A stretch of DNA of 64,000 bases, from positions 1 through 64,000 of the IMG/VR virus record IMGVR_UViG_3300025929_000001. The stretch is one strand, 5' to 3'. Made by a program: the position numbers and the translations under genes. Below are positions 1 through 64,000 of the stretch, piece by piece. Each line of letters starts with the position of its first letter. Positions within the stretch are counted from its first letter, which is position 1. Origin of the DNA: a virus. A model generated the notes under the pieces. The model ran no database searches. It saw nothing but the letters and a program-made list of their open reading frames with translations, and was not told where the DNA came from.

Positions 1-409
1 CAACCATTTCCGTAAGTAAACTTCCCGCAGTGCAACACAATGGGGTCCGGGCCATCTATACTAGGTAAGGATACCGACCTCCCCATCTGGCTTCTCCAAC
101 GCCAATACCGCAACACTAAACCCCCACAACACCCCTAGCGCACACGGCAACCCCACTACAAGCGCACCAAACACCCTCCCCCATACCAACCCCTTACCCT
201 CCCATTAAACAGCGCACAACCCCATTTAACCCCCTTGCCCAGCCTCTCACAACCAGCCGTTAACCAGCCCGTAAGTGACCGTACCCCCATCTCCCCAATT
301 CCCAATTCCACCTGTCTAAAAAATTTAAAATTTTACAATGTTCCCCTATCAACACACAACTAAACCCCAAAATTCACCCATAAGACCGCAATAAACCCTA
401 AATTTCAGC

Positions 410-439
410 TTGCGTACCCGCAAAGAAACCACGCATAAT
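410..439 (+). promoter_or_regulatory. sigma70-like promoter upstream of thyA (TTGCGT-18-CATAAT)
   Basis: -35/-10-like hexamers about 70 bp upstream of the thyA start; same TTGC-type -35 as other promoters in the window. Confidence 0.5.
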
Positions 440-509
440 GTACCCACTGCAATAATGCAGCCACGGAACTATTTAACACCTAAAAACCATCTACGGAGCT
501 TATCGGACC

Positions 510-1454
510 ATGAATATTAGTATGGAACAACAATACCTCAACCTGATGGCTAGCATCCTAACCGACGGTGAGCGCGTCCAAAATCGTACAGGCATCGACT
601 CCCTTATGATTCCGGGTGCGCACCTTACCGCCGACCTCCGTCAAGGGTTCCCCGCCTTAACGACCAAAAAGCTTGCCTGGAAAGCATTACGCGGAGAGCT
701 GATCGCCTTCCTGGAAGCCAAGTCCAATGCAGCCGACTTCCGCAAGTACGATTGCAACATCTGGGACCAGAACGCTAACGAGAACAGTGTGTGGTTATCC
801 AATCCCCATCGCAAGGGTACGGACGACCTCGGCAAAATCTACGGCGTGCAATGGCGCAGCTTTGACAGCACAACTATCCAGATTAACAATACAACCGTAC
901 TCGACGTCGACGGAACAGACCAAATTGAAAACGCCCTCCAAACCGTCCTCTACAATCCCTCTTCTCGTCGCATACTCGTTAATGCTTGGAATCCCAATCA
1001 GCTCGACCAAATGGCACTCCCTCCCTGCCATATTCTGTTCCAGCTCCTCCCCAACCCCACAACCAAAGTAATGCACATGTGCATGTATCAGCGATCATGC
1101 GATATGTTCCTGGGCATTCCGTTCAACATTGCGTCTTACGCACTGCTACTCGAATTGTTCTGCCGCTGGACTGGTTACACTGCCGGCAAGCTCAATATGT
1201 TCCTGGCCGATTGCCACATATACGTTAACCACATCGACGCGGTTAAAACTCAGCTCGAGCGCAACCCTTACCCAATGCCGCAGCTATTCCTGGGCGACAC
1301 CATTCACACCGTCAGCACATTACCAAACGTCGGCCCGAACCTCACCAAGTATATGAAATTGGTCGACCGGTTCCTGGCACTTACCGATCTCGAAGACATC
1401 CATCTGAACAACTACGTCTGTCACAGTGCTATTAAAGCACCCATGGCGGTATGA
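510..1454 (+). CDS. thyA: thymidylate synthase
   Basis: RTG motif, FPALTTKK, IWDQNA, LGKIYGVQWR, MALPPCH (catalytic Cys), YQRSCDMFLGIPFNIASY, DCHIYVNH, C-terminal KAPMAV. Confidence 0.97.
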   Translation: MNISMEQQYLNLMASILTDGERVQNRTGIDSLMIPGAHLTADLRQGFPALTTKKLAWKALRGELIAFLEAKSNAADFRKYDCNIWDQNANENSVWLSNPHRKGTDDLGKIYGVQWRSFDSTTIQINNTTVLDVDGTDQIENALQTVLYNPSSRRILVNAWNPNQLDQMALPPCHILFQLLPNPTTKVMHMCMYQRSCDMFLGIPFNIASYALLLELFCRWTGYTAGKLNMFLADCHIYVNHIDAVKTQLERNPYPMPQLFLGDTIHTVSTLPNVGPNLTKYMKLVDRFLALTDLEDIHLNNYVCHSAIKAPMAV

Positions 1455-1600
1455 AATTCAAAACTCTATTAAAGCTCATCGGTAAGGTCTGGTTCGGCAA
1501 AGATCGGTACTTGCACAATCCGCTGGAAGTTGTCATTTACAGCTACAAGGTACTACTCTGCGTCCTACTAGCCCTTATCCTCTTATGGTGCCTTAAATGA
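1451..1600 (+). CDS. small membrane protein (49 aa), not in ORF track
   Basis: ATGA overlap with the thyA stop and with the next start; C-terminal hydrophobic stretch VLLCVLLALILLW. Confidence 0.6.
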   Translation: MKFKTLLKLIGKVWFGKDRYLHNPLEVVIYSYKVLLCVLLALILLWCLK

Positions 1601-1812
1601 TCCCTCCCACCAACGCCCCTGAAGTCTTAGTAATCCAAATTACCCTGTACAAGGACGGTACAGTAACGACGAGCGCACACGACAATCCGTCAGAGCCTGT
1701 GGCACCGGGTATTGCTCCCCACTTGGCAACGTCCATGCTCTACCGCGCTCTGGACGCTATCTCGAGCGCTGGTTTCACCGCAGTCCCCTACAACCCAACA
1801 CAAAGGAAATAA
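1597..1812 (+). CDS. hypothetical protein
   Basis: ATGA-coupled ORF in the gene run. Confidence 0.6.
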   Translation: MIPPTNAPEVLVIQITLYKDGTVTTSAHDNPSEPVAPGIAPHLATSMLYRALDAISSAGFTAVPYNPTQRK

Positions 1813-1813
1813 A

Positions 1814-2314
1814 ATGTCTAATATGTTGAACTATGCAATGCGTGAGCTGGAGCTCGCTGGCTTCCCGATGTCCCTGAGCGCACGCAAGGACGATGACGAT
1901 TACTACGCTTACCAGACTGCGGAATGCGTCTACCAGCTCTTGAAGGTACTCGGCGAACAAGGTCACAGCGGTATGTCGATACAACCCGTCATCTCCCTGT
2001 TTACCAAGCTGGCACGATACCAACCACTTAGCCCGCTCACCGGTGCAGACGACGAATGGCTGGACGTGAGCGAAGCCAGCGGCTGTCCCATGTGGCAAAA
2101 CAAACGCGCTTCTGCTGTATTCAAAGACGAACGCGGCGCGTATTACCTGGACGCAGTGCAGTACGTCTACCCCGACGGCCGCACAACCACGGGTGGAAGG
2201 CATCCAATTACCTTCCCCTACACACCGACAACGAAATACATTCCAATCGACGAGTCTGGAATGCCCGTTGTGCCCATGTCGCCAAACAACCAGATCGAAC
2301 CGATCGAGCGATAA
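1814..2314 (+). CDS. conserved phage hypothetical protein
   Basis: AAGGA SD before ATG 1814; GHSGMS, LSPLTGADDEW and WQNKR motifs typical of a widespread phage family. Confidence 0.75.
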   Translation: MSNMLNYAMRELELAGFPMSLSARKDDDDYYAYQTAECVYQLLKVLGEQGHSGMSIQPVISLFTKLARYQPLSPLTGADDEWLDVSEASGCPMWQNKRASAVFKDERGAYYLDAVQYVYPDGRTTTGGRHPITFPYTPTTKYIPIDESGMPVVPMSPNNQIEPIER

Positions 2315-2350
2315 TCCACTAACCCTCTCAATGCCTTACAACCCCTCTCA

Positions 2351-2623
2351 ATGAATACGCCTATGTACTACCGTCGACGCCCTGAAATGGTCCTTGCCTA
2401 TCAATTATCCGTGGACAATATGCTTGCCCTGGAAGCTTGGTGCGGTGGCGCCATCAAAGGAACTAAACTTCCTGTCAACCAGCGTGTTATTGAAATACAC
2501 GTTCGCGGCGAGGAAATACGTGCCGAGATAGGGGACTGGATCGTTAAGGGCTTCAACGGTAGCTTTAGCGTCATGGACGCTGTTGCATTCCAACTTGCGT
2601 TCGAGCCTACAATTCCCCAATAA
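2351..2623 (+). CDS. conserved phage hypothetical protein (GDWIVKG family)
   Basis: YRRRP...A.Q and IGDWIVKG..G.F.....F...FE pattern. Confidence 0.7.
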   Translation: MNTPMYYRRRPEMVLAYQLSVDNMLALEAWCGGAIKGTKLPVNQRVIEIHVRGEEIRAEIGDWIVKGFNGSFSVMDAVAFQLAFEPTIPQ

Positions 2624-2648
2624 CACCATCCCCTAATAACAATAAACT

Positions 2649-2843
2649 ATGAGACTAGAAAAAATCTGTAACGCACTCACGGTCGTAGCCGCGCTAACTG
2701 CGACCCTTCCTTTATTCTCATCTTGCACACCATTAGACGAAATAATAGTCAATGGCTCGAACAACAAGACCCGAAAATTCTTCAACACCTGCGAACAAAA
2801 TGGTGGTATAAAGCAACTTAGCGCTGCCACCATTACCAACTAG
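2649..2843 (+). CDS. putative small lipoprotein
   Basis: basic N-terminus, hydrophobic stretch, lipobox-like FSSC; weak RBS. Confidence 0.4.
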   Translation: MRLEKICNALTVVAALTATLPLFSSCTPLDEIIVNGSNNKTRKFFNTCEQNGGIKQLSAATITN

Positions 2844-2874
2844 ACCTTTATTAGACGATAACTGGAGCGCTCAA

Positions 2875-3126
2875 ATGGAAACGATTTATCAACACCCTGC
2901 TTACACCGAACTCCCAATTAAGGAAGCTGCCATGCCAAAGGCACCTACACAAGAAATTCCAACTGAGTACTGCGTCCAGCCTGACACCCGCAATGTCTGG
3001 ATCTTCGACGTCCCGCCAGCGAACCTCATGAACCGCAAAATTTTGCTGCTGACTATAATGGGTATCGGTGTGCACGCCATCTGGCAGGGTAATCTCGGCA
3101 CCCATTACACCGGCTATTCCGCATAG
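2875..3126 (+). CDS. hypothetical protein
   Basis: GGAG SD; PP..M.RKILLLT..G.G...W.G pattern. Confidence 0.65.
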   Translation: METIYQHPAYTELPIKEAAMPKAPTQEIPTEYCVQPDTRNVWIFDVPPANLMNRKILLLTIMGIGVHAIWQGNLGTHYTGYSA

Positions 3127-3169
3127 CAAACCCGTACAACAAACCCTCCAATTCAATAGGAGTGTAGCA

Positions 3170-3583
3170 ATGCCAAAGAAATTCGCAACCTACCCAAACG
3201 AGTTCTTCGACCAAGTTAGGATTCGGCTTGGTGTGGCCAACGATTATCAGCTCGCGCGTGCTGTGCAAATCGACGGTAGCACCATCAAACGCATACGGGA
3301 AGGCGGGCTACAGCTCAGCGCCGCCAACCTGTTAAACATCTATGACCACACTGGTTGGTCGATCGAGGAGCTCCGTTCCCTGTTGTATCAGCGTATTATT
3401 GTGCGCGACCAATGGCGCAACATTACCCGCTTCTTCGAGCCCGAACTGCAAATAAAGATTAAACCAATTGAAGAAACATCAGATGTGCGGCGAGCAATGC
3501 AGCGTTTGTCTCGCCTCAGCAATCAGGAGCCTGAACCCTTCGAAAGACGTCAGCCTCGAGCTGACAGACGAATTGTCGGTTAA
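3170..3583 (+). CDS. XRE/Cro-like HTH protein, paralog 1
   Basis: AGGAG SD; YPNEFFD...NDYQLARAVQIDGSTIKRIR...LLNIYDHTGWSIEELR. Confidence 0.75.
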   Translation: MPKKFATYPNEFFDQVRIRLGVANDYQLARAVQIDGSTIKRIREGGLQLSAANLLNIYDHTGWSIEELRSLLYQRIIVRDQWRNITRFFEPELQIKIKPIEETSDVRRAMQRLSRLSNQEPEPFERRQPRADRRIVG

Positions 3584-3644
3584 CGCACTGTCCAAAACTT
3601 TTTCCAAATACAAACGAGCGACCGCTACTAAGCGCCCAAACAAA

Positions 3645-4088
3645 ATGTCCTTTAAAACTGATCACCTCAAACAGTATCCCAACGAGTTCTTTGACTTCAT
3701 TAAAAAGGAAATGGACTTAAAGAACGACGCGGAGCTAGCGCGTATGATTGGGATTAATCAAGCAACGGTTAGCCGGCTGCGCAGTAACACGCCGCACAAC
3801 TCCAACTGCATGTCGATGCCCCGCGTATCTGACACACATTTGCTAGCGCTGTACGACGCAACAGGAATGTCCATTGAGCAGTTGCGCGGCAAGCTGTACT
3901 TGAAGGAATTTACCAAACCCCTTTTGACGCCGCATGAGATTATCCAGCGTCGTCTGAAGGCTGAAAACGAAGTGATGGCAGAAAAGCAACGTAGATACCG
4001 CGAGAGCATTAAAAATGACCCAACCCGTAAAGACAGCAAAGCGTCCCACAATGACACCCCGCGACTTTTTACTGCTGGAGCCGATTGA
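3645..4088 (+). CDS. XRE/Cro-like HTH protein, paralog 2
   Basis: YPNEFFD...LKNDAELARMIGINQATVSRLR...LLALYDATGMSIEQLR; start uncertain. Confidence 0.75.
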   Translation: MSFKTDHLKQYPNEFFDFIKKEMDLKNDAELARMIGINQATVSRLRSNTPHNSNCMSMPRVSDTHLLALYDATGMSIEQLRGKLYLKEFTKPLLTPHEIIQRRLKAENEVMAEKQRRYRESIKNDPTRKDSKASHNDTPRLFTAGAD

Positions 4089-4521
4089 CATTCCGCAGTA
4101 CCAATCGGAATTCATCGACGCTTTACGGGACTACATGGGGGCAAGGAATTACGCGCAGTTGGGCAGAGCGCTGCGGATACCTTGTGGAACCATCACCAAG
4201 CTGCGTTCCGGGGACTTGCGTGTCTCCGGAGGTTATTTGCTAAGAATATACGATACTACCGGTTTGAGTATTGAGCAGTTGCGCGAGATGCTGTATAAGC
4301 GTAAATTTACAGCGCCGCAAAAGCCCACCAACCCCGCATATCTTATGGCCAAGGAAAGAGGCTATAGACGCGATACGGACAATAAAGCGGTACCTAGCAT
4401 CGTTATGCCCAGCGACGTACAGAAGCGTCACAAGAAGGCAAAGACGCGTGAAGTAGTAGAGGAACCGGCAGAAAAGATCGTGCAGATTGCACCTAACATC
4501 ATGCGACACAGGATTCTGTAA
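4051..4521 (+). CDS. XRE/Cro-like HTH protein, paralog 3
   Basis: YQSEFID...RNYAQLGRALRIPCGTITKLR...LLRIYDTTGLSIEQLR; start uncertain (4015 or 4051). Confidence 0.7.
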   Translation: MTPRDFLLLEPIDIPQYQSEFIDALRDYMGARNYAQLGRALRIPCGTITKLRSGDLRVSGGYLLRIYDTTGLSIEQLREMLYKRKFTAPQKPTNPAYLMAKERGYRRDTDNKAVPSIVMPSDVQKRHKKAKTREVVEEPAEKIVQIAPNIMRHRIL

Positions 4522-4727
4522 TGATTACCGAACAAGAACTAGAAGGTCTGAAGTCGCAGCTCCAGCTTATCAACAGCGACCTCGAGCTATACAGCGAGGA
4601 AGAACATCTCGAAGTAGAAAAGTTCCGCACTGACATGCGCAACCTCATTCGCTTCTACGGCAACACCGCCGAACTAGCGATTATTGCAATTTCCCTTGAA
4701 ATCACCATCAGAAAGGCCATGAATTAA
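4521..4727 (+). CDS. hypothetical protein
   Basis: TAATG-coupled ORF. Confidence 0.65.
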   Translation: MITEQELEGLKSQLQLINSDLELYSEEEHLEVEKFRTDMRNLIRFYGNTAELAIIAISLEITIRKAMN

Positions 4728-4728
4728 A

Positions 4729-4974
4729 ATGGACTACAGACCAAACAACGACGGCATCATCCCGGGCAGCGAAACAATGCACATCAACACCAACCCACTG
4801 GCACAGGGCGCACAACTGCTGAAGCTAATCCAAAACGTGACAAAGGATTGGGATACAGTCATTGTGCTTGCTGACCATCAAGCCAAGCTGATCAAGCAAA
4901 AGTACGACTCTGCAATCCTCGCAGGGTTTACCGAGCAGCAAGCGCTGGACGTCTGTACCAAGCTCTGGGCGTAA
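4729..4974 (+). CDS. conserved phage hypothetical protein
   Basis: C-terminal Y....AGFTEQQAL motif common in small phage proteins. Confidence 0.7.
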   Translation: MDYRPNNDGIIPGSETMHINTNPLAQGAQLLKLIQNVTKDWDTVIVLADHQAKLIKQKYDSAILAGFTEQQALDVCTKLWA

Positions 4975-4983
4975 TCTCACATC

Positions 4984-5358
4984 ATGGGTCAATTATCCAA
5001 CATACTGCGTGACACCAGTGACAATGGTTTGATGTTCTGGTGTCCAGGCTGCAAACAAGAACATCGCATTCAGCATGGCGCTGGAGGCGGCCCGCGTTGG
5101 GGATGGAATAATGACGTTGAAAAGCCAACCTTCACGCCTTCGGTATTAGTTACTTGCGGTCATTACGCTACAGGTGAGGCGCCGGGTAACTGTTATTGCG
5201 ACGCTGAACAGCGAATACCGGGCTGGAGCAATGACGGCTGGAAATGCCTTCGCTGCCATAGTTTTGTAACCGACGGAAATATCCAGTTTTTGAGCGATTG
5301 CTCGCACGAACTAGCTGGACAGACCGTTCCACTGCCACCTTTTCCAATCAACGAGTAA
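4984..5358 (+). CDS. Cys/His-rich metal-binding protein (DUF6527-like)
   Basis: FWCPGC..H, WGWN.D.EKPTFTPSVL, RCHSFVTDG.IQFLSDC.H.LAGQTVPLP. Confidence 0.7.
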   Translation: MGQLSNILRDTSDNGLMFWCPGCKQEHRIQHGAGGGPRWGWNNDVEKPTFTPSVLVTCGHYATGEAPGNCYCDAEQRIPGWSNDGWKCLRCHSFVTDGNIQFLSDCSHELAGQTVPLPPFPINE

Positions 5359-5360
5359 TC

Positions 5361-5507
5361 ATGGGTATGATATCATGGCAAATCACCACAAACACCCTCT
5401 CTCAAAACTTAAGAATCGCAAACCCGCCAGACCTCATGCTGGTGACGCTCACGATTGCTGGTATTGTGGTCATACTGGTGGCGATCCTGTGCAGACCGCC
5501 AAAATGA
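5361..5507 (+). CDS. single-TM micropeptide (48 aa)
   Basis: hydrophobic LMLVTLTIAGIVVILVAIL; ATGA-coupled to the next ORF. Confidence 0.5.
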   Translation: MGMISWQITTNTLSQNLRIANPPDLMLVTLTIAGIVVILVAILCRPPK

Positions 5508-5575
5508 AGTCGAATGGGAACCTACTGCTTTCCATTGTCGCCTTCTTTCTTGCAATCCTGGTAGTAAAGCTGTAA
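5504..5575 (+). CDS. single-TM micropeptide (23 aa)
   Basis: MKSNGNLLLSIVAFFLAILVVKL; ATGA and TAATG overlaps on both sides. Confidence 0.5.
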   Translation: MKSNGNLLLSIVAFFLAILVVKL

Positions 5576-5673
5576 TGATCGTGCTGATAGTACCGGAGTT
5601 GGATTATCTGATGCTGGTATTCATCGCATTCTACATAATCGGACACATAATCCGTCGTGGGGGAGAGAAATAA
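5575..5673 (+). CDS. single-TM micropeptide (32 aa)
   Basis: MIVLIVPELDYLMLVFIAFYIIGHIIRRGGEK; TAATG overlaps on both sides. Confidence 0.5.
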   Translation: MIVLIVPELDYLMLVFIAFYIIGHIIRRGGEK

Positions 5674-5750
5674 TGCTGTTACCATTCATTATCGGTGCGT
5701 TCATCATTGTGTTGGTTCCTCTTGCTGCCTATATCTGCGTAAAAGGGTGA
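5673..5750 (+). CDS. single-TM micropeptide (25 aa)
   Basis: MLLPFIIGAFIIVLVPLAAYICVKG; GGGAG SD and TAATG overlap. Confidence 0.5.
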   Translation: MLLPFIIGAFIIVLVPLAAYICVKG

Positions 5751-5754
5751 TGCC

Positions 5755-6009
5755 ATGCGTATCTCCTGCGACAAACTCGACCCTTCCTACAAACGTGACA
5801 CCACTTGGGTGATGGTTTACCTGGACGGTAAGCTGCAAAGCAACGTAATTACTGCTGACGAGGAGCAGGGTTTTATTACCAAGTACGAGCAAAACGAACT
5901 TGGCGAATACCTAATTGAAGGTGACGACTTGGTCTTAGTGAAGTATCTAGGCAACGTCGTCATACGTGGTACGCCCGGCAAGCGTGCTGACGGTCTATAC
6001 GCCAAATAA
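5755..6009 (+). CDS. hypothetical protein, paralog A
   Basis: MRIS...D..Y...VYLDG.....TADEEQGFI...GNVVI; paralog of the next ORF. Confidence 0.75.
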   Translation: MRISCDKLDPSYKRDTTWVMVYLDGKLQSNVITADEEQGFITKYEQNELGEYLIEGDDLVLVKYLGNVVIRGTPGKRADGLYAK

Positions 6010-6020
6010 CTGGATTCATC

Positions 6021-6296
6021 ATGCGAGTATCATTAGACCCGGAAGACAAAGCTTACGTTAAGAACGCGACCCATATGGACGCTTACTGCAACGGGGAGCT
6101 AATTAGCGATTGCCGCATTGTGGATGAGGAACAAGGTTATATCATCTACAACAAACGCAATGCAAATGGACACCTCGTTTGCGTCAAAGGCGTTGTGCAG
6201 CGCTTTCGGATCGAAGGCAAGGTCGTACTGGCAGGGATGCCCTACAACCGCACGTCCCAAATTCACTACCAAGATTTGCCCTCTAACAGGAGCTAG
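6021..6296 (+). CDS. hypothetical protein, paralog B
   Basis: MRVS...D..Y...AYCNG.....IVDEEQGYI...GKVVL. Confidence 0.75.
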   Translation: MRVSLDPEDKAYVKNATHMDAYCNGELISDCRIVDEEQGYIIYNKRNANGHLVCVKGVVQRFRIEGKVVLAGMPYNRTSQIHYQDLPSNRS

Positions 6297-6297
6297 C

Positions 6298-6510
6298 ATG
6301 AGCCTTACCGACTGGTACGACCCAAAACAGAAGCCCACAAAAATTGGTGTATATCAGCGCGACCACGACGGCCGACTTTGGTATTCGTACTGGAACGGTA
6401 GCTATTGGGGCATGACTAGCGCCTTCGCTGACTTTGCCTTCCAATACCGTCTACAAAAATCCGCCTACCAAGAAATGCCTTGGCGCGGTCTGCAAAGGAA
6501 CCCAGAATGA
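6298..6510 (+). CDS. small Trp-rich phage protein
   Basis: AGGAG SD; LTDWY....KP...GVYQR...YSYWNG..W...WRGL. Confidence 0.75.
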   Translation: MSLTDWYDPKQKPTKIGVYQRDHDGRLWYSYWNGSYWGMTSAFADFAFQYRLQKSAYQEMPWRGLQRNPE

Positions 6511-6890
6511 CTCCGGAACAAGTTGCCAAGTCTGGCACCGAGCACGCACACCAATCCGCTTTATTTCTTTGGTTTGCGTATCAGCTGCACAAGTGGCCTG
6601 AGCTCAAGTACGCGTTTGCAATTCCTAACGGGGGCAAGCGCGATAAAATTACCGCAGCAAAGCTGAAAGCTGAAGGGGTTAAGTCGGGTACGAGCGACAT
6701 TATGATCCCGGTTGCACGTCGCGGATTCCATGGCTTCTTTCTGGAAATGAAAAAGCCAGGTGAGCGTAGCGGTGAGTCTGAAAAACAAAAAGAATTCGGT
6801 GCAGGTGTGGAAGGTCAAGGCTACTTCTATGCTGTTTGCGAGCATTGGGAAGAAGCCGCACATCTTGTTAGCTGGTATATGGGCGAGTAA
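6507..6890 (+). CDS. VRR-NUC domain nuclease
   Basis: EH..Q, FAIPNGGKR, LKAEGVKSGTSD, FFLEMKK, Q..F. Confidence 0.88.
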   Translation: MTPEQVAKSGTEHAHQSALFLWFAYQLHKWPELKYAFAIPNGGKRDKITAAKLKAEGVKSGTSDIMIPVARRGFHGFFLEMKKPGERSGESEKQKEFGAGVEGQGYFYAVCEHWEEAAHLVSWYMGE

Positions 6891-7126
6891 TGGCAGAACA
6901 AAGTAAACTCGGAAGCGTCGTCGAAACCCTGGCTAGTGTGGCTAGCGGTTTTGTCATCGCAGTAATCACGCAGCTAATCATGTTTCCTTTCTTTAACGTT
7001 CATGTTACGCTTAACGACAATTTAAAGATGACGCTTATCTTTACAATCGTCAGCATCATACGCGGCTACTATGTGCGACGTTTCTTCAACTGGATACAAA
7101 GGAACTACGCGAATGGACACAATTGA
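6890..7126 (+). CDS. small two-TM membrane protein
   Basis: QSK..S..E......GF.I; two hydrophobic helices; S.IRGYYVRRFFN. Confidence 0.75.
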   Translation: MAEQSKLGSVVETLASVASGFVIAVITQLIMFPFFNVHVTLNDNLKMTLIFTIVSIIRGYYVRRFFNWIQRNYANGHN

Positions 7127-7598
7127 CTCGCTCAAGCAGCAATTGGCAGCTATCAGCATTGCTGCTCACGGTCAATACCAAAAGGGCCAGCAGGTTCCTC
7201 CCGGTTACGACTCCGCGCAATTGCACTTGGTTGCTGATTTGCACGACCGCGCTGTTAAGGCGGAACGTGATAACGAGCGACTCCGTCTGACCATTGAGAA
7301 GAACGGCGTACCACCGGAAGTAATTGACGCATTGCGGGTCGTGCTCGGCTTGAAAGCGCAAACCAAGGACTTACGCAATGCGGATCGTAAAATCGCACGA
7401 CAGTTTTTAACGCGGTACGTCCATGCGACTCGTGCGGCGCTTGGGCAATTGGTAGTCACGCGCAATTGGGATTGCGATTTCCGGTTGGAGAACGGGAACT
7501 ACGCGAACCACTGCGTGACATGTGGTCATCCATTTATGGGACACAAACGGCGCACTATTTGCCGCAAATGCGCACTAACAGATCCCATACCAGATTAA
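7113..7598 (+). CDS. hypothetical protein with C-terminal Zn ribbon
   Basis: ENGNY...CVTC...F.GHKRR.ICRKC. Confidence 0.65.
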   Translation: MDTIDSLKQQLAAISIAAHGQYQKGQQVPPGYDSAQLHLVADLHDRAVKAERDNERLRLTIEKNGVPPEVIDALRVVLGLKAQTKDLRNADRKIARQFLTRYVHATRAALGQLVVTRNWDCDFRLENGNYANHCVTCGHPFMGHKRRTICRKCALTDPIPD

Positions 7599-7611
7599 GT
7601 TATAATAAACC

Positions 7612-7992
7612 ATGGCACTTACTAAAAATATGAATGTTATGAAGGCTCTCATCGAAGAGATCCTTCGTCGTCGGGGCGCAAACCCTAATACCACTGCACG
7701 CGACATCCGTGTCGCCCTTGGTTGTCTCAAACTCATCATCGAAGAACCGATGGTGTACATCCTTGCCGACTCTGTGCGGTTTGCGGATGCGTTTAGGGAC
7801 TCGTTCGACCGTACCTGTTTATACATCGACACGATGGAAGATTGTCTGTCGGTGCAGTCCGGTACGGTAGTTGCTCTACACACCGGGGACAAATCCGACC
7901 GCCAACGTATTCGCTACAACCAGATGCTCGAGACATTGAAAGGGCGTCCTGAAGTTGTAGTCTGGCATATTGGAAGATGGGAGCCCCGGTGA
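7612..7992 (+). CDS. hypothetical protein
   Basis: ORF in the + gene run. Confidence 0.55.
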   Translation: MALTKNMNVMKALIEEILRRRGANPNTTARDIRVALGCLKLIIEEPMVYILADSVRFADAFRDSFDRTCLYIDTMEDCLSVQSGTVVALHTGDKSDRQRIRYNQMLETLKGRPEVVVWHIGRWEPR

Positions 7993-8114
7993 GAACCGCT
8001 GTTCTAATCATGTCCTGTTTGAACGCACTGCTTGCAATTTACTGGGCGGCGCGAGGACAATATGCCAAGGCTGCTTTCTACATGGCGCTTGCTGCTTGGA
8101 TGGAACCTAAATGA
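7989..8114 (+). CDS. small hydrophobic protein (41 aa), not in ORF track
   Basis: GTGA/ATGA overlaps with both neighbours. Confidence 0.45.
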   Translation: MRTAVLIMSCLNALLAIYWAARGQYAKAAFYMALAAWMEPK

Positions 8115-8359
8115 CACATCCACTCTTCAATATCGACGATGTTGTACCGCTAACGCGTGAAGACATCCAAGCAGTTATGGATCGTGCAGCAGCAATCAGC
8201 AAAGAACCCAGGCCTGCACCCTGTCCGCTGTGCCACAGCACGCAAATTCAGGTATGCATTGATTACAACAATCGTAGCAAAGATTGGTGCCGTTGCCGCG
8301 AATGCAAATGCCAGGCACCCGCAGTAGCATGGAATAAAGGACAGGAGCAATTACGGTGA
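8111..8359 (+). CDS. Lar-like Zn-ribbon protein
   Basis: PCPLC...CRECK...AWN. Confidence 0.6.
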   Translation: MTHPLFNIDDVVPLTREDIQAVMDRAAAISKEPRPAPCPLCHSTQIQVCIDYNNRSKDWCRCRECKCQAPAVAWNKGQEQLR

Positions 8360-8634
8360 ACACTCACATACTAAAAACCGACCCGTTACCCTTTCAAGCA
8401 GTACTTGACGGCGTCAAAACTCACGAGATCCGCAAAAACGACCGCAACTTCCAAGTTGGTGACAAGCTGATATTGCGCGAAACGACAATCTCCGGTGCTG
8501 ACATGGTCAAGTTCAAAACGCCATTTGCGCAATATACCGGTCGCGCTTTCCACTGCGTCATTACCCACATTCAAACCGGTTATGGTCTAATGCCGGACTG
8601 GTGCATTCTTTCCATCAAACAGCAGGACGAATAA
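8356..8634 (+). CDS. ASCH/PUA domain protein (DUF3850-like)
   Basis: H.LK..P..FQAVLDGVKTHEIRKNDRNFQVGDKLILRE...YTGR. Confidence 0.85.
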   Translation: MNTHILKTDPLPFQAVLDGVKTHEIRKNDRNFQVGDKLILRETTISGADMVKFKTPFAQYTGRAFHCVITHIQTGYGLMPDWCILSIKQQDE

Positions 8635-8653
8635 CCACACTTCAGGAGCAGTA

Positions 8654-8866
8654 ATGAGTCGCATAATAAAATACCACTACTACGCATTCAAAGAGATCGC
8701 GCCGGGGCAAATGATGCATTGGGATGGGATTGCAAACTACCGTCAACCAATTCAAACCCAAGAAGATTTTGATGCGCTAAAAATGCTGATTGGCGGCGAG
8801 CAATTTGCCCCGGGCATGATTATCGCTAACCTGTCGGTGCTGTCTGACGTCTTGCTGGAGGACTAA
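8654..8866 (+). CDS. hypothetical protein
   Basis: AGGAG SD. Confidence 0.65.
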   Translation: MSRIIKYHYYAFKEIAPGQMMHWDGIANYRQPIQTQEDFDALKMLIGGEQFAPGMIIANLSVLSDVLLED

Positions 8867-8868
8867 TA

Positions 8869-9360
8869 ATGAAAAACTATCTGCTCAACAAGCTCGCCAA
8901 ATTCCTTGCACGTCCGGCCGTTGCAAACTACCTGATCGAACGTTCGTACAATACGCCATACCGTCACCTCGACGGTTACATGAACCGCTACTGGTTGTTC
9001 AACCCATACGAAGAGATGGGTCAACTGCGTCGGTTTAAGTGGTGCCCATTCTCCATTCGCGTGCATCACATACTGCGTGCAGATAATGCAGACCATCAGC
9101 ATGATCATCCGTGGGACGCACGCACCTTTATTCTGCGCGGTGGCTATTGCGAGAAACGCGAAGATAAAGAGTTCCTCCGTTGGGCAGGTGACACCGCAAC
9201 CGTATTGTTCAACGAGTACCATCATATATCACACGTTACACCCGGCGGCGTATTTACGTTGTTTGTGACGTTTAAATATCGCGGGACTTGGGGCTTTAAA
9301 GTCGACGGGGTTAAAGTGCCCTGGAAGAAGTACATCGCTGAACATCCGGAGCGTTCATAA
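8869..9360 (+). CDS. cupin-fold protein
   Basis: YMNRYWL...RVHHILRAD...HDHPW...ILRGGY.E...HHI...TLF...WGF. Confidence 0.75.
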   Translation: MKNYLLNKLAKFLARPAVANYLIERSYNTPYRHLDGYMNRYWLFNPYEEMGQLRRFKWCPFSIRVHHILRADNADHQHDHPWDARTFILRGGYCEKREDKEFLRWAGDTATVLFNEYHHISHVTPGGVFTLFVTFKYRGTWGFKVDGVKVPWKKYIAEHPERS

Positions 9361-9794
9361 TGACCGTTATTGTGTGGGACGGCTACCGACTTGCTGCGGA
9401 TAAGCGTGCAACATCCAACGGCAACCGACGCACTATTACTAAGATCAGGCGTCACGGGCACGAGTTGCTCGGCTTTAGCGGTGATCTTTGTCAAGCGTTA
9501 ACGCTGCAACAATGGTACATGGACGGTGCAATACCTCATGAATTTCCCAAGCAATGTGAAGAAGGCAATCAGACTTTGGTTGTCATCGGTGCAAAGCGGG
9601 AAATTATGTGCTACGTCGCATGTCCGTACCCGGAAGTCTACGAAGAATCCTATCACGCATGGGGTAGTGGACGCGACTACGCCTTAGCAGCTATGTTCTT
9701 AGGTCAGAACGCGATTGAAGCTGTGCGCATTGCGTCCCATTTCCAAGTGGATTGCGGAGATGGTTACGACGTTTTACCACATGGGGAAGAATAA
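9360..9794 (+). CDS. Ntn-hydrolase (proteasome-beta/HslV-like) peptidase
   Basis: N-terminal (M)T nucleophile, LAADKRAT, KI, GFSGD, AWGSG..YAL.AM. Confidence 0.75.
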   Translation: MTVIVWDGYRLAADKRATSNGNRRTITKIRRHGHELLGFSGDLCQALTLQQWYMDGAIPHEFPKQCEEGNQTLVVIGAKREIMCYVACPYPEVYEESYHAWGSGRDYALAAMFLGQNAIEAVRIASHFQVDCGDGYDVLPHGEE

Positions 9795-10075
9795 TGATTA
9801 TCCAACCACAAAAAGGCCTGGGCATCTTTGTGCGTGCAGACAGGGTCGACGAAATAACAGTGTGTGGTGAATTCGCACACATTTACATGGCAAGTGGCCA
9901 CACGCACTACATTCCGCAAGACAAAGGCAGTACAGCGCATGAAACCGCTATACGCATTCAGAAAATGGTGAACGACGTGCTTAAGGGTGAGAATCTCATC
10001 AGTAAAGACGAAATCTTCCACAGCCGTGTCGGTCAAACCGTATTTCCTTTTGGGGCCGCTCCGGACCATCCATGA
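9794..10075 (+). CDS. hypothetical protein
   Basis: TAATG-coupled ORF. Confidence 0.6.
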   Translation: MIIQPQKGLGIFVRADRVDEITVCGEFAHIYMASGHTHYIPQDKGSTAHETAIRIQKMVNDVLKGENLISKDEIFHSRVGQTVFPFGAAPDHP

Positions 10076-10602
10076 AACAATTACTTCCAGCATTGTTACT
10101 GCTGCCCACATTGGCGTTCGGAGTCGACTGTGAAACTATCACGTATAGCACAATCCCTAAACCTGCTGTATCCAAACCGCGACGAGTTAGCCCTCATATG
10201 GGCGTCCCGCATGTACGAGCCAAGACCGTACCCCGAGCGAAGGTTCTGGCACCGCGAGTTACACGAACTGTATCTCGCTTTGACTGCCCTCCTCCCCATT
10301 CCGATGCGAATCCACCTCCAATTCCAGGGCTTCCCCCTTACATTGGTACTCCGCCTGTTTGGGGTTATCCGTACCCTATGCCGGAACCGACCGGACCTCA
10401 ACCTATTTGGCCCGGGACTCCTGACGATTTCCCACCTCAAACCACAATACCACCATATGGCTCTGGGCCCCCATGGATACCAACTCCAGGCAATCCCTCA
10501 CCTCCTATGGGGACGCCGCCTGTCGACGTACCCGAACCCCCGACCATAAGCATCTTTTTATTTGGCTTGGCTTTAATGCTAGCTAGGAGATTTATCAAAT
10601 GA
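10072..10602 (+). CDS. secreted proline-rich protein with C-terminal PEP-CTERM sorting signal
   Basis: signal peptide MKQLLPALLLLPTLAFG; C-terminus VPEPPTISIFLFGLALMLARRFIK (VPEP, TM helix, basic tail); ATGA-coupled on both sides. Confidence 0.85.
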   Translation: MKQLLPALLLLPTLAFGVDCETITYSTIPKPAVSKPRRVSPHMGVPHVRAKTVPRAKVLAPRVTRTVSRFDCPPPHSDANPPPIPGLPPYIGTPPVWGYPYPMPEPTGPQPIWPGTPDDFPPQTTIPPYGSGPPWIPTPGNPSPPMGTPPVDVPEPPTISIFLFGLALMLARRFIK

Positions 10603-11147
10603 GTAACCCAACGACATTTAGATTACCCATGCTGCTCAAAATGGCGCACAGTCCGGTTAAGAACTACATAATACCGGGCGTCACCAGTAGTTTGATTGGC
10701 GGCAATCCTGGGCCTGGTGGCTGCATACGTTTATTCGAATGCGAACGTGATCATCAAGAAAACGTCACCCCGCATAGCCACCGGTTCGAGTTCCAATGTT
10801 GGGTACTTCAGGGGAGTGTTACCAATCGCATTTGGACAACTGATTCTATACACAGTACCAGTGCTGACTTATTTGAACTGACGGAAATAAAGTTCGACGG
10901 CATGGGGAAGTACGAGCGCGTGACATCTGCGCGTGCAAAATATAGCTATGAGGATAAGACTTATAATCAGGGTGATTGGTATCGCATGACAGCAGCACAA
11001 ATCCACTCGATTAAATTCTCTCGCGGCGCAATTGTGCTGTTCTTCGAAGGTCCCACGGAATTCGCCACATCGTATATTCTGGAACCAGTGGTGGACGGGA
11101 TAGTCATACCCACGTTCAAAACCGAGCCCTGGATGTTCAAAAAATAG
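10599..11147 (+). CDS. cupin-fold protein
   Basis: PHSHRFEF...VLQGSVTN...Y.M....IHSI.F....VLF.EG. Confidence 0.7.
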   Translation: MSNPTTFRLPMLLKMAHSPVKNYIIPGVTSSLIGGNPGPGGCIRLFECERDHQENVTPHSHRFEFQCWVLQGSVTNRIWTTDSIHSTSADLFELTEIKFDGMGKYERVTSARAKYSYEDKTYNQGDWYRMTAAQIHSIKFSRGAIVLFFEGPTEFATSYILEPVVDGIVIPTFKTEPWMFKK

Positions 11148-11157
11148 GAGCAATGCC

Positions 11158-11370
11158 ATGAAAGAGTACAACGACTATGTCCGCAACTGCGTGATATTTA
11201 GAAGCCAGCGCGATAAAGATAATAACTTGGAAATATTCGAGTATAAAGACAACCTCGTAATCCCACATCTTGACGGATATCTGATTACGCCCGTGGAATG
11301 CTACATTGAGCCAACACCCTGGAACTTGATTCGCACAGGTTTCAAAATGCTGATCGCGAGGTTCAAATGA
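11158..11370 (+). CDS. hypothetical protein
   Basis: AGGAG SD. Confidence 0.6.
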   Translation: MKEYNDYVRNCVIFRSQRDKDNNLEIFEYKDNLVIPHLDGYLITPVECYIEPTPWNLIRTGFKMLIARFK

Positions 11371-11960
11371 TCGAACTTAAACCATGCCCGTTCTGCGGTA
11401 GCGAAGCTGTCTGCAAATATGATAGCGGGAACGAAGTCTGGAACCAGTCCTGGCAATGCAAGTGTTCTAAATGCGATGTACCAACCGCTAAATTTTTCGG
11501 CTCCAATAGTTGGGCTAGAAATAAGAAAGAAGATGCTAGCGCCGAACGTCAAGCAATTGAAGTTTGGAACCAACGCGCACCCGTAGCGCAGCAGGAGCCG
11601 GGCGCATGGCTATACGTTTGCTCAAAACCGGGAAAGCGAACGGTCTACGCCAGCGTTGACGAGAATGACACCGGCCATTGGCCGCTCGACCAGTGGACGA
11701 CCGTAACGAAACATCCACTCTATGCCGCACCCGTCGCAGCGCAAGCCGAGCAGGTGTACGAATCAGGTTGCTATACGCCAAGACCGCCAGCCGAGCAGGG
11801 CGAGCGCAAGTCGGTACAGGATGATATTTGCAATGCCTGCCCGGATGCTTATGCATGCATGTACAAGTGCCGGTGCAAGCTCAATGACGTTCCGATGCGC
11901 AAGTTGTTGCGCCTTGCCGCACCCGCAGCGCCAGCCGAGCAGGGCGAGCGCAAGTCATGA
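11367..11960 (+). CDS. Lar-family (restriction alleviation-like) mosaic protein
   Basis: LKPCPFCG...CSKC...AIEVWNQR, followed by linker-joined modules. Confidence 0.7.
   Translation: MIELKPCPFCGSEAVCKYDSGNEVWNQSWQCKCSKCDVPTAKFFGSNSWARNKKEDASAERQAIEVWNQRAPVAQQEPGAWLYVCSKPGKRTVYASVDENDTGHWPLDQWTTVTKHPLYAAPVAAQAEQVYESGCYTPRPPAEQGERKSVQDDICNACPDAYACMYKCRCKLNDVPMRKLLRLAAPAAPAEQGERKS
11785..11956 (+). repeat. exact 28-bp direct repeat CGCCAGCCGAGCAGGGCGAGCGCAAGTC (11785-11812 and 11929-11956)
   Basis: read directly; encodes PAEQGERKS twice. Confidence 0.9.
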
Positions 11961-12526
11961 TTGAAAATCTACCTGATGAAAAATGGTTATATGTCGCAGG
12001 CTATGAAGGTAGATATCTAGTCAGCAACATGGGGCGCGTAATGTCTTTAGCCCGCAGCGAACCAAAGATACTAAAACCTTTGCCTAATAGCATGGGGTAT
12101 CCACAAGTGGGACTTTGTAAGGACGGATTGCGCAAAGCGTTCCTAATTCATAGGCTCGTCGTGACTGCTTTTAATCCAATTGCAGAACCTGATCTTTTTG
12201 AAGTAAACCATAAGAATTTCATTATTACGGACGCAAGACTGGAAAACTTAGAATGGTGCACACATGAAGAGAACCTAGCCCATTATTTGCAAAGCGGACG
12301 TGAGTCAGCAGGGTGTGCAGCTCTCTTCGGAGAACATCGAAAAATCATCGGGGCTAATCATCATTTGAGCAAACTAACTGACAACGACGTGCTTGAAATT
12401 CGTCGGTTATGTTCTACACGAAAACATGGAGTTAAACGAGAGGTAGCTAGGAGATATGGTATTAATATAGGCACGCTAGACCAAATTGTTTCCGGCAAAA
12501 CGTGGAAACATCTATTACCAGCATAA
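11957..12526 (+). CDS. NUMOD4-HNH homing endonuclease
   Basis: EKW..V.GYEGRYLVSNMGRV (NUMOD4); IHRLV..AF...EVNHK......LENLEWCT..EN; C-terminal HTH. Confidence 0.9.
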   Translation: MIENLPDEKWLYVAGYEGRYLVSNMGRVMSLARSEPKILKPLPNSMGYPQVGLCKDGLRKAFLIHRLVVTAFNPIAEPDLFEVNHKNFIITDARLENLEWCTHEENLAHYLQSGRESAGCAALFGEHRKIIGANHHLSKLTDNDVLEIRRLCSTRKHGVKREVARRYGINIGTLDQIVSGKTWKHLLPA

Positions 12527-12542
12527 ATGTAAAGGACGAACG

Positions 12543-12959
12543 ATGGACCATTTTGGAATAGGTGCAGCCATACAAACAGCGATAGACATGTACGGTCGTG
12601 CTGCTCGTGGAACTGGACGTACAACTTCGCTATTGGAAAGCGTCAAGACGGGCGACCGTGTTGTGTTTGTCCACATTCAACAAGCCAGAGAATTCGACGA
12701 GCAGTGCAAAGAGTGTGGTATAACCGTGGAGTGTGTGGTCTGCAATCCTGCTGATCCCACTACTTTGTTTGAGCGTGGATCATTGCCCAATGATGGTCGA
12801 ATGTTGTTTGATCACTTCTGGGTAGAGACATTTTACCGAAACGCAATATCAAGCGCTGCTAAAGAAATAGACGCGCTACAAGCACGCTTTTCAGGTTATG
12901 GCGCAAAGCACCGCGAAACAAAGCGCAACGCCATTGAACGCGCTAAATGGAATTTTTAA
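12543..12959 (+). CDS. hypothetical protein (degenerate P-loop-like)
   Basis: AAGGA SD; RGTGRTT...GDRVVF. Confidence 0.65.
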   Translation: MDHFGIGAAIQTAIDMYGRAARGTGRTTSLLESVKTGDRVVFVHIQQAREFDEQCKECGITVECVVCNPADPTTLFERGSLPNDGRMLFDHFWVETFYRNAISSAAKEIDALQARFSGYGAKHRETKRNAIERAKWNF

Positions 12960-12973
12960 CTAGGAGCAATGAA

Positions 12974-13549
12974 ATGACAAGCAAAGATGAATTAATCCGT
13001 GGTGGCCATGCTATCTCTTTCGCGGACACCAAAGTGTATCCGGAAATGCCCAACCCAAGTCAGGCAGAACTGTTTGACCCAATATTCCACCGCATTTGGC
13101 AGGTGATTAAAGATTGGGACATCAATGTGCCTACGCATTACAGCGGATACATGGGCGCCAATGGTTCGCATGCAAAGATGCTACTCGACGCGGTTAAGCC
13201 ACCAGCAGAAGATTACCATGAGCGCGTATTACGCGTCGTCGAAGAACTGGTTGGTCACAATCCGGATCCCGGTACCAAGAACGGTGATCTGCTGAATGTG
13301 TTGGCAGATGCTCTAATTCTGTATGAAAATAAGTACTTCCCAATCACTGAGCGAGAAATTGCAAATTCGAAGCATCCACTGGTACGGCGCGGCATCCCGG
13401 GAGGTCTGGTGCCGGTGTATCAATGTCGCATAATAGGGCCAGAAGCGAGTTGGAGTGACGTGACTCCAGAAAAGATAGAAATATATAAGACGAAACCCGA
13501 CTACTTCGCTAAGCTCGAGTTCCGAACACTTTACCGGGGATGGGAGTGA
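12974..13549 (+). CDS. mosaic hypothetical protein containing a HigA N-terminal-like segment
   Basis: EDY...L..VEEL....PDPGT..GD.L.VL...L..YE.KYFPI. Confidence 0.6.
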   Translation: MTSKDELIRGGHAISFADTKVYPEMPNPSQAELFDPIFHRIWQVIKDWDINVPTHYSGYMGANGSHAKMLLDAVKPPAEDYHERVLRVVEELVGHNPDPGTKNGDLLNVLADALILYENKYFPITEREIANSKHPLVRRGIPGGLVPVYQCRIIGPEASWSDVTPEKIEIYKTKPDYFAKLEFRTLYRGWE

Positions 13550-13719
13550 AGACGCGCTGTGTATGTGGTCATCCCGAGAACGAAACGATAGTGCATCGGG
13601 AGAATGGTGGATGCTACAGCAAAGGTGGGGATCAACCGCCACAGAAGATCCCCGTTTCCAATACGTTGTGGTCTGAAAAGGAAACAAGCCAAAGGCTTGA
13701 CCCTACAATACCACAATAG
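13546..13719 (+). CDS. small CxCxH protein (57 aa), not in ORF track
   Basis: GTGA overlap; MKTRCVCGHPE...H....C. Confidence 0.45.
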   Translation: MKTRCVCGHPENETIVHRENGGCYSKGGDQPPQKIPVSNTLWSEKETSQRLDPTIPQ

Positions 13720-13855
13720 TTTAAACGCTCGCTAGCGTGTTTTTATACCGGTGCACGCTAGCACACCTCCCCGCTATTAAAAACGCTTGCCCGCGCTGTT
13801 TTGTACCCTGCCGCGTGCGTTTTACACTACCCGCAGCAACTTCCGCAAATAACGC

Positions 13856-13885
13856 TTGCCTCCCGGTAACAGGCCACAATATACT
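13856..13885 (+). promoter_or_regulatory. sigma70-like promoter for the terminase operon (TTGCCT-18-TATACT)
   Basis: hexamers upstream of the terS RBS (GGAG). Confidence 0.55.
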
Positions 13886-13917
13886 CCATGCTATATTAAA
13901 TGCATCTGGAGTATTTC

Positions 13918-14442
13918 ATGTCGGAAGACTATTTCGGACCAATCGGCGAGCCTGAAGAAGGCCCGGAGCTAACCTTTCGTGAGAAAGCGTTACGCGACCA
14001 ATTTGTCGGCGAATATTTGACCGATTACAGCCCTTTGGCCGCTGCAATCCGCATCGGCTATCCCAAAGCATACGCAAAAGAGATGGCAGCGCGGTTCATG
14101 GAAGAACCGTATGTCCTGAAAAAAATCCGCGAGCAAGAATCTACCAGCGAAGATGTAAGCCCGGACGTCATGAAGAAACGCATCATGGCGGGTCTGGTGC
14201 GCGAAGCAAACGATCGTGGTCCGGGTTCGTCACAAGCAGCACGCGTTGCAGCATTGTCCAAGCTTGCACAGATGCATGGCATGGATGCTCCGCGGCGTAC
14301 AGAAATCACTGGTGCTGACGGCGCACCCCTCGGTGAAGGTGCATTCGTTGTGCCTGGCGTCATTACCATGGAAGAATGGGAACGCGCTGCGGAGCAGCAA
14401 CAGGCTGAGCTCGTTAAACCTGATGCTCCATCGGTTCACTAA
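13918..14442 (+). CDS. terminase small subunit
   Basis: FV.EYL.D....AAAIR.GY HTH; ARVAAL..L...HGM; EITGADGAPL; immediately upstream of terL. Confidence 0.88.
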   Translation: MSEDYFGPIGEPEEGPELTFREKALRDQFVGEYLTDYSPLAAAIRIGYPKAYAKEMAARFMEEPYVLKKIREQESTSEDVSPDVMKKRIMAGLVREANDRGPGSSQAARVAALSKLAQMHGMDAPRRTEITGADGAPLGEGAFVVPGVITMEEWERAAEQQQAELVKPDAPSVH

Positions 14443-15896
14443 TGTCCTCAATTATTTTACCGAGTCAGCAGATAGCCACACCTAGGCGCATTGTCGCTCC
14501 GGTGTGGAAAGCACTGCCTGGCTCACAAAGTCTGTTTTTGCAAAGCCCGATACGAGAAGTCTGTTTTGCTGGAACTCGTGGTCCTGGTAAAACCGATTCA
14601 ATGTTATTCTCTTTTGCGCAATGGTGCGGGCGGGGTTATGGAGATTACTGGCGCGGCGTTATATTTCGACGAAACTACAAACACTTGGATGACATTATCT
14701 CTAAGTCGAAGCGGTGGTTTAATCGTTCAGCACAGAAGCCTCGCTTTCTTGCAGGAAGTTCGAGCCTTAAGTGGGTTTGGCCCACTGGAGAAGAATTGTT
14801 GCTCCGTGCTTTTGAGGACGAGGAAGATTACTGGTCGTACCATGGCCATGAATATCCTTTCGTTGGATGGGAAGAACTTACCAGTTGGGCCAGTATTAAC
14901 TGCTATGAAAGTATGAAGTCTTGCAACCGTTCCTCGTTTCAACCGAGGGAAGGTTTGCCAATGATCCCACGCTGGATTCGCAGCAGCACGAATCCCTATG
15001 GTGTGGGCCACAATTGGGTGAAGAACTACTTTATTGATCCGGCACCTTATGGAAAAGTCATCTCAGACAAGGACGGAAACAAACGTGTGGCCCTATTCGG
15101 TTCGGTCAAGGAGAATCCATACCTTGGCGAGGACTACATCAAAACTCTCCAGTCCATCACAGACCCCAACAAACGCAAAGCCTGGCTCGAAGGTAGTTGG
15201 GACATTACTTCTGGCGGCATGTTTGACGATCTTTGGGACGCCAAGAAGCACATTGTCAAGCCCTTCAAAATACCTGCGTCGTGGAAGATTGATCGCTCCT
15301 TCGATTGGGGGTCATCGAAACCTTTCAGTGTTGGTTGGTGGGCGCAAACCGACGGCACAGATGCTACTATGGCTGACGGCACGCGCCGTTCCTTTCCGCC
15401 GAAAACGCTTATCCGTATTGGCGAATGGTATGGTAGCACCGGTAAGCCAAACGAAGGTCTGCGAATGACTGCTAAGAATGTCGCGCTCGGCATTCTGCAA
15501 CGTGAGATACAAATGGGCATCCAAAACCGTGTACAAGCGGGACCGGCTGACTCTGCGATTTACAACGTAACTGACGACGCGTCTATCGGACAGAACATGG
15601 AGTCCGAAGGTGTGTTTTGGAACTTGGCTGATAAAAAGGCCGGTAGCCGTAAAAACGGTTGGGAACTGATGCGCGATCGTTTCTCCGCGACCGCGAATGA
15701 TGATGCCGACAAACCCGGCTTGCTCTGCTTTGAGACATGCCGTGACTTTATCCGCACTGTGCCGCCAATTCCGAGGGATGACCGCGACCCGGACGATGTT
15801 AATACTGATGCCGAAGATCATATTTGCGACGACGTGCGTTACCGCGTCCTAGCATCTGATCAGACCGTTAAGAAAATCAAAATTGGTGGATACTAA
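14442..15896 (+). CDS. terminase large subunit
   Basis: Walker A GTRGPGKT, Walker B VGWEEL, STNPYGVGH, nuclease FDWGSSKPF, EDHICDD.RY. Confidence 0.95.
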   Translation: MSSIILPSQQIATPRRIVAPVWKALPGSQSLFLQSPIREVCFAGTRGPGKTDSMLFSFAQWCGRGYGDYWRGVIFRRNYKHLDDIISKSKRWFNRSAQKPRFLAGSSSLKWVWPTGEELLLRAFEDEEDYWSYHGHEYPFVGWEELTSWASINCYESMKSCNRSSFQPREGLPMIPRWIRSSTNPYGVGHNWVKNYFIDPAPYGKVISDKDGNKRVALFGSVKENPYLGEDYIKTLQSITDPNKRKAWLEGSWDITSGGMFDDLWDAKKHIVKPFKIPASWKIDRSFDWGSSKPFSVGWWAQTDGTDATMADGTRRSFPPKTLIRIGEWYGSTGKPNEGLRMTAKNVALGILQREIQMGIQNRVQAGPADSAIYNVTDDASIGQNMESEGVFWNLADKKAGSRKNGWELMRDRFSATANDDADKPGLLCFETCRDFIRTVPPIPRDDRDPDDVNTDAEDHICDDVRYRVLASDQTVKKIKIGGY

Positions 15897-15898
15897 TC

Positions 15899-17464
15899 AT
15901 GCCCGTAAAAAATCAACACCGTCAATATTTGGCGATGAAATCCAAGTGGGACCGCTGCATTCACGTTGCATGTGGCCAAGACAAAATCTACGAAATGGGC
16001 GAGCTGTACTTGCCGCGTCTGCTCAAGCAGAACGACGACCAGTATAAAGCCTACATGATGCGCACGATGTTTTACAATGCGACATGGCGCACCATCGTCG
16101 GTCTGCAAGGTATGATCTTCCGCCGGCCACCGGAATGGGAAGTGCCGGAAACGGTCAAACCCATGATGGACAATGTCGACCTGAAGGGTGCCAATCTGCA
16201 CATGTTCTCTTTGAACTGTGTGGAGCAAGTGCTTACGACCGGGCGTATAGGTATCTTCACTGACTATCCGACGTCGGTGGAAGGGCTTACGCTTGCTGAC
16301 GCAAAGCGCATGAATCTGCGTCCATCCATGTCGATGTACAAAGCGCAGTCCATCATTAACTGGAAGACGCGCACAGTCGGCAATCGCACAATGCTGACGC
16401 TGGTAGTCCTGGCCGAAGAAATCGACGTTGCTAAGGACGAGTTCACCGACACATGCGAAACCCAATACCGCGTACTGGAACTGGTGCCGCAGATTGTAGA
16501 TCTTGGTGTGGTCAAAGACGTGTACCGCGTGCGGGTTATGAAAGTCGTCCCGGATCCTGCTGTGCCAGGCAAAGAGATGGACGTTCAAGTGAGCGTTGCT
16601 TACCCAAAGATTAATGGTGAGTACCTCGAAGAAATCCCGTTCCAGTTTGTTGGTGTTGACGACAACAGTCCAGAAATCGACGAGCCGCCAATGATCGACT
16701 TGGTGGACGTCAACCTTGCTCACTACCGCGTGTCGGCCGATTACGAGCATGGTTGCCATTTCACCGGTTTGCCCACACCGGTCGTTTCCGGTTACACGGA
16801 AGATGCCGACGCTGAGTCGTTCAACATTGGCAGCTCAGAAGCATGGGTGTTCCGCAATCCCAACGCGAAAGCAACCTATCTCGAGTTCACCGGTCAAGGA
16901 CTTAGTGCACTGGAGCGCAACCTCGACAAGAAGGAAGGCTATATGGCCGTCCTGGGCGCTCGCATGCTGGAAGCGCAGCAAACCGGTCACGTTGAAGCTG
17001 CGGACACTGTGACCATACGTCGCGGTGGTGAACAGTCGATGCTGGCTAGTGTGGCCCAAGCTATATCGATCGGCATCCTGCAAGCGCTCAAAACCTTCTG
17101 CCGTTTTGCTAACGCAGACGACAAAGGTGTTAGGTTCGCGCTGAACAAGGACTTCTTCCCTGTACCGATGGACTCGCTGGAGCTCACCGCATACGTCGCT
17201 GCATGGCAGAACCAAGCTATCAGCTACGACACTCTGCATCGTAAGATGAAGCGTGCAGACGTTGTGGACTTCGAAAGCACCGTGGAGGAGGAGCTTAAGA
17301 AAATTAAAGACAACCCGCCACCAGTGCAAGAGTCGGCAGTTCCAACGACACCCGGTAATGTGAAAAAGCAGAAGGGTGACGCGGCAGCAAAAGGTCCAAA
17401 AATGAAGAATAGTCCTACAACACTGGCTCCGACGCAAACTCAGCTACAAAAGGGCAACGGTTAA
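15899..17464 (+). CDS. portal protein (DUF4055-type)
   Basis: YLPRL...Y..Y..R..FYN, IINW, IPF.F.G, PP..DL..VN..HYR.SADYE. Confidence 0.9.
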   Translation: MPVKNQHRQYLAMKSKWDRCIHVACGQDKIYEMGELYLPRLLKQNDDQYKAYMMRTMFYNATWRTIVGLQGMIFRRPPEWEVPETVKPMMDNVDLKGANLHMFSLNCVEQVLTTGRIGIFTDYPTSVEGLTLADAKRMNLRPSMSMYKAQSIINWKTRTVGNRTMLTLVVLAEEIDVAKDEFTDTCETQYRVLELVPQIVDLGVVKDVYRVRVMKVVPDPAVPGKEMDVQVSVAYPKINGEYLEEIPFQFVGVDDNSPEIDEPPMIDLVDVNLAHYRVSADYEHGCHFTGLPTPVVSGYTEDADAESFNIGSSEAWVFRNPNAKATYLEFTGQGLSALERNLDKKEGYMAVLGARMLEAQQTGHVEAADTVTIRRGGEQSMLASVAQAISIGILQALKTFCRFANADDKGVRFALNKDFFPVPMDSLELTAYVAAWQNQAISYDTLHRKMKRADVVDFESTVEEELKKIKDNPPPVQESAVPTTPGNVKKQKGDAAAKGPKMKNSPTTLAPTQTQLQKGNG

Positions 17465-17498
17465 TAAAAATATTTCTTATGGATACGCACTAAACTCG

Positions 17499-17527
17499 TT
17501 GCATTCGGTAAATGGACGCAATATAAT
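17499..17527 (+). promoter_or_regulatory. promoter for scaffold/capsid (TTGCAT-17-TATAAT)
   Basis: near-consensus hexamers with AT-rich upstream sequence. Confidence 0.75.
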
Positions 17528-17605
17528 TGGTGCGTATTCGTAATCTGATTAAGTCAGATTCTATTAACCGCGACTAAGTCGCTTCACATTCCCGAGGGGA
17601 TCAAG

Positions 17606-18445
17606 ATGTTCAAAACAAATAAGCAATATAGCACACGTCGTCAAGTCACCATGTTCGTCGCAGCAGATGGCGATGAAGCCGCAGCAGCAGCAGCAGAAGC
17701 AGCACAACGCGAAGCATCGGAAGCAGCGCAACGTGATGCAGCAGCCTCGGAAGCAGCGCGTGAAGCGGAGATCACCCGCCGTATCAATGAAGCAGTCGAA
17801 GCCCGCACTAAGGGTCTGAAAGACAAGAACAACGAACTCCTGGGCACTGTCAAAGCGACCAAGGACAAGTTGAAAGAATTCGATGGTCTTGACGCCGCAA
17901 AGGCTCGTGAGCTTATCAGCAACCTCGAAAACGACGAGGACACGAAGCTCTGGAACGACGGCAAGAAGGATGTGGTTATCGCCAAGTACACCGAGCGCGA
18001 GCGTATCCGCCTCGAAGCAGTGGTCGAGCAGGAACGTCAGGCTCGTATCGCAGCAGAACAAGTACGTGATGGTTACAAGACTCACGTGCTCGATAACCAG
18101 ATTCGCAGCGTAGCAAACGGGCTGCACCCCGGAGCCGTCGAGGACGCTCTGCTGCATGCACGTCAGATTTTTCAGTTGGATGCCAAGGGCAATGCTGTAA
18201 AACTGGGCGCCGATGGCACCCCGGAGCTGGATGCGGATGGGCAACCATTCACCCCGGCAAAATGGATTGAGTCGCAAAAAGCGACCAAGCCACACTGGTT
18301 TCCGGCGAACACTTCGGGATCTGGTGGCAGTGGTGCTCGCGATGGAAATGGCACCGGCACTACAATCACTCGTGCTGCTTTTGCACAGATGTCGCCGCTG
18401 GAACGGGCAGCAGCAGTGCAGAACGGCTCCAAAATCATTGATTAA
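17606..18445 (+). CDS. capsid scaffolding protein
   Basis: coiled coil, GLK.KN.ELL, PHWF...SGSGG, C-terminal ITRAAF..MSP.ER; located between portal and capsid. Confidence 0.85.
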   Translation: MFKTNKQYSTRRQVTMFVAADGDEAAAAAAEAAQREASEAAQRDAAASEAAREAEITRRINEAVEARTKGLKDKNNELLGTVKATKDKLKEFDGLDAAKARELISNLENDEDTKLWNDGKKDVVIAKYTERERIRLEAVVEQERQARIAAEQVRDGYKTHVLDNQIRSVANGLHPGAVEDALLHARQIFQLDAKGNAVKLGADGTPELDADGQPFTPAKWIESQKATKPHWFPANTSGSGGSGARDGNGTGTTITRAAFAQMSPLERAAAVQNGSKIID

Positions 18446-18457
18446 TTAGGAAAAATC

Positions 18458-19606
18458 ATGGCCCAGAATACCCTTACCAACCTGATTCCATCGCTGTACG
18501 CATCGATGGACATCATCTCCCGCGAGCTGGTCGGCGCAATCCCTTGCGCAACCCTGTCCGCCGAAGTCGCCCGCGCTGCGGTCGGCCAAACGGTCTACTC
18601 GTACAACTCCAACGCGTCGGCTGCAACCGACATCACCCCAGGCGTGACCTCCCCGGACGACGGTGAGCAATCGTTCGGCAGCACCCCGCTGCAAATCACG
18701 AAGGCTCGTCGGGTTCCTTTCCGCTGGAACGGCGAGCAACAGCGCGCCCTGAACAACGGCGGCCCTGGCTACCAAGCTCTGCGCGGTTCGCAGATGGTGC
18801 AAGCAATGCGCACGCTGGTCAACGAGATGGAAGTGGACGTCGTCCGCGCTGCCTACCTGGCATCCAGCCGCGCTGTCGGCACCGCCGGTACGACCCCGTT
18901 CGCATCCGGTGTGGGCGACTCCGCTCAGCTGCGCAAAGTGCTGGATGACAACGGTTGCCCACTGGGCTCGCGTTCGGTCATCATCGACACGTCGGCCGGC
19001 GCCAACATCCGTACCAACACCCAACTGACCAAGGCCAACGAGGCTGGTACCACCATGACCCTGCGTGACGGCGAGATCGTCGACCTGCATGGCATGTCGT
19101 ATCACGAATCGGCTGCGGTGTCGCAAGTTGCCAAGGGTACGGGTACGGGCTACACGTCGAACACCGCTGGCTACGCTGCTGGCGCAACCGACATCACGTT
19201 GATCACCGGTTCGGGCACCGTCCTGGCTGGCGACATCGTGACCTTCGCTGGTGACACGAACCAGTACGTCGTCGCTGTCGGCGCTGCCGGCCCTGGCGTC
19301 ATCAGCCTGGCTGCTCCAGGCCTGCGCAAAGCCATCCCGGCTTCCGCCACCGCAATGACCATCGTCGCGAGCTCGGTTCGCAACGTGGCATTCCATCAGT
19401 CGGCACTGGTGCTGGCAACCCGCGCACCGGCCCTGCCGGAAGAAGGCGACTCCGCTGCCGACCGCATGATCATCACCGATCCGCGCTCGGGCATCAGCTT
19501 TGAAGTCTCGATGTACCCGCAATATCGCCAGATGCTGTATGAAGTGGCGATCGCTTGGGGCGTCAAAGGCATCAAGCCTGCGCACAGCGCAATCCTGCTC
19601 GGCTAA
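18458..19606 (+). CDS. major capsid protein (P22 coat-like)
   Basis: NTLT.LIP.LY...D.ISRELVG.IP; AFH..A..LA.RAPALP..GD; strongly biased codon usage; terminator downstream. Confidence 0.9.
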   Translation: MAQNTLTNLIPSLYASMDIISRELVGAIPCATLSAEVARAAVGQTVYSYNSNASAATDITPGVTSPDDGEQSFGSTPLQITKARRVPFRWNGEQQRALNNGGPGYQALRGSQMVQAMRTLVNEMEVDVVRAAYLASSRAVGTAGTTPFASGVGDSAQLRKVLDDNGCPLGSRSVIIDTSAGANIRTNTQLTKANEAGTTMTLRDGEIVDLHGMSYHESAAVSQVAKGTGTGYTSNTAGYAAGATDITLITGSGTVLAGDIVTFAGDTNQYVVAVGAAGPGVISLAAPGLRKAIPASATAMTIVASSVRNVAFHQSALVLATRAPALPEEGDSAADRMIITDPRSGISFEVSMYPQYRQMLYEVAIAWGVKGIKPAHSAILLG

Positions 19607-19623
19607 TCGGCCGGCAGTCAATG

Positions 19624-19655
19624 AAGCCCTCAACTCGCAAGGTTGGGGGCTTTTT
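19624..19655 (+). terminator. intrinsic terminator after the capsid gene
   Basis: AAGCCCTCAAC-loop-GTTGGGGGCTT followed by TTT. Confidence 0.85.
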
Positions 19656-19682
19656 CACATCTACCATTTTAGGAGTCTAAAA

Positions 19683-19910
19683 ATGTCCCAAGACGTCGAA
19701 ACCGTAGTCGTACAGCGTGAAGTTTCCGAAGACAACCCAACCGGTCGCGTTATCATCAACAAGGCTGACTTCGACGAAGCCAACGACAAGATGGCAGTCG
19801 ATGAAGCACCGGCAGCGTCGACGGACCCCGCAGCAGCAGCTACGACCGAAACCACGACCGCGCCTGAAGCTGGTACGGATAGTGTGGTCAAACAGCCTTG
19901 GGCAAAGTAA
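19683..19910 (+). CDS. small acidic head-associated protein
   Basis: AGGAG SD; G..IINK.DFD motif typical of post-capsid genes. Confidence 0.7.
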   Translation: MSQDVETVVVQREVSEDNPTGRVIINKADFDEANDKMAVDEAPAASTDPAAAATTETTTAPEAGTDSVVKQPWAK

Positions 19911-19973
19911 TAGCCCTGCCTGTGGCCTAAACGACCTTGTTTGGGCTCAAGTAGCAGTTTCAAAATTAATGTC

Positions 19974-20002
19974 TTGCACGGAATTTTATTCCCTGCTAAC
20001 AT
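19974..20002 (+). promoter_or_regulatory. promoter for the appendage module (TTGCAC-17-TAACAT)
   Basis: same TTGCA -35 family. Confidence 0.6.
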
Positions 20003-20042
20003 TGGGTCCAATGTAGGTCTTTAAATCACAAGGGGAATTGCC

Positions 20043-20222
20043 ATGGCAGTTGAAATTGGTAAACGTGCCCGGTTGATCCAGCCTGTAGTCGAAGGCGAAG
20101 TGATCGATACCGAGTACGACAAGAGCGCAAAGTCCTTGCGTCATCTGGTCGAATATACGGACGCAGCGGGCGATGTTCAAACCCGTTGGTTCACCGAAGC
20201 CCAACTGGAAGAGGTGGTCTAA
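20043..20222 (+). CDS. small beta-rich protein (59 aa), not in ORF track
   Basis: AGGGG SD; MAVEIGKRARLIQPVVEGEV...RWFTEAQLEEVV; TAATG-coupled to the next gene. Confidence 0.8.
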   Translation: MAVEIGKRARLIQPVVEGEVIDTEYDKSAKSLRHLVEYTDAAGDVQTRWFTEAQLEEVV

Positions 20223-20788
20223 TGGATAACCACAACGAACGCGCTCTGGCTGGCATGGCTGCTGGCGCCGGTATCGCTCGCAATGGTGGCGTGTCGGAAG
20301 ATGCCCACGCAAGCGGCTTCTATACCGTCACCTGTATCGGCCCGGACGGTAAAGAGAAGTGGGCGGACACCATCAACAATTTGGTGACAACCGTCGGCAA
20401 AAACTTCGCCCTGGATACGGTTCTGGCGGGTTCCGCCTATACCGCAGCCTGGTACCTCGGCCTGATGTCCTCGGCGTCCTACGGCGTCGGTGCTGCTGTT
20501 GGCGATACCGCAGCTTCGCACGCTGGCTGGACGGAAGATCAGAACTACTCGCAAGGTGCACGTCCGACGGCAGCTTGGTCGGCAGCGTCTGCTGGTTCCA
20601 AGGCCCTGTCGGCAGCACTGGCGTTCTCGATCAACGCAAGCACGACCATCAAAGGCTGCTTCCTGATCTCGAACTCCACCAAAGGCGGCACGACCGGCAC
20701 GCTGTACTCTGCTGGCCTGTTTACCGGCGGCGACAAGGTTGTGGCTTCCGGCGACACCATCAACGTGTCCTACACCGCAACGATGTAA
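20222..20788 (+). CDS. putative high-copy virion fibre/appendage subunit
   Basis: NLVTT.GKN..L...WYLGL...F.I....TI.G.FL...GTLYS.......V..GDT.NV.Y; capsid-like codon bias. Confidence 0.7.
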   Translation: MDNHNERALAGMAAGAGIARNGGVSEDAHASGFYTVTCIGPDGKEKWADTINNLVTTVGKNFALDTVLAGSAYTAAWYLGLMSSASYGVGAAVGDTAASHAGWTEDQNYSQGARPTAAWSAASAGSKALSAALAFSINASTTIKGCFLISNSTKGGTTGTLYSAGLFTGGDKVVASGDTINVSYTATM

Positions 20789-20800
20789 TTAGGAGCGACA

Positions 20801-21256
20801 ATGACACCCGATCAGCAATCTGCACTTGAATCCCTTGTTGGTCGGGTGCTATCTTCCGACGAAGTAGCGCTGCTGGATCAATATCTTCCCACTCGCAATG
20901 ACGTAGAGATCGCAAACATTTTGTCTGTCGGTCGCATTAGGGTCGATAGCAAACAAATCGGCATAGGCACCATTTTGATGGCCCTTAGCCCGCATGGCGG
21001 AATATTCTTAGATCAGTTGGTTGAATTGGGTCAAACGGACCGCAATGTTTATTGGTCGTTTGAATTAATCCGAGCTGGTACCTTTGATATCGGTTTACCG
21101 GGCACTCGTGAACAGTTGATCGAGTTGAAAAACGAATTTCCAGCGGTAGGCCCTGCGCTCGACATACTCATGAAGACCGCTGAATCTCCCGACCCAATAC
21201 CGTATGGTGCGGTATCCGACGCACTTAATATTGCTGAAAGGCAGATGACATTATGA
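20801..21256 (+). CDS. hypothetical virion-associated protein
   Basis: AGGAG SD; inside the structural module. Confidence 0.7.
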   Translation: MTPDQQSALESLVGRVLSSDEVALLDQYLPTRNDVEIANILSVGRIRVDSKQIGIGTILMALSPHGGIFLDQLVELGQTDRNVYWSFELIRAGTFDIGLPGTREQLIELKNEFPAVGPALDILMKTAESPDPIPYGAVSDALNIAERQMTL

Positions 21257-21699
21257 GCGGCGAAACTATCGTAGTCTTTGGCTCAACGGTTAAAACGCTC
21301 GCGTCCAGTGGCGCAGCTATCGCCAATAACGCCATTGGACAAGCTGCTACTGCTAACTATGGTGTTATAGCAGATGGCGGCGGATATCCGGATGCAGACT
21401 TCGTGCTGACAGGATCGTTTGCGACCGCGCCAACAGAGAATACCGTCCTGGGCCTTTATGCTCGTCCATTGGACATTGACGGTACGCTCGATACAGATGT
21501 GCCTGAAACTACTCGGCCGACGTTGTTTATCGGTAGCTTCGTATTGAACAACGTCACTACCGCACAGACCCTATTGCTCACGGCGCGAGATTTGCCTCGT
21601 TTAGCTGACTACTACGTCCATAACAACGGATCTGGTCAAACGTTAGCTGCGGGTTGGACCTTGAAGGCTACCCCTCGCTCATACAGCGTTGCTGTCTAA
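21253..21699 (+). CDS. hypothetical beta-sandwich virion protein
   Basis: ATGA-coupled; beta-strand-rich. Confidence 0.7.
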   Translation: MSGETIVVFGSTVKTLASSGAAIANNAIGQAATANYGVIADGGGYPDADFVLTGSFATAPTENTVLGLYARPLDIDGTLDTDVPETTRPTLFIGSFVLNNVTTAQTLLLTARDLPRLADYYVHNNGSGQTLAAGWTLKATPRSYSVAV

Positions 21700-21720
21700 A
21701 AACTCAATTGCGGGCTTATT

Positions 21721-24700
21721 ATGACCAAGGCTGCATTGCCGAGGAGAGTTGCTACCTCTCTGCCCCAAGAAACATCTAAGCCTGCCCGATTTACTGCACC
21801 GATGCGATTTGCAGCGGCTGCAAATCGGATGATTCCTCGCGATCTGTCTGGTAATAATTTCCATGCATTACCCGGCGGCAGTGTATCTCTTGTGCCCGCA
21901 CTGTACAACGGCGTCGGCTTACAATCATGGTTGCCAGGCGCTGGCGGCAGTGGGTCGATTCCCCTAACTGCATCTGCTTTGAGGTACGATTCTCCAATTA
22001 CAATGTTGGCGATTGTCAAGCCACCGTCAACCAGCACTTTCAACATTAGAACTTCAAGTACTACAGGGTCGCCCTTAATTTGGCAATTGAGCTCTACTGG
22101 ACTTCAGACCTTAACAATCTCAGGTGTTGGTAGTAAAGGGAGCACAGTCACGGCAATCCCTTTAGGGTCGTTCACTGCTATTATTTGTCAGTACACTCCC
22201 GGAACTACTGGCGGCACAAAATTCTATTTCCCGGGCACTACTCAAACGGTCGCGGGTAGTACGGGTAATGCTACAACTGGCACCGGTCCGGTGATATCTG
22301 GTGGCGGTACGGGTGCGGGACAGTGCGCACTCTATGTAGAATGGGATGGGATCTTAACTGACGCCGAATGTAGAGCGTTGCTGACAAATCCGTTCTCTGC
22401 CTTCGAATCTAACGCGCCCTACAGTAACCGTTCAAGGCTGCAAGTCAGGACTTCACCGGTTCGATACGTGCGGGATAGCGCTAACGGCTCGGATGTTGAT
22501 CCTGGTGTGTTCTGGTCTGAAATACAAGCGTTCGACGTTAACGGCGTAGCCCTTGCGAATTCGGCGAGTCAGTACACGTTCAGCCAAGCTGTTGATACAA
22601 GTTCTGTTGCAAATATACCCTATCTATATGACGGGTTGATGAACACGAACGGAGTGATTATCTCCGGCGCCGGCGTTCATACCGCTACTCTTGATCTAGG
22701 GTCAATCGTCCAAGTCTCAAAGGTGCGCATCGGTCACTACCCGACGGCCACCTTCCACAACACAAAGACGGAAATATCACCAGATGGTCAGACTTGGTAC
22801 ACGCTGTATGATTCAACTGTCTCTGGTGAGTATGTAGAAACAACCTCAGGCAAGAATTATCTGCCGCCAAGCTATACCTACACGGCACCCGTCGCATCGA
22901 CGCCGCCTACACTTCGCACGGACTGGTTCAACGCTACTGAATCGACGAACCTTAGTGTGGTCACGTCGACCACTGCACACGACGTCCTGATTGCTTACGC
23001 AGCTAGCGATAATAACAACACGAACTTTACATTTCCGTCAGGATTTACCGCACTACAACAGCTTCATCCGACATATGATGCCAGCGTACTGAACGTAGGC
23101 ATCAAGCAGGATGCATCTGGTAGTGAAGGTACGTTAACACTCACATCCCCTGATGCAATTATCGGTGGCGTATTAGCGTTCTCAAATGTTGACAACGTAA
23201 CGTCGTTGGACGTTGCGGCCCAGGGCGTGCTTGGTTCTGGTGGACCAGATTTTACCGCAACAGCGTCCCTAACCACCGTCACGAATGGCTGTCTGCTGGT
23301 CGCTATTGTAGACGAGGACGTAGCAAACCCGGTAAGTGTTACTTCAACTACGGTCGCTAGTTCTCCTGCGCTGACTTGGACTAAAGTTCGTCACATCAAC
23401 AATGGCGCATACGCAAACGTCAGCGTATTCACCGCTACCCAGACGACCAAGGGGGCCATATCCGTCACGTCAACATCGACGGGTTATACTGGTCAGTCTG
23501 GCATTGTGCTGCTGGCTTTGCGTCCAGCGACCACTGCTGCGGCTGGAACCACGTACCCCGTTAGTATCACTGAAGCTGTAACCGCATCGGACACCAATGT
23601 AAGTAACGGATCGTTGCCAGTAACTCTTTCAGAAGCTGCGGTTGCTGCCGACAGTCTCAGTGCTATTAAGACCGCCCCGGCTAGCATCTCCGAAGCTGGA
23701 ACTGCGGCCAACACCGCTACAGCATCGACGGTCGCACCTGTCACAATCTCCGAAGCTGCGACTGCTGCGGATAGCTCTGTTGTTATCAAAACTGCACCCG
23801 CTAGCATCTCCGAATCTGCAACTGCTGCTGAAAGCTCGACGCGCACCACTGTAAGTCCGACCGCAATCTCTGAGCCCGCAACTGCCGCAGACGCTGTTGC
23901 AACGACGAACGTTAGTGTGGTCAACAGCGCTGAAGCCGTAACTGCTGCGGAAGGTTCTGACGCGCTTGTCGTACGTGCAGTTAGCATAGCTGAATCTGCA
24001 ACTGCTTCCGACTCGTCGACTAACACGGTAGTTCTGGGCGTGCCTGTTACTGCACAGCTCTGTTATTTAGAGATTGATTGGGATACCCATGATCTCGGTA
24101 TCTATCCGGGTCGTATTAACGCTATTCGTCTGTTGGACGCACAGGGTAACAATCTACTCATCGGCGCAACTTGGAATAGCAATCTTGCCAATGGCGGAGA
24201 AAAAAGCACATATACGGATGGTAACAACATATATCTCGTTGATGAAAATCCGAGCACGTATGCTGACTTATCTTCATATGGCAACGCAGGCGCTAGTGAC
24301 TATATAGGTTGGAGTTTTGAGAATTCACCATACCTGACTGAGGACGGCTATGTCGACGCTGTCGCATTGGAGATCGATTGGTCGCCTGCGCCTGGTGACT
24401 CTCGTATCCCTAACTTTTACATTTATGGTTATCCCCTTGAGGGCAGCGACTTCCTTGAGATCAACGCCTATACTCCGGACAATTTTGCTAACGGCTTGAC
24501 CCATATTGATTTACCACAAATCACGGACATACCTAAGCCTGCTGTCAGGGGTAAGTCTCTGCGGTTAGAATTTTCTGGTTTAGAAGTTCCGTCCAATGGT
24601 GCTGCAAGTCTGCAGATATTTTGGCTGTACGGCACAGACCGAGTAAATGAGCCTGTTTTTTCAAACAGAACCTCTGGCGGATCAACAACGAATCAGGTTA

Positions 24701-27213
24701 CATACTCGTTAATCAAAGGCTCTATTGCGCCCGACCATGATTACGGTTATACGTCTGGGGTAATGCCTTTAACCAACATCAATCTTGGCTATGACATAGT
24801 TCACAATACATCCTTCTTTGCGGCAATAATGCCCGACCCAGAGGGGAATGCAACAATTCAAGTCGATACGGTTGGCGGGCTTCTGTATAGGCCTATCTCG
24901 TTTAACGTCCAAGCCGTAACCGTAAATCAAGCCGCGACTGGTCAAGCGCAGCTTGCAAGTCTGAAGTTCTTTATAACTTATGACGGTATCCATTATCATC
25001 AGCAATATTACACCGACACGTATGAGATATTAACTCCGCAAGAGCCTGCATATCTCGTTAATGGTAACTTTAGTAATGACTTTCTGGTAACGCCATTTGC
25101 CGAAGAGACAATTACAGGCACAATCTACGCAGTAGGTGTGTCTGAGAACGCTGGCGCTTATGATGACGCAGTCGTATCCGCACAATTGCCGGTCACAGGC
25201 GCTGAAGCGGGTAGCTTGGTTGACGCCGCAACTGCGTCTAGTGTCTTGCTGGTGGTCACTAACGAGTCTGCAACTGCTAGCGAATCGGAAACTGCTGCGG
25301 CGTCTAAAGGTGCTGCTATCACAGAGACTGCTACGCTAACGGACTCTGAAAGCAATACGGTTGCAGCTAGCGCAGCTATCAGCGAAGCTGGCGCTCTGTC
25401 TGACTCCGAAAATAGCACTGCTGTCAAGGGTGCTGCAATCTCCGAAGCGGGTACGCTCGCTGACGCTGAAACTGTGACGTTGGTTGCGGTTAGTGTGGTC
25501 AGCGAACCCCTTACCGGTAGCGATGCAAGCACTGTGCAGATGCAGAACCTTGCAAGCGTCAGCGAAGCTGGTAGCGCAAACGACCAGTCTGCAACGGGTG
25601 CGAACGCTGTGGCGGTTGCTGCTAGCGAGTCCGCAACGCCTGCGGATAGCTCCAGCGTAGCTGCTATCGACGCAGCCTCAGTTAGCGAGTCGGGTTCACT
25701 GGTGGATGCACCAAGCGTAACCGCGTCGTTCGTATCTGCAACGACGGAATCCGCTACGTCCGTTGATTCGCAAACGGTAAGCGGCGTGCGTCCTGCATCA
25801 ACGTCGGAAGCTGCTACCGCCTCTGACAGCAACACTGCTGGAACTGCTACGTCTGCAAGCAACTCGGAGTCGGGTTCTGCTGCTGACACAACCGTTGCAG
25901 CAAAAACGACCAACAGCGCAATCTCGGAACCGTTGACTGCAAGCGACACCGAGTCTGTGAGTGCTGTGGTGGTGGCTGCAAACACGGAGTCCGGTGCTGC
26001 AAGCGATGCGCTGACCGTAACCGCTATCAACTTGGTCGCTGTTAGCGAACCTTTGTCTGCAAGCGAGTCAGTCACGCTGCTGGCTGCTGGCACTGTAACC
26101 ATCACAGAAACGGTCGCACTGGTAGAAGCTACGAGCGTTAATGTCGCGGGTACTGCTGCTATCACTGAAGCTGGTGGCGCTGCGGATGCGCCTGTTGGAC
26201 TTAGAACTACCAACGCGGCAGCTAGCGAGGCTGTAACGCCGTCTGATAGCGAATCCGTATCCGCTATTATGGTTGCTACGGAAACGGAACCCGCAACCGC
26301 GAGCGAAAGTTCCAGCCTTACGCAAGCTACTACCGCGAGCACAACCGAAGCTCTTGCTGCTGACCACACTCAGGTTCTTCTTGCTGCGGGTACGGTCACA
26401 GTTGTTGAGGTCTTGAACGCTGCTGAAGCGCCAACGGCTGCTGCAACTGTCAACAGCGCAGTGACCGAATCCGGTAATCCCGCGGAGTCTGTTGCTGCTA
26501 CCGCAGTCATGCCAGCCAACACCACGGAGCCGGCAAGCGCCGCGGAACAAGTTGCGCAAGGCAGTGTGGTCAACGGGAATACGTCGGAAGCTGCTGCGCC
26601 AACGGACGCTAGTGCGCCTACATTATCCAGCACGCGCAACGTGACGGAATCCGCAAACGCCCTGGAGTCGGTCAGCAATACGGCCGCGCTAGGTGTCAGC
26701 GTCGCAGAAGCTGCAATTAGCTCCGATACATTGGTTGTGTCTGCGCAGTACCTTGTGGCGCAGGCGGAAGCTGCAACGCTCGCAGATGCAGCAATTGGTG
26801 GATACAACACCAACGCGATAGTCTTGAACCCTGCAACTGCTGGTGACAGTGTTGATGGTCAGAAGATAAATGACGCGGGTGCTGCTATCACAGAAACACT
26901 GGTGCCTAGCGAGCAGTCTGTAACCCGTTTGGATTATGGTGTAAATGTCACGGAAGTTGTAGACAGCGATAGCGATGCAAGTGTGCAGATGATCTATGTT
27001 GTGTCACAGACAGAACTTGCATCGTTGCGTGAAAGCGTGTATGTTTACTTCCTAACGGAACACAAGCAATATCCGCTCGCAGGTAAGTCAAGTGCATTCC
27101 CGTCAGCATCTAAAGCAACCAGCTATCCGCTTAACGGCCAGTCCATTGTGTACCCGTCAAGCTCTAAGGCAAGAAATTATCCACTGTACGGTAAAAATAG
27201 GAGCTACCCATGA
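21721..27213 (+). CDS. giant 1830-aa Ala/Ser/Thr/Glu-rich repeat protein with lectin-like domains (putative fibre)
   Basis: LamG-like N-terminus, discoidin-like TLDLG..EISPDG.TW, two blocks of 20-aa xxE.....D repeats, C-terminal 9-aa YP repeats. Confidence 0.8.
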   Translation: MTKAALPRRVATSLPQETSKPARFTAPMRFAAAANRMIPRDLSGNNFHALPGGSVSLVPALYNGVGLQSWLPGAGGSGSIPLTASALRYDSPITMLAIVKPPSTSTFNIRTSSTTGSPLIWQLSSTGLQTLTISGVGSKGSTVTAIPLGSFTAIICQYTPGTTGGTKFYFPGTTQTVAGSTGNATTGTGPVISGGGTGAGQCALYVEWDGILTDAECRALLTNPFSAFESNAPYSNRSRLQVRTSPVRYVRDSANGSDVDPGVFWSEIQAFDVNGVALANSASQYTFSQAVDTSSVANIPYLYDGLMNTNGVIISGAGVHTATLDLGSIVQVSKVRIGHYPTATFHNTKTEISPDGQTWYTLYDSTVSGEYVETTSGKNYLPPSYTYTAPVASTPPTLRTDWFNATESTNLSVVTSTTAHDVLIAYAASDNNNTNFTFPSGFTALQQLHPTYDASVLNVGIKQDASGSEGTLTLTSPDAIIGGVLAFSNVDNVTSLDVAAQGVLGSGGPDFTATASLTTVTNGCLLVAIVDEDVANPVSVTSTTVASSPALTWTKVRHINNGAYANVSVFTATQTTKGAISVTSTSTGYTGQSGIVLLALRPATTAAAGTTYPVSITEAVTASDTNVSNGSLPVTLSEAAVAADSLSAIKTAPASISEAGTAANTATASTVAPVTISEAATAADSSVVIKTAPASISESATAAESSTRTTVSPTAISEPATAADAVATTNVSVVNSAEAVTAAEGSDALVVRAVSIAESATASDSSTNTVVLGVPVTAQLCYLEIDWDTHDLGIYPGRINAIRLLDAQGNNLLIGATWNSNLANGGEKSTYTDGNNIYLVDENPSTYADLSSYGNAGASDYIGWSFENSPYLTEDGYVDAVALEIDWSPAPGDSRIPNFYIYGYPLEGSDFLEINAYTPDNFANGLTHIDLPQITDIPKPAVRGKSLRLEFSGLEVPSNGAASLQIFWLYGTDRVNEPVFSNRTSGGSTTNQVTYSLIKGSIAPDHDYGYTSGVMPLTNINLGYDIVHNTSFFAAIMPDPEGNATIQVDTVGGLLYRPISFNVQAVTVNQAATGQAQLASLKFFITYDGIHYHQQYYTDTYEILTPQEPAYLVNGNFSNDFLVTPFAEETITGTIYAVGVSENAGAYDDAVVSAQLPVTGAEAGSLVDAATASSVLLVVTNESATASESETAAASKGAAITETATLTDSESNTVAASAAISEAGALSDSENSTAVKGAAISEAGTLADAETVTLVAVSVVSEPLTGSDASTVQMQNLASVSEAGSANDQSATGANAVAVAASESATPADSSSVAAIDAASVSESGSLVDAPSVTASFVSATTESATSVDSQTVSGVRPASTSEAATASDSNTAGTATSASNSESGSAADTTVAAKTTNSAISEPLTASDTESVSAVVVAANTESGAASDALTVTAINLVAVSEPLSASESVTLLAAGTVTITETVALVEATSVNVAGTAAITEAGGAADAPVGLRTTNAAASEAVTPSDSESVSAIMVATETEPATASESSSLTQATTASTTEALAADHTQVLLAAGTVTVVEVLNAAEAPTAAATVNSAVTESGNPAESVAATAVMPANTTEPASAAEQVAQGSVVNGNTSEAAAPTDASAPTLSSTRNVTESANALESVSNTAALGVSVAEAAISSDTLVVSAQYLVAQAEAATLADAAIGGYNTNAIVLNPATAGDSVDGQKINDAGAAITETLVPSEQSVTRLDYGVNVTEVVDSDSDASVQMIYVVSQTELASLRESVYVYFLTEHKQYPLAGKSSAFPSASKATSYPLNGQSIVYPSSSKARNYPLYGKNRSYP
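23560..27030 (+). repeat. 60-bp (20-aa) degenerate tandem repeats: 8 copies at about 23560-24040 and about 31 copies at about 25135-27030
   Basis: ISEAATAAD-type units align vertically in the 60-nt lines. Confidence 0.85.
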
Positions 27214-27773
27214 CACTCATCGTTGAAGATGGATCCAAATTACCGGATGCCGAATCTTATATCTCTGTTGACGAATGCACCGCATATCATGTTAAGCGGG
27301 GTAACACCGTTTGGGGTGATATGTCTTTGCAGGAGATGGAAGAAGCGCTTGTTCGCGCAACAGATTTCATGCGAGCCCGTTACCGAGGCAAGTGGAAAGG
27401 TCACGTTGCAACTTATGAACAGGGTTTGGATTGGCCGCGTATGGGTGTCAAGGTTACTGACGGGATATTGGCTAGTGGCCCTTATCCGTATGTGACTGCA
27501 TATCGTCGGCCTTACTTGCCTCCACAGATATTGCCGGATAACGTCATTCCGAAAGAAGTAAAGAACGCTTGCGCTGAGCTAGCATTCCGCGCTGCCCAAG
27601 GCCCGTTGATCATTGATGAAACCAGGCAACCAATCCGTGAGACTGTTGGCCCCATCACTGTTCAATATAGCGAGTACACATCGCAGCAAGTGTCCTATCC
27701 AATGATTGACGATATGTTGCGACCTTTCTTGACCACCGGAGGCAATAGTAGCGTCAAGCTGACCCGCGTTTAA
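27210..27773 (+). CDS. head-tail adaptor (DnaT-like domain family)
   Basis: LIVEDGS..PDAESYISV, AL.RATD, Q.LDWPR, IP.EVK.AC.ELA, ETVGPITVQY. Confidence 0.85.
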   Translation: MTLIVEDGSKLPDAESYISVDECTAYHVKRGNTVWGDMSLQEMEEALVRATDFMRARYRGKWKGHVATYEQGLDWPRMGVKVTDGILASGPYPYVTAYRRPYLPPQILPDNVIPKEVKNACAELAFRAAQGPLIIDETRQPIRETVGPITVQYSEYTSQQVSYPMIDDMLRPFLTTGGNSSVKLTRV

Positions 27774-27790
27774 GAGTTGTATTTTAGTCG

Positions 27791-27819
27791 TTGCATGTGG
27801 TAAAGGACTGTGTTACTAT
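27791..27819 (+). promoter_or_regulatory. promoter for neck/tail genes (TTGCAT-17-TACTAT)
   Basis: same TTGCA -35 family, in the intergenic gap. Confidence 0.65.
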
Positions 27820-27848
27820 CCGCGTAGTTCGTCTAAACAGAGATTCAC

Positions 27849-28229
27849 ATGGACTTCTACGATAGAGCCGCTGCAACGACCCTGCGCATGATCAAGCAAT
27901 ACGGCATGCCTGTGACGTTGCGCCGGCAGTCCGTAGGAAACTATGATCCCTCTACCCTCGGTGCCACAGTGCAGACCGAGGATTCGACACGTTATATGCT
28001 TAAGCTGGATCAACCAGGCTCGCAGATTGCGCAGCGGTTCGGCAGCAACTTCGAAAAAGAAACTTTGCGTGAACGCAATGAGAAGTGGGGCTACATGGAT
28101 GCAAACGGCCCTGCTCCGCAGTTGCAAGATCGCATTATCATGGAAGGTATCGAATACACCCTCCAAGACGTGCAGATGTGTGGCCCGGGCGGCAAAGTTG
28201 TGTTCTATCAGCTTGTGATGCGTGCATAA
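27849..28229 (+). CDS. head closure protein
   Basis: FYDR....A..MI..YG..VTL.R....YDP; gene position. Confidence 0.75.
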   Translation: MDFYDRAAATTLRMIKQYGMPVTLRRQSVGNYDPSTLGATVQTEDSTRYMLKLDQPGSQIAQRFGSNFEKETLRERNEKWGYMDANGPAPQLQDRIIMEGIEYTLQDVQMCGPGGKVVFYQLVMRA

Positions 28230-28726
28230 TGGCAAGCTCTCGGCATACTGGATTTAAAGTCCGAGATGATGTAATGAATTACATCAAAGGCAGCAAGGGC
28301 TTCATTCAGGCTGTTCACAAAGCTGCGTTGGAAGAAGTGGGTTGGCGGTTGATTAAGTATTCTGCGGTTGGTGATCCGACACTTTGGCACCCGCCGTACT
28401 GGCCGAAAGGCTATTCGCCCGGACACCTCCGCGCTAACTGGCAAGTTGGGATTGACTCTAAGCCTGCTGGTGAGATTAAAGGCGTCGACCCAATGGGTTA
28501 CAAGACGCAAGAGCGCTACAAGTTCGGACGCTGGACGATTAACCACAAGTTCTATTTCGTCAATACTGCGCCGTATTCGTACCGTATTGAAACAGGCACA
28601 CATTCGACGCAAGTGCCACCCGGTGGGATGGTTGGGCGTGTAAAGCGAGAATGGCGTCAGATAGTTCAACAAGCGGCAATGGACGTTAGAAGTACAGGCA
28701 AGTGGCGCAACCAAGGAACTGAGTGA
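28229..28726 (+). CDS. HK97 gp10-like neck/tail-completion protein
   Basis: G.LRANWQV, N.APY..RIE.G.HSTQ.PPGGMV. Confidence 0.8.
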   Translation: MASSRHTGFKVRDDVMNYIKGSKGFIQAVHKAALEEVGWRLIKYSAVGDPTLWHPPYWPKGYSPGHLRANWQVGIDSKPAGEIKGVDPMGYKTQERYKFGRWTINHKFYFVNTAPYSYRIETGTHSTQVPPGGMVGRVKREWRQIVQQAAMDVRSTGKWRNQGTE

Positions 28727-29367
28727 TGTCCATTCTTACCATTAAGTCGATATTAGAGCAAGCGATTGCCGACATGCCGGGATTGATCCCTAGTGTGGCT
28801 ATCGAAGCGTCTAACAATGGTGAGTTCCAAACTGCGGAGCCACACGGACTTGTCAACGGTTTAGTTGTAGAAGTATCAGGCCATACAGGTTCCGTCCCCG
28901 ACCTGAATGGTGAGTATTATGTTGTTGTGACGGCTGCGAATCGGTTTAAACTGCAACATATACTAACGAAAACCCCAATAGCAAGCGCGGCACCGGGGGT
29001 AGGCGGGGTTATAATCGCTAAGCTAATAGCATGGGAAGGGGTAAACTTTAAACCGTTTGCCGGGGTTCCTATGCAGCGTGTTAATCTCATCTGGTCACAG
29101 CCGCAAAACCCGTCGTACGGTGACAATCTAGCCCGCGAATCTGGATTTATGCAAGTCACCTTGTATTACCCGTTAGGCTTCGGAACACATGATGTATTAA
29201 CAAGAGCTCAGTTGATCAAGTCAACTTTCCCAAGGGGACACTCTTTCAGCAATAACGGAATTACGGTGCACATCGATGGAACCGCAGAAATTATGGGCGG
29301 CGTACCACTCGAGGAGCATTATGTCGTACCTGTCAGAATCCCCTTTTGGGCGGACGTTTACAATTAA
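28726..29367 (+). CDS. tail terminator (DUF4128-like) with inserted HGL..G beta module
   Basis: AWEGVNFKP, G.MQV...YP.G.G......RA..I...F.RG, PVRIPF. Confidence 0.75.
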   Translation: MSILTIKSILEQAIADMPGLIPSVAIEASNNGEFQTAEPHGLVNGLVVEVSGHTGSVPDLNGEYYVVVTAANRFKLQHILTKTPIASAAPGVGGVIIAKLIAWEGVNFKPFAGVPMQRVNLIWSQPQNPSYGDNLARESGFMQVTLYYPLGFGTHDVLTRAQLIKSTFPRGHSFSNNGITVHIDGTAEIMGGVPLEEHYVVPVRIPFWADVYN

Positions 29368-29380
29368 CTGAGGAACAATC

Positions 29381-30532
29381 ATGACTATCGCAACTGGCGT
29401 AAATAAGCTTCTTACGTTCAAGAAGCAAGCTGGCCTGGGCGTCGTCGCTGGCGCATCCGGCGGCCAAAACCTGCGTCGTACCCAATCCACCCTGGACCTG
29501 AAAAAGGCCACCTACAGCTCGAAAGAACTGCGCCCATCGCAACAGATCGCCGATATGCGTCACGGCGTGCGTTCGGTCGAAGGCACGATCTCTGGCGAAC
29601 TGTCCGTGGGCACCTACCAGTCCTTCATCGAGTCTGTGTTGCGCCGCGCTGCTACGGGCACCACGACCTTCGACTCGACCGGTGGCGCTGTTACGGGCAA
29701 CATTATCACCGTGACTGGTGATAAGACCGGCCAGACTGCAAAAGTCGGTACCGTCGTCGCAGCCGCTGGCGTCAACTACCTGATCGCAAAGTGCACGACC
29801 GCACAATCGATCCTGGTTCGTCTGGATGGTGGCACCGCAGTCGCTGGCACGATGACAGAAGTCGGCAAGCACACCTATGTACCGCAGACCGGTCAGACCC
29901 GCGACTACTACACCATCGAACACAACTTCCAGGACATCGTCCAGGCCGAGCGTTTCACGGACTGCATGATCACCCAGATGGACGTGAAGCTGCCTGCGTC
30001 CGGTATGGCGGGTGTTGACTTCATGGTCAAGGGTCTGAATGTGGTCACAGGCACGACGGGTTACTTCACTTCGCCTGTTGCCGCAACGTCGGGTTCGGTG
30101 CTCGCGGCTGCAAACGGCGTGTTGACGCTGGCTGGTGCCCCGATCGCTCTGATCACCGGTATGAACTTCTCCATCAAAGGCGGTCATACCACAATCGGCG
30201 GTGTCGTTGGTTCGAACGTTGAGCCAGACATCTTCCCAGGCAACGTCGAGGCAGACGGTCAAGTTACCGTACTGTTCCAAGACGCCACCATGCGCGACAT
30301 CTTCATCAACGAAACCGAAGTTTCGATCGTCGCTGCATTCACCGGCTCCAATGCCGCCAACGCTCCTTTCGTTTCGATTTGCTTCCCACGCGTTAAGCTG
30401 GGCGGCGCACAGAAGGACGACGGCGAAAAAGGCCTGGTTATGACGATGCCGTTCACGGCACTCGAAGCGCTGCCGACCGACACCGGCTCGTATCAAACCA
30501 CGGTCTTTATCCAGGACAGCGCATTTGTTTAA
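29381..30532 (+). CDS. major tail tube protein
   Basis: LRR....L.L.K....S.E.R...Q..D.RHG...V.G.I.GELS; biased codons; terminator downstream. Confidence 0.88.
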   Translation: MTIATGVNKLLTFKKQAGLGVVAGASGGQNLRRTQSTLDLKKATYSSKELRPSQQIADMRHGVRSVEGTISGELSVGTYQSFIESVLRRAATGTTTFDSTGGAVTGNIITVTGDKTGQTAKVGTVVAAAGVNYLIAKCTTAQSILVRLDGGTAVAGTMTEVGKHTYVPQTGQTRDYYTIEHNFQDIVQAERFTDCMITQMDVKLPASGMAGVDFMVKGLNVVTGTTGYFTSPVAATSGSVLAAANGVLTLAGAPIALITGMNFSIKGGHTTIGGVVGSNVEPDIFPGNVEADGQVTVLFQDATMRDIFINETEVSIVAAFTGSNAANAPFVSICFPRVKLGGAQKDDGEKGLVMTMPFTALEALPTDTGSYQTTVFIQDSAFV

Positions 30533-30575
30533 TGCGTAACCGAACAGGCCGAATTGACTCCTCGGTCTGTGCTTT

Positions 30576-30604
30576 CCTCCCGGTTGATAGCCGGGAGGTT
30601 TTTT
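30576..30604 (+). terminator. intrinsic terminator after the tail tube gene
   Basis: CCTCCCGG-TTGATAG-CCGGGAGG followed by T6. Confidence 0.85.
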
Positions 30605-30628
30605 CAACTCAAAATGGAAATATATAAA

Positions 30629-31078
30629 ATGAACCAAGCACAAGCAATCATCAACGGCGCTTTCGAACTCTCCGCACTGGACAGCGTCGACATGGGTCAA
30701 GTTACGCACGACGTCGCCCTCGTCGAAGATGCAGACGGCAATGCTGTCGTCGGCTTCAAGATTGTGGGCAAGAACAGCCCCGAATACGTTGCAGCGAACA
30801 ACCAAGTTCGCCGCGAAAACATCAAGCGCGCCTCCAAGCGTAGCAAAGCGATCGACGCCAGCACCGACGACGGCGCGGATGCAGTAGCCCGCACTGTTGA
30901 AAACAACGAACGGACTGTGGCATCCGCAGTCGTCGTCGGCTGGTTCGGCTTTAACCTGGAAGGTTCGCCGATGAATTTCGACAAAGCATACGTCGAAAAG
31001 TTGCTGAACAAGTACCCGACATGGGTTCAGAAAGTTAGCAACGCCCTGGAAAACGACGCAAATTTTATGAAGGTCTGA
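30629..31078 (+). CDS. tail assembly chaperone (gpG-like)
   Basis: between tail tube and tape measure; VVGWFG...F......LL..YP.W..KV......ANF. Confidence 0.85.
   Translation: MNQAQAIINGAFELSALDSVDMGQVTHDVALVEDADGNAVVGFKIVGKNSPEYVAANNQVRRENIKRASKRSKAIDASTDDGADAVARTVENNERTVASAVVVGWFGFNLEGSPMNFDKAYVEKLLNKYPTWVQKVSNALENDANFMKV
31060..31066 (+). promoter_or_regulatory. -1 programmed frameshift slippery heptamer A AAT TTT
   Basis: in-frame X XXY YYZ four codons before the stop; the -1 frame is open into 31087-31452. Confidence 0.85.
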
Positions 31079-31452
31079 TCCGAGACTTGGTGGCGTTTGC
31101 CACCTATCGCTTTTATTGGGGCGGCAAGGAGTCTGATGGTGCAACGAAGCAAGAACACGTTGACAAAGCCAAACAGAACGCCTTTGCCGCCTCTCTTATT
31201 ACGGATCAGACATTTGCAGACGTACCTGAAGAAGCGGATTGCCCTTATGAGCTTCAACACATTTGGGAATGGTTTTACGAGTTAGATTCAACCCGTATTA
31301 ATGGTATGTCGGCTGGACCGATAACCAATGTAGAGATCACAGCTTGGTCGGATGGTATGGGTTACGACTTACTACCAATCGAGCGCAAGGCATTACTTGC
31401 GGTAGATAGAGCGTTTCAGATGCATAACTCGAAACCGAAAGAGAAAACATAA
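31067..31452 (+). CDS. tail chaperone frameshift extension (gpT-like)
   Basis: -1 frame reads YEGLIRDLVAFATY...IWEWF.EL...R..GM..GPI...EI.AW; the ORF has only a TTG/GTG start. Confidence 0.8.
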
Positions 31453-34400
31453 TGAGCACTCCAGGCGGCAACGGACCAGATACCAACAGCGAATTAGGTC
31501 TAAACGTATCCACGAATGCGCCAGAAGCGGCTGCACAACTGGATGCGTTCGGTACCGTTGTCGTCAAACTTATTGACAGTGTTGACAAGCTAGCAGCTAG
31601 CTTGGATAAACAAGCTGAGAAGCAAGAAAAAGCCAAGAAGTCTACAACCCAACTGACCGAAGCTCAGCGCGAGCAGCAACGTCAGCAGGCAGCGTCTTTG
31701 GAACTGCAAAAGCAAGCTGACAAAGCGGCTGAACAAGCACTCGCTGCGGGCGAAAAGCTGATTGCTCAACTGCAAGACGAGATTGCCACGTTCGGCATGT
31801 CGCGTCTGGAAGTCAAAGCATACCGCGCTGAGATCCTGGGCGTTAGCGAAGCTGCTGACCCATTGATTGCTAAACTGGAAGCACTTACCCGCGCACAGTT
31901 CGAGTTGACCACACAACAGCGCCGCGACATCGAAACCATGCGCGAGCAACAAGGCGCCTACGTCGCTCAGCAGCGGATGGTTGAAGACCGGGATATGTGG
32001 TTACACAACCAACGCGCCAAAGATTACGCTGATTATATTAGCTGGTGGGAAAAGACCCTGGCTACGGAAGATGCCAACCAAGCTAAGATGATGGAGATTG
32101 GGCAGTCGCGCGACCTCTGGCATCACGAGCAGCGTGCAAAAGACTACGCTGATTATATCTCATGGTGGGAAAAGACGCTTGCTGCTGAAGAAGCGGCATC
32201 TGCACGCATGATTGCTATCGAGCAAGCACGCGACGTCGAGCTCAACAACATGCGCAATGCGCAGATCGCAGCAGATGCAGAAGCGGCCGCTAAGCGTCAG
32301 GCAATCGTGGAAAACCGCGATATGCAGATGCACAACATGCGCACCAAGATGGCAGAGGATGAAATGAAGCTGGCCGAACGCCAAGCTATCAATGACATCC
32401 GCTACGCCGAGATGTCTACGTCTGCTAAGATCCGCGAGCTCGAGAAGCTTACCGCGTATCAAGCAGCGCATGCGGCGGGGTCAATCTCAGCAGAGACAAT
32501 GGCTAATAACTTTAGCCCCGCAATGATTAAGGATCTGCCGAACCTTAGCAACTATCGTCGTGAGCTGGATGCAGTTAGAGCATCGCTGGAAGGTGCAACA
32601 CACTCGACAGAAGGTCTGCAACTGACGAACAAGAGCTTTGCACGCGAACTGATTGTTATCGGTCACGAATTTGTGACAGGTAACTGGTCGCGTATCCCCG
32701 GTTCCATGATGGTGCTGGGCGAGCGAATGAACGCGGCTGCACTGCTGTTTAGCGGAATGGGCCTTGCTGCACTGAGCGCGGTCGTCGCCCTCGGCGGGTT
32801 CGTCTACGCTACTGCAAAAGCGATCGAAGCGCAGCACGAGATGAACAACGCGATGATCCTGACGAACAACTACGCAGGCATCACGGAAGGTCGCATAACA
32901 GGCATGGCTGCTGCAATCGCAAACAGCGGTCAAAATATTGCGATTGCTACCGAAGCAATCACCGCACTGACCGCAAGCGGCAAGTTCACCGCAGAGCAGA
33001 TCGGTACGATTAGCGAAGCGATTGTCAACCTGGAACGTACTACCGGTTACTCCATCGGTAACAGCGTTAAGAACTTTGAAAGCTTGCAAGTCAAGGTAGG
33101 TGACTCTGCAACTGCTATCCGGGACAAACTGCTCCAGTCTGTACTTAAACTGGACGAGCAGTTCCACTACCTCGACAGCACGATGATCAACCAGATCCTC
33201 ACATATACCCGCATGGGCGATATGCAGAAGGCATCTAGTGTGGCCACAGACCAGCTCACCGAAGCAACGAACCGCATGGCTCGCGAAGGTGAAGCGCAAC
33301 TCGGTTACTTCGCAAAGCGCTGGCTCGAACTGAAAGACGCTGTACAGCAAACGATTCACGCGATGGGTGAATGGGGTAAGACCCAGACCTCTGCAATGAA
33401 GGTTGGTTCGCTCTCCGCTGAGCTGGCTGCAATGGACGCTTCCCAAAATGCAGCACTCAGCCGCGCAGCGCTGCCCGGTCAGTCCGGTGGTGCAGCACAG
33501 ATCGAAGCAATGCGCAAGAACTTCGCTGAGCAGCGTGCTAAGAAGTCTGCTGAGCTTACCGCAGCCATTGAGCAGAACAATAAAGAAGTCGCAGACGCTG
33601 AGCGTCGCGGCCAAGAAACCCGTTTGCAATCACAGGTTAACTTCTACAAGATTAGCGACGAGCGCGATCGTGTAGCAATGGAACGTAAGGTCAAAGGCGT
33701 AACCGCCACAGAAGAAAAGATCGAGCAGTACATGACCCGCGTTAAAGCGGCTAAAGAATTGGAGAAGCTCAACGGCGTAGTTGATCCGCAATACTCCGAT
33801 GAAGCAGTTGCGCACCAAATCGACCTGATCAAACAAACTTCCGAAAAGAAAGCAAAGGCGGTTAGCGACGGTCGTAAGCAAACGCTGCTGATGAATATGG
33901 CGGACGCTGCTGCTGAGTTCAAGCTGTTGGAAGACCAGACCAAAGCGGAAGAAGCTCTGATTAAGAGCGACATGCGCACGAAGGAAATTACTACCGAAGA
34001 AGGGTACGCTAAGATCCGCGCAGGTCGTGAACAAGAACTGGTTGCGCTGGACAACACCTACGCCAAGCAGAAGAAAATCCTGGACGATTACAACGCCAAG
34101 GATGCTAAAGACGCTGCGGAGAAAGAACGCCGCCAGCATGCGCTGCTCGCTGCATACAACCTGACCAAACAAAAGATCAACGAAGCTATCGACAAAAACG
34201 ATAGCGACGAGGACTTAGCTAAGTACAAGGAAAAAGAAGCGCTGCTGAAGTCCATCAACAAGGAAGGCAAAGCCGTCACAGACAGCCTGCAAAAGCAAAT
34301 CGATAAAGAGCGTTTGCACAACGAAGAGATCGGTAAGACCAAAGAGCAAATCGAACTGGCTAAGAAAGCGCAGCAAGATGCAGAGGTCGCTGACTTGGAG

Positions 34401-37400
34401 AACCAAGCGAGCGCTTACTCGTTTGCTATCCAAAATCTTGCGCTGAACGAAGCTGAAAGGGAACTCTATACCGCCAAGCTGCAACAGATCCAGTCTGAGA
34501 TTGCACTGCGTAAAGACCTTGCTAACGTCCAGGCAGCAGGCGCAGGCATTGCTAGCGACAGCCCTGATGTTGTGGGCAAGCTTGCAGATGAAACCGCTAG
34601 GAAGTGGAAGAAGGCTGGCGAGGACATCAAGAAGTCGCTGCGGGATGCGTTTGGTGATGTTGGCGGTGCTATCGGCGACATGTTCAAAGTGTACGCTGAC
34701 GGTCAAGCTAACACCATCAAGATCAACGACGAGTACAACAAGAAACGTGCTGCCGCACTCGGTACCGAGAACATGCAGCAACGTCTGCTTGCTGCTGAGC
34801 AGGAAAAGGCCAACGAGCTTACCGCTAACCAGATGCATCAATGGGGCGGTATGGCGGATGCTGCGTCCAACTACTTTGACCAGTCCTCGACCGGTTACAA
34901 GACGTTGCATGCGGTTGCCCAAGTGTTCCACGCTGCTGAAATGGCGCTCATCATTGCCAAGCAAGTCCCGCTTGCGATCAACGCTGTGTTGGGTCAAGGC
35001 GCAGGCGATCCGTACACTGCCTTCGCTCGCATGGCTGCAATGGCGGCGGTTGTGACTGGTCTTGGTGTGGCCATCAGTGCTAGCCAGGCCGGTGCAATGC
35101 GTGAGGACGTTGCTAAGAAAGCGCAAGAAACTCAAGGAACCGGAACTGTACTTGGTGACAGCACCGCTAAGTCCAACTCGATCCAAAAAGCACTCGACCT
35201 TATTGGCGACAATTCCGACGTCACGCTGCGCTACACTTCGCAAATGGCGCAGTCGCTGAAGAATATCGAAAGCGGCATCGGTGGACTTGCTAACATCATC
35301 TTCCGCACTAGCGGCATGACGTCGGGTCAAAACTTTGGTGTTCAAACTGGTATCCTGGCCACTAACAAAGGCGACCCGATCGCAAATGCGCTTGGTCTGG
35401 GCGGCGTTGCAAGCACGCTCGCTAACATGACCCCATTCCTGGGCGGCATCATCAACAAGCTGCAAAGCCTTTGGGGTAAGACCGAGCAAAGCATCGTTGA
35501 CACCGGTCTGGAAGTTAAGGGTTCGATTAACGACCTGATGAACGGTACGGGTGTGCAGCAGTACGTCAACGTTGAGCAGAAAAAGACTAGCTGGTTCGGT
35601 CTGGTTAAGGACTATAGCTATAACACAGTCGAGCAGAACGCGGGTTCTGAGATTGCGCAGCAGTTTGGCACCATCTTTACCAACCTGAACAAGACCCTGA
35701 CGGCTGCCGGTGCAGCGCTCGGTATGGGTGGCCAGCGCCTGCAAGAAGCTTTGGCTACTACGCAAATCAGCGTTGACCCGACTAGCTTTAAAGACCTGAA
35801 AGGTCAAGAGCTCGTCGATGCGCTGAACGCAGTTGTCAGCAAAGCGTCCGACCAAGTCGCGCAAGCTGTATTGCCCGGCCTGGACAAGTTCATGCAAGTT
35901 GGTGAAGGCTACGCACAGACCGCGATTCGTGTGGCTACCGGTGCCGAGAAGGCGCAAGTATCCCTCCAGAAGCTGGGCATCAGCGCAATCAACTATGGTG
36001 ACATCGTCAACAAGCAAGGTGACGTTGCTGCGGAAATTGTGCGTCAGTCTTTGGTTGCACGCGAGACGAGCAGCCAGTTTATCATCTCCTGGAGCGGGAT
36101 GTTCAACACCATTGCTTACACGACCAGCGGCATCGGTGACATCATGAGCACCCTGAACGGTACTGCTGATGAAATGATTGCGACCTACAAGTCGCTCGTT
36201 GAAATCCGTCGTATTATGATGGCCACAAACAGCAATCCGAACAACAATCGGACGGGTGGCAACCTGACGCAAGCTACTGTCGCTGGTGCGGGTGGCGTTG
36301 AAGACCTTGCTAGCGGTACAAGGGACTTCCTGGACAAATACTTCTCGGATACCGAAAAGACCCGCATCGAAACGCAACGCTTGACGGAAGAATTTAACCG
36401 CCTGGGTCTGCAACTGCCGCGCTCCAAAGAGGAGTTTCGTTCTCTGCTGGTTGGTATCGACCAAACGACCGAAGCAGGTCAAGCGCTGTACGGTAGCATG
36501 ATTGTGCTGTCGGGTTCGTTTGCTGACCTGATGGACAGCGCTAAGAATGCTTCCGCTACGACCAACACCATCATTGACGACCAAATTGCTCGGGTTAACG
36601 ACCTGAGCGAGAAGGCGCAGCGTTGGTTAGCGGTTCGTAACAGCGCAAGTGATCTGCAAGACAGCCTTACCGAGAACATGGGCGGCAAGGTTGACACTAG
36701 CGCACGTCAGGAAGCTCTGTGGGCGATGCTTGCACAAGGCGACAAGATCAGCCCTGAGCAGCAAATCTCGCTGGCGACCGAGCTGCAAAATCTGATACTG
36801 AAGAAGTACCAGACCGAGAAAGCTAACGCGACCGACCTGCTGAATGTGGCTAAGTCGCTGCGTAGCTACCTGGACAGCTTGAAGGTTGGCGATCTTGCTC
36901 CGGGTACCAGTACCGAGAAGCTGAACGAAGCTAAGTCGCAGTACCAACTGACGCTGAGCAAAGCACAAGGCGGTGACGCAACGGCTGCGGGTGATCTGCA
37001 AAACAAGGCGCAAGCTTACCTGTCCCTGGCTCGTGATTACTACGCTTCGTCTGACCCATACAAGGAGATATTTGCTAGCGTCTACTCGTCGCTTGATCAA
37101 TACGCTACGACCGCAGAAAGCGCTGAGCAGTTGCAAGCTGAAGGCAATGCAATTGCCCAAGGCCAGATCGACGAGCTGAGCAAGCTGCGCGATATCGTAA
37201 GTGTGGTCATGGAGCACGCAGATACCAACTACGAACAAACCGTGACCGAGCTGCAAGCATCGCTCAACGCTCTGCAGATGATCAATACGTCACTGAATGT
37301 ACTGTCGACGGTACCAGACCTGCTCCGCGGTATGCCTGCGGAGCTGGCTGCGAACTTGCAGCAATCGCTTGGTGGTATCATCAACGCGGTTGGAAGTGCG

Positions 37401-37988
37401 AACGACCAAGCTGCAATCCAAGCAGCAGCCGTCGCAGCACAACAGCAACGGGTTCTGGATGCAGCAGCTCAAGCAGCACAGGCGGCAGCGGCCTCCGCAG
37501 CATCTGCTCAAGCAGCGGCAGCAAACGCAACAAACGCCTACGGTGGCGCACAGGTTCCGCAAGGGCCAACGCCGTTCTATCAACTGTATTTCCAACACGC
37601 AAACGGTCTGAACTTCGTGCCTTACGACGGGTATCAAGCTGAGTTGCATCGCGGTGAGCGAGTCTTGACAGCAGCGGAGAACGAAAAGTACACGTTCGAC
37701 AAAGTCTACAGGGCTCCTGACGATGAAAAGGTGTTGACCTCTACCGCGAACCGCAGTAGTATAGGTGCGGGACAAAATACTGCATCTAGTGGCGCTCTTG
37801 CCCAGGAAATCAAAGCACTCCGCGAAGAACTAGCCGCGTTGCGCGAAGATCAAGCTAAGCAACATCAAGAGTCTATTGCAACCAACTACGATGCGAACGA
37901 CCGGGCAGCTAACAAGGTCGCATCCGCAACGTGTGATGCAGCAGACAAAGCTAACTGGCAAAAGCGCTCTGCCGCGACACTTAGATAG
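31452..37988 (+). CDS. tape measure protein
   Basis: 2178 aa, Ala/Gln/Glu-rich helical sequence, lambda-type TMP segment, C-terminal HANGL..VPYDGY.AELH.GERVLT. Confidence 0.92.
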   Translation: MSTPGGNGPDTNSELGLNVSTNAPEAAAQLDAFGTVVVKLIDSVDKLAASLDKQAEKQEKAKKSTTQLTEAQREQQRQQAASLELQKQADKAAEQALAAGEKLIAQLQDEIATFGMSRLEVKAYRAEILGVSEAADPLIAKLEALTRAQFELTTQQRRDIETMREQQGAYVAQQRMVEDRDMWLHNQRAKDYADYISWWEKTLATEDANQAKMMEIGQSRDLWHHEQRAKDYADYISWWEKTLAAEEAASARMIAIEQARDVELNNMRNAQIAADAEAAAKRQAIVENRDMQMHNMRTKMAEDEMKLAERQAINDIRYAEMSTSAKIRELEKLTAYQAAHAAGSISAETMANNFSPAMIKDLPNLSNYRRELDAVRASLEGATHSTEGLQLTNKSFARELIVIGHEFVTGNWSRIPGSMMVLGERMNAAALLFSGMGLAALSAVVALGGFVYATAKAIEAQHEMNNAMILTNNYAGITEGRITGMAAAIANSGQNIAIATEAITALTASGKFTAEQIGTISEAIVNLERTTGYSIGNSVKNFESLQVKVGDSATAIRDKLLQSVLKLDEQFHYLDSTMINQILTYTRMGDMQKASSVATDQLTEATNRMAREGEAQLGYFAKRWLELKDAVQQTIHAMGEWGKTQTSAMKVGSLSAELAAMDASQNAALSRAALPGQSGGAAQIEAMRKNFAEQRAKKSAELTAAIEQNNKEVADAERRGQETRLQSQVNFYKISDERDRVAMERKVKGVTATEEKIEQYMTRVKAAKELEKLNGVVDPQYSDEAVAHQIDLIKQTSEKKAKAVSDGRKQTLLMNMADAAAEFKLLEDQTKAEEALIKSDMRTKEITTEEGYAKIRAGREQELVALDNTYAKQKKILDDYNAKDAKDAAEKERRQHALLAAYNLTKQKINEAIDKNDSDEDLAKYKEKEALLKSINKEGKAVTDSLQKQIDKERLHNEEIGKTKEQIELAKKAQQDAEVADLENQASAYSFAIQNLALNEAERELYTAKLQQIQSEIALRKDLANVQAAGAGIASDSPDVVGKLADETARKWKKAGEDIKKSLRDAFGDVGGAIGDMFKVYADGQANTIKINDEYNKKRAAALGTENMQQRLLAAEQEKANELTANQMHQWGGMADAASNYFDQSSTGYKTLHAVAQVFHAAEMALIIAKQVPLAINAVLGQGAGDPYTAFARMAAMAAVVTGLGVAISASQAGAMREDVAKKAQETQGTGTVLGDSTAKSNSIQKALDLIGDNSDVTLRYTSQMAQSLKNIESGIGGLANIIFRTSGMTSGQNFGVQTGILATNKGDPIANALGLGGVASTLANMTPFLGGIINKLQSLWGKTEQSIVDTGLEVKGSINDLMNGTGVQQYVNVEQKKTSWFGLVKDYSYNTVEQNAGSEIAQQFGTIFTNLNKTLTAAGAALGMGGQRLQEALATTQISVDPTSFKDLKGQELVDALNAVVSKASDQVAQAVLPGLDKFMQVGEGYAQTAIRVATGAEKAQVSLQKLGISAINYGDIVNKQGDVAAEIVRQSLVARETSSQFIISWSGMFNTIAYTTSGIGDIMSTLNGTADEMIATYKSLVEIRRIMMATNSNPNNNRTGGNLTQATVAGAGGVEDLASGTRDFLDKYFSDTEKTRIETQRLTEEFNRLGLQLPRSKEEFRSLLVGIDQTTEAGQALYGSMIVLSGSFADLMDSAKNASATTNTIIDDQIARVNDLSEKAQRWLAVRNSASDLQDSLTENMGGKVDTSARQEALWAMLAQGDKISPEQQISLATELQNLILKKYQTEKANATDLLNVAKSLRSYLDSLKVGDLAPGTSTEKLNEAKSQYQLTLSKAQGGDATAAGDLQNKAQAYLSLARDYYASSDPYKEIFASVYSSLDQYATTAESAEQLQAEGNAIAQGQIDELSKLRDIVSVVMEHADTNYEQTVTELQASLNALQMINTSLNVLSTVPDLLRGMPAELAANLQQSLGGIINAVGSANDQAAIQAAAVAAQQQRVLDAAAQAAQAAAASAASAQAAAANATNAYGGAQVPQGPTPFYQLYFQHANGLNFVPYDGYQAELHRGERVLTAAENEKYTFDKVYRAPDDEKVLTSTANRSSIGAGQNTASSGALAQEIKALREELAALREDQAKQHQESIATNYDANDRAANKVASATCDAADKANWQKRSAATLR

Positions 37989-37996
37989 GAAACCAA

Positions 37997-40900
37997 ATGG
38001 CCGACGTAATCCGCACAGTAACAGACAACGCATCATTCCAGGCAGCATGCAACACCGCGAATGGATTTGATTGCGTCGGCCAAGCGGCTAACTTTCGCAT
38101 TCAACTCACCAACAGTTTTGTTCCAAGTGGTATCAGCGTAGGTGCTGGAACCAGTAGCGATGACTATAAAGTCATTGTCGAAGCTGCACCCGGCATGGGT
38201 CACGCAGACCTTGCGAACACCGGCGCATACAACTACGGCAATCAGGGTATCGAACTGACGCTTAACAACGACAGCGCGATTATCGCTCATTCTGGTGTGT
38301 GGTTTCACAACCTCCGTATTACCTCCAATGCATATCACGGCTTTCTTGCGCAGAGCGGTGGCAATGGCGTATTACCACGCATCAACGAATGTAAGGTACG
38401 CTGTGAAGCATACGGCGCTATCGGTATCCAAGCATACCAGTCTCTTGAAGTCTACTCCTCATTGTTTGTGCGTAGCTCGACAAGCGGTGGCCCGCTGATC
38501 GACGGCTCCTGGAGCTTGACCGCATTCTTCAGCACGTTCGTACTCCTGCCAGGCGCTACCGCAGAGAAAGCGCACTCGGGCGGATGGGGCGGTCAGTACT
38601 CTGTCTTGATCGACAACCTGTATGTCGGTTTTGCAAACCCTTACGACGGTTCGTTCTGGTGCGTCAACAATTACTCGAACTACGGTAGCGCGAACAACTG
38701 CACAGTCGTATCCAACATTGTTGTTGATACGAGCAACGACTTCCGCGCAGGCTCCAGCGTCCGTGGCCTGGGTACTAGCGAGATGATATCCACGCTGGAC
38801 GGTCGCGGTAACAATCGCGGCAACTTCCCTGATCCAGGCGCAGTGATGTACAATCCGGCAGAAGCTGCTGCGATCCCAACCATCACCAGTCAAACATTTT
38901 CGAACGGTACGCTGACACTCAGCGGCACCTATACCAACAACGCCACGGGCGGATTGCTCGTTGTCGATCCTCTGTACCGGACTGCGGGCGTACCGCGTCA
39001 ACAAACCAGCAGCATCTCGATCAACTCCGGTAACAAGACGTTCTCAGTTACGCTGTCCGGTATGCCGCGTGAGATTTACCGCGTCCCCGTTATGCGGCTG
39101 TCGAACACTGGTGGCCTTGGCCCTAAAGCGACCGTCGGCGTCAGTGCAATCACGAACTACGTTGCGCTCGGTGCAAACCCAACTCCTCCGCCTACCATCC
39201 TGCAACCGAACCGGTGGCAGCCGGCATGGAGCAGCAGCACAAACCTCGGCGACCGCAAAGTCGAACATCGCCGCAACGGTCAAGTCCTTGCAACCTACGG
39301 TGAACTTGGCGATCTGCTCGGGCCCGACCAACGTTACGGCGGCACGCAGTTCCCACTCTTGCCAGGTGACGAAATTCTGGTCTACCCTGCACGCTATTAC
39401 AAAGCCGTCTGGTTCGGCATGCCTAGCGGTGGCGCTGGCGGTAATTCGTCAAGCCCGCTGACCGGTGTTACAGTTCGCGGTCTAACCATTAACGGCGAGC
39501 GTCCTGTTATCTGGTGGAAGTACCTTGACGGGACGGAAGGTCAATACGGTTACGCCAAAGGTAACGGCGCGATCTACGGTACGGGTGTCGTCTATGTAGG
39601 CTACACCGGCGACGGTTGTGTGTGGGATAACATTGACATTATCGACGTCGATGGTTGGACGGGTAAGTCGTTGCTGTACATCAACAACGGCGTTGAAGGC
39701 ATGGTTACGTTCAAGAACATGCGTGTTATGGGTGCTATCATTAGCGGTCATAACGGCATCCTGTCTGCGCATGGTACCCGTTGCGGTCTGACGTTTGAGA
39801 ACGTGGAAACTGCATACCTTGGCGGCGGTGCGACAACCCCTCCGGACATCAACGAAGCACTTGCGCATGGCTACTATATCACGCGTCACGAGCCTAACGC
39901 TCAAGGCGTGTACCCGCAAATTAACTTCAAAGGTTGTTACTTCCATCACGGCTGGTACGGTCACTTGCTGAAGGTTCGTAACCCGCAACTGACGGTTGAA
40001 GGCTGCTATTTCATGGGCGTCAACTCCAAAGCGTTTGGCGACTCGCTGACCCCAGACTTCTGGCGCATGCCTCAGTCGGGTGCAGCACCTTCTGTTAACG
40101 ACTCCGCAGAAGTTTCAAACCTGGATATGCCGAACGGCGGTACGCTGACGTTCATCAATAATGTGGTTGTCAAGAACTACACCGGTCGCGACGTTGGTAT
40201 ATTCTGCCTGAATTGGGGTGCTGAATCAAACATCGGTTGGAGCGGTGGCGAAGCTGGCGTCGACGGTAAAATTACCATCGAGAACAATACGTTTGTGGCC
40301 ATGTCGAACAAGGTGCGGGTTGAAGGCAGTAGCGGTAGCGCTGTCCCTCCGGTTCCCTTGGGCTTCTCCAATGGCCAAGACCATCCCACCAGTGATACAT
40401 GGCCACATGACCGCGTGCCTGTATCCATCCGGAACAACGTGTACGCGGGCTTCGTCGACGAAAGCTGGAAAGAACCAAGCGCACAAATCCTCACCATCGA
40501 CCAAATTAACCTGCCGGGTCGTGATAGCGGTGTGCCGTTCTCGCCGAAGGTCACGCAAGGTTCGATTGGTACTAATGGCGGTCAAGGTCGTCCGATGTAC
40601 GCTCACCGCACGTCCTGGGCTACTCGTACCGACACAAACAAGGGCGGTGTTGGCGACTTCCAAAGCACGCTGTCTGCTACGGGTAACGGTACCGGCCAAC
40701 TGCCGATGATAACCCCATTCCGCAACACAGATGCTCAAGCACTGTCAGGCGGTCAGAATGGCGCAGTGGCTTATCCGCTGCAATACGAATGGTCTGTAAC
40801 CGGTTCGTCTGCGGTGACTGTGAACAGCGGCACTGCTGGCGCTCAAGCTGACGAAGTTGTCCCATCTGGTAGCAGTGGCGGTACGGGTGGAACCGGCGGC

Positions 40901-43900
40901 GGTGGAACCACACCTCCTGATACGGGTGGCGGCACCACGGGCGCTCCAACAAACACGACGCAAGCGTCCGGAGCACCGGTCAACTTTACGGCTGCTAAAT
41001 TGTGGTCATTTGACACCGATACGCAAGGTTGGGTCATGGAGGGTTACGGCTCTCCGTCCGGCGGCCCTAACGTGTTCGACGTGCAGATGGGTACGCTGCG
41101 GGTCTTCCCGAACTACGCAGATAACGTTATCAAGTCGCCAGGTAGCTTGGGCGTGAATGGTGCCGCCAATCCTAAAGTGCAAGTTAGCGTCAAACGCGTC
41201 AACGGTAGCACATGGGAAGGCGGTTTGCGCTGGATCACTACTACCGACAGCAATTGGGACGACGTCAAGTATAAGCAGGTCAACAATACCATCAATTCGT
41301 CGGGTTACACGACGTTGGATTGGGACATGTCGACCATGACCAACTGGACGGGCGGCACCATTAGCCAGATTCGTCTTGACCTTGGCGTGTCACTGGACGA
41401 CGAATTCTTTGTTGACTGGATTGCTATTGGTGCAGCAGCCGCATCCGGTGGCGGAACAAATCCTCCAGGCAGCACTACGGGCACTGTCACCGTCGACCGC
41501 ACCAATGCGCTAGGCGCGAAGGTTATTGCCTTCTACCCTCTGAATGGTTCAGACGGTGAGATTGTTTCAGGTCTGCCTCTGACACTGGTTGCTGGTACTT
41601 ACGTCACGGACGCAACATACGGCAAGGTGCTCCAAGGTTCCACAGACCAAGTTGGCGCTACTATCAATCTTGACCTTAGCACTAAGAACCAGATCTCGTT
41701 CTCATTCCGTGCTAAAAACATAGGTGAGAAAGACATCTTCCAGCATGGCGGAAACTGGCAGCTCAACGAAAACGGTGGCGCAATTATGGTTTCCGGTAAC
41801 TTCGGAGGCGAATACATTGCTGGTGTCAACCATGGACGTAACGGATACGCGGGAACCGGCTTCCCACATCCTGGCGTAGACAGTGCTGCATGGAACTACC
41901 ACATCATTACCCTCGATAACACCAATAAACCTGAACCGTTTGCGACTTGGATGGTCAACGGTACCGAGCTGACCGAATGGAATAGCTTTGGTACTAGCGG
42001 CACATCGTTTAAATCCGGTCTGCTGGAAATCATGAAAACCAGCGGCGGTCAAATACAAAACCTAACGTTCTTTGACGGTATCCTATCATCAGCTGAACGT
42101 ACATCGCTCAACACAAACCCGTCACAGTATTACAAGGTCAATGTTACTAATCCGGGTGGCGGCACCGGTGGCGGAACGGGCGGTAGCGGCACTGTCACAA
42201 TCAATACGAGCAACGCGCTCGGTGCGAAGGTGCTTAAGTACTTCCCGTTCAATGGTGTCGACGGTGAGATCATTAGCGGTAACTCGCTTAACGTGAACAG
42301 TAACGGTCTGTTTATTACGGACTCGACTTACGGTAAAGCGCTCCAGCTCAATGGCGCTGGCCCTGCTGCGACCGTGAACGTCGACCTTAGCGGTCACAAT
42401 ACCATCACGCTCGCCTTCCGCGCAAAGAACATCACCAATGCTAGCCTTATCCAGCACGTTGGTGATCCGTACAATGCAAACTATACGACGGAGCATGGCT
42501 TCTTGGTTCGCGGTCGTGATACAGAGATTAACAACACGAACTTCTTTGTTACGAATCATGGTAGCGGTTGGTCTGCAACCCATTTCAACTACGACTACCG
42601 CAATCTGGACGATACCGGCTGGCATTACCATATTGTCACTCTTATCAACACCTTGGAAGGCGTGCCTCATGGAACGTGGTACACAGACGGCGTAGCTAAT
42701 ACCGTCAACGGCGGCTATGGTTCCGCTGGCTACAAGTTCATCAACGGTTTGATGTCCTTCTTGCTGACTGGTGGTGCAGCAATCCAAAACCTTGCAATCT
42801 TTGCAGACACACTCACGTCCGCAGAGATCACCAGCCTTAGCAACAACCCGGCACAACTGGTCAACGTCGCAACTACGGAAGGCCCGGGCTTCAGCATCTC
42901 GAGCGCGGTCATCCCTGATAACGCACGTAACACGATCGTCTTGCAACTTGGTGCTAGTCTGGACACGACGCACGCTGCGCCAGCTTTCAGCCAGTGGTCA
43001 ATCACTAACCACACAGTGACGTCCTACACCTACCCGAACGGCGCAAACAGCTTCATCGTAACGCTGATTATGAACTCGGAGTTTGCATACGGTGATGTGG
43101 TCAAGCTCAGCTACACGCGACCAACCGCTCCAGCGGGTTTCGCAACGACCGGTAACAGCTATCTGGTTAACACGACGAACTTCTCGGTTACAAACGCTAT
43201 CGCAGCGCCGGCAGTTGGTGAAGGTGCAGCAATCAGCGTCGTAAGCGCAACCATCACCAACGCTAACACGAACGCAATTGTGGTCGTGCTCAGCGGTAAT
43301 ATTGATACGTCGCATGCTGCTCCGCCTTTCGGTCAGTGGATTCTAACAGGTCGCACCGTCACCGGTTACAGCTATCCAAATGGTACTAGCGGTAACACAG
43401 TCCAACTGACGGTTAGCGGCGCTGCATTCGCCTATGGTGATGTAGTCACCTTGGGATATACGCGTCCGAGTGCTCCGGTCGGCTTTGCGGCTGCGGGTAA
43501 CAGTTATCTGGCGTCGTTCAGCAACCTTGCAGTGACGAATAGCATTCCGTCCGGTAGCGGTACGTCCGAAGGCACACCAATTACCATTCTCAGCGCAACG
43601 GTGAACAACTCGTCGCCTGGTTCTGTGTCCGTGGTGCTAAGCGACTTCCTGGACCGTTCGCACGCTGACCCTGCTTATGGTCAATGGGCCGTGACTGGCC
43701 ATAGCGTTACCGCATACGAGTTCGACCAGACCAACGCCAACAAGCTCAACTTGGTTCTAAACTCGCCTGTTGTGTACGGTACAACTCTGTCGCTCGGCTA
43801 CACCAGGCCTACAGCGCCCGCAGGCTTTGCTGCGTCGGGCAATCGGTACCTGTCGACCTTTTCGGGTTTGAGCATCACCAATAACGTTGCCTACGTCTAT

Positions 43901-45451
43901 GTACCGTCGGATATTCCTAAGGGTATCTCCGCTTTTGTCATGGCTACACCAAGCACGAACCCTGTGCCTACAGGTTTTGTGTTCGCGCAAAGCTATCAAG
44001 ACTGGTTGACGTCAGACAACGCTGCACGCTGCTTGCTGGTCGAAGTCTCGGTACTGGATAGCGGTGGCAATCCGCAAACGATCTTCCTGTCCAGCACTGG
44101 TTACGTCACGAGCCCAACCGACAGCCCTGCTAACGTCCACTATCTGCCAGTGGTGTCCAATGGCGTTAGCTTCTCGGAGAAGTTGGCAGTTGACTCCGCA
44201 CAACTGTCTTACGGTGACATCGAGCTCGACAATAGCTCCGCTGAGCTCGACCCATACCTGTCGTATGTGTGGGCAAACAAAGCAATTAAGATTTACTCCG
44301 GTGACGTGCGTTGGTCGCGTTCGCAGTTCCAGCTGATCTTTACGGGCTTGGTCGAGAATATCGACAGCAGTTCGCGCACTACGCTGAATCTGAAGCTGCG
44401 TGACAAAATGCAGCAACTGAACACGCCGCTGACCGATGTCAAGGTAGGCGGTACGTCGCAGTTTAAAGACTCACTGATACCATTGGTGTTCGGCGAAGTA
44501 CACAACATGACGCCGGTTCTGGTCGACGCAGCATTGCACACCTACCAGTTCCATCAACGTCGTGCAAACTATGTAATCGAAGTTCGCGACAATGGTGCAC
44601 CAGTGGTTGTGACCTCTGATCCATTTATCGGCATGTTCCAGTTGTCGGGTTCGCCAGCGGGTGCGATCACTTGCAGCGTGCAAGGCGATATGCCCAATGG
44701 TGTGTGGCCAGTGACCGTTGCTAGCATCATTAAAACAATCGTCACGAGCTTTGGTAAAGCTAGCACGCGCTTGACCCTTGCAGACATCGACACCGCTAAC
44801 TTCGATGCGTTCGACGCAGCAAACCCGCAACCTGTCGGCTTCTGCGCCACAAACACCATCAACGTAATCGACGCTTGCCAGCAGCTTGCAGCGACGGTTG
44901 GCGCTCAGTTGATGTTCAACCGCCTTGGACTGCTGCAACTGGTGAAGCTGCAAATTCCGGGTCTGGGTACGCCGCAAGCAATTGGGCCAGCAGACATGTT
45001 GACGCATACGCTGCACGTTGCAGCTAGGCCTGACATCCAAGCTGCGGTGAAGCTTGGTTACTGCAAGAACTGGACTGTTCAAGCTAACCTGCAAACCGGC
45101 ATTCTGGAAGAACACAAAGCTCGCTATGCGACCGAGTGGGACACCAAGACGGTTGTGAATTCCACGGTTGCAGCTACATACAATCTGGACGTTGAGCCTA
45201 CCCAACGCGACACAATGTTCCTGCGTTCATCTGAAGCTGAGGTCGAAGCCAACCGTCTGTTGTTCATAATGGGCGCTGCAAGAACTGTGTATGAGTTCAC
45301 CGGTTTGCCGATCTGCCAAAACCTGTATCTGGGCCAGGCGGTAACACTCACACACGGTCGGTTCGGTTTGGATACCGGAAAAGCGGGAGTTGTGGTAGGA
45401 TTAGACCCGGACTGGTTAACCGGCCGCGTTGTAGTCCAAGTCCTCATATAA
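37997..45451 (+). CDS. giant tail-tip/hub protein with N-terminal beta-helix, CBM-like, 2x LamG-like and 3x Ig/SwmB-like domains
   Basis: C-terminal ~480 aa hub (GDIELDN...LD, IF.G.VE, P.VFGEV.N.TP, VKLGY.KNWTVQ); about 2000-aa N-terminal extension. Confidence 0.8.
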   Translation: MADVIRTVTDNASFQAACNTANGFDCVGQAANFRIQLTNSFVPSGISVGAGTSSDDYKVIVEAAPGMGHADLANTGAYNYGNQGIELTLNNDSAIIAHSGVWFHNLRITSNAYHGFLAQSGGNGVLPRINECKVRCEAYGAIGIQAYQSLEVYSSLFVRSSTSGGPLIDGSWSLTAFFSTFVLLPGATAEKAHSGGWGGQYSVLIDNLYVGFANPYDGSFWCVNNYSNYGSANNCTVVSNIVVDTSNDFRAGSSVRGLGTSEMISTLDGRGNNRGNFPDPGAVMYNPAEAAAIPTITSQTFSNGTLTLSGTYTNNATGGLLVVDPLYRTAGVPRQQTSSISINSGNKTFSVTLSGMPREIYRVPVMRLSNTGGLGPKATVGVSAITNYVALGANPTPPPTILQPNRWQPAWSSSTNLGDRKVEHRRNGQVLATYGELGDLLGPDQRYGGTQFPLLPGDEILVYPARYYKAVWFGMPSGGAGGNSSSPLTGVTVRGLTINGERPVIWWKYLDGTEGQYGYAKGNGAIYGTGVVYVGYTGDGCVWDNIDIIDVDGWTGKSLLYINNGVEGMVTFKNMRVMGAIISGHNGILSAHGTRCGLTFENVETAYLGGGATTPPDINEALAHGYYITRHEPNAQGVYPQINFKGCYFHHGWYGHLLKVRNPQLTVEGCYFMGVNSKAFGDSLTPDFWRMPQSGAAPSVNDSAEVSNLDMPNGGTLTFINNVVVKNYTGRDVGIFCLNWGAESNIGWSGGEAGVDGKITIENNTFVAMSNKVRVEGSSGSAVPPVPLGFSNGQDHPTSDTWPHDRVPVSIRNNVYAGFVDESWKEPSAQILTIDQINLPGRDSGVPFSPKVTQGSIGTNGGQGRPMYAHRTSWATRTDTNKGGVGDFQSTLSATGNGTGQLPMITPFRNTDAQALSGGQNGAVAYPLQYEWSVTGSSAVTVNSGTAGAQADEVVPSGSSGGTGGTGGGGTTPPDTGGGTTGAPTNTTQASGAPVNFTAAKLWSFDTDTQGWVMEGYGSPSGGPNVFDVQMGTLRVFPNYADNVIKSPGSLGVNGAANPKVQVSVKRVNGSTWEGGLRWITTTDSNWDDVKYKQVNNTINSSGYTTLDWDMSTMTNWTGGTISQIRLDLGVSLDDEFFVDWIAIGAAAASGGGTNPPGSTTGTVTVDRTNALGAKVIAFYPLNGSDGEIVSGLPLTLVAGTYVTDATYGKVLQGSTDQVGATINLDLSTKNQISFSFRAKNIGEKDIFQHGGNWQLNENGGAIMVSGNFGGEYIAGVNHGRNGYAGTGFPHPGVDSAAWNYHIITLDNTNKPEPFATWMVNGTELTEWNSFGTSGTSFKSGLLEIMKTSGGQIQNLTFFDGILSSAERTSLNTNPSQYYKVNVTNPGGGTGGGTGGSGTVTINTSNALGAKVLKYFPFNGVDGEIISGNSLNVNSNGLFITDSTYGKALQLNGAGPAATVNVDLSGHNTITLAFRAKNITNASLIQHVGDPYNANYTTEHGFLVRGRDTEINNTNFFVTNHGSGWSATHFNYDYRNLDDTGWHYHIVTLINTLEGVPHGTWYTDGVANTVNGGYGSAGYKFINGLMSFLLTGGAAIQNLAIFADTLTSAEITSLSNNPAQLVNVATTEGPGFSISSAVIPDNARNTIVLQLGASLDTTHAAPAFSQWSITNHTVTSYTYPNGANSFIVTLIMNSEFAYGDVVKLSYTRPTAPAGFATTGNSYLVNTTNFSVTNAIAAPAVGEGAAISVVSATITNANTNAIVVVLSGNIDTSHAAPPFGQWILTGRTVTGYSYPNGTSGNTVQLTVSGAAFAYGDVVTLGYTRPSAPVGFAAAGNSYLASFSNLAVTNSIPSGSGTSEGTPITILSATVNNSSPGSVSVVLSDFLDRSHADPAYGQWAVTGHSVTAYEFDQTNANKLNLVLNSPVVYGTTLSLGYTRPTAPAGFAASGNRYLSTFSGLSITNNVAYVYVPSDIPKGISAFVMATPSTNPVPTGFVFAQSYQDWLTSDNAARCLLVEVSVLDSGGNPQTIFLSSTGYVTSPTDSPANVHYLPVVSNGVSFSEKLAVDSAQLSYGDIELDNSSAELDPYLSYVWANKAIKIYSGDVRWSRSQFQLIFTGLVENIDSSSRTTLNLKLRDKMQQLNTPLTDVKVGGTSQFKDSLIPLVFGEVHNMTPVLVDAALHTYQFHQRRANYVIEVRDNGAPVVVTSDPFIGMFQLSGSPAGAITCSVQGDMPNGVWPVTVASIIKTIVTSFGKASTRLTLADIDTANFDAFDAANPQPVGFCATNTINVIDACQQLAATVGAQLMFNRLGLLQLVKLQIPGLGTPQAIGPADMLTHTLHVAARPDIQAAVKLGYCKNWTVQANLQTGILEEHKARYATEWDTKTVVNSTVAATYNLDVEPTQRDTMFLRSSEAEVEANRLLFIMGAARTVYEFTGLPICQNLYLGQAVTLTHGRFGLDTGKAGVVVGLDPDWLTGRVVVQVLI

Positions 45452-45472
45452 CCACACTTAATCGGGCGATCA

Positions 45473-47806
45473 ATGAGCGCAATTATTAATGACCGCGACG
45501 TCTGGCTTGAGTCCTTCTTAAGCCGGTTCGGTGTTTCCACTGTTCAGCCCGCTTCCGGGATTGGTTCGCTGCAAGCGTCTACAACCGGCGTCAACATTGC
45601 TGCGGCTAAGAAACTGGACTTGGTCGCAACTACGCAAACATTCACGACGGCAAACGGCTCAACCGAACCGCCAGTGATTATTGTGTCGCCAACGCTGCGC
45701 AATCTGACAGGCACGCCGTCGTATAGTGTGGTCAGCGGGTCTGCTACGCTCAACGCGTCGGGCACTGGCGTACAGGTGTTCTTCAATTCAATGGGGAACA
45801 AGGTAACTATCAAGGGTCAGATTACAGACTCCGGTGTTACCTATATGGATCAGGTAACACTGGTGAAGCTTAGCAGCGGAACCGGTGTTACCACTCTCCT
45901 GACGAACGAGTACCATGCCTATCTTGCCGACACCTTTGGCAACATCTTCAATTACATGGGCGGCAGCGGCACGTTCCGGGTGTGGGACGGCACGTTCGAA
46001 GTCACCAATGCTTGCACATTCTCTGTCTTAACGAATACAAACAATCTGCTAGTAAGCATATCCAATATCGGTCAGTACGCTGTCACTGGTATGCCTAGCA
46101 ACGTGGACAATGCGACGATCACATTCCGCGCAGTCTATAAGACCGTCAACTACGACCTAACGCTCACGCTAGCAAAGCTCAAAGCGGCAGCAGGAAGTCC
46201 CGCTGATCCTACACAGTACACGGCTGGCGGATTGCGCATACCTGTCAAGGTTAGTGCGCCTATTGGTGCGAGCTCCTGGAGCAATGCGACCGCAACTTCG
46301 TTGTTCTCGTCGGTTGGTGGCCCGGTGCTAAACGACGTCGTAACCGAGTACAATAATTCCACGAACCCACCATTCCAGGAAACTCGGTTCTACGCTAACA
46401 ATACGTGGAACCTGCTGACTGCGTCCATTGACGGCAACTTGCTTGTGAACGGTACGGTCGGTGCGGATAAGATTGCTGCGGGTTCCATTACTGCTGACAA
46501 GCTAGCTATTGGCGCAATCAGTGTTAGCAATGCTCCGGGTTCGATTACCGGAACCATGATTGCGGACGGTACCATCACGACCGCTAAAATCGCAGCGAAC
46601 CAGATTACTGCTGCGCTGATCGCAGCGAATACCATCACCGCGGATAAGCTCGCGATTGGTGTGGTCAACAGCACGCTTGGCCAACCCGGTACCATTACCG
46701 GGACGATGATCGCTGACGGCACAATCACTACTGCTAAGATTGCAGCTAACTCCATTACCGCCGATCGTATCGCGGTTGGTGTTATTCCGTCCAGTACTGT
46801 AGGTCAACCGGGTTCGATTACTGGTACCATGATCGCCAATGGTACGATCCTCACTGCTAACATCGGCGCGAACCAAATTACGTCAGCGCTGATCGCAGCG
46901 GGTACGATCACAGCAGATCGCATTGCAGTAGGTGTGATCCCAAGCAGCAACGTCGGACAGCCTGGTTCCATCACCGGTACCATGATTGCCGATGGGACGA
47001 TTACCACTGCCAAGATTGCAGCGAACCAAATAACCGCAGATAAAATCTCGGTTGGTAGCCTTGGTGCGATCTCTGCCAACATTGGCACTGTGACCTCTGG
47101 TTTCATCAAGGGTAATGTAATTGTCGGCGGTCCTGGATACACCACTACAAACTATCAATGGCCTGGAGATCAAGGAAATGGTGGATCTGCTGGCGGCTTC
47201 CATCTGAGCCCTGCCGGCCTTTTGATGGGCAATCCTAGCAGCGGCAGATATGTACAGATAACCGAGGGCGGTAATATCTACTGCCCGAACTTTAGCATTG
47301 TGAACGGCTCAGTCGGCATCAACGGTAACGGTTCTTTCTCCGGCAACGTGTACGCTTACGACGGTTATTTTGCTGGCGACATCTCCGCTTCACGCGGTAA
47401 TATTTCGGGTACTGCGTATATTGCTGACGCTAGTATTCTAAACGCAAAGATCGGCAACCTGCAAGTCGATACAATTAAGATTGCAAATTCATCTGTTTCC
47501 AATATCTTAGGCTTTGGTGCAATCAACGTAGATGAATTTTGGGCGTACTACTTTGATGTCCCGGGAGATACGTTTGCAGCAATTCTAGTTTCATTTTATT
47601 CGAATACAACGGACTACTTTGGGAATACGCTGGTTCAGTACGTCAGTGACGGTGGCGATAACCATGTCTTGAATAACTCAGGTAGCGGCTCGTTTACGCA
47701 ACTGGCTTTCGTGCCGCCTGGACGGTATTATATTCGTATGCGGTCACAAGGTTACGCCACGTACCATCAGGAAAGCCTGACGCAAGTGATTATCTTAAAG
47801 AAATAG
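45473..47806 (+). CDS. tail fibre protein
   Basis: IDGNLLV.GTV.ADKI and many GTITTAKIAA repeats; IADASI.NAKIG.LQVDTIKIA. Confidence 0.8.
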   Translation: MSAIINDRDVWLESFLSRFGVSTVQPASGIGSLQASTTGVNIAAAKKLDLVATTQTFTTANGSTEPPVIIVSPTLRNLTGTPSYSVVSGSATLNASGTGVQVFFNSMGNKVTIKGQITDSGVTYMDQVTLVKLSSGTGVTTLLTNEYHAYLADTFGNIFNYMGGSGTFRVWDGTFEVTNACTFSVLTNTNNLLVSISNIGQYAVTGMPSNVDNATITFRAVYKTVNYDLTLTLAKLKAAAGSPADPTQYTAGGLRIPVKVSAPIGASSWSNATATSLFSSVGGPVLNDVVTEYNNSTNPPFQETRFYANNTWNLLTASIDGNLLVNGTVGADKIAAGSITADKLAIGAISVSNAPGSITGTMIADGTITTAKIAANQITAALIAANTITADKLAIGVVNSTLGQPGTITGTMIADGTITTAKIAANSITADRIAVGVIPSSTVGQPGSITGTMIANGTILTANIGANQITSALIAAGTITADRIAVGVIPSSNVGQPGSITGTMIADGTITTAKIAANQITADKISVGSLGAISANIGTVTSGFIKGNVIVGGPGYTTTNYQWPGDQGNGGSAGGFHLSPAGLLMGNPSSGRYVQITEGGNIYCPNFSIVNGSVGINGNGSFSGNVYAYDGYFAGDISASRGNISGTAYIADASILNAKIGNLQVDTIKIANSSVSNILGFGAINVDEFWAYYFDVPGDTFAAILVSFYSNTTDYFGNTLVQYVSDGGDNHVLNNSGSGSFTQLAFVPPGRYYIRMRSQGYATYHQESLTQVIILKK

Positions 47807-47813
47807 GTGCAGC

Positions 47814-48377
47814 ATGGACGAAACACCGGAAGTTCCATTCCCAGAAATGCCCGTCGTAAACCCCAACAATCGTCCAGATGATTGGGTGGCACCGCAACGA
47901 CCGGTCGACATACCACTTGATCCGTCTGTAGTCATGCGGCCGTCTAAATATAACTGCTTGATTTATCATTACTATACGGGCGAAATACGCGGCAATTTTG
48001 ACGTACCTTCGCCTGCATTGGATGATTGGTTGGAATATCATTCGACAAACCATTTAATGTTCGCAGGTGATCCGCTGACGCAATATGTCGACATTGTAAA
48101 CAAAGTCTTGATTGACCGTCCCGAGAATCCCGCAGCACTGGACGGTGGCTTTATTCGCAACGTACCATCTCCAACGATCCCCGCAGCTATTGCTGACGGT
48201 CCAATTGAAGGGGTACAACTAAAGACAACCGTACTCGTTAGCGTCAACGGCAGCAACAAGTGGCAGTTCTTTGAAACAGAGGACGATGAAATCGAGTTGG
48301 ACTTTGCACCGGGTAGTTATAAAGTCGAAATCCGCGCATTCCCATACAAGAACAAAATCATAGAGGTCACAATATGA
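47814..48377 (+). CDS. tail fibre-associated protein
   Basis: position; YVD.....L..RP.N, F.PG.Y.V.I..FPY. Confidence 0.65.
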   Translation: MDETPEVPFPEMPVVNPNNRPDDWVAPQRPVDIPLDPSVVMRPSKYNCLIYHYYTGEIRGNFDVPSPALDDWLEYHSTNHLMFAGDPLTQYVDIVNKVLIDRPENPAALDGGFIRNVPSPTIPAAIADGPIEGVQLKTTVLVSVNGSNKWQFFETEDDEIELDFAPGSYKVEIRAFPYKNKIIEVTI

Positions 48378-48742
48378 AGCTTACCATCCTGGACAATTCC
48401 TATAAAGAGCAAACATGGGAACGGCTGAAAGCTGTCCGGGACGCTGCGGAGTACGGCGGGTTCACATATAACGGCGCAGTGTTTGATTCAGATGAAACTA
48501 GCGTGCGTCGGATTACCGGCGCGGTGACGCTTGCAATGATTGCGCAAAGCACCGGCGAACCCTACAGCGAGACTTGGATTCTTGCCGACAATAGCACCAT
48601 GCAGCTTGACGCCCAAGGTGTTATCGGGCTCGGTGTGGCCATGGGAGCACACGTCAAAGCATTGTTTGCACGATCGGTTGCAGCACGAATAGAAGTAGAA
48701 GCAGCAACGACCAAAGCTCAACTAGACGCAATTGTCTGGTAA
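48374..48742 (+). CDS. DUF4376-like tail fibre assembly protein
   Basis: RD....GGF...G..FDSD..S..RI.GA, W.LADN....L.A, I.W end. Confidence 0.8.
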   Translation: MKLTILDNSYKEQTWERLKAVRDAAEYGGFTYNGAVFDSDETSVRRITGAVTLAMIAQSTGEPYSETWILADNSTMQLDAQGVIGLGVAMGAHVKALFARSVAARIEVEAATTKAQLDAIVW

Positions 48743-48762
48743 TAACCACACTAGGACACATC

Positions 48763-49569
48763 ATGCCGAACTTACGCATAGTCTCAAACAACCTTGCTGA
48801 CACAGGCACGCTGTCTGGTACCACGGGCGCGGGTACGCTCGTGCTGGCTAACTTGAGAAAGGACGCTAAGAGCTTAGTGTGGCGAGTATCAGCAACGACC
48901 GCGACCATAACGCTTATTCTGCCCACTTCGCAGCTGATCCGGTTTGTAGGACTTGCGTTCACTAATCTTACTGCAAACGCAACCATGTCTGTGTCTGGTG
49001 CGGGTAGCACTGTATCCGCACAAGCTTGTGTCCCTGCTGTCTATCCAAAGCCTTTTGATTGGGGTACTGCTGCAAACGGCGCAAATACATTCACGTATGG
49101 TGGCGGCAACTTTGCACGTCTGTACTTCGCTGGTGGCTCAACTACTTCCATCACAATAACTATCAACGATCCGTCGAACCCAGACGGTTATATCGAAGCA
49201 TCCCGACTTATCGTTGGCGACTATTGGGAACCAACATACAACGTCGACATCGGTGCTTCTGCTAATGTGGTCGACCAAAGCACCAACAATCGCAGCGATG
49301 CGGGCGACCTTATAACCGACCGCGGATCTCGCCACCGCACAATGACGGTTGCGCTCAGCACCCTTACCGCAGCAGATCGTTCTACGTTATACAAGATATT
49401 AAACGGTAACGGTATGAGCCGGGCGATGTTTGCTAGCGTCTATCCGCAGTCCGCAGATGGTGATTTGGAACGCGACCATCAAATGTATTGTAAGCTGAGT
49501 GAACTATCACAAATCTCTTACCAGTTTATTAATATGTTTAGCGGAAACCTTACATTCGAAGAAGTTTAA
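48763..49569 (+). CDS. distal tail (Dit-like) protein
   Basis: MPNLRIV.NN.AD, I.I.DP.NPDGYIEASRL.VG.YW.P.YN, D.S...R..AG. Confidence 0.7.
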   Translation: MPNLRIVSNNLADTGTLSGTTGAGTLVLANLRKDAKSLVWRVSATTATITLILPTSQLIRFVGLAFTNLTANATMSVSGAGSTVSAQACVPAVYPKPFDWGTAANGANTFTYGGGNFARLYFAGGSTTSITITINDPSNPDGYIEASRLIVGDYWEPTYNVDIGASANVVDQSTNNRSDAGDLITDRGSRHRTMTVALSTLTAADRSTLYKILNGNGMSRAMFASVYPQSADGDLERDHQMYCKLSELSQISYQFINMFSGNLTFEEV

Positions 49570-49582
49570 TTAAAACAAGTAC

Positions 49583-49611
49583 TTGCACTCTGCAAAAAGA
49601 CGCTTTAAACT
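49583..49611 (+). promoter_or_regulatory. promoter for the lysis cassette (TTGCAC-17-TAAACT)
   Basis: same TTGCA -35 family. Confidence 0.6.
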
Positions 49612-49715
49612 TCCGCTTAGTGACCATACATACATCTGTCATGTCATCAGTCTCTCGTAGCTTTATGACCTGACCTGCATCCTGCGGGTTGAAACTAACC
49701 CGTATAGGACGCAGC

Positions 49716-50045
49716 ATGACTCTCGACCAATCCTTCCTACTACCCGGACTTTTTGGCATTATCCTTTCATGCCTTTCTTGGTGGATCAATACCACCTGGG
49801 CCAAGGTCCAATCTCTCAGCTCAGAACTCGGTGCAGCAAAAGCTGACCTAGCTAACTTCAAGACTGAGGTTGCCCGGGACTGTGTGGCCAAAGCTGACCT
49901 CGAGAAGATCACAGACCGCATCTTCGACAAGCTCGATGAAGTTGGTAAAGAACTCAACCACATAAGTCGCAATCAAGCCCAAGTCAAAACACTTGCAGAC
50001 GCTCTGCGGGATGTACGGCGCGATCGCGACGGACATAACGGCTAG
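49716..50045 (+). CDS. putative holin/antiholin-like membrane protein
   Basis: one N-terminal TM helix, then coiled coil; first gene of the lysis cassette. Confidence 0.55.
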   Translation: MTLDQSFLLPGLFGIILSCLSWWINTTWAKVQSLSSELGAAKADLANFKTEVARDCVAKADLEKITDRIFDKLDEVGKELNHISRNQAQVKTLADALRDVRRDRDGHNG

Positions 50046-50053
50046 GAGCGATT

Positions 50054-50497
50054 ATGCCATACCGTCGAATTGTATCAGCTTGCGCCATAGCTGTAGGGGC
50101 TATCTCAACAGTCGCGGTTGTGACTGCGGGTTACAGCATCGCGGTTGACAAACCCTATTTGCAATATAAGAATCTGCCTTTCCCGACCAAGCAGCTAGCG
50201 GTGAAGGCTGGTCAGGTGATGCCGTTGCAAGTCGAAAGATGCAATACAGATTCTGTTCCGCACAATTACAGCACATCCCATGCGATGCAGAATCTCGTTA
50301 CGCGTGAAAGCTATATTCTGCCGGAAGCAATTGTTAACATCATGCCAGGCTGTACGTCTTCCGAAAGTCGTGTAAACAGACTACCAGATAACGTCACACC
50401 CGGTAAATATCGTCTGTTTGGCATCGCAGAGATACAGGGTCGGTTTACTACCCATTTTGTCGAATGGCACTCACAACCTTTTGAGGTAGTCCAGTGA
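50054..50497 (+). CDS. membrane-anchored periplasmic protein (lysis cassette)
   Basis: N-terminal TM, beta-rich domain with a Cys pair, PG.YRL. Confidence 0.65.
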   Translation: MPYRRIVSACAIAVGAISTVAVVTAGYSIAVDKPYLQYKNLPFPTKQLAVKAGQVMPLQVERCNTDSVPHNYSTSHAMQNLVTRESYILPEAIVNIMPGCTSSESRVNRLPDNVTPGKYRLFGIAEIQGRFTTHFVEWHSQPFEVVQ

Positions 50498-50976
50498 CTC
50501 CAAACATGTATGCTTTTCTTACGATGATTGCTTGCTCTGAAGGCACGCACGATCATCCGCTGACACACTGGCAAGGTTACGACGTAATTGTAACTGGTGT
50601 GGACAGGAAGCCGGAAATCTTTACTGACTTTACAACGCATCCATTTGCCAAGCGTAAAGCTAAGCTGATTAACGCGCACGACGGTTTGTATTCAACCGCG
50701 TCAGGCCGTTACCAGTTCTTGTACAAGTATTGGGAGCATTACCGCGACCTGCTGAAGCTCAACGACTTCGGCCCGGTGTCACAAGACCGTTGGGCAATAC
50801 AGCTAATCCGCGAATGCAATGCCATCTCACTAATTGAACGGGGTTTGTTCAAGCAAGCTGTGATTGCGTGCAATAGCCGTTGGGCGTCTTTGCCTGGTGC
50901 TGGATACAACCAGCACGAAAACTCGGTCGACAAGCTTGCAGTCATTTATGAAATTTGCGGAGGTAAGATAGCATGA
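50494..50976 (+). CDS. endolysin, lambda R-like lytic transglycosylase (GH104)
   Basis: AFL.MIA.SEGT, F.DF..HP, STASGRYQFL, DF.P.SQD..AI.LI, WASLPGAGY.Q.E. Confidence 0.93.
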   Translation: MTPNMYAFLTMIACSEGTHDHPLTHWQGYDVIVTGVDRKPEIFTDFTTHPFAKRKAKLINAHDGLYSTASGRYQFLYKYWEHYRDLLKLNDFGPVSQDRWAIQLIRECNAISLIERGLFKQAVIACNSRWASLPGAGYNQHENSVDKLAVIYEICGGKIA

Positions 50977-51233
50977 GCACAGTTTGCCTGAGATGCAAGA
51001 ACCTTAGCTTGGTTTGCTCCTGCTCCAAAGAGCCATTGGCAGACCCGCAGATACCAGTTCGCGCCAAAGCTGCGGACGAAATGAAACCGCGCAAGTATGT
51101 GACCCAGGACCGGCTCGAGCTACTCGAGGAATTGAGCCGCATTGTTGAAGAGATTATCGAAGTTGAGGAGCGCGGCGAGATACTACTCTGCAAGCAAGAA
51201 GACATCCTCGAACTTTTAAGGAACACGCCATGA
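50973..51233 (+). CDS. hypothetical protein
   Basis: coupled ORF with CxxC...CxC N-terminus. Confidence 0.5.
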   Translation: MSTVCLRCKNLSLVCSCSKEPLADPQIPVRAKAADEMKPRKYVTQDRLELLEELSRIVEEIIEVEERGEILLCKQEDILELLRNTP

Positions 51234-51703
51234 AGAAGCTATTTGTTTTTGTCGCCCTATCCTTGTTGTGTGGTCATCTGTTTGCGGGTGAGCTGCCCGA
51301 CGCTATTGTCACGCCTGGGTACACTAACCCGGACGTCACGCAAGAGAATATTGACGAAACGATTTGCGTTTCGGGTTACACCAAGACCATTCGGCCGACG
51401 ACCAGCTACACCAATGCACTCAAGCTCAAGCAGCTAACGGAACTGCCGTACATGTCCACCGAGCCCATGAGCGCATTCGAGGAAGACCATCTGATTAGCT
51501 TGCAGCTAGGCGGCAACCCGGTCGACGAGCGCAACCTATGGCCACAGCCTTACGGCGGCGAGTGGGGCGCTCGTAAGAAAGATGTGTTGGAAACCAAGCT
51601 CAAGCGATTGGTGTGTAACGGGGATGTCACGCTTGAAGAAGCCCAGCTTGCAGTCGCGCAAGACTGGATTGCAGCCTATAAAAAGTATGTGGGGAAGAAA
51701 TGA
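51230..51703 (+). CDS. secreted His-Me finger (HNH-like) nuclease-domain protein
   Basis: signal peptide; EEDHLISLQLGG....RNLWPQ...KKD.LE. Confidence 0.7.
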   Translation: MKKLFVFVALSLLCGHLFAGELPDAIVTPGYTNPDVTQENIDETICVSGYTKTIRPTTSYTNALKLKQLTELPYMSTEPMSAFEEDHLISLQLGGNPVDERNLWPQPYGGEWGARKKDVLETKLKRLVCNGDVTLEEAQLAVAQDWIAAYKKYVGKK

Positions 51704-52170
51704 ATAAGATAATTGCAATCATCGACCTGTTTCGGAAGGGGAGTCAAGTTGCTAACCCTGAAGTCTGGAAAGACAACACCAACCTCGGCCTTCTGCTTGG
51801 CGCACTCATTATGTCTGTGCTGTCCGCGCTTAAGATTTTCTTTGATATCGATCTTGGCATGGATCTCAATACTGCTAACAGCATCGGTGCAGGCTTCGGA
51901 TGCCTTATCGCCTTTGTCGTCAATAACATTAGCTCCAAGCGAGCCGGTGTTTTGCCGTCCAAGAATCCCGAACACCCTATTGCAGTGCCTGACACTCCCG
52001 TACCTCACGGAGCCAATGAACTTTATTTCGAGCATCCCGAGGAACACCCGAAAGCGATCCCTGAAATTCCAGAGGGATCGGCGGCAGCTCGCGGCGTACC
52101 AACTGCCGGGATGCCGCAAGTCGATGACGCCGCTCTTAAAGCAGCACTTAGAGCTCTCCGAGCTAAGTAA
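51700..52170 (+). CDS. two-TM membrane protein (holin-like)
   Basis: two hydrophobic helices followed by a Pro-rich tail. Confidence 0.6.
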   Translation: MNKIIAIIDLFRKGSQVANPEVWKDNTNLGLLLGALIMSVLSALKIFFDIDLGMDLNTANSIGAGFGCLIAFVVNNISSKRAGVLPSKNPEHPIAVPDTPVPHGANELYFEHPEEHPKAIPEIPEGSAAARGVPTAGMPQVDDAALKAALRALRAK

Positions 52171-52238
52171 TGAACTTAGCCTGGACGTTATAGACGGTAT
52201 CAGTTTTTCTGTGAAGTGCCTTTACTAGGAGTCATAAA

Positions 52239-52454
52239 ATGCAATACGTTCTCATTATCCAATCTCTGCTGTCCCTGATCAAAGCAATCGAAGCTTTCAT
52301 GCCCAATAGCTCGGGCAAGGAAAAACTCGACGCGGTGTTAGCTGCCTTGGAAGGCCTGTACGGTCAAGTCCCGAACGTGATCCCTGTGATCAACACGTTT
52401 GTGGCCACACTGCACGCCACCGGCATCTTCTCCAAGAAACCTTCAGGTGCCTGA
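52239..52454 (+). CDS. small amphipathic protein
   Basis: AGGAG SD; G.EKL..VL...V...H..G.F.K. Confidence 0.7.
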   Translation: MQYVLIIQSLLSLIKAIEAFMPNSSGKEKLDAVLAALEGLYGQVPNVIPVINTFVATLHATGIFSKKPSGA

Positions 52455-52873
52455 TGTTTGGTTATGACCTCGACGAGCTAGAAAAGCTATCCAACTGTCT
52501 GTTCTTTGCGGTTGCGCTTTTCTGCCGTCGACTCGTCAAGGGGGAGCGCGGTTATTTCACGATGCGCAAATCGGACTACGGTCGCTTCCCTCACTTCCTC
52601 TATGTGCGCGTAGACCCGCTTGGCAAAGAACGCTTTGTGTCTTTCGTGCCCAACGAACCTATTCCACGAGACTTCCCGCCACCCTTCTTTAAGGGTCATG
52701 TACAGTGGGGAGATCCTAAGCCGACTAAAGGGTGTCAAAGAAATGAGCTACATGACTGTTTGGCTGATTGTATGGAACATGTGGTGGATTCAAATGCACC
52801 CTGCAAGCACTACCAGCAAACACCCTGCCGCAAACGGCAAGCACCCGGCAAGCGCATAAAAATAACCCGCTAG
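52454..52873 (+). CDS. hypothetical protein
   Basis: TGATG-coupled; SNCL.FA..L...RKS..G.FPHFL...F.G.V.WGD. Confidence 0.6.
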   Translation: MFGYDLDELEKLSNCLFFAVALFCRRLVKGERGYFTMRKSDYGRFPHFLYVRVDPLGKERFVSFVPNEPIPRDFPPPFFKGHVQWGDPKPTKGCQRNELHDCLADCMEHVVDSNAPCKHYQQTPCRKRQAPGKRIKITR

Positions 52874-52897
52874 TACCTACCTAGCGGGTTTTATTTT
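52856..52897. terminator. bidirectional intrinsic terminator between the convergent arms
   Basis: ATAAAAAT-AACCCGCTAG-loop-CTAGCGGGTT-TTATTTT. Confidence 0.8.
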
Positions 52898-52918
52898 AAA
52901 CAGCTTAAAACGCTTGTA

Positions 52919-53524
52919 TTAGCTTTGCGTCATCATGTAAGACGTCCAAGGGTGCATTTCATCTGTGCGGTATTCGAAGTCCTCCAAGACCAGCAGCATT
53001 TCCCGGAACAGTACCAGCGCGCCTTCGAACTGGACTAATAGCCCGTTCTCTTGTTGAATCAAGTTATCCAGGATTGCGGTCATTGGGTTGTCGTCTGTTT
53101 TAGACGACATGCGGTTGCGCACATTGGTGATGCGCTCGATCTTAGCGGTGCTAGTAGACTCGCGCGCTTCGAACTGTTTAACCTGCTGTTCCGTCATCTG
53201 ACGCATGTGCGACAGAATGCTAGTGTGGTTAAAGTCAATACGCGGGTCGTTCATAAGCGCATTCAACATCGCTGCAAACTCCTGCATTACCCGGTCACGC
53301 AGTGGAGGTTGGTTCTTTCCAACTTGCCCGGTGCGGTCGTATTCTTCACGCCGCAGCACGTCACCTAAGATGTCGTAAGCTTCTTGCACGCGCTTGAATA
53401 TAGTACCATCGTCATTACCTTTATCCGGATGCCACATCTGCGCAAGGCTGCGGTAAGCCCTTTTAATTTCATCTGCGGTAGAGTCTTTCGCAACTCCGAG
53501 GACTTCATACAGGTTCTTGTTCAT
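52919..53524 (-). CDS. J-domain (DnaJ-like) co-chaperone
   Basis: LYEVLGV...EIKRAYR.LA..WHPDK...F..VQEAYDIL.D..RR..YDRTG. Confidence 0.9.
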   Translation of the reverse strand: MNKNLYEVLGVAKDSTADEIKRAYRSLAQMWHPDKGNDDGTIFKRVQEAYDILGDVLRREEYDRTGQVGKNQPPLRDRVMQEFAAMLNALMNDPRIDFNHTSILSHMRQMTEQQVKQFEARESTSTAKIERITNVRNRMSSKTDDNPMTAILDNLIQQENGLLVQFEGALVLFREMLLVLEDFEYRTDEMHPWTSYMMTQS

Positions 53525-55712
53525 CTTGTGACTCCTTAGGTGTATGGCCAATATTAGCCAAGATGTTATACGTTTCCGTGATGTACCATTGATAATCAAT
53601 ATCCGTCGGGAACTCATCGGGCAAGTCCATCAACGGTTGTGCCCCTTCACTACGAGGCACTTTATTTCCAGTCTTTGCTGCAATAATCTCACCTTCCGCA
53701 TTCGTGCCGTAATACCAACGAATGATAGTTCCAAGGTACTGACCCTTACCGGCGCTCTGACACGCAACCGCATAAGCATCGCGCAAGCTGCGAGCTTCCC
53801 ATTCTGCTTCACCGGGGAAGCGCCACAACAGTTCGTCTTGCGGGAAAGCGCCTTTAGCTTTAACCGCTTCGATCATTTGCGACTCGGTAGCGTTAGGGTT
53901 GAAACTGTCTTTCGCAAGCTTGACCGCGCCACCGTTTACCCGACGCATTGTGGTGAACTGCGTTATGTCGCGCACTTGCGGAATAAAGTCTTCCGGCTTG
54001 GTACCATGCTCGATGTAAGCCTTCAGCGCTTCAATGCAAACTTCGTTCACCGCATTTTTCTTAGGCGCTGTCTCTGCGTACAGACCCTTCGTTTTAAACA
54101 ATTTGCCCTTTTGCGGAGTCTCATAGACGGCGATATAATTGTTAATATCTTTGGAGTAAGTAGCGCGGTACCGTGTTTCTTCAGTACCAAGGCCAGTTTC
54201 CTGCTCCCATTGGGTGACGATCTGATGGAAAATATGCTCCAAACTCCGTTTGCACTTAACCACGATACCGTCGGTGTTGACCGATGTAACTTCGATGCCT
54301 GCAAGTTCAAACCTTTCTGCCAGCATTAAAATAGACAGCTGGCCTGTCAGTGTAACCTGGATCAGCAGGTTAGGTGCATACAGGATAGACCATTTACTTC
54401 CAAGCTTACCGAACGATCCGTTAACCACAATCTTAAGCACTTCGGCCATAATCTTGTCGTCATTCTTCTTAGCTGCAACACGCTCTTGCAGGATGTTGTA
54501 ATACACTTGCAAAAATGCCGAACCTAAGTTCTCCGGTACCAGGCCAGCGTTCACAATCAGGTACGGGTAGTAGGACGTAACGTCAGTATCGACAACCACA
54601 TACTCGTCGTCTGAAACGTGTGCAATGCTCTTTTCTTTACTGTGCAATCCACCGATACCCATTTGGTAAGTGCTCTTGTTCATGGTAATAGCCATGTTCG
54701 CGAGCTCGGGTGGAATAATAACTGCGCCGTCCATGTCGTCAACAAAGAACGTTGCATTGCGTACCGTGTCCAGCACCCAATTCATTAGCGGTGTGGAGTA
54801 CTTAATGTACGCTGGAACCTGATACTTAAAGTTGGTACCGTTCGGAAGCTCTAAACGTTTGAGATGCTTCCTGCCGCTAATGCGCCGGACTTCGCTTGCA
54901 ATGATCGCTTCCGCCATTTGCGCATCGGAGTGGCTGCGCAAGTCCAAACCGTACTTATCACCCTGCGATGCGCGAATGTCAATAAGCTTTTTGACGTTGC
55001 GGTATAGCAGTCCGGTATTGTCCAAGTCGTTAATACAATAACGACGCGTAATTGCAATCTGATTCTCAGTAAGGAACGAACCGGGTTTGAATGGTAAGTC
55101 CTGCATGCGCTTTGCGTGCAGACGTCCAGCAACCACTTTCAAGCCGGGCCCGAGCGCGGTAAGCTCAATAAGGTCGACTTGGTTGATCTGTAACGGCTTG
55201 GTCTTATATTTCTTGTAGACTTCTTGCGCTTGCAGTTGAAATTCAATGATCATCTGCGTAGCGTCCCACAAATCTTCTGTACCGTAACCAGCCAGAGCTA
55301 GTGTGGTAACTGGAAAGTCATACTTGCGGCCGTTAAAGTTAATGATGCAGAAGTGGTGCAGAATCCAATTCAGCTTTGCAATCTCTTCATCCCAAAGGCG
55401 GTCATGGAAATCGTTGTCGAATTCAAGGTAAACGACCTTACCCGTATCTACACCCTTAAAAGCAAACAAGCAGTAGTTCGGGTAGCACTCTATATCGAAT
55501 AACAACGGTTCAAAATTGTGCGCAGCTTGAACCAATTCCTCATCTGTATAAAGGTCAGGCTTAAAATTTATAGCCTCCTCCAAACCAGGCAAATAATCAG
55601 GCTCTAGCCAAAACGGTTCAGGTGGCAGCCGCTTGACCTTTTCCTTCTTTTCTTTTTTAATCTTGGACAGATCTTCCCAGAACAATCCAATGCTGTCGAC
55701 ACGCTTACCCAT
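53505..55712 (-). CDS. family B DNA polymerase
   Basis: exonuclease FDIECY, FNG..YD, YC.ND; polymerase DVTSYYP, KIVVNGSFGK, NTDG, KTKG. Confidence 0.92.
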   Translation of the reverse strand: MGKRVDSIGLFWEDLSKIKKEKKEKVKRLPPEPFWLEPDYLPGLEEAINFKPDLYTDEELVQAAHNFEPLLFDIECYPNYCLFAFKGVDTGKVVYLEFDNDFHDRLWDEEIAKLNWILHHFCIINFNGRKYDFPVTTLALAGYGTEDLWDATQMIIEFQLQAQEVYKKYKTKPLQINQVDLIELTALGPGLKVVAGRLHAKRMQDLPFKPGSFLTENQIAITRRYCINDLDNTGLLYRNVKKLIDIRASQGDKYGLDLRSHSDAQMAEAIIASEVRRISGRKHLKRLELPNGTNFKYQVPAYIKYSTPLMNWVLDTVRNATFFVDDMDGAVIIPPELANMAITMNKSTYQMGIGGLHSKEKSIAHVSDDEYVVVDTDVTSYYPYLIVNAGLVPENLGSAFLQVYYNILQERVAAKKNDDKIMAEVLKIVVNGSFGKLGSKWSILYAPNLLIQVTLTGQLSILMLAERFELAGIEVTSVNTDGIVVKCKRSLEHIFHQIVTQWEQETGLGTEETRYRATYSKDINNYIAVYETPQKGKLFKTKGLYAETAPKKNAVNEVCIEALKAYIEHGTKPEDFIPQVRDITQFTTMRRVNGGAVKLAKDSFNPNATESQMIEAVKAKGAFPQDELLWRFPGEAEWEARSLRDAYAVACQSAGKGQYLGTIIRWYYGTNAEGEIIAAKTGNKVPRSEGAQPLMDLPDEFPTDIDYQWYITETYNILANIGHTPKESQDEQEPV

Positions 55713-55728
55713 GGATTAGTTCCTGATA

Positions 55729-56025
55729 TTATTCTGCGGTTACTTCACGCGAGAATGGCGCAAGTACCAAATTAGTCGCTTTTACAAGCTCGGTCATTGT
55801 CTCGTAACTGTCTACGGTCATAGCGGCATAGAATGTGCCGTCAGCTCTGTAGTGATAACCATACGCAGTCCAACGATAACAATCAATTAATCGGTTGGTA
55901 CGGTATGCACCCGTAGCCGGATAGATGTGTTCGGGCAACCAAGTTAATTTTACTCCCGCAGCGTTAAGCGGAAAGCTCTTTTGCAGAAGCTTAGCGAGCC
56001 TTTGTCTGGTGCGCCCGATTGTCAT
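55729..56025 (-). CDS. hypothetical protein
   Basis: coupled ORF in the - gene run. Confidence 0.6.
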   Translation of the reverse strand: MTIGRTRQRLAKLLQKSFPLNAAGVKLTWLPEHIYPATGAYRTNRLIDCYRWTAYGYHYRADGTFYAAMTVDSYETMTELVKATNLVLAPFSREVTAE

Positions 56026-56405
56026 TTCTTCAACTCCGGTAGGTGCAAGTATTTGACCGGGTACACGTCAATGCCGCGTGCTCGCGCTTGGTCGCACATG
56101 TTTCTAGTCCCGCTACCGCCTGGGAATGCAATAATCAGGTCGGGTAAACCCCAATCAAGCATCCACATATTGCGAACAGGTCCAGCGTTGTTGCCGTAGT
56201 ACTGCCAGTTAGCTGGCATCTTGATGATGGGCACACCACGTTCCGCAGCCCAAGCTATGGCCATGCGGTCTGCACCTTTTGCATCACCGCTAATAACGCA
56301 GAACTGGTTGGAGAAGTAGGGCTCGCACTGAGACATTGTGTGGTTAAACAATTCCAGATGTGCGAAGTCCCTACCGCCGCAGACAAGTATTCGTTTTTTA
56401 TTCAT
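56022..56405 (-). CDS. SLOG-family protein (YspA/DUF2493-like)
   Basis: ILVCGGRDF, ISGDAKGAD, ANW..YG..AGP.RN..M, AFPGGSGT..M. Confidence 0.88.
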   Translation of the reverse strand: MNKKRILVCGGRDFAHLELFNHTMSQCEPYFSNQFCVISGDAKGADRMAIAWAAERGVPIIKMPANWQYYGNNAGPVRNMWMLDWGLPDLIIAFPGGSGTRNMCDQARARGIDVYPVKYLHLPELKK

Positions 56406-56584
56406 CAGTCTTGGTAGCACGTTTGAGGCGCACGCGCCAGATCGAAGGCGGCTCGCGTGTAGCCGACGATGTCGAACTCAATATGCTTATTTTCTGCATC
56501 CTTGTCAGCAGGTACAAACTTGACAAATTGCATTTTAAGCGTCGTGATTTCATCCAGGGTTAGGTCGCGTACCATCTTCATCAT
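56405..56584 (-). CDS. hypothetical protein
   Basis: GGGAG SD; coupled ORF. Confidence 0.5.
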   Translation of the reverse strand: MMKMVRDLTLDEITTLKMQFVKFVPADKDAENKHIEFDIVGYTRAAFDLARAPQTCYQD

Positions 56585-56753
56585 AAGACTCCCAATTGAG
56601 TGGACCAAAGCCGTTAGTCCCTACATAGCGGCCACGTTGCCCATTATAACTGAACTCTAGGGTTGATGCGCTAGCTAAATATAGGGTCTGATCGTGCATC
56701 GGACCCCCATTACAGGTGAAAGATCGTTTAGCTTGTGTCTTAGACCTTGCCAT
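56550..56753 (-). CDS. hypothetical protein
   Basis: GGP..G-type motif; GGAG SD. Confidence 0.55.
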   Translation of the reverse strand: MARSKTQAKRSFTCNGGPMHDQTLYLASASTLEFSYNGQRGRYVGTNGFGPLNWESYDEDGTRPNPG

Positions 56754-56940
56754 GGAATATAGTCTCCGCATTAGACCGCTTACCAGCATTGAAGCCTTTC
56801 TCGTAAGCACAAGTGTAGACTGCCGACATGAGCGCAATGATTAGCACAATGATGACTGCTAAAGGAAAGAATGGGAAGATTGGAGCGTCTATGTCGCCTG
56901 TGACGTCCTGGGCGTAAGGTCTGTCAATATACTTAGTCAT
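56740..56940 (-). CDS. small membrane protein
   Basis: one TM helix, YEKGF.AG; ATGA overlap with the clamp gene. Confidence 0.55.
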   Translation of the reverse strand: MTKYIDRPYAQDVTGDIDAPIFPFFPLAVIIVLIIALMSAVYTCAYEKGFNAGKRSNAETIFHGKV

Positions 56941-57896
56941 CGTTTCATTCCGATAATGGCACCGCGTAACCTTGCGCTTTGAAACTGGCAAGGGCCTGGG
57001 TACTTAGACCAGTCGATAGTTTGCACTGTGTCCTTGAGCAGCTCGAGCATCTTGACGTTGTAGCAGCCGGTGTACGGCATATCAAGGTCGAAGCTAGCGC
57101 CTTCGTTTTCTTCCTTATGTGTGGCCATACGACCGTCAATAAAGAACACCGACCCCATTTGGTCGACAAAAGGTTTGATAACTTCGATACCCGCAAATAT
57201 AGCAGGGTTGATAGGCTTTTGCTCGGACGGTTGGTCAAGGATGCGGCTAATGTCCGGCCAGCTTGACGCGTCAAACAGTTGTGTGCGCAGCCAGCGATCT
57301 TCGCTGTAGTGAAAGGTAACGCTATGCTCAGTCACTTGCGCAAAGATAGGCGGTTCATTGATGCGCAACATTTCCTTTACAGCTTCACGCGGGATGTTGA
57401 CCACACATGGGAAGCTGAAGCCAACCCAATACTGGACGAGCGTGACGTTGTTAGTCGCGAGCAAGCAGTCCTTTTCGAACAGTACACCGTTGGCCCAACG
57501 TCGCGATGCGTCGTCACCAATGAACGGCGCGACTTCCTTTAACCCTGTGAGCAGTGCTGCGCCGTCAAAGTGCACAATCTCGCCTTCCGGGGTAGCGTGC
57601 GGGGTTTCTTCTTGTACGCAATCGACGAAGGCTTTGAATGCACCCGACTTAACGCTGAGTCTCCCTGCCGGGGTAAGTGCAAGCTGGACGGTATCGTCGC
57701 AGTTGCTAATCGCTTTGATAAGTGTGTCAGCGCGGGGTTTGCAGCTGATGTTAAAAGGGATCGGACTGGACAGTGCGAGCGTGCCGTTGAAGCCGCGCAC
57801 ATGTCCATTCTCGATAACAAAGTGCTTGAGGCTCGGTACAAAGTCTTTCTTTGCAATGGAACCCTGGCAAAACTTCAATGCGTTAATTATGGACAT
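56937..57896 (-). CDS. DNA polymerase processivity factor, beta-clamp-like
   Basis: L.HF.I..G.V...NG, ATNN..L, WPD..RIL, RGAIIGM end; near the polymerase, as in 9g/Seurat-type phages. Confidence 0.75.
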   Translation of the reverse strand: MSIINALKFCQGSIAKKDFVPSLKHFVIENGHVRGFNGTLALSSPIPFNISCKPRADTLIKAISNCDDTVQLALTPAGRLSVKSGAFKAFVDCVQEETPHATPEGEIVHFDGAALLTGLKEVAPFIGDDASRRWANGVLFEKDCLLATNNVTLVQYWVGFSFPCVVNIPREAVKEMLRINEPPIFAQVTEHSVTFHYSEDRWLRTQLFDASSWPDISRILDQPSEQKPINPAIFAGIEVIKPFVDQMGSVFFIDGRMATHKEENEGASFDLDMPYTGCYNVKMLELLKDTVQTIDWSKYPGPCQFQSARLRGAIIGMKR

Positions 57897-58173
57897 GTAT
57901 GCTCCCGTAATCCATCATATTGATTAATTTGTCGTCAACTTCGCCACGGCTTTTGAGTTGCAAGGTTTCGGAGTCGCCATGGCAACCTTCTTCTATAGCG
58001 GTCGATGAAATAAAGCCCGCGCTAACCGGACGCACTAATGCGCCTCGGTATTGCTGACGCAGTGCACGATCAAAGCCAAACGCCATGGTTGAATGTACGC
58101 ACACTTCAGGGAACACGAAGGGGAGTTCTATATTTAACTCGCCTAGTCTAACTGACATAACAACGTATTTCAT
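57883..58173 (-). CDS. conserved phage hypothetical protein
   Basis: MKYV...P.VFP....H...VSAGF...C.G.SETL.LKSR...D. Confidence 0.75.
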   Translation of the reverse strand: MKYVVMSVRLGELNIELPFVFPEVCVHSTMAFGFDRALRQQYRGALVRPVSAGFISSTAIEEGCHGDSETLQLKSRGEVDDKLINMMDYGSIHVHN

Positions 58174-58190
58174 CTTGACTCCTCGCGGTA

Positions 58191-58406
58191 TTATTTTATC
58201 GTTAGGATGACAGGTGGTTGGACTGAGTTCCATACCGGGTAAAACACTTCTTCGCCTTCTTTAAGATCAGGCTCTGCGCGATTGTGTCGGTAGGCTTCTC
58301 GTGAGCTTATGCGAGCTATTTCAATGTAATAGAACGCCATCTGATATTTGCGTTGCTCGAGATTACCGTCCACCAGAACATCCATTGTGCCATCAGCGTG
58401 TATCAT
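58191..58406 (-). CDS. hypothetical protein
   Basis: TAATG-coupled. Confidence 0.5.
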   Translation of the reverse strand: MIHADGTMDVLVDGNLEQRKYQMAFYYIEIARISSREAYRHNRAEPDLKEGEEVFYPVWNSVQPPVILTIK

Positions 58407-58636
58407 TAATCCCTCATCAGTTTAAAAGGTACACCAAAGATTGTTTCTTCACCTCTAGCGTTTATGCTAAAGGCAATGCGTGCGTCTTTCTCGCACTTGA
58501 TATTGTAATAGTCCTGCGGGCTAGCAACGAACGCATCTATCACATTACCTTCAGCGACAGATTTGTAGTACGCAAGACGCATACCCATGAGGGAAGTCGC
58601 TTGCACAAGGTTCTGTTGAACGGTCGCGTTTGTCAT
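58406..58636 (-). CDS. hypothetical protein
   Basis: AGGGA SD. Confidence 0.6.
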   Translation of the reverse strand: MTNATVQQNLVQATSLMGMRLAYYKSVAEGNVIDAFVASPQDYYNIKCEKDARIAFSINARGEETIFGVPFKLMRD

Positions 58637-58730
58637 TTTTAGTATTCCCTGTAAAAGTTGAATTAGCTGCTGTAAAGCAAAACATTATACAGGGAAACAT
58701 TTTAATCGCTCGCGAATTTTGAGTGTCTTT

Positions 58731-59660
58731 TTAAAAAAGTTGTTGGGACATTGCACACGGATACTGATAGTTATTGCGTCTAGCATCCTCGTTTACAAGG
58801 TCGTTGAGCTCCATGTAACCTAGCATGTTGTAGATTGCGCGGCTCTCGTAAATCGAGCTAAGCCGATCATAATTAAAACCCTTACGATCCAACATGTTAG
58901 CGAGCTGTTGCTGCTCTAACTCTGTAAGTGTGGTAAAATGACGCCCGTTCTCATGCTTGCTTGGACTGTCCTTGGAAACCGCGATTGGGCCGTGTTCACT
59001 GGTAAAGATGCTTCCAAACGCAGCAGCCTGAATCCAGGAGGACGAGTCACAAGAATGCCAAGGGTAGCGCATCATCAGGTTGGGCGACGTCATACCAAAC
59101 CCATGCACTTTGAGCTTCGCACGACCCGACCCGTCCATCATGCGTTCCCACACGCGGTCTAACCACACTTCTTGGTCTTTAGCCGACTTACCGACCAGAC
59201 CTCCAATCGTGATGTACGAGTAGCGCTCCACATACCAGTCAAGATAACGTATGTCCTCACCGTAGTGGAAGCAGGGTAGCGGTTTAGCATCCTGCCGTTC
59301 CATCTCGAGTTGGTTTTGCCAGGTCTTTAGCGGATCACCAATGCCGTCAAGTACGGAAGCCATGACAGCACCATCTTCAACGCGTAGGATGTCCCGGTTG
59401 CGACGGATGTAATCACAATAATCATCAATGCTAATATGCACGCCAAGGCTGTGAGCCGAGAAAGCACCTGAGTCCAGGAACACCTTGTGGCCTTGTTGTC
59501 TGATGACATCGACGAAGCGCTGTCCAGATATGTAATGATAGGATTCCAAAATGTGGGGTACACAACCGACGATTTCTTTTTCGATGTCTGTGAGTTTTTC
59601 ATAACGTGCCTGTGTCTCTCGATAGTTATTTGTGAAAACTGCCGCAAGGAACAAATTCAT
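58731..59660 (-). CDS. dpdA: DpdA-like DNA 7-deazaguanine transglycosylase (TGT fold)
   Basis: FLDSGAFSA, LD.IGD, PCFH.GE, IGGLV, VHGFG, PW.SCDSSSW; clustered with folE/queDCE. Confidence 0.8.
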   Translation of the reverse strand: MNLFLAAVFTNNYRETQARYEKLTDIEKEIVGCVPHILESYHYISGQRFVDVIRQQGHKVFLDSGAFSAHSLGVHISIDDYCDYIRRNRDILRVEDGAVMASVLDGIGDPLKTWQNQLEMERQDAKPLPCFHYGEDIRYLDWYVERYSYITIGGLVGKSAKDQEVWLDRVWERMMDGSGRAKLKVHGFGMTSPNLMMRYPWHSCDSSSWIQAAAFGSIFTSEHGPIAVSKDSPSKHENGRHFTTLTELEQQQLANMLDRKGFNYDRLSSIYESRAIYNMLGYMELNDLVNEDARRNNYQYPCAMSQQLF

Positions 59661-60160
59661 TTGTTTAAATCCTCCAAACTAATACGGTTGCGCTTAGCCT
59701 TATTCTCTGATTCGGTAAGATATTGCAAATTGCCAAGTACATGTAAACCCGACACTAATTCACCTTGCAGCGGAATAATGTGGTCAACGTGCAGACCTTC
59801 AGGACAATTAGCATAAAACGCTTCTATTAAATCAAGCTCTGCCCAAAATGGTACGCGCATTAAACGTCTGGCCCTTATCAAGCTTTGACTAGCCCGAATC
59901 TTTACCGCATTTCGTGCATAGTAATTGCGTTGCAGCTCTCGTGATCGTTCACGATTTGCCTGACGCCATTCTACGGTTTCTTGGTTCTTTTTCTTTGCAT
60001 GCTTAGCATAGGACTTCTGCGTATGCTCTCGCTGACAGGTTGCGCAACCTCCCGTCACATAGCGAATATCGATGTGCCCAAACTTGCAGGGTTTGCCCGT
60101 GAAGTAATGTTTTAATCCGCGGGCTTTTGCTTCCTTGCAACTTATGATTTCCACAATCAA
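59657..60160 (-). CDS. HNH homing endonuclease
   Basis: A.A.GL..YFTGKPC..GH...RY...C..C; HVDHIIPLQG..VSGLHV..NLQ.L...EN..K.N. Confidence 0.9.
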   Translation of the reverse strand: MIVEIISCKEAKARGLKHYFTGKPCKFGHIDIRYVTGGCATCQREHTQKSYAKHAKKKNQETVEWRQANRERSRELQRNYYARNAVKIRASQSLIRARRLMRVPFWAELDLIEAFYANCPEGLHVDHIIPLQGELVSGLHVLGNLQYLTESENKAKRNRISLEDLNK

Positions 60161-60387
60161 TCCACCTTAATACCGAACGCTTCCAGTTTTTCTTCCAGCG
60201 CATCGAGTTCTTGTAAGAGTTCGCGCAACACATGCGGACGAATTTTATCGACAAAGTCGTCGTTTTGATACCGACCGCCAAAAGTGACGCCCAACGCGAC
60301 ACCACTTTGGATTTCTCGGTAGACTTTCCGCTTGTCCACGTACAGTTGTGATATAGCGTTTGCTTCTTGCATATCGCTAAGTTTCAT
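60157..60387 (-). CDS. hypothetical protein
   Basis: AGGAG SD. Confidence 0.65.
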   Translation of the reverse strand: MKLSDMQEANAISQLYVDKRKVYREIQSGVALGVTFGGRYQNDDFVDKIRPHVLRELLQELDALEEKLEAFGIKVD

Positions 60388-60443
60388 TGTGGTAAAGCTC
60401 CTATAATAGCGCTGCCGTACGTTTAAACAGCGGGCAACGCGTT

Positions 60444-60477
60444 AAAAAAGCGGGTACACCCCAAAGCATACCCGCTT
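60444..60477 (-). terminator. intrinsic terminator (minus strand)
   Basis: AAGCGGGTA-loop-TACCCGCTT followed by TTTT on the - strand. Confidence 0.7.
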
Positions 60478-60500
60478 GATTTAAAACGCTTAAAACGCGT

Positions 60501-60899
60501 TTAAACCTTTGGGTCTTCCGCTGGAAATTCGGACGACACTGCCTGGTCTGCGACCTTGGCGTCAACAAACTTGCCCGTACTGTTCACGGTCTTTGGCGAC
60601 AACTTGCCAGCGGCAATCTCAGCGGCCGAAACTGCACCAGACAGGTCGTACTTGGAAGCTTGCTCTTTCTGGTAAGGCATCCAGCAAGCATACGCGCCGT
60701 TCGGCGGAGTTTCGTCGCCTTGCACCAGATACAGATCACGCAGTGCGAACGGGGTGCCGGTGTAGTCGAAACCACCGACGTTGATCTTGTTGTCAGCATG
60801 CACATAGCAGACCAGCGCGGGTTCCGGCTCGGTACCGGGTTCGTTGCGAAAGACCAGTACGACGCGGCCGACGGTAGGTTTGATGATAGGTGTGGTCAT
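60501..60899 (-). CDS. conserved phage hypothetical protein
   Basis: IKPTVGRVV...A.V..V....IN...D..G...WMPYQ. Confidence 0.75.
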   Translation of the reverse strand: MTTPIIKPTVGRVVLVFRNEPGTEPEPALVCYVHADNKINVGGFDYTGTPFALRDLYLVQGDETPPNGAYACWMPYQKEQASKYDLSGAVSAAEIAAGKLSPKTVNSTGKFVDAKVADQAVSSEFPAEDPKV

Positions 60900-61300
60900 T
60901 GTGTTACCTCTGTGAAGTTAAAGTTAGGAAGGCGCTCTTTCACCTTGGACATCATTTCGGCAAAGAGCGCAGCGTCCATTGTCTCAGCACGAATGGCTTC
61001 TGTCAAGGCTGCGGATGACAAGTAGCCAAGTTGGACAGCGCGGAGCAATGCAACCATAGATGGAAGATCACGCCGGCAAATATCATTGTAAAGCAGATAG
61101 ATGTTGCTGTCATAAATACTAAGCGTATCCAAGAACAGCACACAACCCAGGCCGCCCATAATGTCATCGGGGTCAATAGCAGCGGCTTCTTTCTGAAGGC
61201 GTACTACTGCTTCCATGGCGCCTGGATTGCCACCCGACATCTTTATCACGACGTCAAGAATGGTGTCTGTCAATTGAATACGCGAGTCTTTCTTCAACAT
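60896..61300 (-). CDS. conserved phage hypothetical protein
   Basis: MS.GNPGA...LD.L.IY...IY.LY.DIC. Confidence 0.75.
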   Translation of the reverse strand: MLKKDSRIQLTDTILDVVIKMSGGNPGAMEAVVRLQKEAAAIDPDDIMGGLGCVLFLDTLSIYDSNIYLLYNDICRRDLPSMVALLRAVQLGYLSSAALTEAIRAETMDAALFAEMMSKVKERLPNFNFTEVTQ

Positions 61301-61315
61301 GGTACTGCTCCTAAG

Positions 61316-61939
61316 TTACATTGCGATTTTGAGGAACTCTGCACGAGTCTCGGCCTGGTCTTTCATCACACCGCGCAGAGCGGAAGTAACAGTGTGATGT
61401 CCCTGCTGGCAAATGCCGCGTGACTCCATGCACATGTGCCTAGCTTTTATGACAACACCGACGCCCTTTGGCTGCAAGTGCAATTGCAGCGCGTCTGCGA
61501 TCTGGCAAGTAAGACGTTCTTGCACTTGGAGGCGACGTGCAAAAGCGTCAGCAAGGCGAGACAGTTTGCTAAGACCAACAATATTACCATCAGGGATATA
61601 AGCAATAGTAGCGGTGCCAAAAATATCAGCAAGATGATGCTCACACTTCGAGTAAATCGGGATGTCTTTAACGACGACCATTTCATCATAACCCTCCGAG
61701 CCGTCTTTGAACACCTTGAGGAGTTTAGCGATGTCGACGGAATACCCGCTAGTCCAGTGCTTCCAAGCTTTGACCACACGCGCTGGCGTTTCTGCCAAAC
61801 CTTCGCGGTCTGCATTCTCACCTTGCACGACGCCGCCAAGCAGGTCGTAAATAATCCCTTCCTTGCTCTTTTGGGCAAGGTAGTCCATCTCGCGTTCTTC
61901 CTCGATCGCGGTCAGTTGTGCGTTGATATTGTTATCCAT
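61316..61939 (-). CDS. folE: GTP cyclohydrolase I
   Basis: REGL.ETP.RV, S.CEHH, GLSKL.R, RLQVQERLT.QIA, H.CM..RG. Confidence 0.96.
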   Translation of the reverse strand: MDNNINAQLTAIEEEREMDYLAQKSKEGIIYDLLGGVVQGENADREGLAETPARVVKAWKHWTSGYSVDIAKLLKVFKDGSEGYDEMVVVKDIPIYSKCEHHLADIFGTATIAYIPDGNIVGLSKLSRLADAFARRLQVQERLTCQIADALQLHLQPKGVGVVIKARHMCMESRGICQQGHHTVTSALRGVMKDQAETRAEFLKIAM

Positions 61940-61942
61940 GTC

Positions 61943-62392
61943 TCACCCTGTATAAACTGCTGAGTTAGCGCCGTGTTCTTTTACTTCGCATGACACAAGC
62001 TTAACGCGACCGATTTGTCTAACATCGAACAACCATTGCACGACCATGTCGAATACCATCTTTGCGAACATCTCGCAACCGACTGCCGGAACGGTAATGA
62101 CTTCTGCTATGCCTAAGCCAGCAAGCGCACAGATTTCGTCATGTTGCGGGTCATCTTCTGCGACCAGCAATTTATGGTCGAAGGTATCTTGCAGCATCTT
62201 TTTAATGCTAGCAAGACCGCCAAAGTCAATGACCCACATGCGCTCGTCGAGCAGTTCCGACTCGAACACCAGCTTGACCGCTATTGCATAGCCATGCAGA
62301 TATTGGCAGTGTGAATGCGTTGCACGCCATTGACGGAATGCGCAGCTAAGGCCAATATCATGCCCCCATTGTTTTGTGCTTTGGAATGGCAT
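61943..62392 (-). CDS. queD: 6-carboxy-5,6,7,8-tetrahydropterin synthase
   Basis: RQWRA.HSHC..LHGY, WVIDFG, FDHK, GCE, V.E...N.A. Confidence 0.9.
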   Translation of the reverse strand: MPFQSTKQWGHDIGLSCAFRQWRATHSHCQYLHGYAIAVKLVFESELLDERMWVIDFGGLASIKKMLQDTFDHKLLVAEDDPQHDEICALAGLGIAEVITVPAVGCEMFAKMVFDMVVQWLFDVRQIGRVKLVSCEVKEHGANSAVYTG

Positions 62393-63174
62393 TATACCTC
62401 CGCAGACGTGCCGCGTTCGATGTCGTAGTTGCTGCTGAGCGGCAGCTCCATCAGACCAGCTTTAACCGCACGCATCACCAGCGGGTCAGGGACACCGGCT
62501 TCTTCGAAGCCTTTTGCACGCAGCAGCGTCGCATGGTCGTGACCGGTCGGCGGATACTTGCCGTCGTAAGATGTGTGGCTATACGCCAGCGCTGCCATGC
62601 AATCGTGTAAGCTCATTGCAAGCTTGACCGATTCCGCCTTGGTAAGCGACATCAGCGGGGTCAAAATGCGCAGTGGTGGGATTGTGCCAGCTTCGCCGGT
62701 GAAGGTACCATAGTTGCAAGCTTCTTGCAGGGTGTTGATAAATACTGCGCGGCAGTCAGGATACCCGCCGTTATCTTCCTGGCAAACACCGGTCACAAGG
62801 ATGTTGCAGCCCAGGACGTATGCGCGGTTCGCTGCAACGGTGATGAACAACTGGTTGCGCATGGGTACGAAGGTCTTTTCCAGACCGCCGGGCAGCGACT
62901 GATGGTCAGCGTACTGTTCGAGCTCGACCGACTTGTTAGTCAGTGGGGACGTACCAGCGAGGATGCCGTCGCCAAGACGGATGAACTCGTGCTTCTCGCG
63001 GGGAATACCAGCCATCATGGCAACGTGCTGTGCGGCGTCGAGTTCGATGCGGTGTTTTTGACCGTAGTCGAAAGTCACGCAGTGCACGTCGTAACCTTCG
63101 TTGATTGCCCAGAACAGGCAGGTCGTGCTATCTTGACCGCCGGACAGAATTACAAGTGCCTTTTGCTTAGCCAT
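62392..63174 (-). CDS. queC: 7-cyano-7-deazaguanine synthase (Zn-cysteine-less variant)
   Basis: SGGQDSTT, FDYGQKH..E, TFVP.RN..F, GYPDCR..F, TPL....K. Confidence 0.92.
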   Translation of the reverse strand: MAKQKALVILSGGQDSTTCLFWAINEGYDVHCVTFDYGQKHRIELDAAQHVAMMAGIPREKHEFIRLGDGILAGTSPLTNKSVELEQYADHQSLPGGLEKTFVPMRNQLFITVAANRAYVLGCNILVTGVCQEDNGGYPDCRAVFINTLQEACNYGTFTGEAGTIPPLRILTPLMSLTKAESVKLAMSLHDCMAALAYSHTSYDGKYPPTGHDHATLLRAKGFEEAGVPDPLVMRAVKAGLMELPLSSNYDIERGTSAEV

Positions 63175-63184
63175 TTTTAGACTC

Positions 63185-63886
63185 CTATTCAACATCAATT
63201 ATCTTGTGGGTCTGCAATTGCAGGATGTAACCATGCTTCATGCAGCTAGCTTTGACCGCATCGACGTTGACCTTGTAAATGACTTCGTCTTTGGGGTCCA
63301 TGGGCTGCACATAGATAGGCCTGGTATTGTCTTTGGGCGGCCGAGCAAGTTGCGGCGATGCTGTGTGGCCAAGCGCTTGGACTGGCAAACCGTCCGCGTC
63401 GTTAAGGCTGTCAGCGCTTAAGACGTATTTGAAGGCGTTGATATGGCTGAGCAGCTTGGGGCTGACCTTACCCGTCTTGGGGCTGCAAATGACCACAACC
63501 TTAGAGGGGAAGTCCTCCGGCGGTGCGAGCGTGCCGTTAGTCTCGACCTGAACGGTGAAACCTGCCGACAACAGCTTTTTGCATAGCGGGGTGATGTTTT
63601 GGCGGAATGGTTCGCCGCCGGTTATGACAACCAGGCAAGGCTTGTCAAGTGGGTTAAAGAAGAACACCTGATCGACTACGTCATGCATCGACATTTCCTT
63701 GCGACCAACCGTGTAGTCGGTATCGCAACCTGGGCACTGTAGATTACAGCCAGCCAGACGGACGAATACAGCGGGGTGTCCGCTGAAAGGGCCTTCGCCT
63801 TGGATTGTGTAGAAGATGCTATGAACCGAGAGGATGATGCCGTTTGAGTCCCGATATTTTTCAATCGGTTGTTGGTTCTGGTTCAA
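63185..63886 (-). CDS. queE: 7-carboxy-7-deazaguanine synthase (radical SAM)
   Basis: IFYTIQGEG...G.PAVFVRLAGCNLQCPGCDT, VVITGGEP, VETNGT, SPK, LQTHK; TTG start after GAGG. Confidence 0.95.
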   Translation of the reverse strand: MNQNQQPIEKYRDSNGIILSVHSIFYTIQGEGPFSGHPAVFVRLAGCNLQCPGCDTDYTVGRKEMSMHDVVDQVFFFNPLDKPCLVVITGGEPFRQNITPLCKKLLSAGFTVQVETNGTLAPPEDFPSKVVVICSPKTGKVSPKLLSHINAFKYVLSADSLNDADGLPVQALGHTASPQLARPPKDNTRPIYVQPMDPKDEVIYKVNVDAVKASCMKHGYILQLQTHKIIDVE

Positions 63887-64000
63887 TGTAACCTCACGAG
63901 GAACAGACAAGCCCTAGGCCTGTTGTGTACGGGTTTTGATGCGGGAGGGAGTGAACGGTTTTTACCGGGAAGCGCACGTTCCTTCTAGGTGGTGCACTTG

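Follow-up and report, generated by a model that had tools for sequence, protein, structure and literature searches.

The window analysed here is the first 64 kb of a complete IMG/VR virus record of 95,417 bp (G000). A 127-bp direct terminal repeat (window 1-127 = G000 95291-95417) is probably the k-mer assembly overlap of a circular contig, and the physical ends and packaging mode are unknown. A microbial fuel cell metagenome, the one sequencing run listed as containing the DNA in full, is the probable source. The stretch of interest lies within a tail gene:

28726-29367, plus strand, tail-terminator gene, 213 aa (phrog_179, E = 7e-19; PF13554 precomputed on all homologs)
28942-29075, GA/TC-poor island of 134 bp within the tail-terminator gene
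29381-30532, plus strand, gene at the tail-tube position, directly downstream of the tail terminator (phrog_290, E = 4e-45)

The assignment as tail terminator rests on the profile match together with the position between a tail-completion gene and the tail-tube-position gene. The core family match covers residues 97-212 and is preceded by an extra N-terminal region; the island corresponds to residues 73-117. The tail terminator of this phage has no close relative among cultured phages, and a megablast search of the island region against cultured phages returned no match.

Within 28942-29075 a recount gives exactly the four GA/TC dinucleotides that the initial annotation had reported (GA at 28968 and 29035; TC at 29015 and 29067). 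The mean per 133 dinucleotides is 15.3 (s.d. 2.9) in the 64-kb window and 15.1 (s.d. 3.1) genome-wide, which places the island at z of about -3.9, and the low-GA/TC region reaches 28939-29085. The motifs GTTTAAAC at 28944 and TTTAAACC at 29047 are both present, and codon use within the island (ATA, CTA, GTA, GGG) is as had been described. Genome-wide the GA/TC rho is 0.90-0.92. Mutation bias was rejected as a cause of the deficit, given that outside the islands ATC makes up 48% of Ile codons, TTC 60% of Phe codons and GTC is freely used, and that GA and TC at codon junctions are only mildly low there (0.86 and 0.85, respectively).

Synonymous shuffling had been put forward as the check that could refute a DNA-level signal, and the island count falls outside the shuffle range. 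For the fixed window 28942-29075, 12.4 GA/TC are expected in a within-gene shuffle (P = 0.0004) and 12.9 in a shuffle on genome codon usage (P < 0.0002). The minimum window across the whole tail-terminator gene gave P = 0.0024 and P = 0.0002 with the same two shuffles, and a 120-bp window gave P = 0.0007. Strong absolute depletion was found in just two of 116 tested CDSs, the tail terminator and 64802-65551; the shuffle P of the tail terminator by itself is borderline once corrected for the 116 tests. The island peptide is poor in Asp, Glu and Ser, which brings the GA/TC expectation down from 15 to about 12.5-13. GA is avoided on both strands over about 120 bp by synonymous codon choice together with the near-absence of Asp/Glu and TCN-Ser codons.

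Full-length homologs of the tail terminator are 45-86% identical to it, and within this family the island peptide ranks among the better conserved portions. Viral and metagenome contigs supplied DNA for 13 homologs; P0002-P0004, the nearest ones at 83-86% identity, remained outside the DNA comparison. Ten homologs have a matching GA/TC-poor stretch, with the minimum window starting at nt 181-263 and holding 1-3 GA/TC in each. These ten share only 44-65% mutual identity (median 52%) and are near saturation at synonymous sites. Gene-wide depletion reached P ≤ 0.007 in nine of them and 0.046 in the tenth. The GC content of the loci ranges from 41 to 58% (nine loci computed), and in several of the 20-kb homolog loci the tail-terminator island is the sole GA/TC-poor island. 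Four homologs (L008, L009, L011 and L021) do not show the depletion; L011 belongs to G002, a relative that bears the modification enzyme DpdA (see below), yet it lacks the tail-terminator island. From these four it follows that the island at this position is dispensable or movable.

Pooled over the ten homologs, GA was observed 20 times against 55 expected and TC 13 times against 66.5, whereas the controls AG (79 vs 84) and CT (64 vs 75) were normal. Half of the pooled GA (10 of 20, by alignment count) come from an almost invariant acidic codon at W-E/D (Glu in nine homologs, Asp in L003), where GA is unavoidable. Loss of both GA and TC with normal AG and CT is a strand-symmetric signal, which points to duplex DNA rather than mRNA. 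Furthermore, synonymous-codon identity between homologs is 0.606 in the island, compared with 0.419 ± 0.017 in a resample that itself avoids GA/TC; in the rest of the gene it is 0.372, with 0.323 in a random resample of that rest. Conservation at third codon positions, 0.52 at baseline, peaks at 0.75 in the centre of the island. The synonymous sites of the island are thus conserved beyond what GA/TC avoidance needs, and the island is a sequence element, not a mere absence.

Words conserved in the homologous islands are GCAAGC, GG(G/T)(G/A)(T/C)AGGCGGGGTT and AACCTTACCGCATGGGA. The two motifs stressed at the outset, GTTTAAAC and TTTAAACC, are not conserved among these islands, and GGGTAGGCG was found in only four of the ten. 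A 9-bp inverted repeat, CGGTTTAAA / TTTAAACCG (28942-28950 and 29048-29056), brackets the island in this genome only and was discarded as unconserved in the homologs. The initial annotation had inferred that a DNA-level signal is superimposed on the protein code and that the islands are selected elements rather than a by-product of composition. Both inferences gain support from the count outside the shuffle range, the depletion kept by ten homologs at the same gene offset and the excess of synonymous conservation. This comparative evidence, drawn from sequence alone, is the decisive support for what we take to be a selected DNA-level element.

The tail-terminator island belongs to a larger family. 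Across the genome we found 11 GA/TC islands at z ≤ -3.3 (133-dinucleotide window) and 14 at z ≤ -3.2 (119-dinucleotide window). Only GA/TC has many, the nine other strand-symmetric dinucleotide classes giving 0-3 islands each. Most of the islands are intergenic; two, the tail-terminator island and 64958-65235, lie wholly within genes. Members other than the tail-terminator island include:

81-277, unstranded, C/A-rich GA/TC-poor island near the contig start
13676-13909, unstranded, GA/TC-poor island in the intergenic region preceding terS, belonging to this family and containing TTGCCT-N18-TATACT
52755-52959, unstranded, GA/TC-free island where the late and replication modules converge (lowest window count 0 GA/TC)
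60351-60529, unstranded, GA/TC-poor island within the modification locus
64958-65235 (L027:958-1235), second coding-embedded island, in the minus-strand gene 64802-65551 (phrog_7864), with a 168-bp GA/TC-free run

Additional islands that had been suggested near 21290 and in the 29-52 kb gap did not materialize: the former holds 12 GA/TC per 133 dinucleotides and is not an island, and a scan of the latter finds none. In the islands all eight GA/TC-containing trinucleotide classes are depleted (0.16-0.46) and every other class is at 0.77 or above, with GGC and GGT spared. The islands are also rich in G-runs and TTTAAA-type tracts. The homologous genes of about 250 aa in G001, G002 and G004 carry the second coding island as well, where it coincides with a low-complexity linker.

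Beyond the middle of the window lies a set of DNA modification genes:

58731-59660, minus strand, homolog of the DNA guanine transglycosylase DpdA (phrog_887, E = 6e-81)
61316-63886, minus strand, preQ0 synthesis genes FolE (61316-61939), QueD (61943-62392), QueC (62392-63174) and QueE (63185-63886)

The DpdA homolog is 62% identical to that of the phages CAjan (over 94% of the protein) and Seurat, and 58% to that of iggy. Pfam TGT and NCBIfam searches of the genome miss it, the Pfam TGT model being too distant. The preQ0 genes are supported by Pfam matches (GTP_cyclohydroI 2e-66, QueC 7.5e-53 and PTPS 7e-15), by PHROGs matches (QueD 4e-40 and QueE 1.5e-59) and, for QueC, by a score of 169.9 bits on TIGR00364, for which the NCBIfam equivalog cut-off is 150.3. 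Membership in the modification system is met for the DpdA homolog and for FolE, QueD, QueE and QueC, and the DpdA and preQ0 genes stand in Queuovirinae gene order.

CAjan carries 7-cyano-7-deazaguanine (dPreQ0) in place of G at GA and GGC (PMC7544227), and in iggy it is confined to GA, with about 97% of sites modified (PMC10484667). By analogy with these two mapped homologs only, and without modification data for this phage, its DpdA may be expected to replace the G of GA steps with dPreQ0. Since GA is the mapped DpdA target, DNA in which both strands lack GA would stay unmodified. The trinucleotide pattern, with GGC and GGT spared, fits a strict-GA enzyme. Hence GA-directed 7-deazaguanine modification, which the initial annotation did not name, is the probable cause of the islands.

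Islands of this kind recur in relatives. This genome and the contigs G001-G004, which encode DpdA at 73-75% identity, carry 4-14 GA/TC-poor islands each, against 0-3 for other dinucleotide classes. We further measured GA/TC-free runs in units of mean spacing, with a threshold of ln(Nf)+3. Runs above this threshold number 2-5 in each of G000-G004, four in iggy and two in NP1, with none in CAjan or R7M, and dinucleotide classes other than GA/TC almost never pass it. A complete provirus without DpdA shows zero islands in the 20-kb stretch examined. For another homolog locus, L014, DpdA had been predicted for the genome; its contig is 63% complete. The islands thus accompany DpdA but not every DpdA, and they are no automatic consequence of the enzyme, because CAjan and R7M carry DpdA without islands. 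It is plausible, as an inference, that a several-motif enzyme such as that of CAjan makes motif-free DNA impractical, hence the lack of islands there.

The GA/TC-free runs of iggy include 3179-3286, 27694-27854, 39300-39456 and 60074-60225. The run at 39300-39456, inside the ORF 39259-39663, and one at 35221-35331 in NP1 each lie in a gene between QueE and the helicase, linked to 64802-65551 by gene neighbourhood alone. L008 and L009, both without the tail-terminator island, have zero-GA/TC stretches (L008:6827-7062 and L009:9327-9572) about 5 kb downstream in a Gly/Ala-rich tape-measure region. A tape-measure window of CAjan (11659-11789) resembles these stretches, and composition probably explains much of them.

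The islands share words as well as a deficit. Two 11-mers of the tail-terminator island recur in the second coding island, with their order and orientation preserved:

28979-28989, plus strand, word TAGCAAGCGCG, found elsewhere in the 95-kb genome only at 65053, in the second coding island
28995-29005, plus strand, word GGGGGTAGGCG, found elsewhere only at 65093; it contains the island-specific GGGTAGG

Across five genomes GGGGTAGG has nine copies in islands and three outside, a 71-fold enrichment. Copies of GGGTAGG fall in GA/TC-poor DNA in 5 of 12 cases in G000, 3 of 4 in G001, 3 of 4 in G002 and 2 of 2 in G005. The corresponding figures are 7 of 11 for iggy, where such DNA makes up 9% of the genome, 0 of 1 for CAjan and 0 of 2 for R7M. 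Among control words in iggy, the three composition-matched words compared directly stand at 0-10% and others range up to 60%. Other GA/TC-free runs of iggy also show recurrent GGGTAGG-type words, and near its right end a GA/TC-free run at 60363-60457 (L052/L053) has two G9 runs, then TAG or TAA. The tail-terminator island meets membership in the family, with GA and TC near-absent over at least 100 bp and the words GCAAGCG, GGGTAGG, CTTAC... and TTTAAAC shared. Readings of GGGGGTAGGCG as a G-quadruplex, an ops-like or a sigma54-like site, judged by eye only, were rejected for misfits in spacing or tract number and for absence from some of the homologous islands.

Could GA/TC be avoided for a reason other than deazaguanine? 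A nuclease, deaminase or ADP-ribosyltransferase that attacks exposed DNA at GA or TC, or the mechanics of GA/TC steps in wrapped or bent DNA, might produce the same deficit. Such an origin would accommodate CAjan and R7M, which have DpdA without islands, and the abundance of G-runs and TTTAAA-type tracts in the islands. It leaves to coincidence that, out of ten strand-symmetric classes, the dinucleotide avoided is the very one mapped as the DpdA target, that GA/TC-free runs are found in the strict-GA phage iggy and that the provirus without DpdA has none in the 20 kb examined. To our knowledge no GA/TC-directed nuclease, deaminase or ADP-ribosyltransferase exists for these hosts. We therefore consider this the best of the alternatives, though an unlikely one.

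A cluster of rare codons at the boundary between the N-terminal region and the core could instead slow translation for folding, with the GA/TC deficit as a side effect. The island does span residue 97, where the family core begins, and its codons in the window, L003, L006 and L007 are rarer than avoidance of GA/TC alone would demand (z -3 to -5). In L012 (z -0.9) and L005 (z -0.4) they are not rare, yet GA/TC is equally depleted. Nor does rarity predict a joint loss of GA and TC with AG and CT unchanged, and the same nucleotides are retained regardless of the codon preference of the genome. Codon rarity is a by-product of keeping these nucleotides across differing codon preferences, and a translational origin of the deficit appears highly improbable.

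An overlapping gene constraining the synonymous sites, for which an antisense 80-aa ORF at 28917-29159 is the candidate, and a conserved mRNA structure are both marginally weaker still. Antisense frame -2 runs uninterrupted through the island for 50-137 codons in all ten island-bearing homologs, but the four that lack the island leave this frame just as open (41-129 codons), so that overlapping-gene membership is not met. Shadow ORFs are in any case expected, since GA/TC-free DNA cannot hold TGA or TCA, and an overlapping gene would leave both the avoidance of GA and TC and the kinship with non-coding islands unexplained. As to mRNA structure, RNAalifold proposes a long-range helix CGGCAA/TTGCCG in which one pair is changed on both sides in three sequences. 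However, the covariation term is only -0.29 kcal/mol, with a consensus energy of -9.3 kcal/mol over 165 columns and a single-sequence z-score of 0.13, so that structured-RNA membership is not met, and an RNA signal would not strip GA from both strands. Chance, amino-acid composition or a recently acquired segment of foreign composition, to which the scarcity of Asp, Glu and Ser residues lends some colour by lowering the GA/TC expectation, is already refuted by the synonymous shuffles, by the depletion shared among ten deep lineages and, as regards the acquisition that had been named as a possible refutation, by full-length homologs 45-86% identical with the island peptide conserved and by unmet mobile-segment membership.

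Collectively these data favour, at a probability that we put at roughly 60%, a selected double-strand DNA-level element laid over the tail-terminator frame, namely a deazaguanine-free element recognized by a sequence-specific protein. Both the modification and the binding are inferred, and the exact role is unresolved. The GA-free stretch would remain ordinary, unmodified DNA on both strands and would serve as a platform for a DNA-binding factor that reads the guanine major groove, a reading that GA modification would block. With a vocabulary shared with the intergenic islands of the clade (GCAAGCG, GGGTAGG, CTTAC...), the element may form part of a network of islands. Vinyl- and ethynyl-7-deazaguanines almost abolish initiation by bacterial RNA polymerase, which the authors attribute to the G of the -35 box TTGACA (PMC4838386). 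The G of this box is a GA step, and by our own comparison the vinyl and ethynyl groups may be likened in size to the cyano group of preQ0.

Our best guess for the process served by such a protein-recognition element, in the absence of transcript data, would be transcription control of the tail-gene block, through a regulator, a site-bound pausing or antitermination factor, or an activator-dependent promoter. A replication or packaging nucleoprotein site would be the second choice. A plain sigma70 promoter is disfavoured. A scan of 28500-29600 gave 0 matches to a consensus sigma70 promoter in the tail-terminator island, and sigma70 promoter membership is not met, the TATACT and TATAAT in the window not being conserved in the homologs (by eye). 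A second promoter type, TTGCAY-N17-TANNNT, has six matches against 1.3 expected but is likewise not present in the tail-terminator island:

17301 (minus strand) and 17499, 19974, 27017, 27791 and 49583 (plus strand), TTGCAY-N17-TAnnnT sites with a GA-less -35 box, all outside islands
27791-27819, plus strand, sigma70-like candidate TTGCAT-N17-TACTAT in the gap that precedes the head-closure gene, outside islands and upstream of the tail terminator

Four of the six sites lie in short gaps of the late region, and GA/TC occurs in the promoter spacers. A promoter reading is weakened by these late promoters, which lie outside islands and one of which, at 27791, is already upstream. Intergenic islands do hold sigma70-like promoters with a GA-avoiding -35 box, for instance TTGCCC-N17-TAATAT ahead of 64631 and TTGCCT-N18-TATACT ahead of terS. 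Phyletic profiling for a trans-acting factor common to iggy and absent from CAjan and R7M gave no candidate.

More broadly, we can envisage that phages with a strict-GA DpdA retain roughly a dozen GA-free islands in each genome, so that control DNA stays readable within an otherwise hypermodified chromosome, with selection reshaping codons and amino acids in an essential structural gene across deep divergence. These islands would then be what unmethylated CpG islands are in vertebrates, but in a virus and arrived at by deletion of the target motif, not by exclusion of the enzyme. We regard this generalization as evenly poised between right and wrong.

The closest known systems are the DpdA-dPreQ0 systems of iggy and CAjan, which share with this phage a homologous DpdA (58-62%), the FolE-QueD-QueC-QueE set and the order of the replication and modification genes. 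Long GA/TC-free runs containing GGGTAGG words are a further trait in common with iggy, whereas CAjan has no GA/TC islands. The present genome is 95 kb long compared with about 60 kb for those of the iggy/CAjan type, and modification has been shown in iggy and CAjan, not here.

DNA sites within reading frames are familiar from the lambda ori within gene O and from pac sites within terS genes, including the Dam-methylation-sensitive pac of P1. The island resembles these in that a DNA-level site shares its sequence with a reading frame, and P1 pac offers a further likeness in that whether a short motif is modified governs its function. The island differs in that its signal consists in lacking a modification motif over about 120 bp, in that it lies in a tail gene rather than in an initiator or terminase gene and in that neither the bound factor nor the process is known. 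Vertebrate CpG islands, which tend to coincide with control regions, are also short, modification-free regions of deviant dinucleotide content. They are a conceptual analogue only, without evolutionary relationship, and their logic is the opposite one: they keep the target dinucleotide and escape the enzyme, whereas GA/TC islands lose the dinucleotide. Phages also avoid restriction sites and other motifs through selection on short words that is independent of coding, as here; that avoidance is genome-wide, whereas in this phage only about a dozen islands avoid GA/TC and the genome otherwise uses GA/TC freely.

GA-directed deazaguanine modification is known as a shield against restriction and Cas9. 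How a modifying phage keeps its own DNA readable is not addressed in PMC7544227 or PMC10484667. Term searches of the two texts found no mention of intergenic, promoter, depleted or under-represented regions or, for the CAjan paper alone, of devoid ones, and "unmodified" only for reference DNA and unmodified bases. What is added here is the orthologous conservation, the strand symmetry and the extra synonymous constraint of an island embedded in a coding sequence, which together are the strongest evidence of selection. A motif-free coding island kept over deep divergence would be direct evolutionary evidence that modification costs DNA recognition, the phage paying for a local exemption in its choice of codons and amino acids. 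GA/TC-free runs could also predict the target motif of a DpdA from sequence, strict-GA enzymes allowing islands and multi-motif enzymes such as that of CAjan perhaps not, and they could flag cis-acting sites in uncultured phages. Iggy, which is cultured, has published nanopore data and carries the same kind of runs, makes the idea testable at the bench.

Elsewhere in the window, a protein of 1830 aa (21721-27213, plus strand) is encoded between the head genes and the head-tail adaptor; it has no PHROG match, and R7M has a hypothetical protein of 1154 aa at the matching position. The replication module encodes a YspA/SLOG-family protein (56022-56405, minus strand; PF10686, E = 3e-15) and a DnaJ-domain protein (52919-53524, minus strand; PF00226, E = 7e-20).

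Follow-up and report, generated by a model that had tools for sequence, protein, structure and literature searches.

GA- and TC-free stretches in an uncultured phage encoding DpdA and preQ0 synthesis genes

Mapped DpdA systems and the studied genome

The phage iggy carries DpdA-dependent dPreQ0 at a strict GA motif, as shown experimentally (PMC10484667), and in CAjan dPreQ0 is found at GA and GGC (PMC7544227). Iggy, a Pseudomonas phage of 60.6 kb, is in culture and its modification has been measured, whereas the phage studied here is a 95-kb uncultured one, known from sequence, from a microbial fuel cell metagenome. Among sequencing runs, one DNA match was found for it, the likely source sample, stored as contigs, and no RNA match was listed. 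The two are alike in having a two-arm genome and a FolE/QueD/QueE/QueC cluster by the polymerase, clamp, and helicase genes. CAjan has the closest characterised DpdA (63% identity) and the same gene neighbourhood as the studied phage. The iggy paper does not discuss intergenic, depleted, or GA-free regions (PMC10484667), and our literature search returned no account of regions in 7-deazaguanine phages that lack GA or stay unmodified.

The genome of the studied phage is divided into a late (+) and an early (−) arm, which converge on the gene map at 52791 to 52930. Coordinates are those of the IMG/VR record IMGVR_UViG_3300025929_000001, of which the window analysed is the stretch of 64,000 nucleotides from position 1. 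Its modification genes are as follows.

58731..59660, − strand: DpdA, a DNA guanine transglycosylase homologue (phrog_887, E 6e-81)
61316..63886, − strand: preQ0 pathway genes FolE, QueD, and QueC, and a radical-SAM QueE-like gene

The encoded DpdA is 59-63% identical to the DpdA proteins of iggy (59%), CAjan, NP1, 9g, and HD01, and the Pfam TGT model (PF01702) gives no match to it. FolE, QueD, and QueC match their families above the cut-offs (PF01227, PF01242, and PF06508), and the QueE candidate has a Radical_SAM match of 28.1 bits, slightly below the 29.5-bit cut-off. An earlier, sequence-only reading had assigned DpdA and FolE/QueD/QueE/QueC to this phage, and we recovered the same set, with the QueE role falling to the QueE-like gene. 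At the gene level, the combination of DpdA with preQ0 synthesis genes points to a predicted DpdA-type 7-deazaguanine system (Queuovirinae-like). A search of the whole genome, both strands, against Rfam 15 gave zero matches at gathering score.

Anatomy and significance of the junction island

The junction of the two arms holds neither GA nor TC over 140 bp, as the sequence-only reading had claimed, and the bounds are exactly those of the maximal free run. The island and the features in and around it are listed below.

52791..52930, no strand: 140-bp GA/TC-free stretch, both strands lacking GA, where the late (+) and early (−) arms converge
52454..52873, + strand: last gene of the + arm, 139 aa, of a conserved family without assigned function
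52796..52853, + strand: repeat block with three direct repeats GCACCCKGCAAGC at 52796, 52830, and 52841
52796..52853, + strand: two copies of CACCCTGC in the same block
52824..52841, − strand: 7-bp hairpin or palindrome CTTGCCG-TTTG-CGGCAAG
52858..52896, no strand: predicted bidirectional intrinsic terminator, with its stem-loop at 52864-52890, an A-run before, and a T-run after
52895..52915, + strand: boxes TTTAAACAGC and TTAAAACGCTT, common to the islands at 60.4, 13.8, and 0.2 kb
52919..53524, − strand: DnaJ-domain gene, the last gene of the − arm, with its final four codons inside the island

GA and TC are indeed common elsewhere (0.114 per position genome-wide), and 15.8 would be expected in the island, where none is seen. 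The mirror step AG/CT, which has the same base composition, occurs there 17 times. The probability of about 1e-8 proposed earlier, (7/8)^139, is a figure per start position and not for the genome; under a geometric model, the longest GA/TC-free run expected genome-wide is ~77 bp. The rarity itself is borne out by composition-matched simulation: the longest GA/TC-free run among 900 simulated genomes (300 each at Markov orders 1, 3, and 5) was 109, 110, and 123 bp, respectively, and the 140-bp run exceeds all of them, a significant depletion. Local shuffling of the bases of the island gave a GA/TC-free sequence in 0 of 200,000 trials. Among the six two-member dinucleotide classes, GA/TC is the only one with such an excess of long runs in this genome.

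The late gene enters the island with its variable C-terminal tail (codons from ~113), for which synonymous resampling expects 4.9 GA/TC (probability of none, 0.002). Homologues of this gene were found in Logan/ENA assemblies only; a scan of viral and metagenome contigs with its family gave zero matches, and megablast of the junction region against the phage collection found no close relative. The GCACCCKGCAAGC repeats are 13 nt long, in three copies with A/T boxes nearby, and do not form an array comparable to the 11 iterons seen in the dpdA-negative phage G013. The hairpin at 52824..52841 is of the type TTGCCG..CGGCAA, which recurs in islands of relatives.

Bidirectional intrinsic terminators occur between convergent operons. 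Like the known ones, the element at 52864-52890 has a 10-bp GC-rich stem (six GC pairs, 7-nt loop), A-run and T-run flanks, and convergent genes beside it; it is detected on both strands, and its fold has a z of −2.96 against shuffles. With a stem-loop, a T-run on both strands, and convergent genes, it may be classed as a putative bidirectional intrinsic terminator. The terminator accounts for ~40 of the 140 bp and provides no reason for the exclusion of GA/TC. A search for sigma-70 promoters (TTGACA-like and TATAAT-like hexamers 16-18 bp apart) found 0 sites in 52400-53200; the consensus −35 hexamer holds GA and thus cannot occur in the junction island. Under the GA-only rule of iggy, the island is free of the target word, with 0 GA/TC on either strand. 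Under the GA and GGC rule of CAjan it is not: it holds GGC twice, as well as GCC, and would therefore still be modified.

Islands elsewhere in the genome and in relatives

In the whole genome, we found eight GA/TC-free runs, of 168, 140, 111, 101, 93, 86, 82, and 79 bp. Island lengths cluster at 110-170 bp, and the avoidance is local, covering ~1.5% of the genome, with normal frequency elsewhere. The sequence-only reading had named four islands besides the junction. All four are poor in GA/TC (two in 97-244, three in 13701-13860, four in 28942-29075, and one in 60400-60514, where 13-18 are expected in each), but none is free over the span named; the uninterrupted runs measure 82 bp at 96-177, 74 bp at 13769-13842, and 79 bp at 60400-60478.

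96..245, no strand: C/A-rich island poor in GA/TC, with free runs at 96-177 and 201-245, lying in the divergent non-coding region of ~1 kb that separates the arms
13769..13842, no strand: GA/TC-free run of 74 bp that precedes the small terminase gene (13918-14442)
28942..29075, no strand: weak coding island, 4 GA/TC against 15 expected, with GTTTAAAC at 28944
60400..60514, no strand: island with one TC, upstream of the gene 60157-60387 (−), with TTTAAAC/TTAAAAC boxes
65014-65181: coding island free of GA/TC, within the linker-coding stretch of a phrog_7864 gene

The positions given earlier for shared motifs were all correct (TTTAAACAGC at 52895 and 60422, TTAAACAGC at 205, TTAAAACGCTT at 52905 and 60481, and TTAAAAACGCTT at 13777). 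Words enriched in the islands reach 10-15 times expectation; GTTTAAAC, for example, occurs 9 times in the genome against ~1.5 expected, almost always inside islands. Of the GC-rich hairpins proposed for three islands, the one at 52864-52890 was confirmed by the terminator scanner and no other was; the − strand at 60446-60475 can be read as a 9-bp stem closing a 12-nt loop, followed by a T6 tail, the loop exceeding the scanner's limit. Sense-strand GA-free runs reach slightly beyond the antisense ones (for example, 13700-13909, 85966-86151, and 91567-91738). The + strand lacks GA across the first of these, where a promoter-like TTGCCT-18-TATACT at 13856-13885 follows the 13769-13842 run, and in 91567-91677 TTAA-core tracts ~10 bp apart are readable.

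The absence is specific to GA/TC. In a mirror control on 1,237 bp of islands, the odds ratio was 0.01 for GA/TC and 0.77 for AG/CT, and, of all 120-bp windows, 220 hold no more than one GA/TC but none holds so few AG/CT. It also extends to unique sequence: once 8-mers repeated among islands were masked, 357 steps were left, in which 44 GA/TC were expected and 0 were seen. Between alignable island pairs, which are non-independent, we counted 28 differences that create GA/TC, fewer than the 64.5 expected. Taken together, the islands contain 29 GGC/GCC in 1,405 bp, a density of 0.021 per bp against 0.029 in the genome. The majority of the intergenic regions of the genome are normal in GA/TC, and on this ground we rejected a mutational decay of GA across all neutral DNA; the aggregate non-coding depletion, alike in dpdA-positive and dpdA-negative loci, also argues against it.

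The coding island at 65014-65181 avoids GA/TC via synonymous codons. It is the strongest coding outlier of the genome (z −4.4), with 11.6 GA/TC expected from its amino acid sequence and codon usage and none of 20,000 resamples at zero, which rules out amino acid composition as its source. Homologous linkers with unrelated amino acid sequences show the same avoidance in many dpdA-positive lineages, not in CAjan-type phages. The phrog_7864-type gene adjoins the replicative helicase gene. For its protein, a PDB sequence search gave chance-level matches only, the ESM Atlas only unnamed viral clusters, and Foldseek no match to the AlphaFold model (pLDDT 90.3); the C-terminal three-helix bundle reached only Z 5-6.5 in VIA-align, to assorted helical and winged-helix domains, which is under the tool's noise level. 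The lambda ori sits inside the linker-coding part of gene O. The coding island resembles it in a DNA-level constraint over a flexible linker beside a replicative helicase gene, but no iteron array or AT-rich unwinding element is apparent in it, and the analogy covers the coding island alone.

We compared relatives with and without dpdA. In de-duplicated dpdA-positive loci, runs of at least 90 bp free of GA/TC number 41 and those free of AG/CT 0, whereas dpdA-negative loci have 5 against 4 (Fisher P = 9e-5, without correction for shared ancestry). G001, the closest relative that includes the junction, was not assigned to either group, as its sequence breaks off about where dpdA would be expected. 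Just downstream of the polymerase gene, islands of 91-167 bp are found in at least 10 dpdA-positive lineages; in dpdA-negative relatives the GA/TC-free runs there are at most 71 bp, and AG/CT-free runs are at most 84 bp. Overall non-coding GA/TC depletion does not differ (0.91 in dpdA-positive and 0.93 in dpdA-negative loci). We saw the island pattern again in independent assemblies as well as in cultured phages, and hairpin stems in the islands differ between phages yet all lack GA/TC. A metagenome scan with the polymerase found distant relatives only.

Iggy has GA/TC-free islands of 171 bp (42700-42870), 161 bp (27694-27854), 157 bp (39300-39456), and 152 bp (60074-60225); one of them is at the convergent junction, one in the homologous phrog_7864-type linker gene, and one near the early-arm start. 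In CAjan, unlike in the studied phage, the longest free run is 81 bp and not significant, the junction run is 69 bp and holds GGC/GCC, and the phrog_7864 homologue is without synonymous avoidance. The dpdA-positive phages CAjan, 9g, and HD01 have no significant GA/TC-free island, and the dpdA-positive L133-L140 clade has no islands. Long GA/TC-free runs also occur in the dpdA-negative L211, L007, and G013. The last, whose genome is 93% complete and devoid of Que genes, carries its runs (57, 82, and 140 bp) within a single iteron-rich region that has the same box types as the studied phage; in G013 and L211, the islands consist of GGTAGGG(CC) iterons together with TTAAAAC boxes. Islands are enriched with dpdA, but equal islands in relatives that lack dpdA would speak against a tie to modification, and the 140-bp run of G013 is partly such a case.

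Explanations of the islands and their meaning

We give an even chance to the explanation that the junction island is a boundary element and that it and about ten further cis-acting stretches are kept free of GA, hence unmodified. The boundary element between the convergent arms would comprise the late-gene end, the block of repeats and hairpin, the terminator, the two A/T-rich boxes, and the early-gene end, and the other stretches would likewise be held free of GA on both strands. Because both mapped DpdA relatives, those of iggy and CAjan, convert GA to 7-deazaguanine, the islands alone would lack modified guanine. A DNA-binding protein would then find the islands unchanged, whether the DNA around them is modified, as in virions, or newly made and not yet modified. 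Phages avoid restriction and modification target words genome-wide; the proposed avoidance is similar in that selection strips a short word that an enzyme reads, and differs in being local and in that the word belongs to the phage's own modifying enzyme.

The sequence-only reading had likewise taken the islands for unmodifiable DNA, which our results support in part; two of the conditions it had set for its own refutation did not refute it. In favour of this are the specificity for GA/TC, its extension beyond repeats and into synonymous codons, the enrichment in dpdA-positive relatives, and the same positions in the GA-only iggy; against it stand the presence of GGC/GCC, the island of G013, and the lack of islands in CAjan, 9g, and HD01. 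Judged by their base sequence, the islands probably stay ordinary, unmodified DNA. The link to DpdA is supported, not proven. We infer that this DpdA targets GA and GA only, that modification avoidance is a selected property, and that particular proteins read the islands. A protein that binds the islands, such as those suggested earlier (terminase, an origin or recombination factor, a host nucleoid-associated protein), was not identified, and several consensus sites (the DnaA box, IHF, and the sigma-70 −35 hexamer TTGACA) are excluded from the islands by the GA or TC they include. As a separate point against the boundary-element explanation, a binding site alone would not require 140 bp of GA-free DNA.

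We think it unlikely that the islands are a by-product of regulatory architecture in which terminator hairpins, palindromic operators, and iterons (with words such as GTTTAAAC, TTAAGCGCTTAA, AAACGYRCGTTT, GGTAGG, and TTGCCG..CGGCAA) happen to lack GA/TC and DpdA plays no role. The 10- to 15-fold enrichment of island words, GTTTAAAC among them, would fit such an origin, as would the equally long islands of G013 and L211, made of iterons and boxes, and the lack of GA depletion in most other intergenic regions. However, the unique sequence between motifs is GA/TC-free as well, hairpin stems vary among phages without ever containing GA/TC, and the linker-coding islands are unrelated in sequence across lineages, with the GA/TC absence as their sole common trait. 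AG/CT is not depleted, and GA/TC-free runs are no commoner than AG/CT-free ones in dpdA-negative loci, against 41 to 0 in dpdA-positive loci. A DNA-shape or wrapping signal without modification, that is, bent DNA of 140-170 bp with A/T tracts ~10 bp apart bound by a wrapping protein (small terminase, an initiator, or gyrase where convergent transcription builds supercoils), seems improbable to us. It would account for the lengths of 110-170 bp, the spacing of TTAA cores in 91567-91677, the island immediately preceding the small terminase gene, and the island in a dpdA-negative phage, but A/T tracts are missing from GC-rich coding islands (65014-65181 here, and those in iggy), islands are rare in dpdA-negative relatives, and we know of no shape rule that excludes GA/TC yet tolerates AG/CT.

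That GA/TC is read by something other than DpdA, such as a nuclease of the phage or its host, a methyltransferase, or a defence system that recognises a short GA-containing word, is quite improbable in our view. G013 shows the same avoidance in one region without dpdA, and the islands are not free of GGC; but avoidance of host enzymes is normally genome-wide rather than local, a candidate gene was not found, the association with dpdA stands, and the motif measured in iggy is exactly GA (PMC10484667). Selection at the RNA level, with transcribed spacers avoiding an RNase site or Shine-Dalgarno-like GGAG/GAGG, appears very improbable, even though sense-strand GA-free runs are slightly longer than antisense ones and GA is part of every Shine-Dalgarno core word. 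The islands lack TC as well as GA, and all GA contexts are avoided, beyond GGAG; in addition, transcription of the junction island's left half is expected from one strand only, because + transcripts pass through it before they reach the terminator, whereas − transcripts meet the terminator first. To chance or a compositional artefact we assign next to no probability: the dinucleotide was picked after looking, low-complexity DNA can lack any word, and other dinucleotide classes show occasional outliers, but this account is contradicted by the simulations (0/900) and shuffles (0/200,000), by the excess of GA/TC alone among six classes, and by recurrence in independent assemblies and cultured phages.

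Returning to the islands as GA-free and unmodified DNA, we suggest, with slightly less than even confidence, a general form of this explanation. Phages with a GA-reading DpdA would purge GA from cis-acting DNA, namely, the junction terminator, the early-arm terminator, operator, and promoter modules, the DNA upstream of the small terminase gene, and the phrog_7864 linker site; such never-modified stretches would work identically in virion and nascent DNA, and the missing word would predict the enzyme's motif in uncultured phages. Iggy, which is cultured and for which public nanopore data exist, native under SRR22405777 and amplified under SRR22407576, is suited to a direct test. If the proposal is true, the absence of a word would offer a computational route to cis-elements (origins, operators, and packaging or termination sites) in uncultured modified phages, and the target motif of the enzyme could be read from the word that islands lack, using sequence alone. 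Engineered or therapeutic Pseudomonas phages of the iggy-like and NP1-like kinds would have short regions in which recoding may do harm. Hypermodification would then carry a cost in protein-DNA recognition, which phages would pay by editing their own sequence.

A GA/TC-free run at the convergence of two gene arms

The IMG/VR virus record is 95,417 bp long; the window covers its first 64 kb, and the 127-bp overlap of its termini indicates that the assembly is circular. A self-trained ORF map divides the phage genome into two gene arms. Genes from 510 to 52873 on the + strand form one arm (thymidylate synthase, the small terminase at 13918, very large structural genes, and small membrane proteins), and genes from 94725 down to 52919 on the − strand form the other (SSB, a Cas4-type exonuclease, a helicase, QueE/QueC/QueD/FolE, DpdA, a clamp, a DNA polymerase, and a DnaJ-domain protein). 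Given these ends, the 140 bp at 52791-52930, which the sequence-only reading had described as free of GA and TC and which we confirm as a maximal run, lie exactly where the arms converge. From left to right, this junction island contains:

Left end, + strand: final 27 codons of ORF 52454-52873
Right of these codons: three direct repeats of GCACCCKGCAAGC
After the repeats: 7-bp hairpin of the TTGCCG..CGGCAA type
52864-52890: predicted bidirectional intrinsic terminator (10-bp stem, A-run before, T-run after)
Right of the terminator: boxes TTTAAACAGC and TTAAAACGCTT
Right end, − strand: final codons and stop of the DnaJ-domain gene

ORF 52454-52873 is a real gene: across five homologues, residues 1-90 are strongly conserved, almost without change, whereas the tail varies and is longer in the present phage. 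The family of this last late gene is small, conserved, and without known function, and its homologues occur only in a few Logan assemblies. Neither a sigma-70-like promoter nor an Rfam family match was found in the junction island.

The absence of GA/TC is real, highly non-random, and specific to these steps. At a GA+TC frequency of 0.114 per position, a geometric model predicts a longest free run of ~77 bp, and the genome’s longest runs measure 168, 140, 111, 101, 93, 86, 82, and 79 bp. Markov simulations of order 1, 3, and 5 gave maxima of 109, 110, and 123 bp (300 genomes each). Shuffling the bases of the junction island never yielded a GA/TC-free sequence (0/200,000 trials), and no excess of similar size is seen in the phage genome for any of the other five two-member dinucleotide classes. 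The mirror step AG/CT, identical in base composition, serves as the strongest control: across non-coding islands totalling 1,237 bp, AG/CT has an odds ratio of 0.77 versus 0.01 for GA/TC, and no 120-bp window has ≤1 AG/CT, whereas 220 have ≤1 GA/TC. The motif positions quoted in the sequence-only reading are all correct; the other islands that it named are GA/TC-poor, but with 1 to 4 occurrences each they are not free.

Islands elsewhere in the genome

Further non-coding islands are located as follows:

13.8 kb: upstream of the small terminase gene
60.4, 74.1, 79.6, 82.7, 83.2, 86.0, 88.0, and 91.6 kb: upstream of − arm genes
Divergent region between the arms

Palindromic boxes are abundant in non-coding islands. 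The 8-bp palindrome GTTTAAAC, a candidate site of a dimeric regulator, has nine copies versus ~1.5 expected, nearly all in intergenic islands (window 13719, 28944, 60421, and 60499; 65570, 77596, 82755, 86114, and 91575 of the whole genome, G000). TTAAGCGCTTAA and AAACGYRCGTTT also recur, and GGTAGG-type words and T-tailed hairpins are frequent. Consensus versions of the sigma-70 −35 hexamer (TTGACA), the DnaA box (TTATCCACA), and the IHF core (ATCAA) are impossible in a GA/TC-free stretch, as are a CRP site and any Shine-Dalgarno core. Any promoter in the islands must therefore use variants; a TTGCCT-18-TATACT site comes after the terminase-side island, and TTGCCG boxes come after terminators in relatives.

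In the divergent region, four or five GTTGCCTGG iterons (G000 95205-95297; 11205-11297 of its piece L060) are followed by ~350 bp with almost only C and A on the + strand (window 96-460 region); the divergent region could be an origin or early control region. On the + strand, TGTGGTCA (25 copies) and GTGTGGTCA (15 copies) occur far beyond chance at window 22900-24100 and elsewhere, some inside the 60/120-bp repeats of the 1581-aa gene at 22468-27213. Hammerhead-like CUGAUGA...GAAA words are readable on the − strand in three early-arm spacers (G000 79.7, 81.8, and 82.7 kb); no hammerhead or other Rfam family reaches the gathering score genome-wide.

The longest run is coding and lies beyond the window (G000 65014-65181; 1014-1181 of its piece L059; 168 bp). 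It encodes the Pro/Ala-rich linker of a phrog_7864 protein whose gene adjoins the helicase gene, stays GA/TC-free through synonymous codon choice, and is the genome’s strongest coding outlier: with the amino-acid sequence fixed, 11.6 GA/TC are expected, and none of 20,000 synonymous-codon resamples had zero. Homologous linkers in many dpdA+ lineages typically have 0-1 GA/TC versus 6-8 expected, with P values that are optimistic because the linker window was picked as the minimum; CAjan-type homologues show no such avoidance. The run may be a cis-element, e.g., an origin, within the gene. Structure comparison of the phrog_7864 fold gave no match above noise, though the model is confident. The gene at G000 64047-64631 (L059 47-631) has an Ala/Lys/Glu-rich N-terminal half, shares its C-terminal domain with the phrog_7864 protein, and carries a 448-bp TA-free run (64194-64641); its iggy homologue is annotated “putative transcriptional activator.”

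Islands in phages with and without DpdA

The phage’s DpdA, a DNA guanine transglycosylase homologue, shares 63% identity with the enzyme of CAjan, in which GA and GGC are modified (PMC7544227), and 59% with the enzyme of iggy, in which GA alone is modified, with dPreQ0 at >97% of GA sites (PMC10484667). Because GGC and GCC are present in the junction island, it would be modification-free only if the enzyme is iggy-like, not CAjan-like. No islands were found in the CAjan, 9g, and HD01 genomes; iggy has four, of 152-171 bp:

27694-27854: at iggy’s own convergent junction
Homologous (phrog_7864-type) linker gene
Low-complexity Ala/Gln/Pro-rich gene
Adjoining the early-arm start

A DpdA profile was used to collect 80 IMG/VR loci, among which long runs lacking GA/TC recur at three positions:

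Directly downstream of the polymerase gene (91-167 bp; at least 10 lineages)
≤700 bp upstream of dpdA
phrog_7864 linker

Junction islands of nearer relatives have box types in common with the present phage: TT(T)AAA(A)CGCGCT, a hairpin, and then cccTTGCCG. After removal of near-duplicates, 72 dpdA+ loci (1.28 Mb) had 41 GA/TC-free and 0 AG/CT-free runs of ≥90 bp, versus 5 and 4 in 55 polymerase relatives without dpdA (0.93 Mb); the two groups differ in the share of loci that carry one or more GA/TC-free runs (Fisher’s test, P = 9e−5, shared ancestry ignored). The link to modification made by the sequence-only reading is supported by enrichment in dpdA+ loci, but G013, a relative that is 93% complete and lacks DpdA, Que, and phrog_7864 genes, partly fits that reading’s own condition for refutation, equal islands in dpdA-negative relatives. 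One G013 region (57+82+140 bp) is almost GA/TC-free. Its components are eleven GGTAGGGCC iterons, a TTAAAACGGG box, and unique sequence rich in A/T, and it resembles an origin or master control region; regulatory DNA of this type can thus lack GA/TC even where DpdA is absent. GGTAGGGCC/GGCCCTACC iterons lie there in both orientations, in a 330-bp GA/TC-poor region (23460-23800; 3460-3800 of its piece L220). Several dpdA+ clades have no islands.

Possible selection on GA/TC or a by-product of motifs

The main rival explanation, which we consider rather improbable, is that GA/TC absence merely accompanies regulatory DNA that is dense in motifs, as the G013 region, almost GA/TC-free without DpdA, would suggest. 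Against it, masking all 8-mers repeated between islands left 357 steps with 0 GA/TC versus 44 expected, terminator stems in islands vary in sequence between phages and lack GA/TC in all, and the resampling of the coding island argues likewise, as do the linkers of many dpdA+ lineages, which avoid GA/TC despite unrelated amino-acid and DNA sequences. Alignable islands of related phages show 28 GA/TC-creating differences versus 64.5 expected (pairs not independent). An RNA-level cause is unlikely, because both words are missing even where transcription should cover a single strand only. Simple mutational decay of modified sites is ruled out, since the islands are discrete and dpdA+ phages show no general non-coding GA depletion.

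Literature searches on the phenomenon found no published description of GA/TC-free islands. The islands are conserved in position within a dpdA+ phage family that includes iggy, with its measured GA-only modification. Our best reading, which could equally well prove right or wrong, is that they act in cis and are maintained without the putative DpdA target, the junction island being the inter-arm terminator region. GA, the predicted target, would then have been purged from cis-acting regions, this terminator region included.
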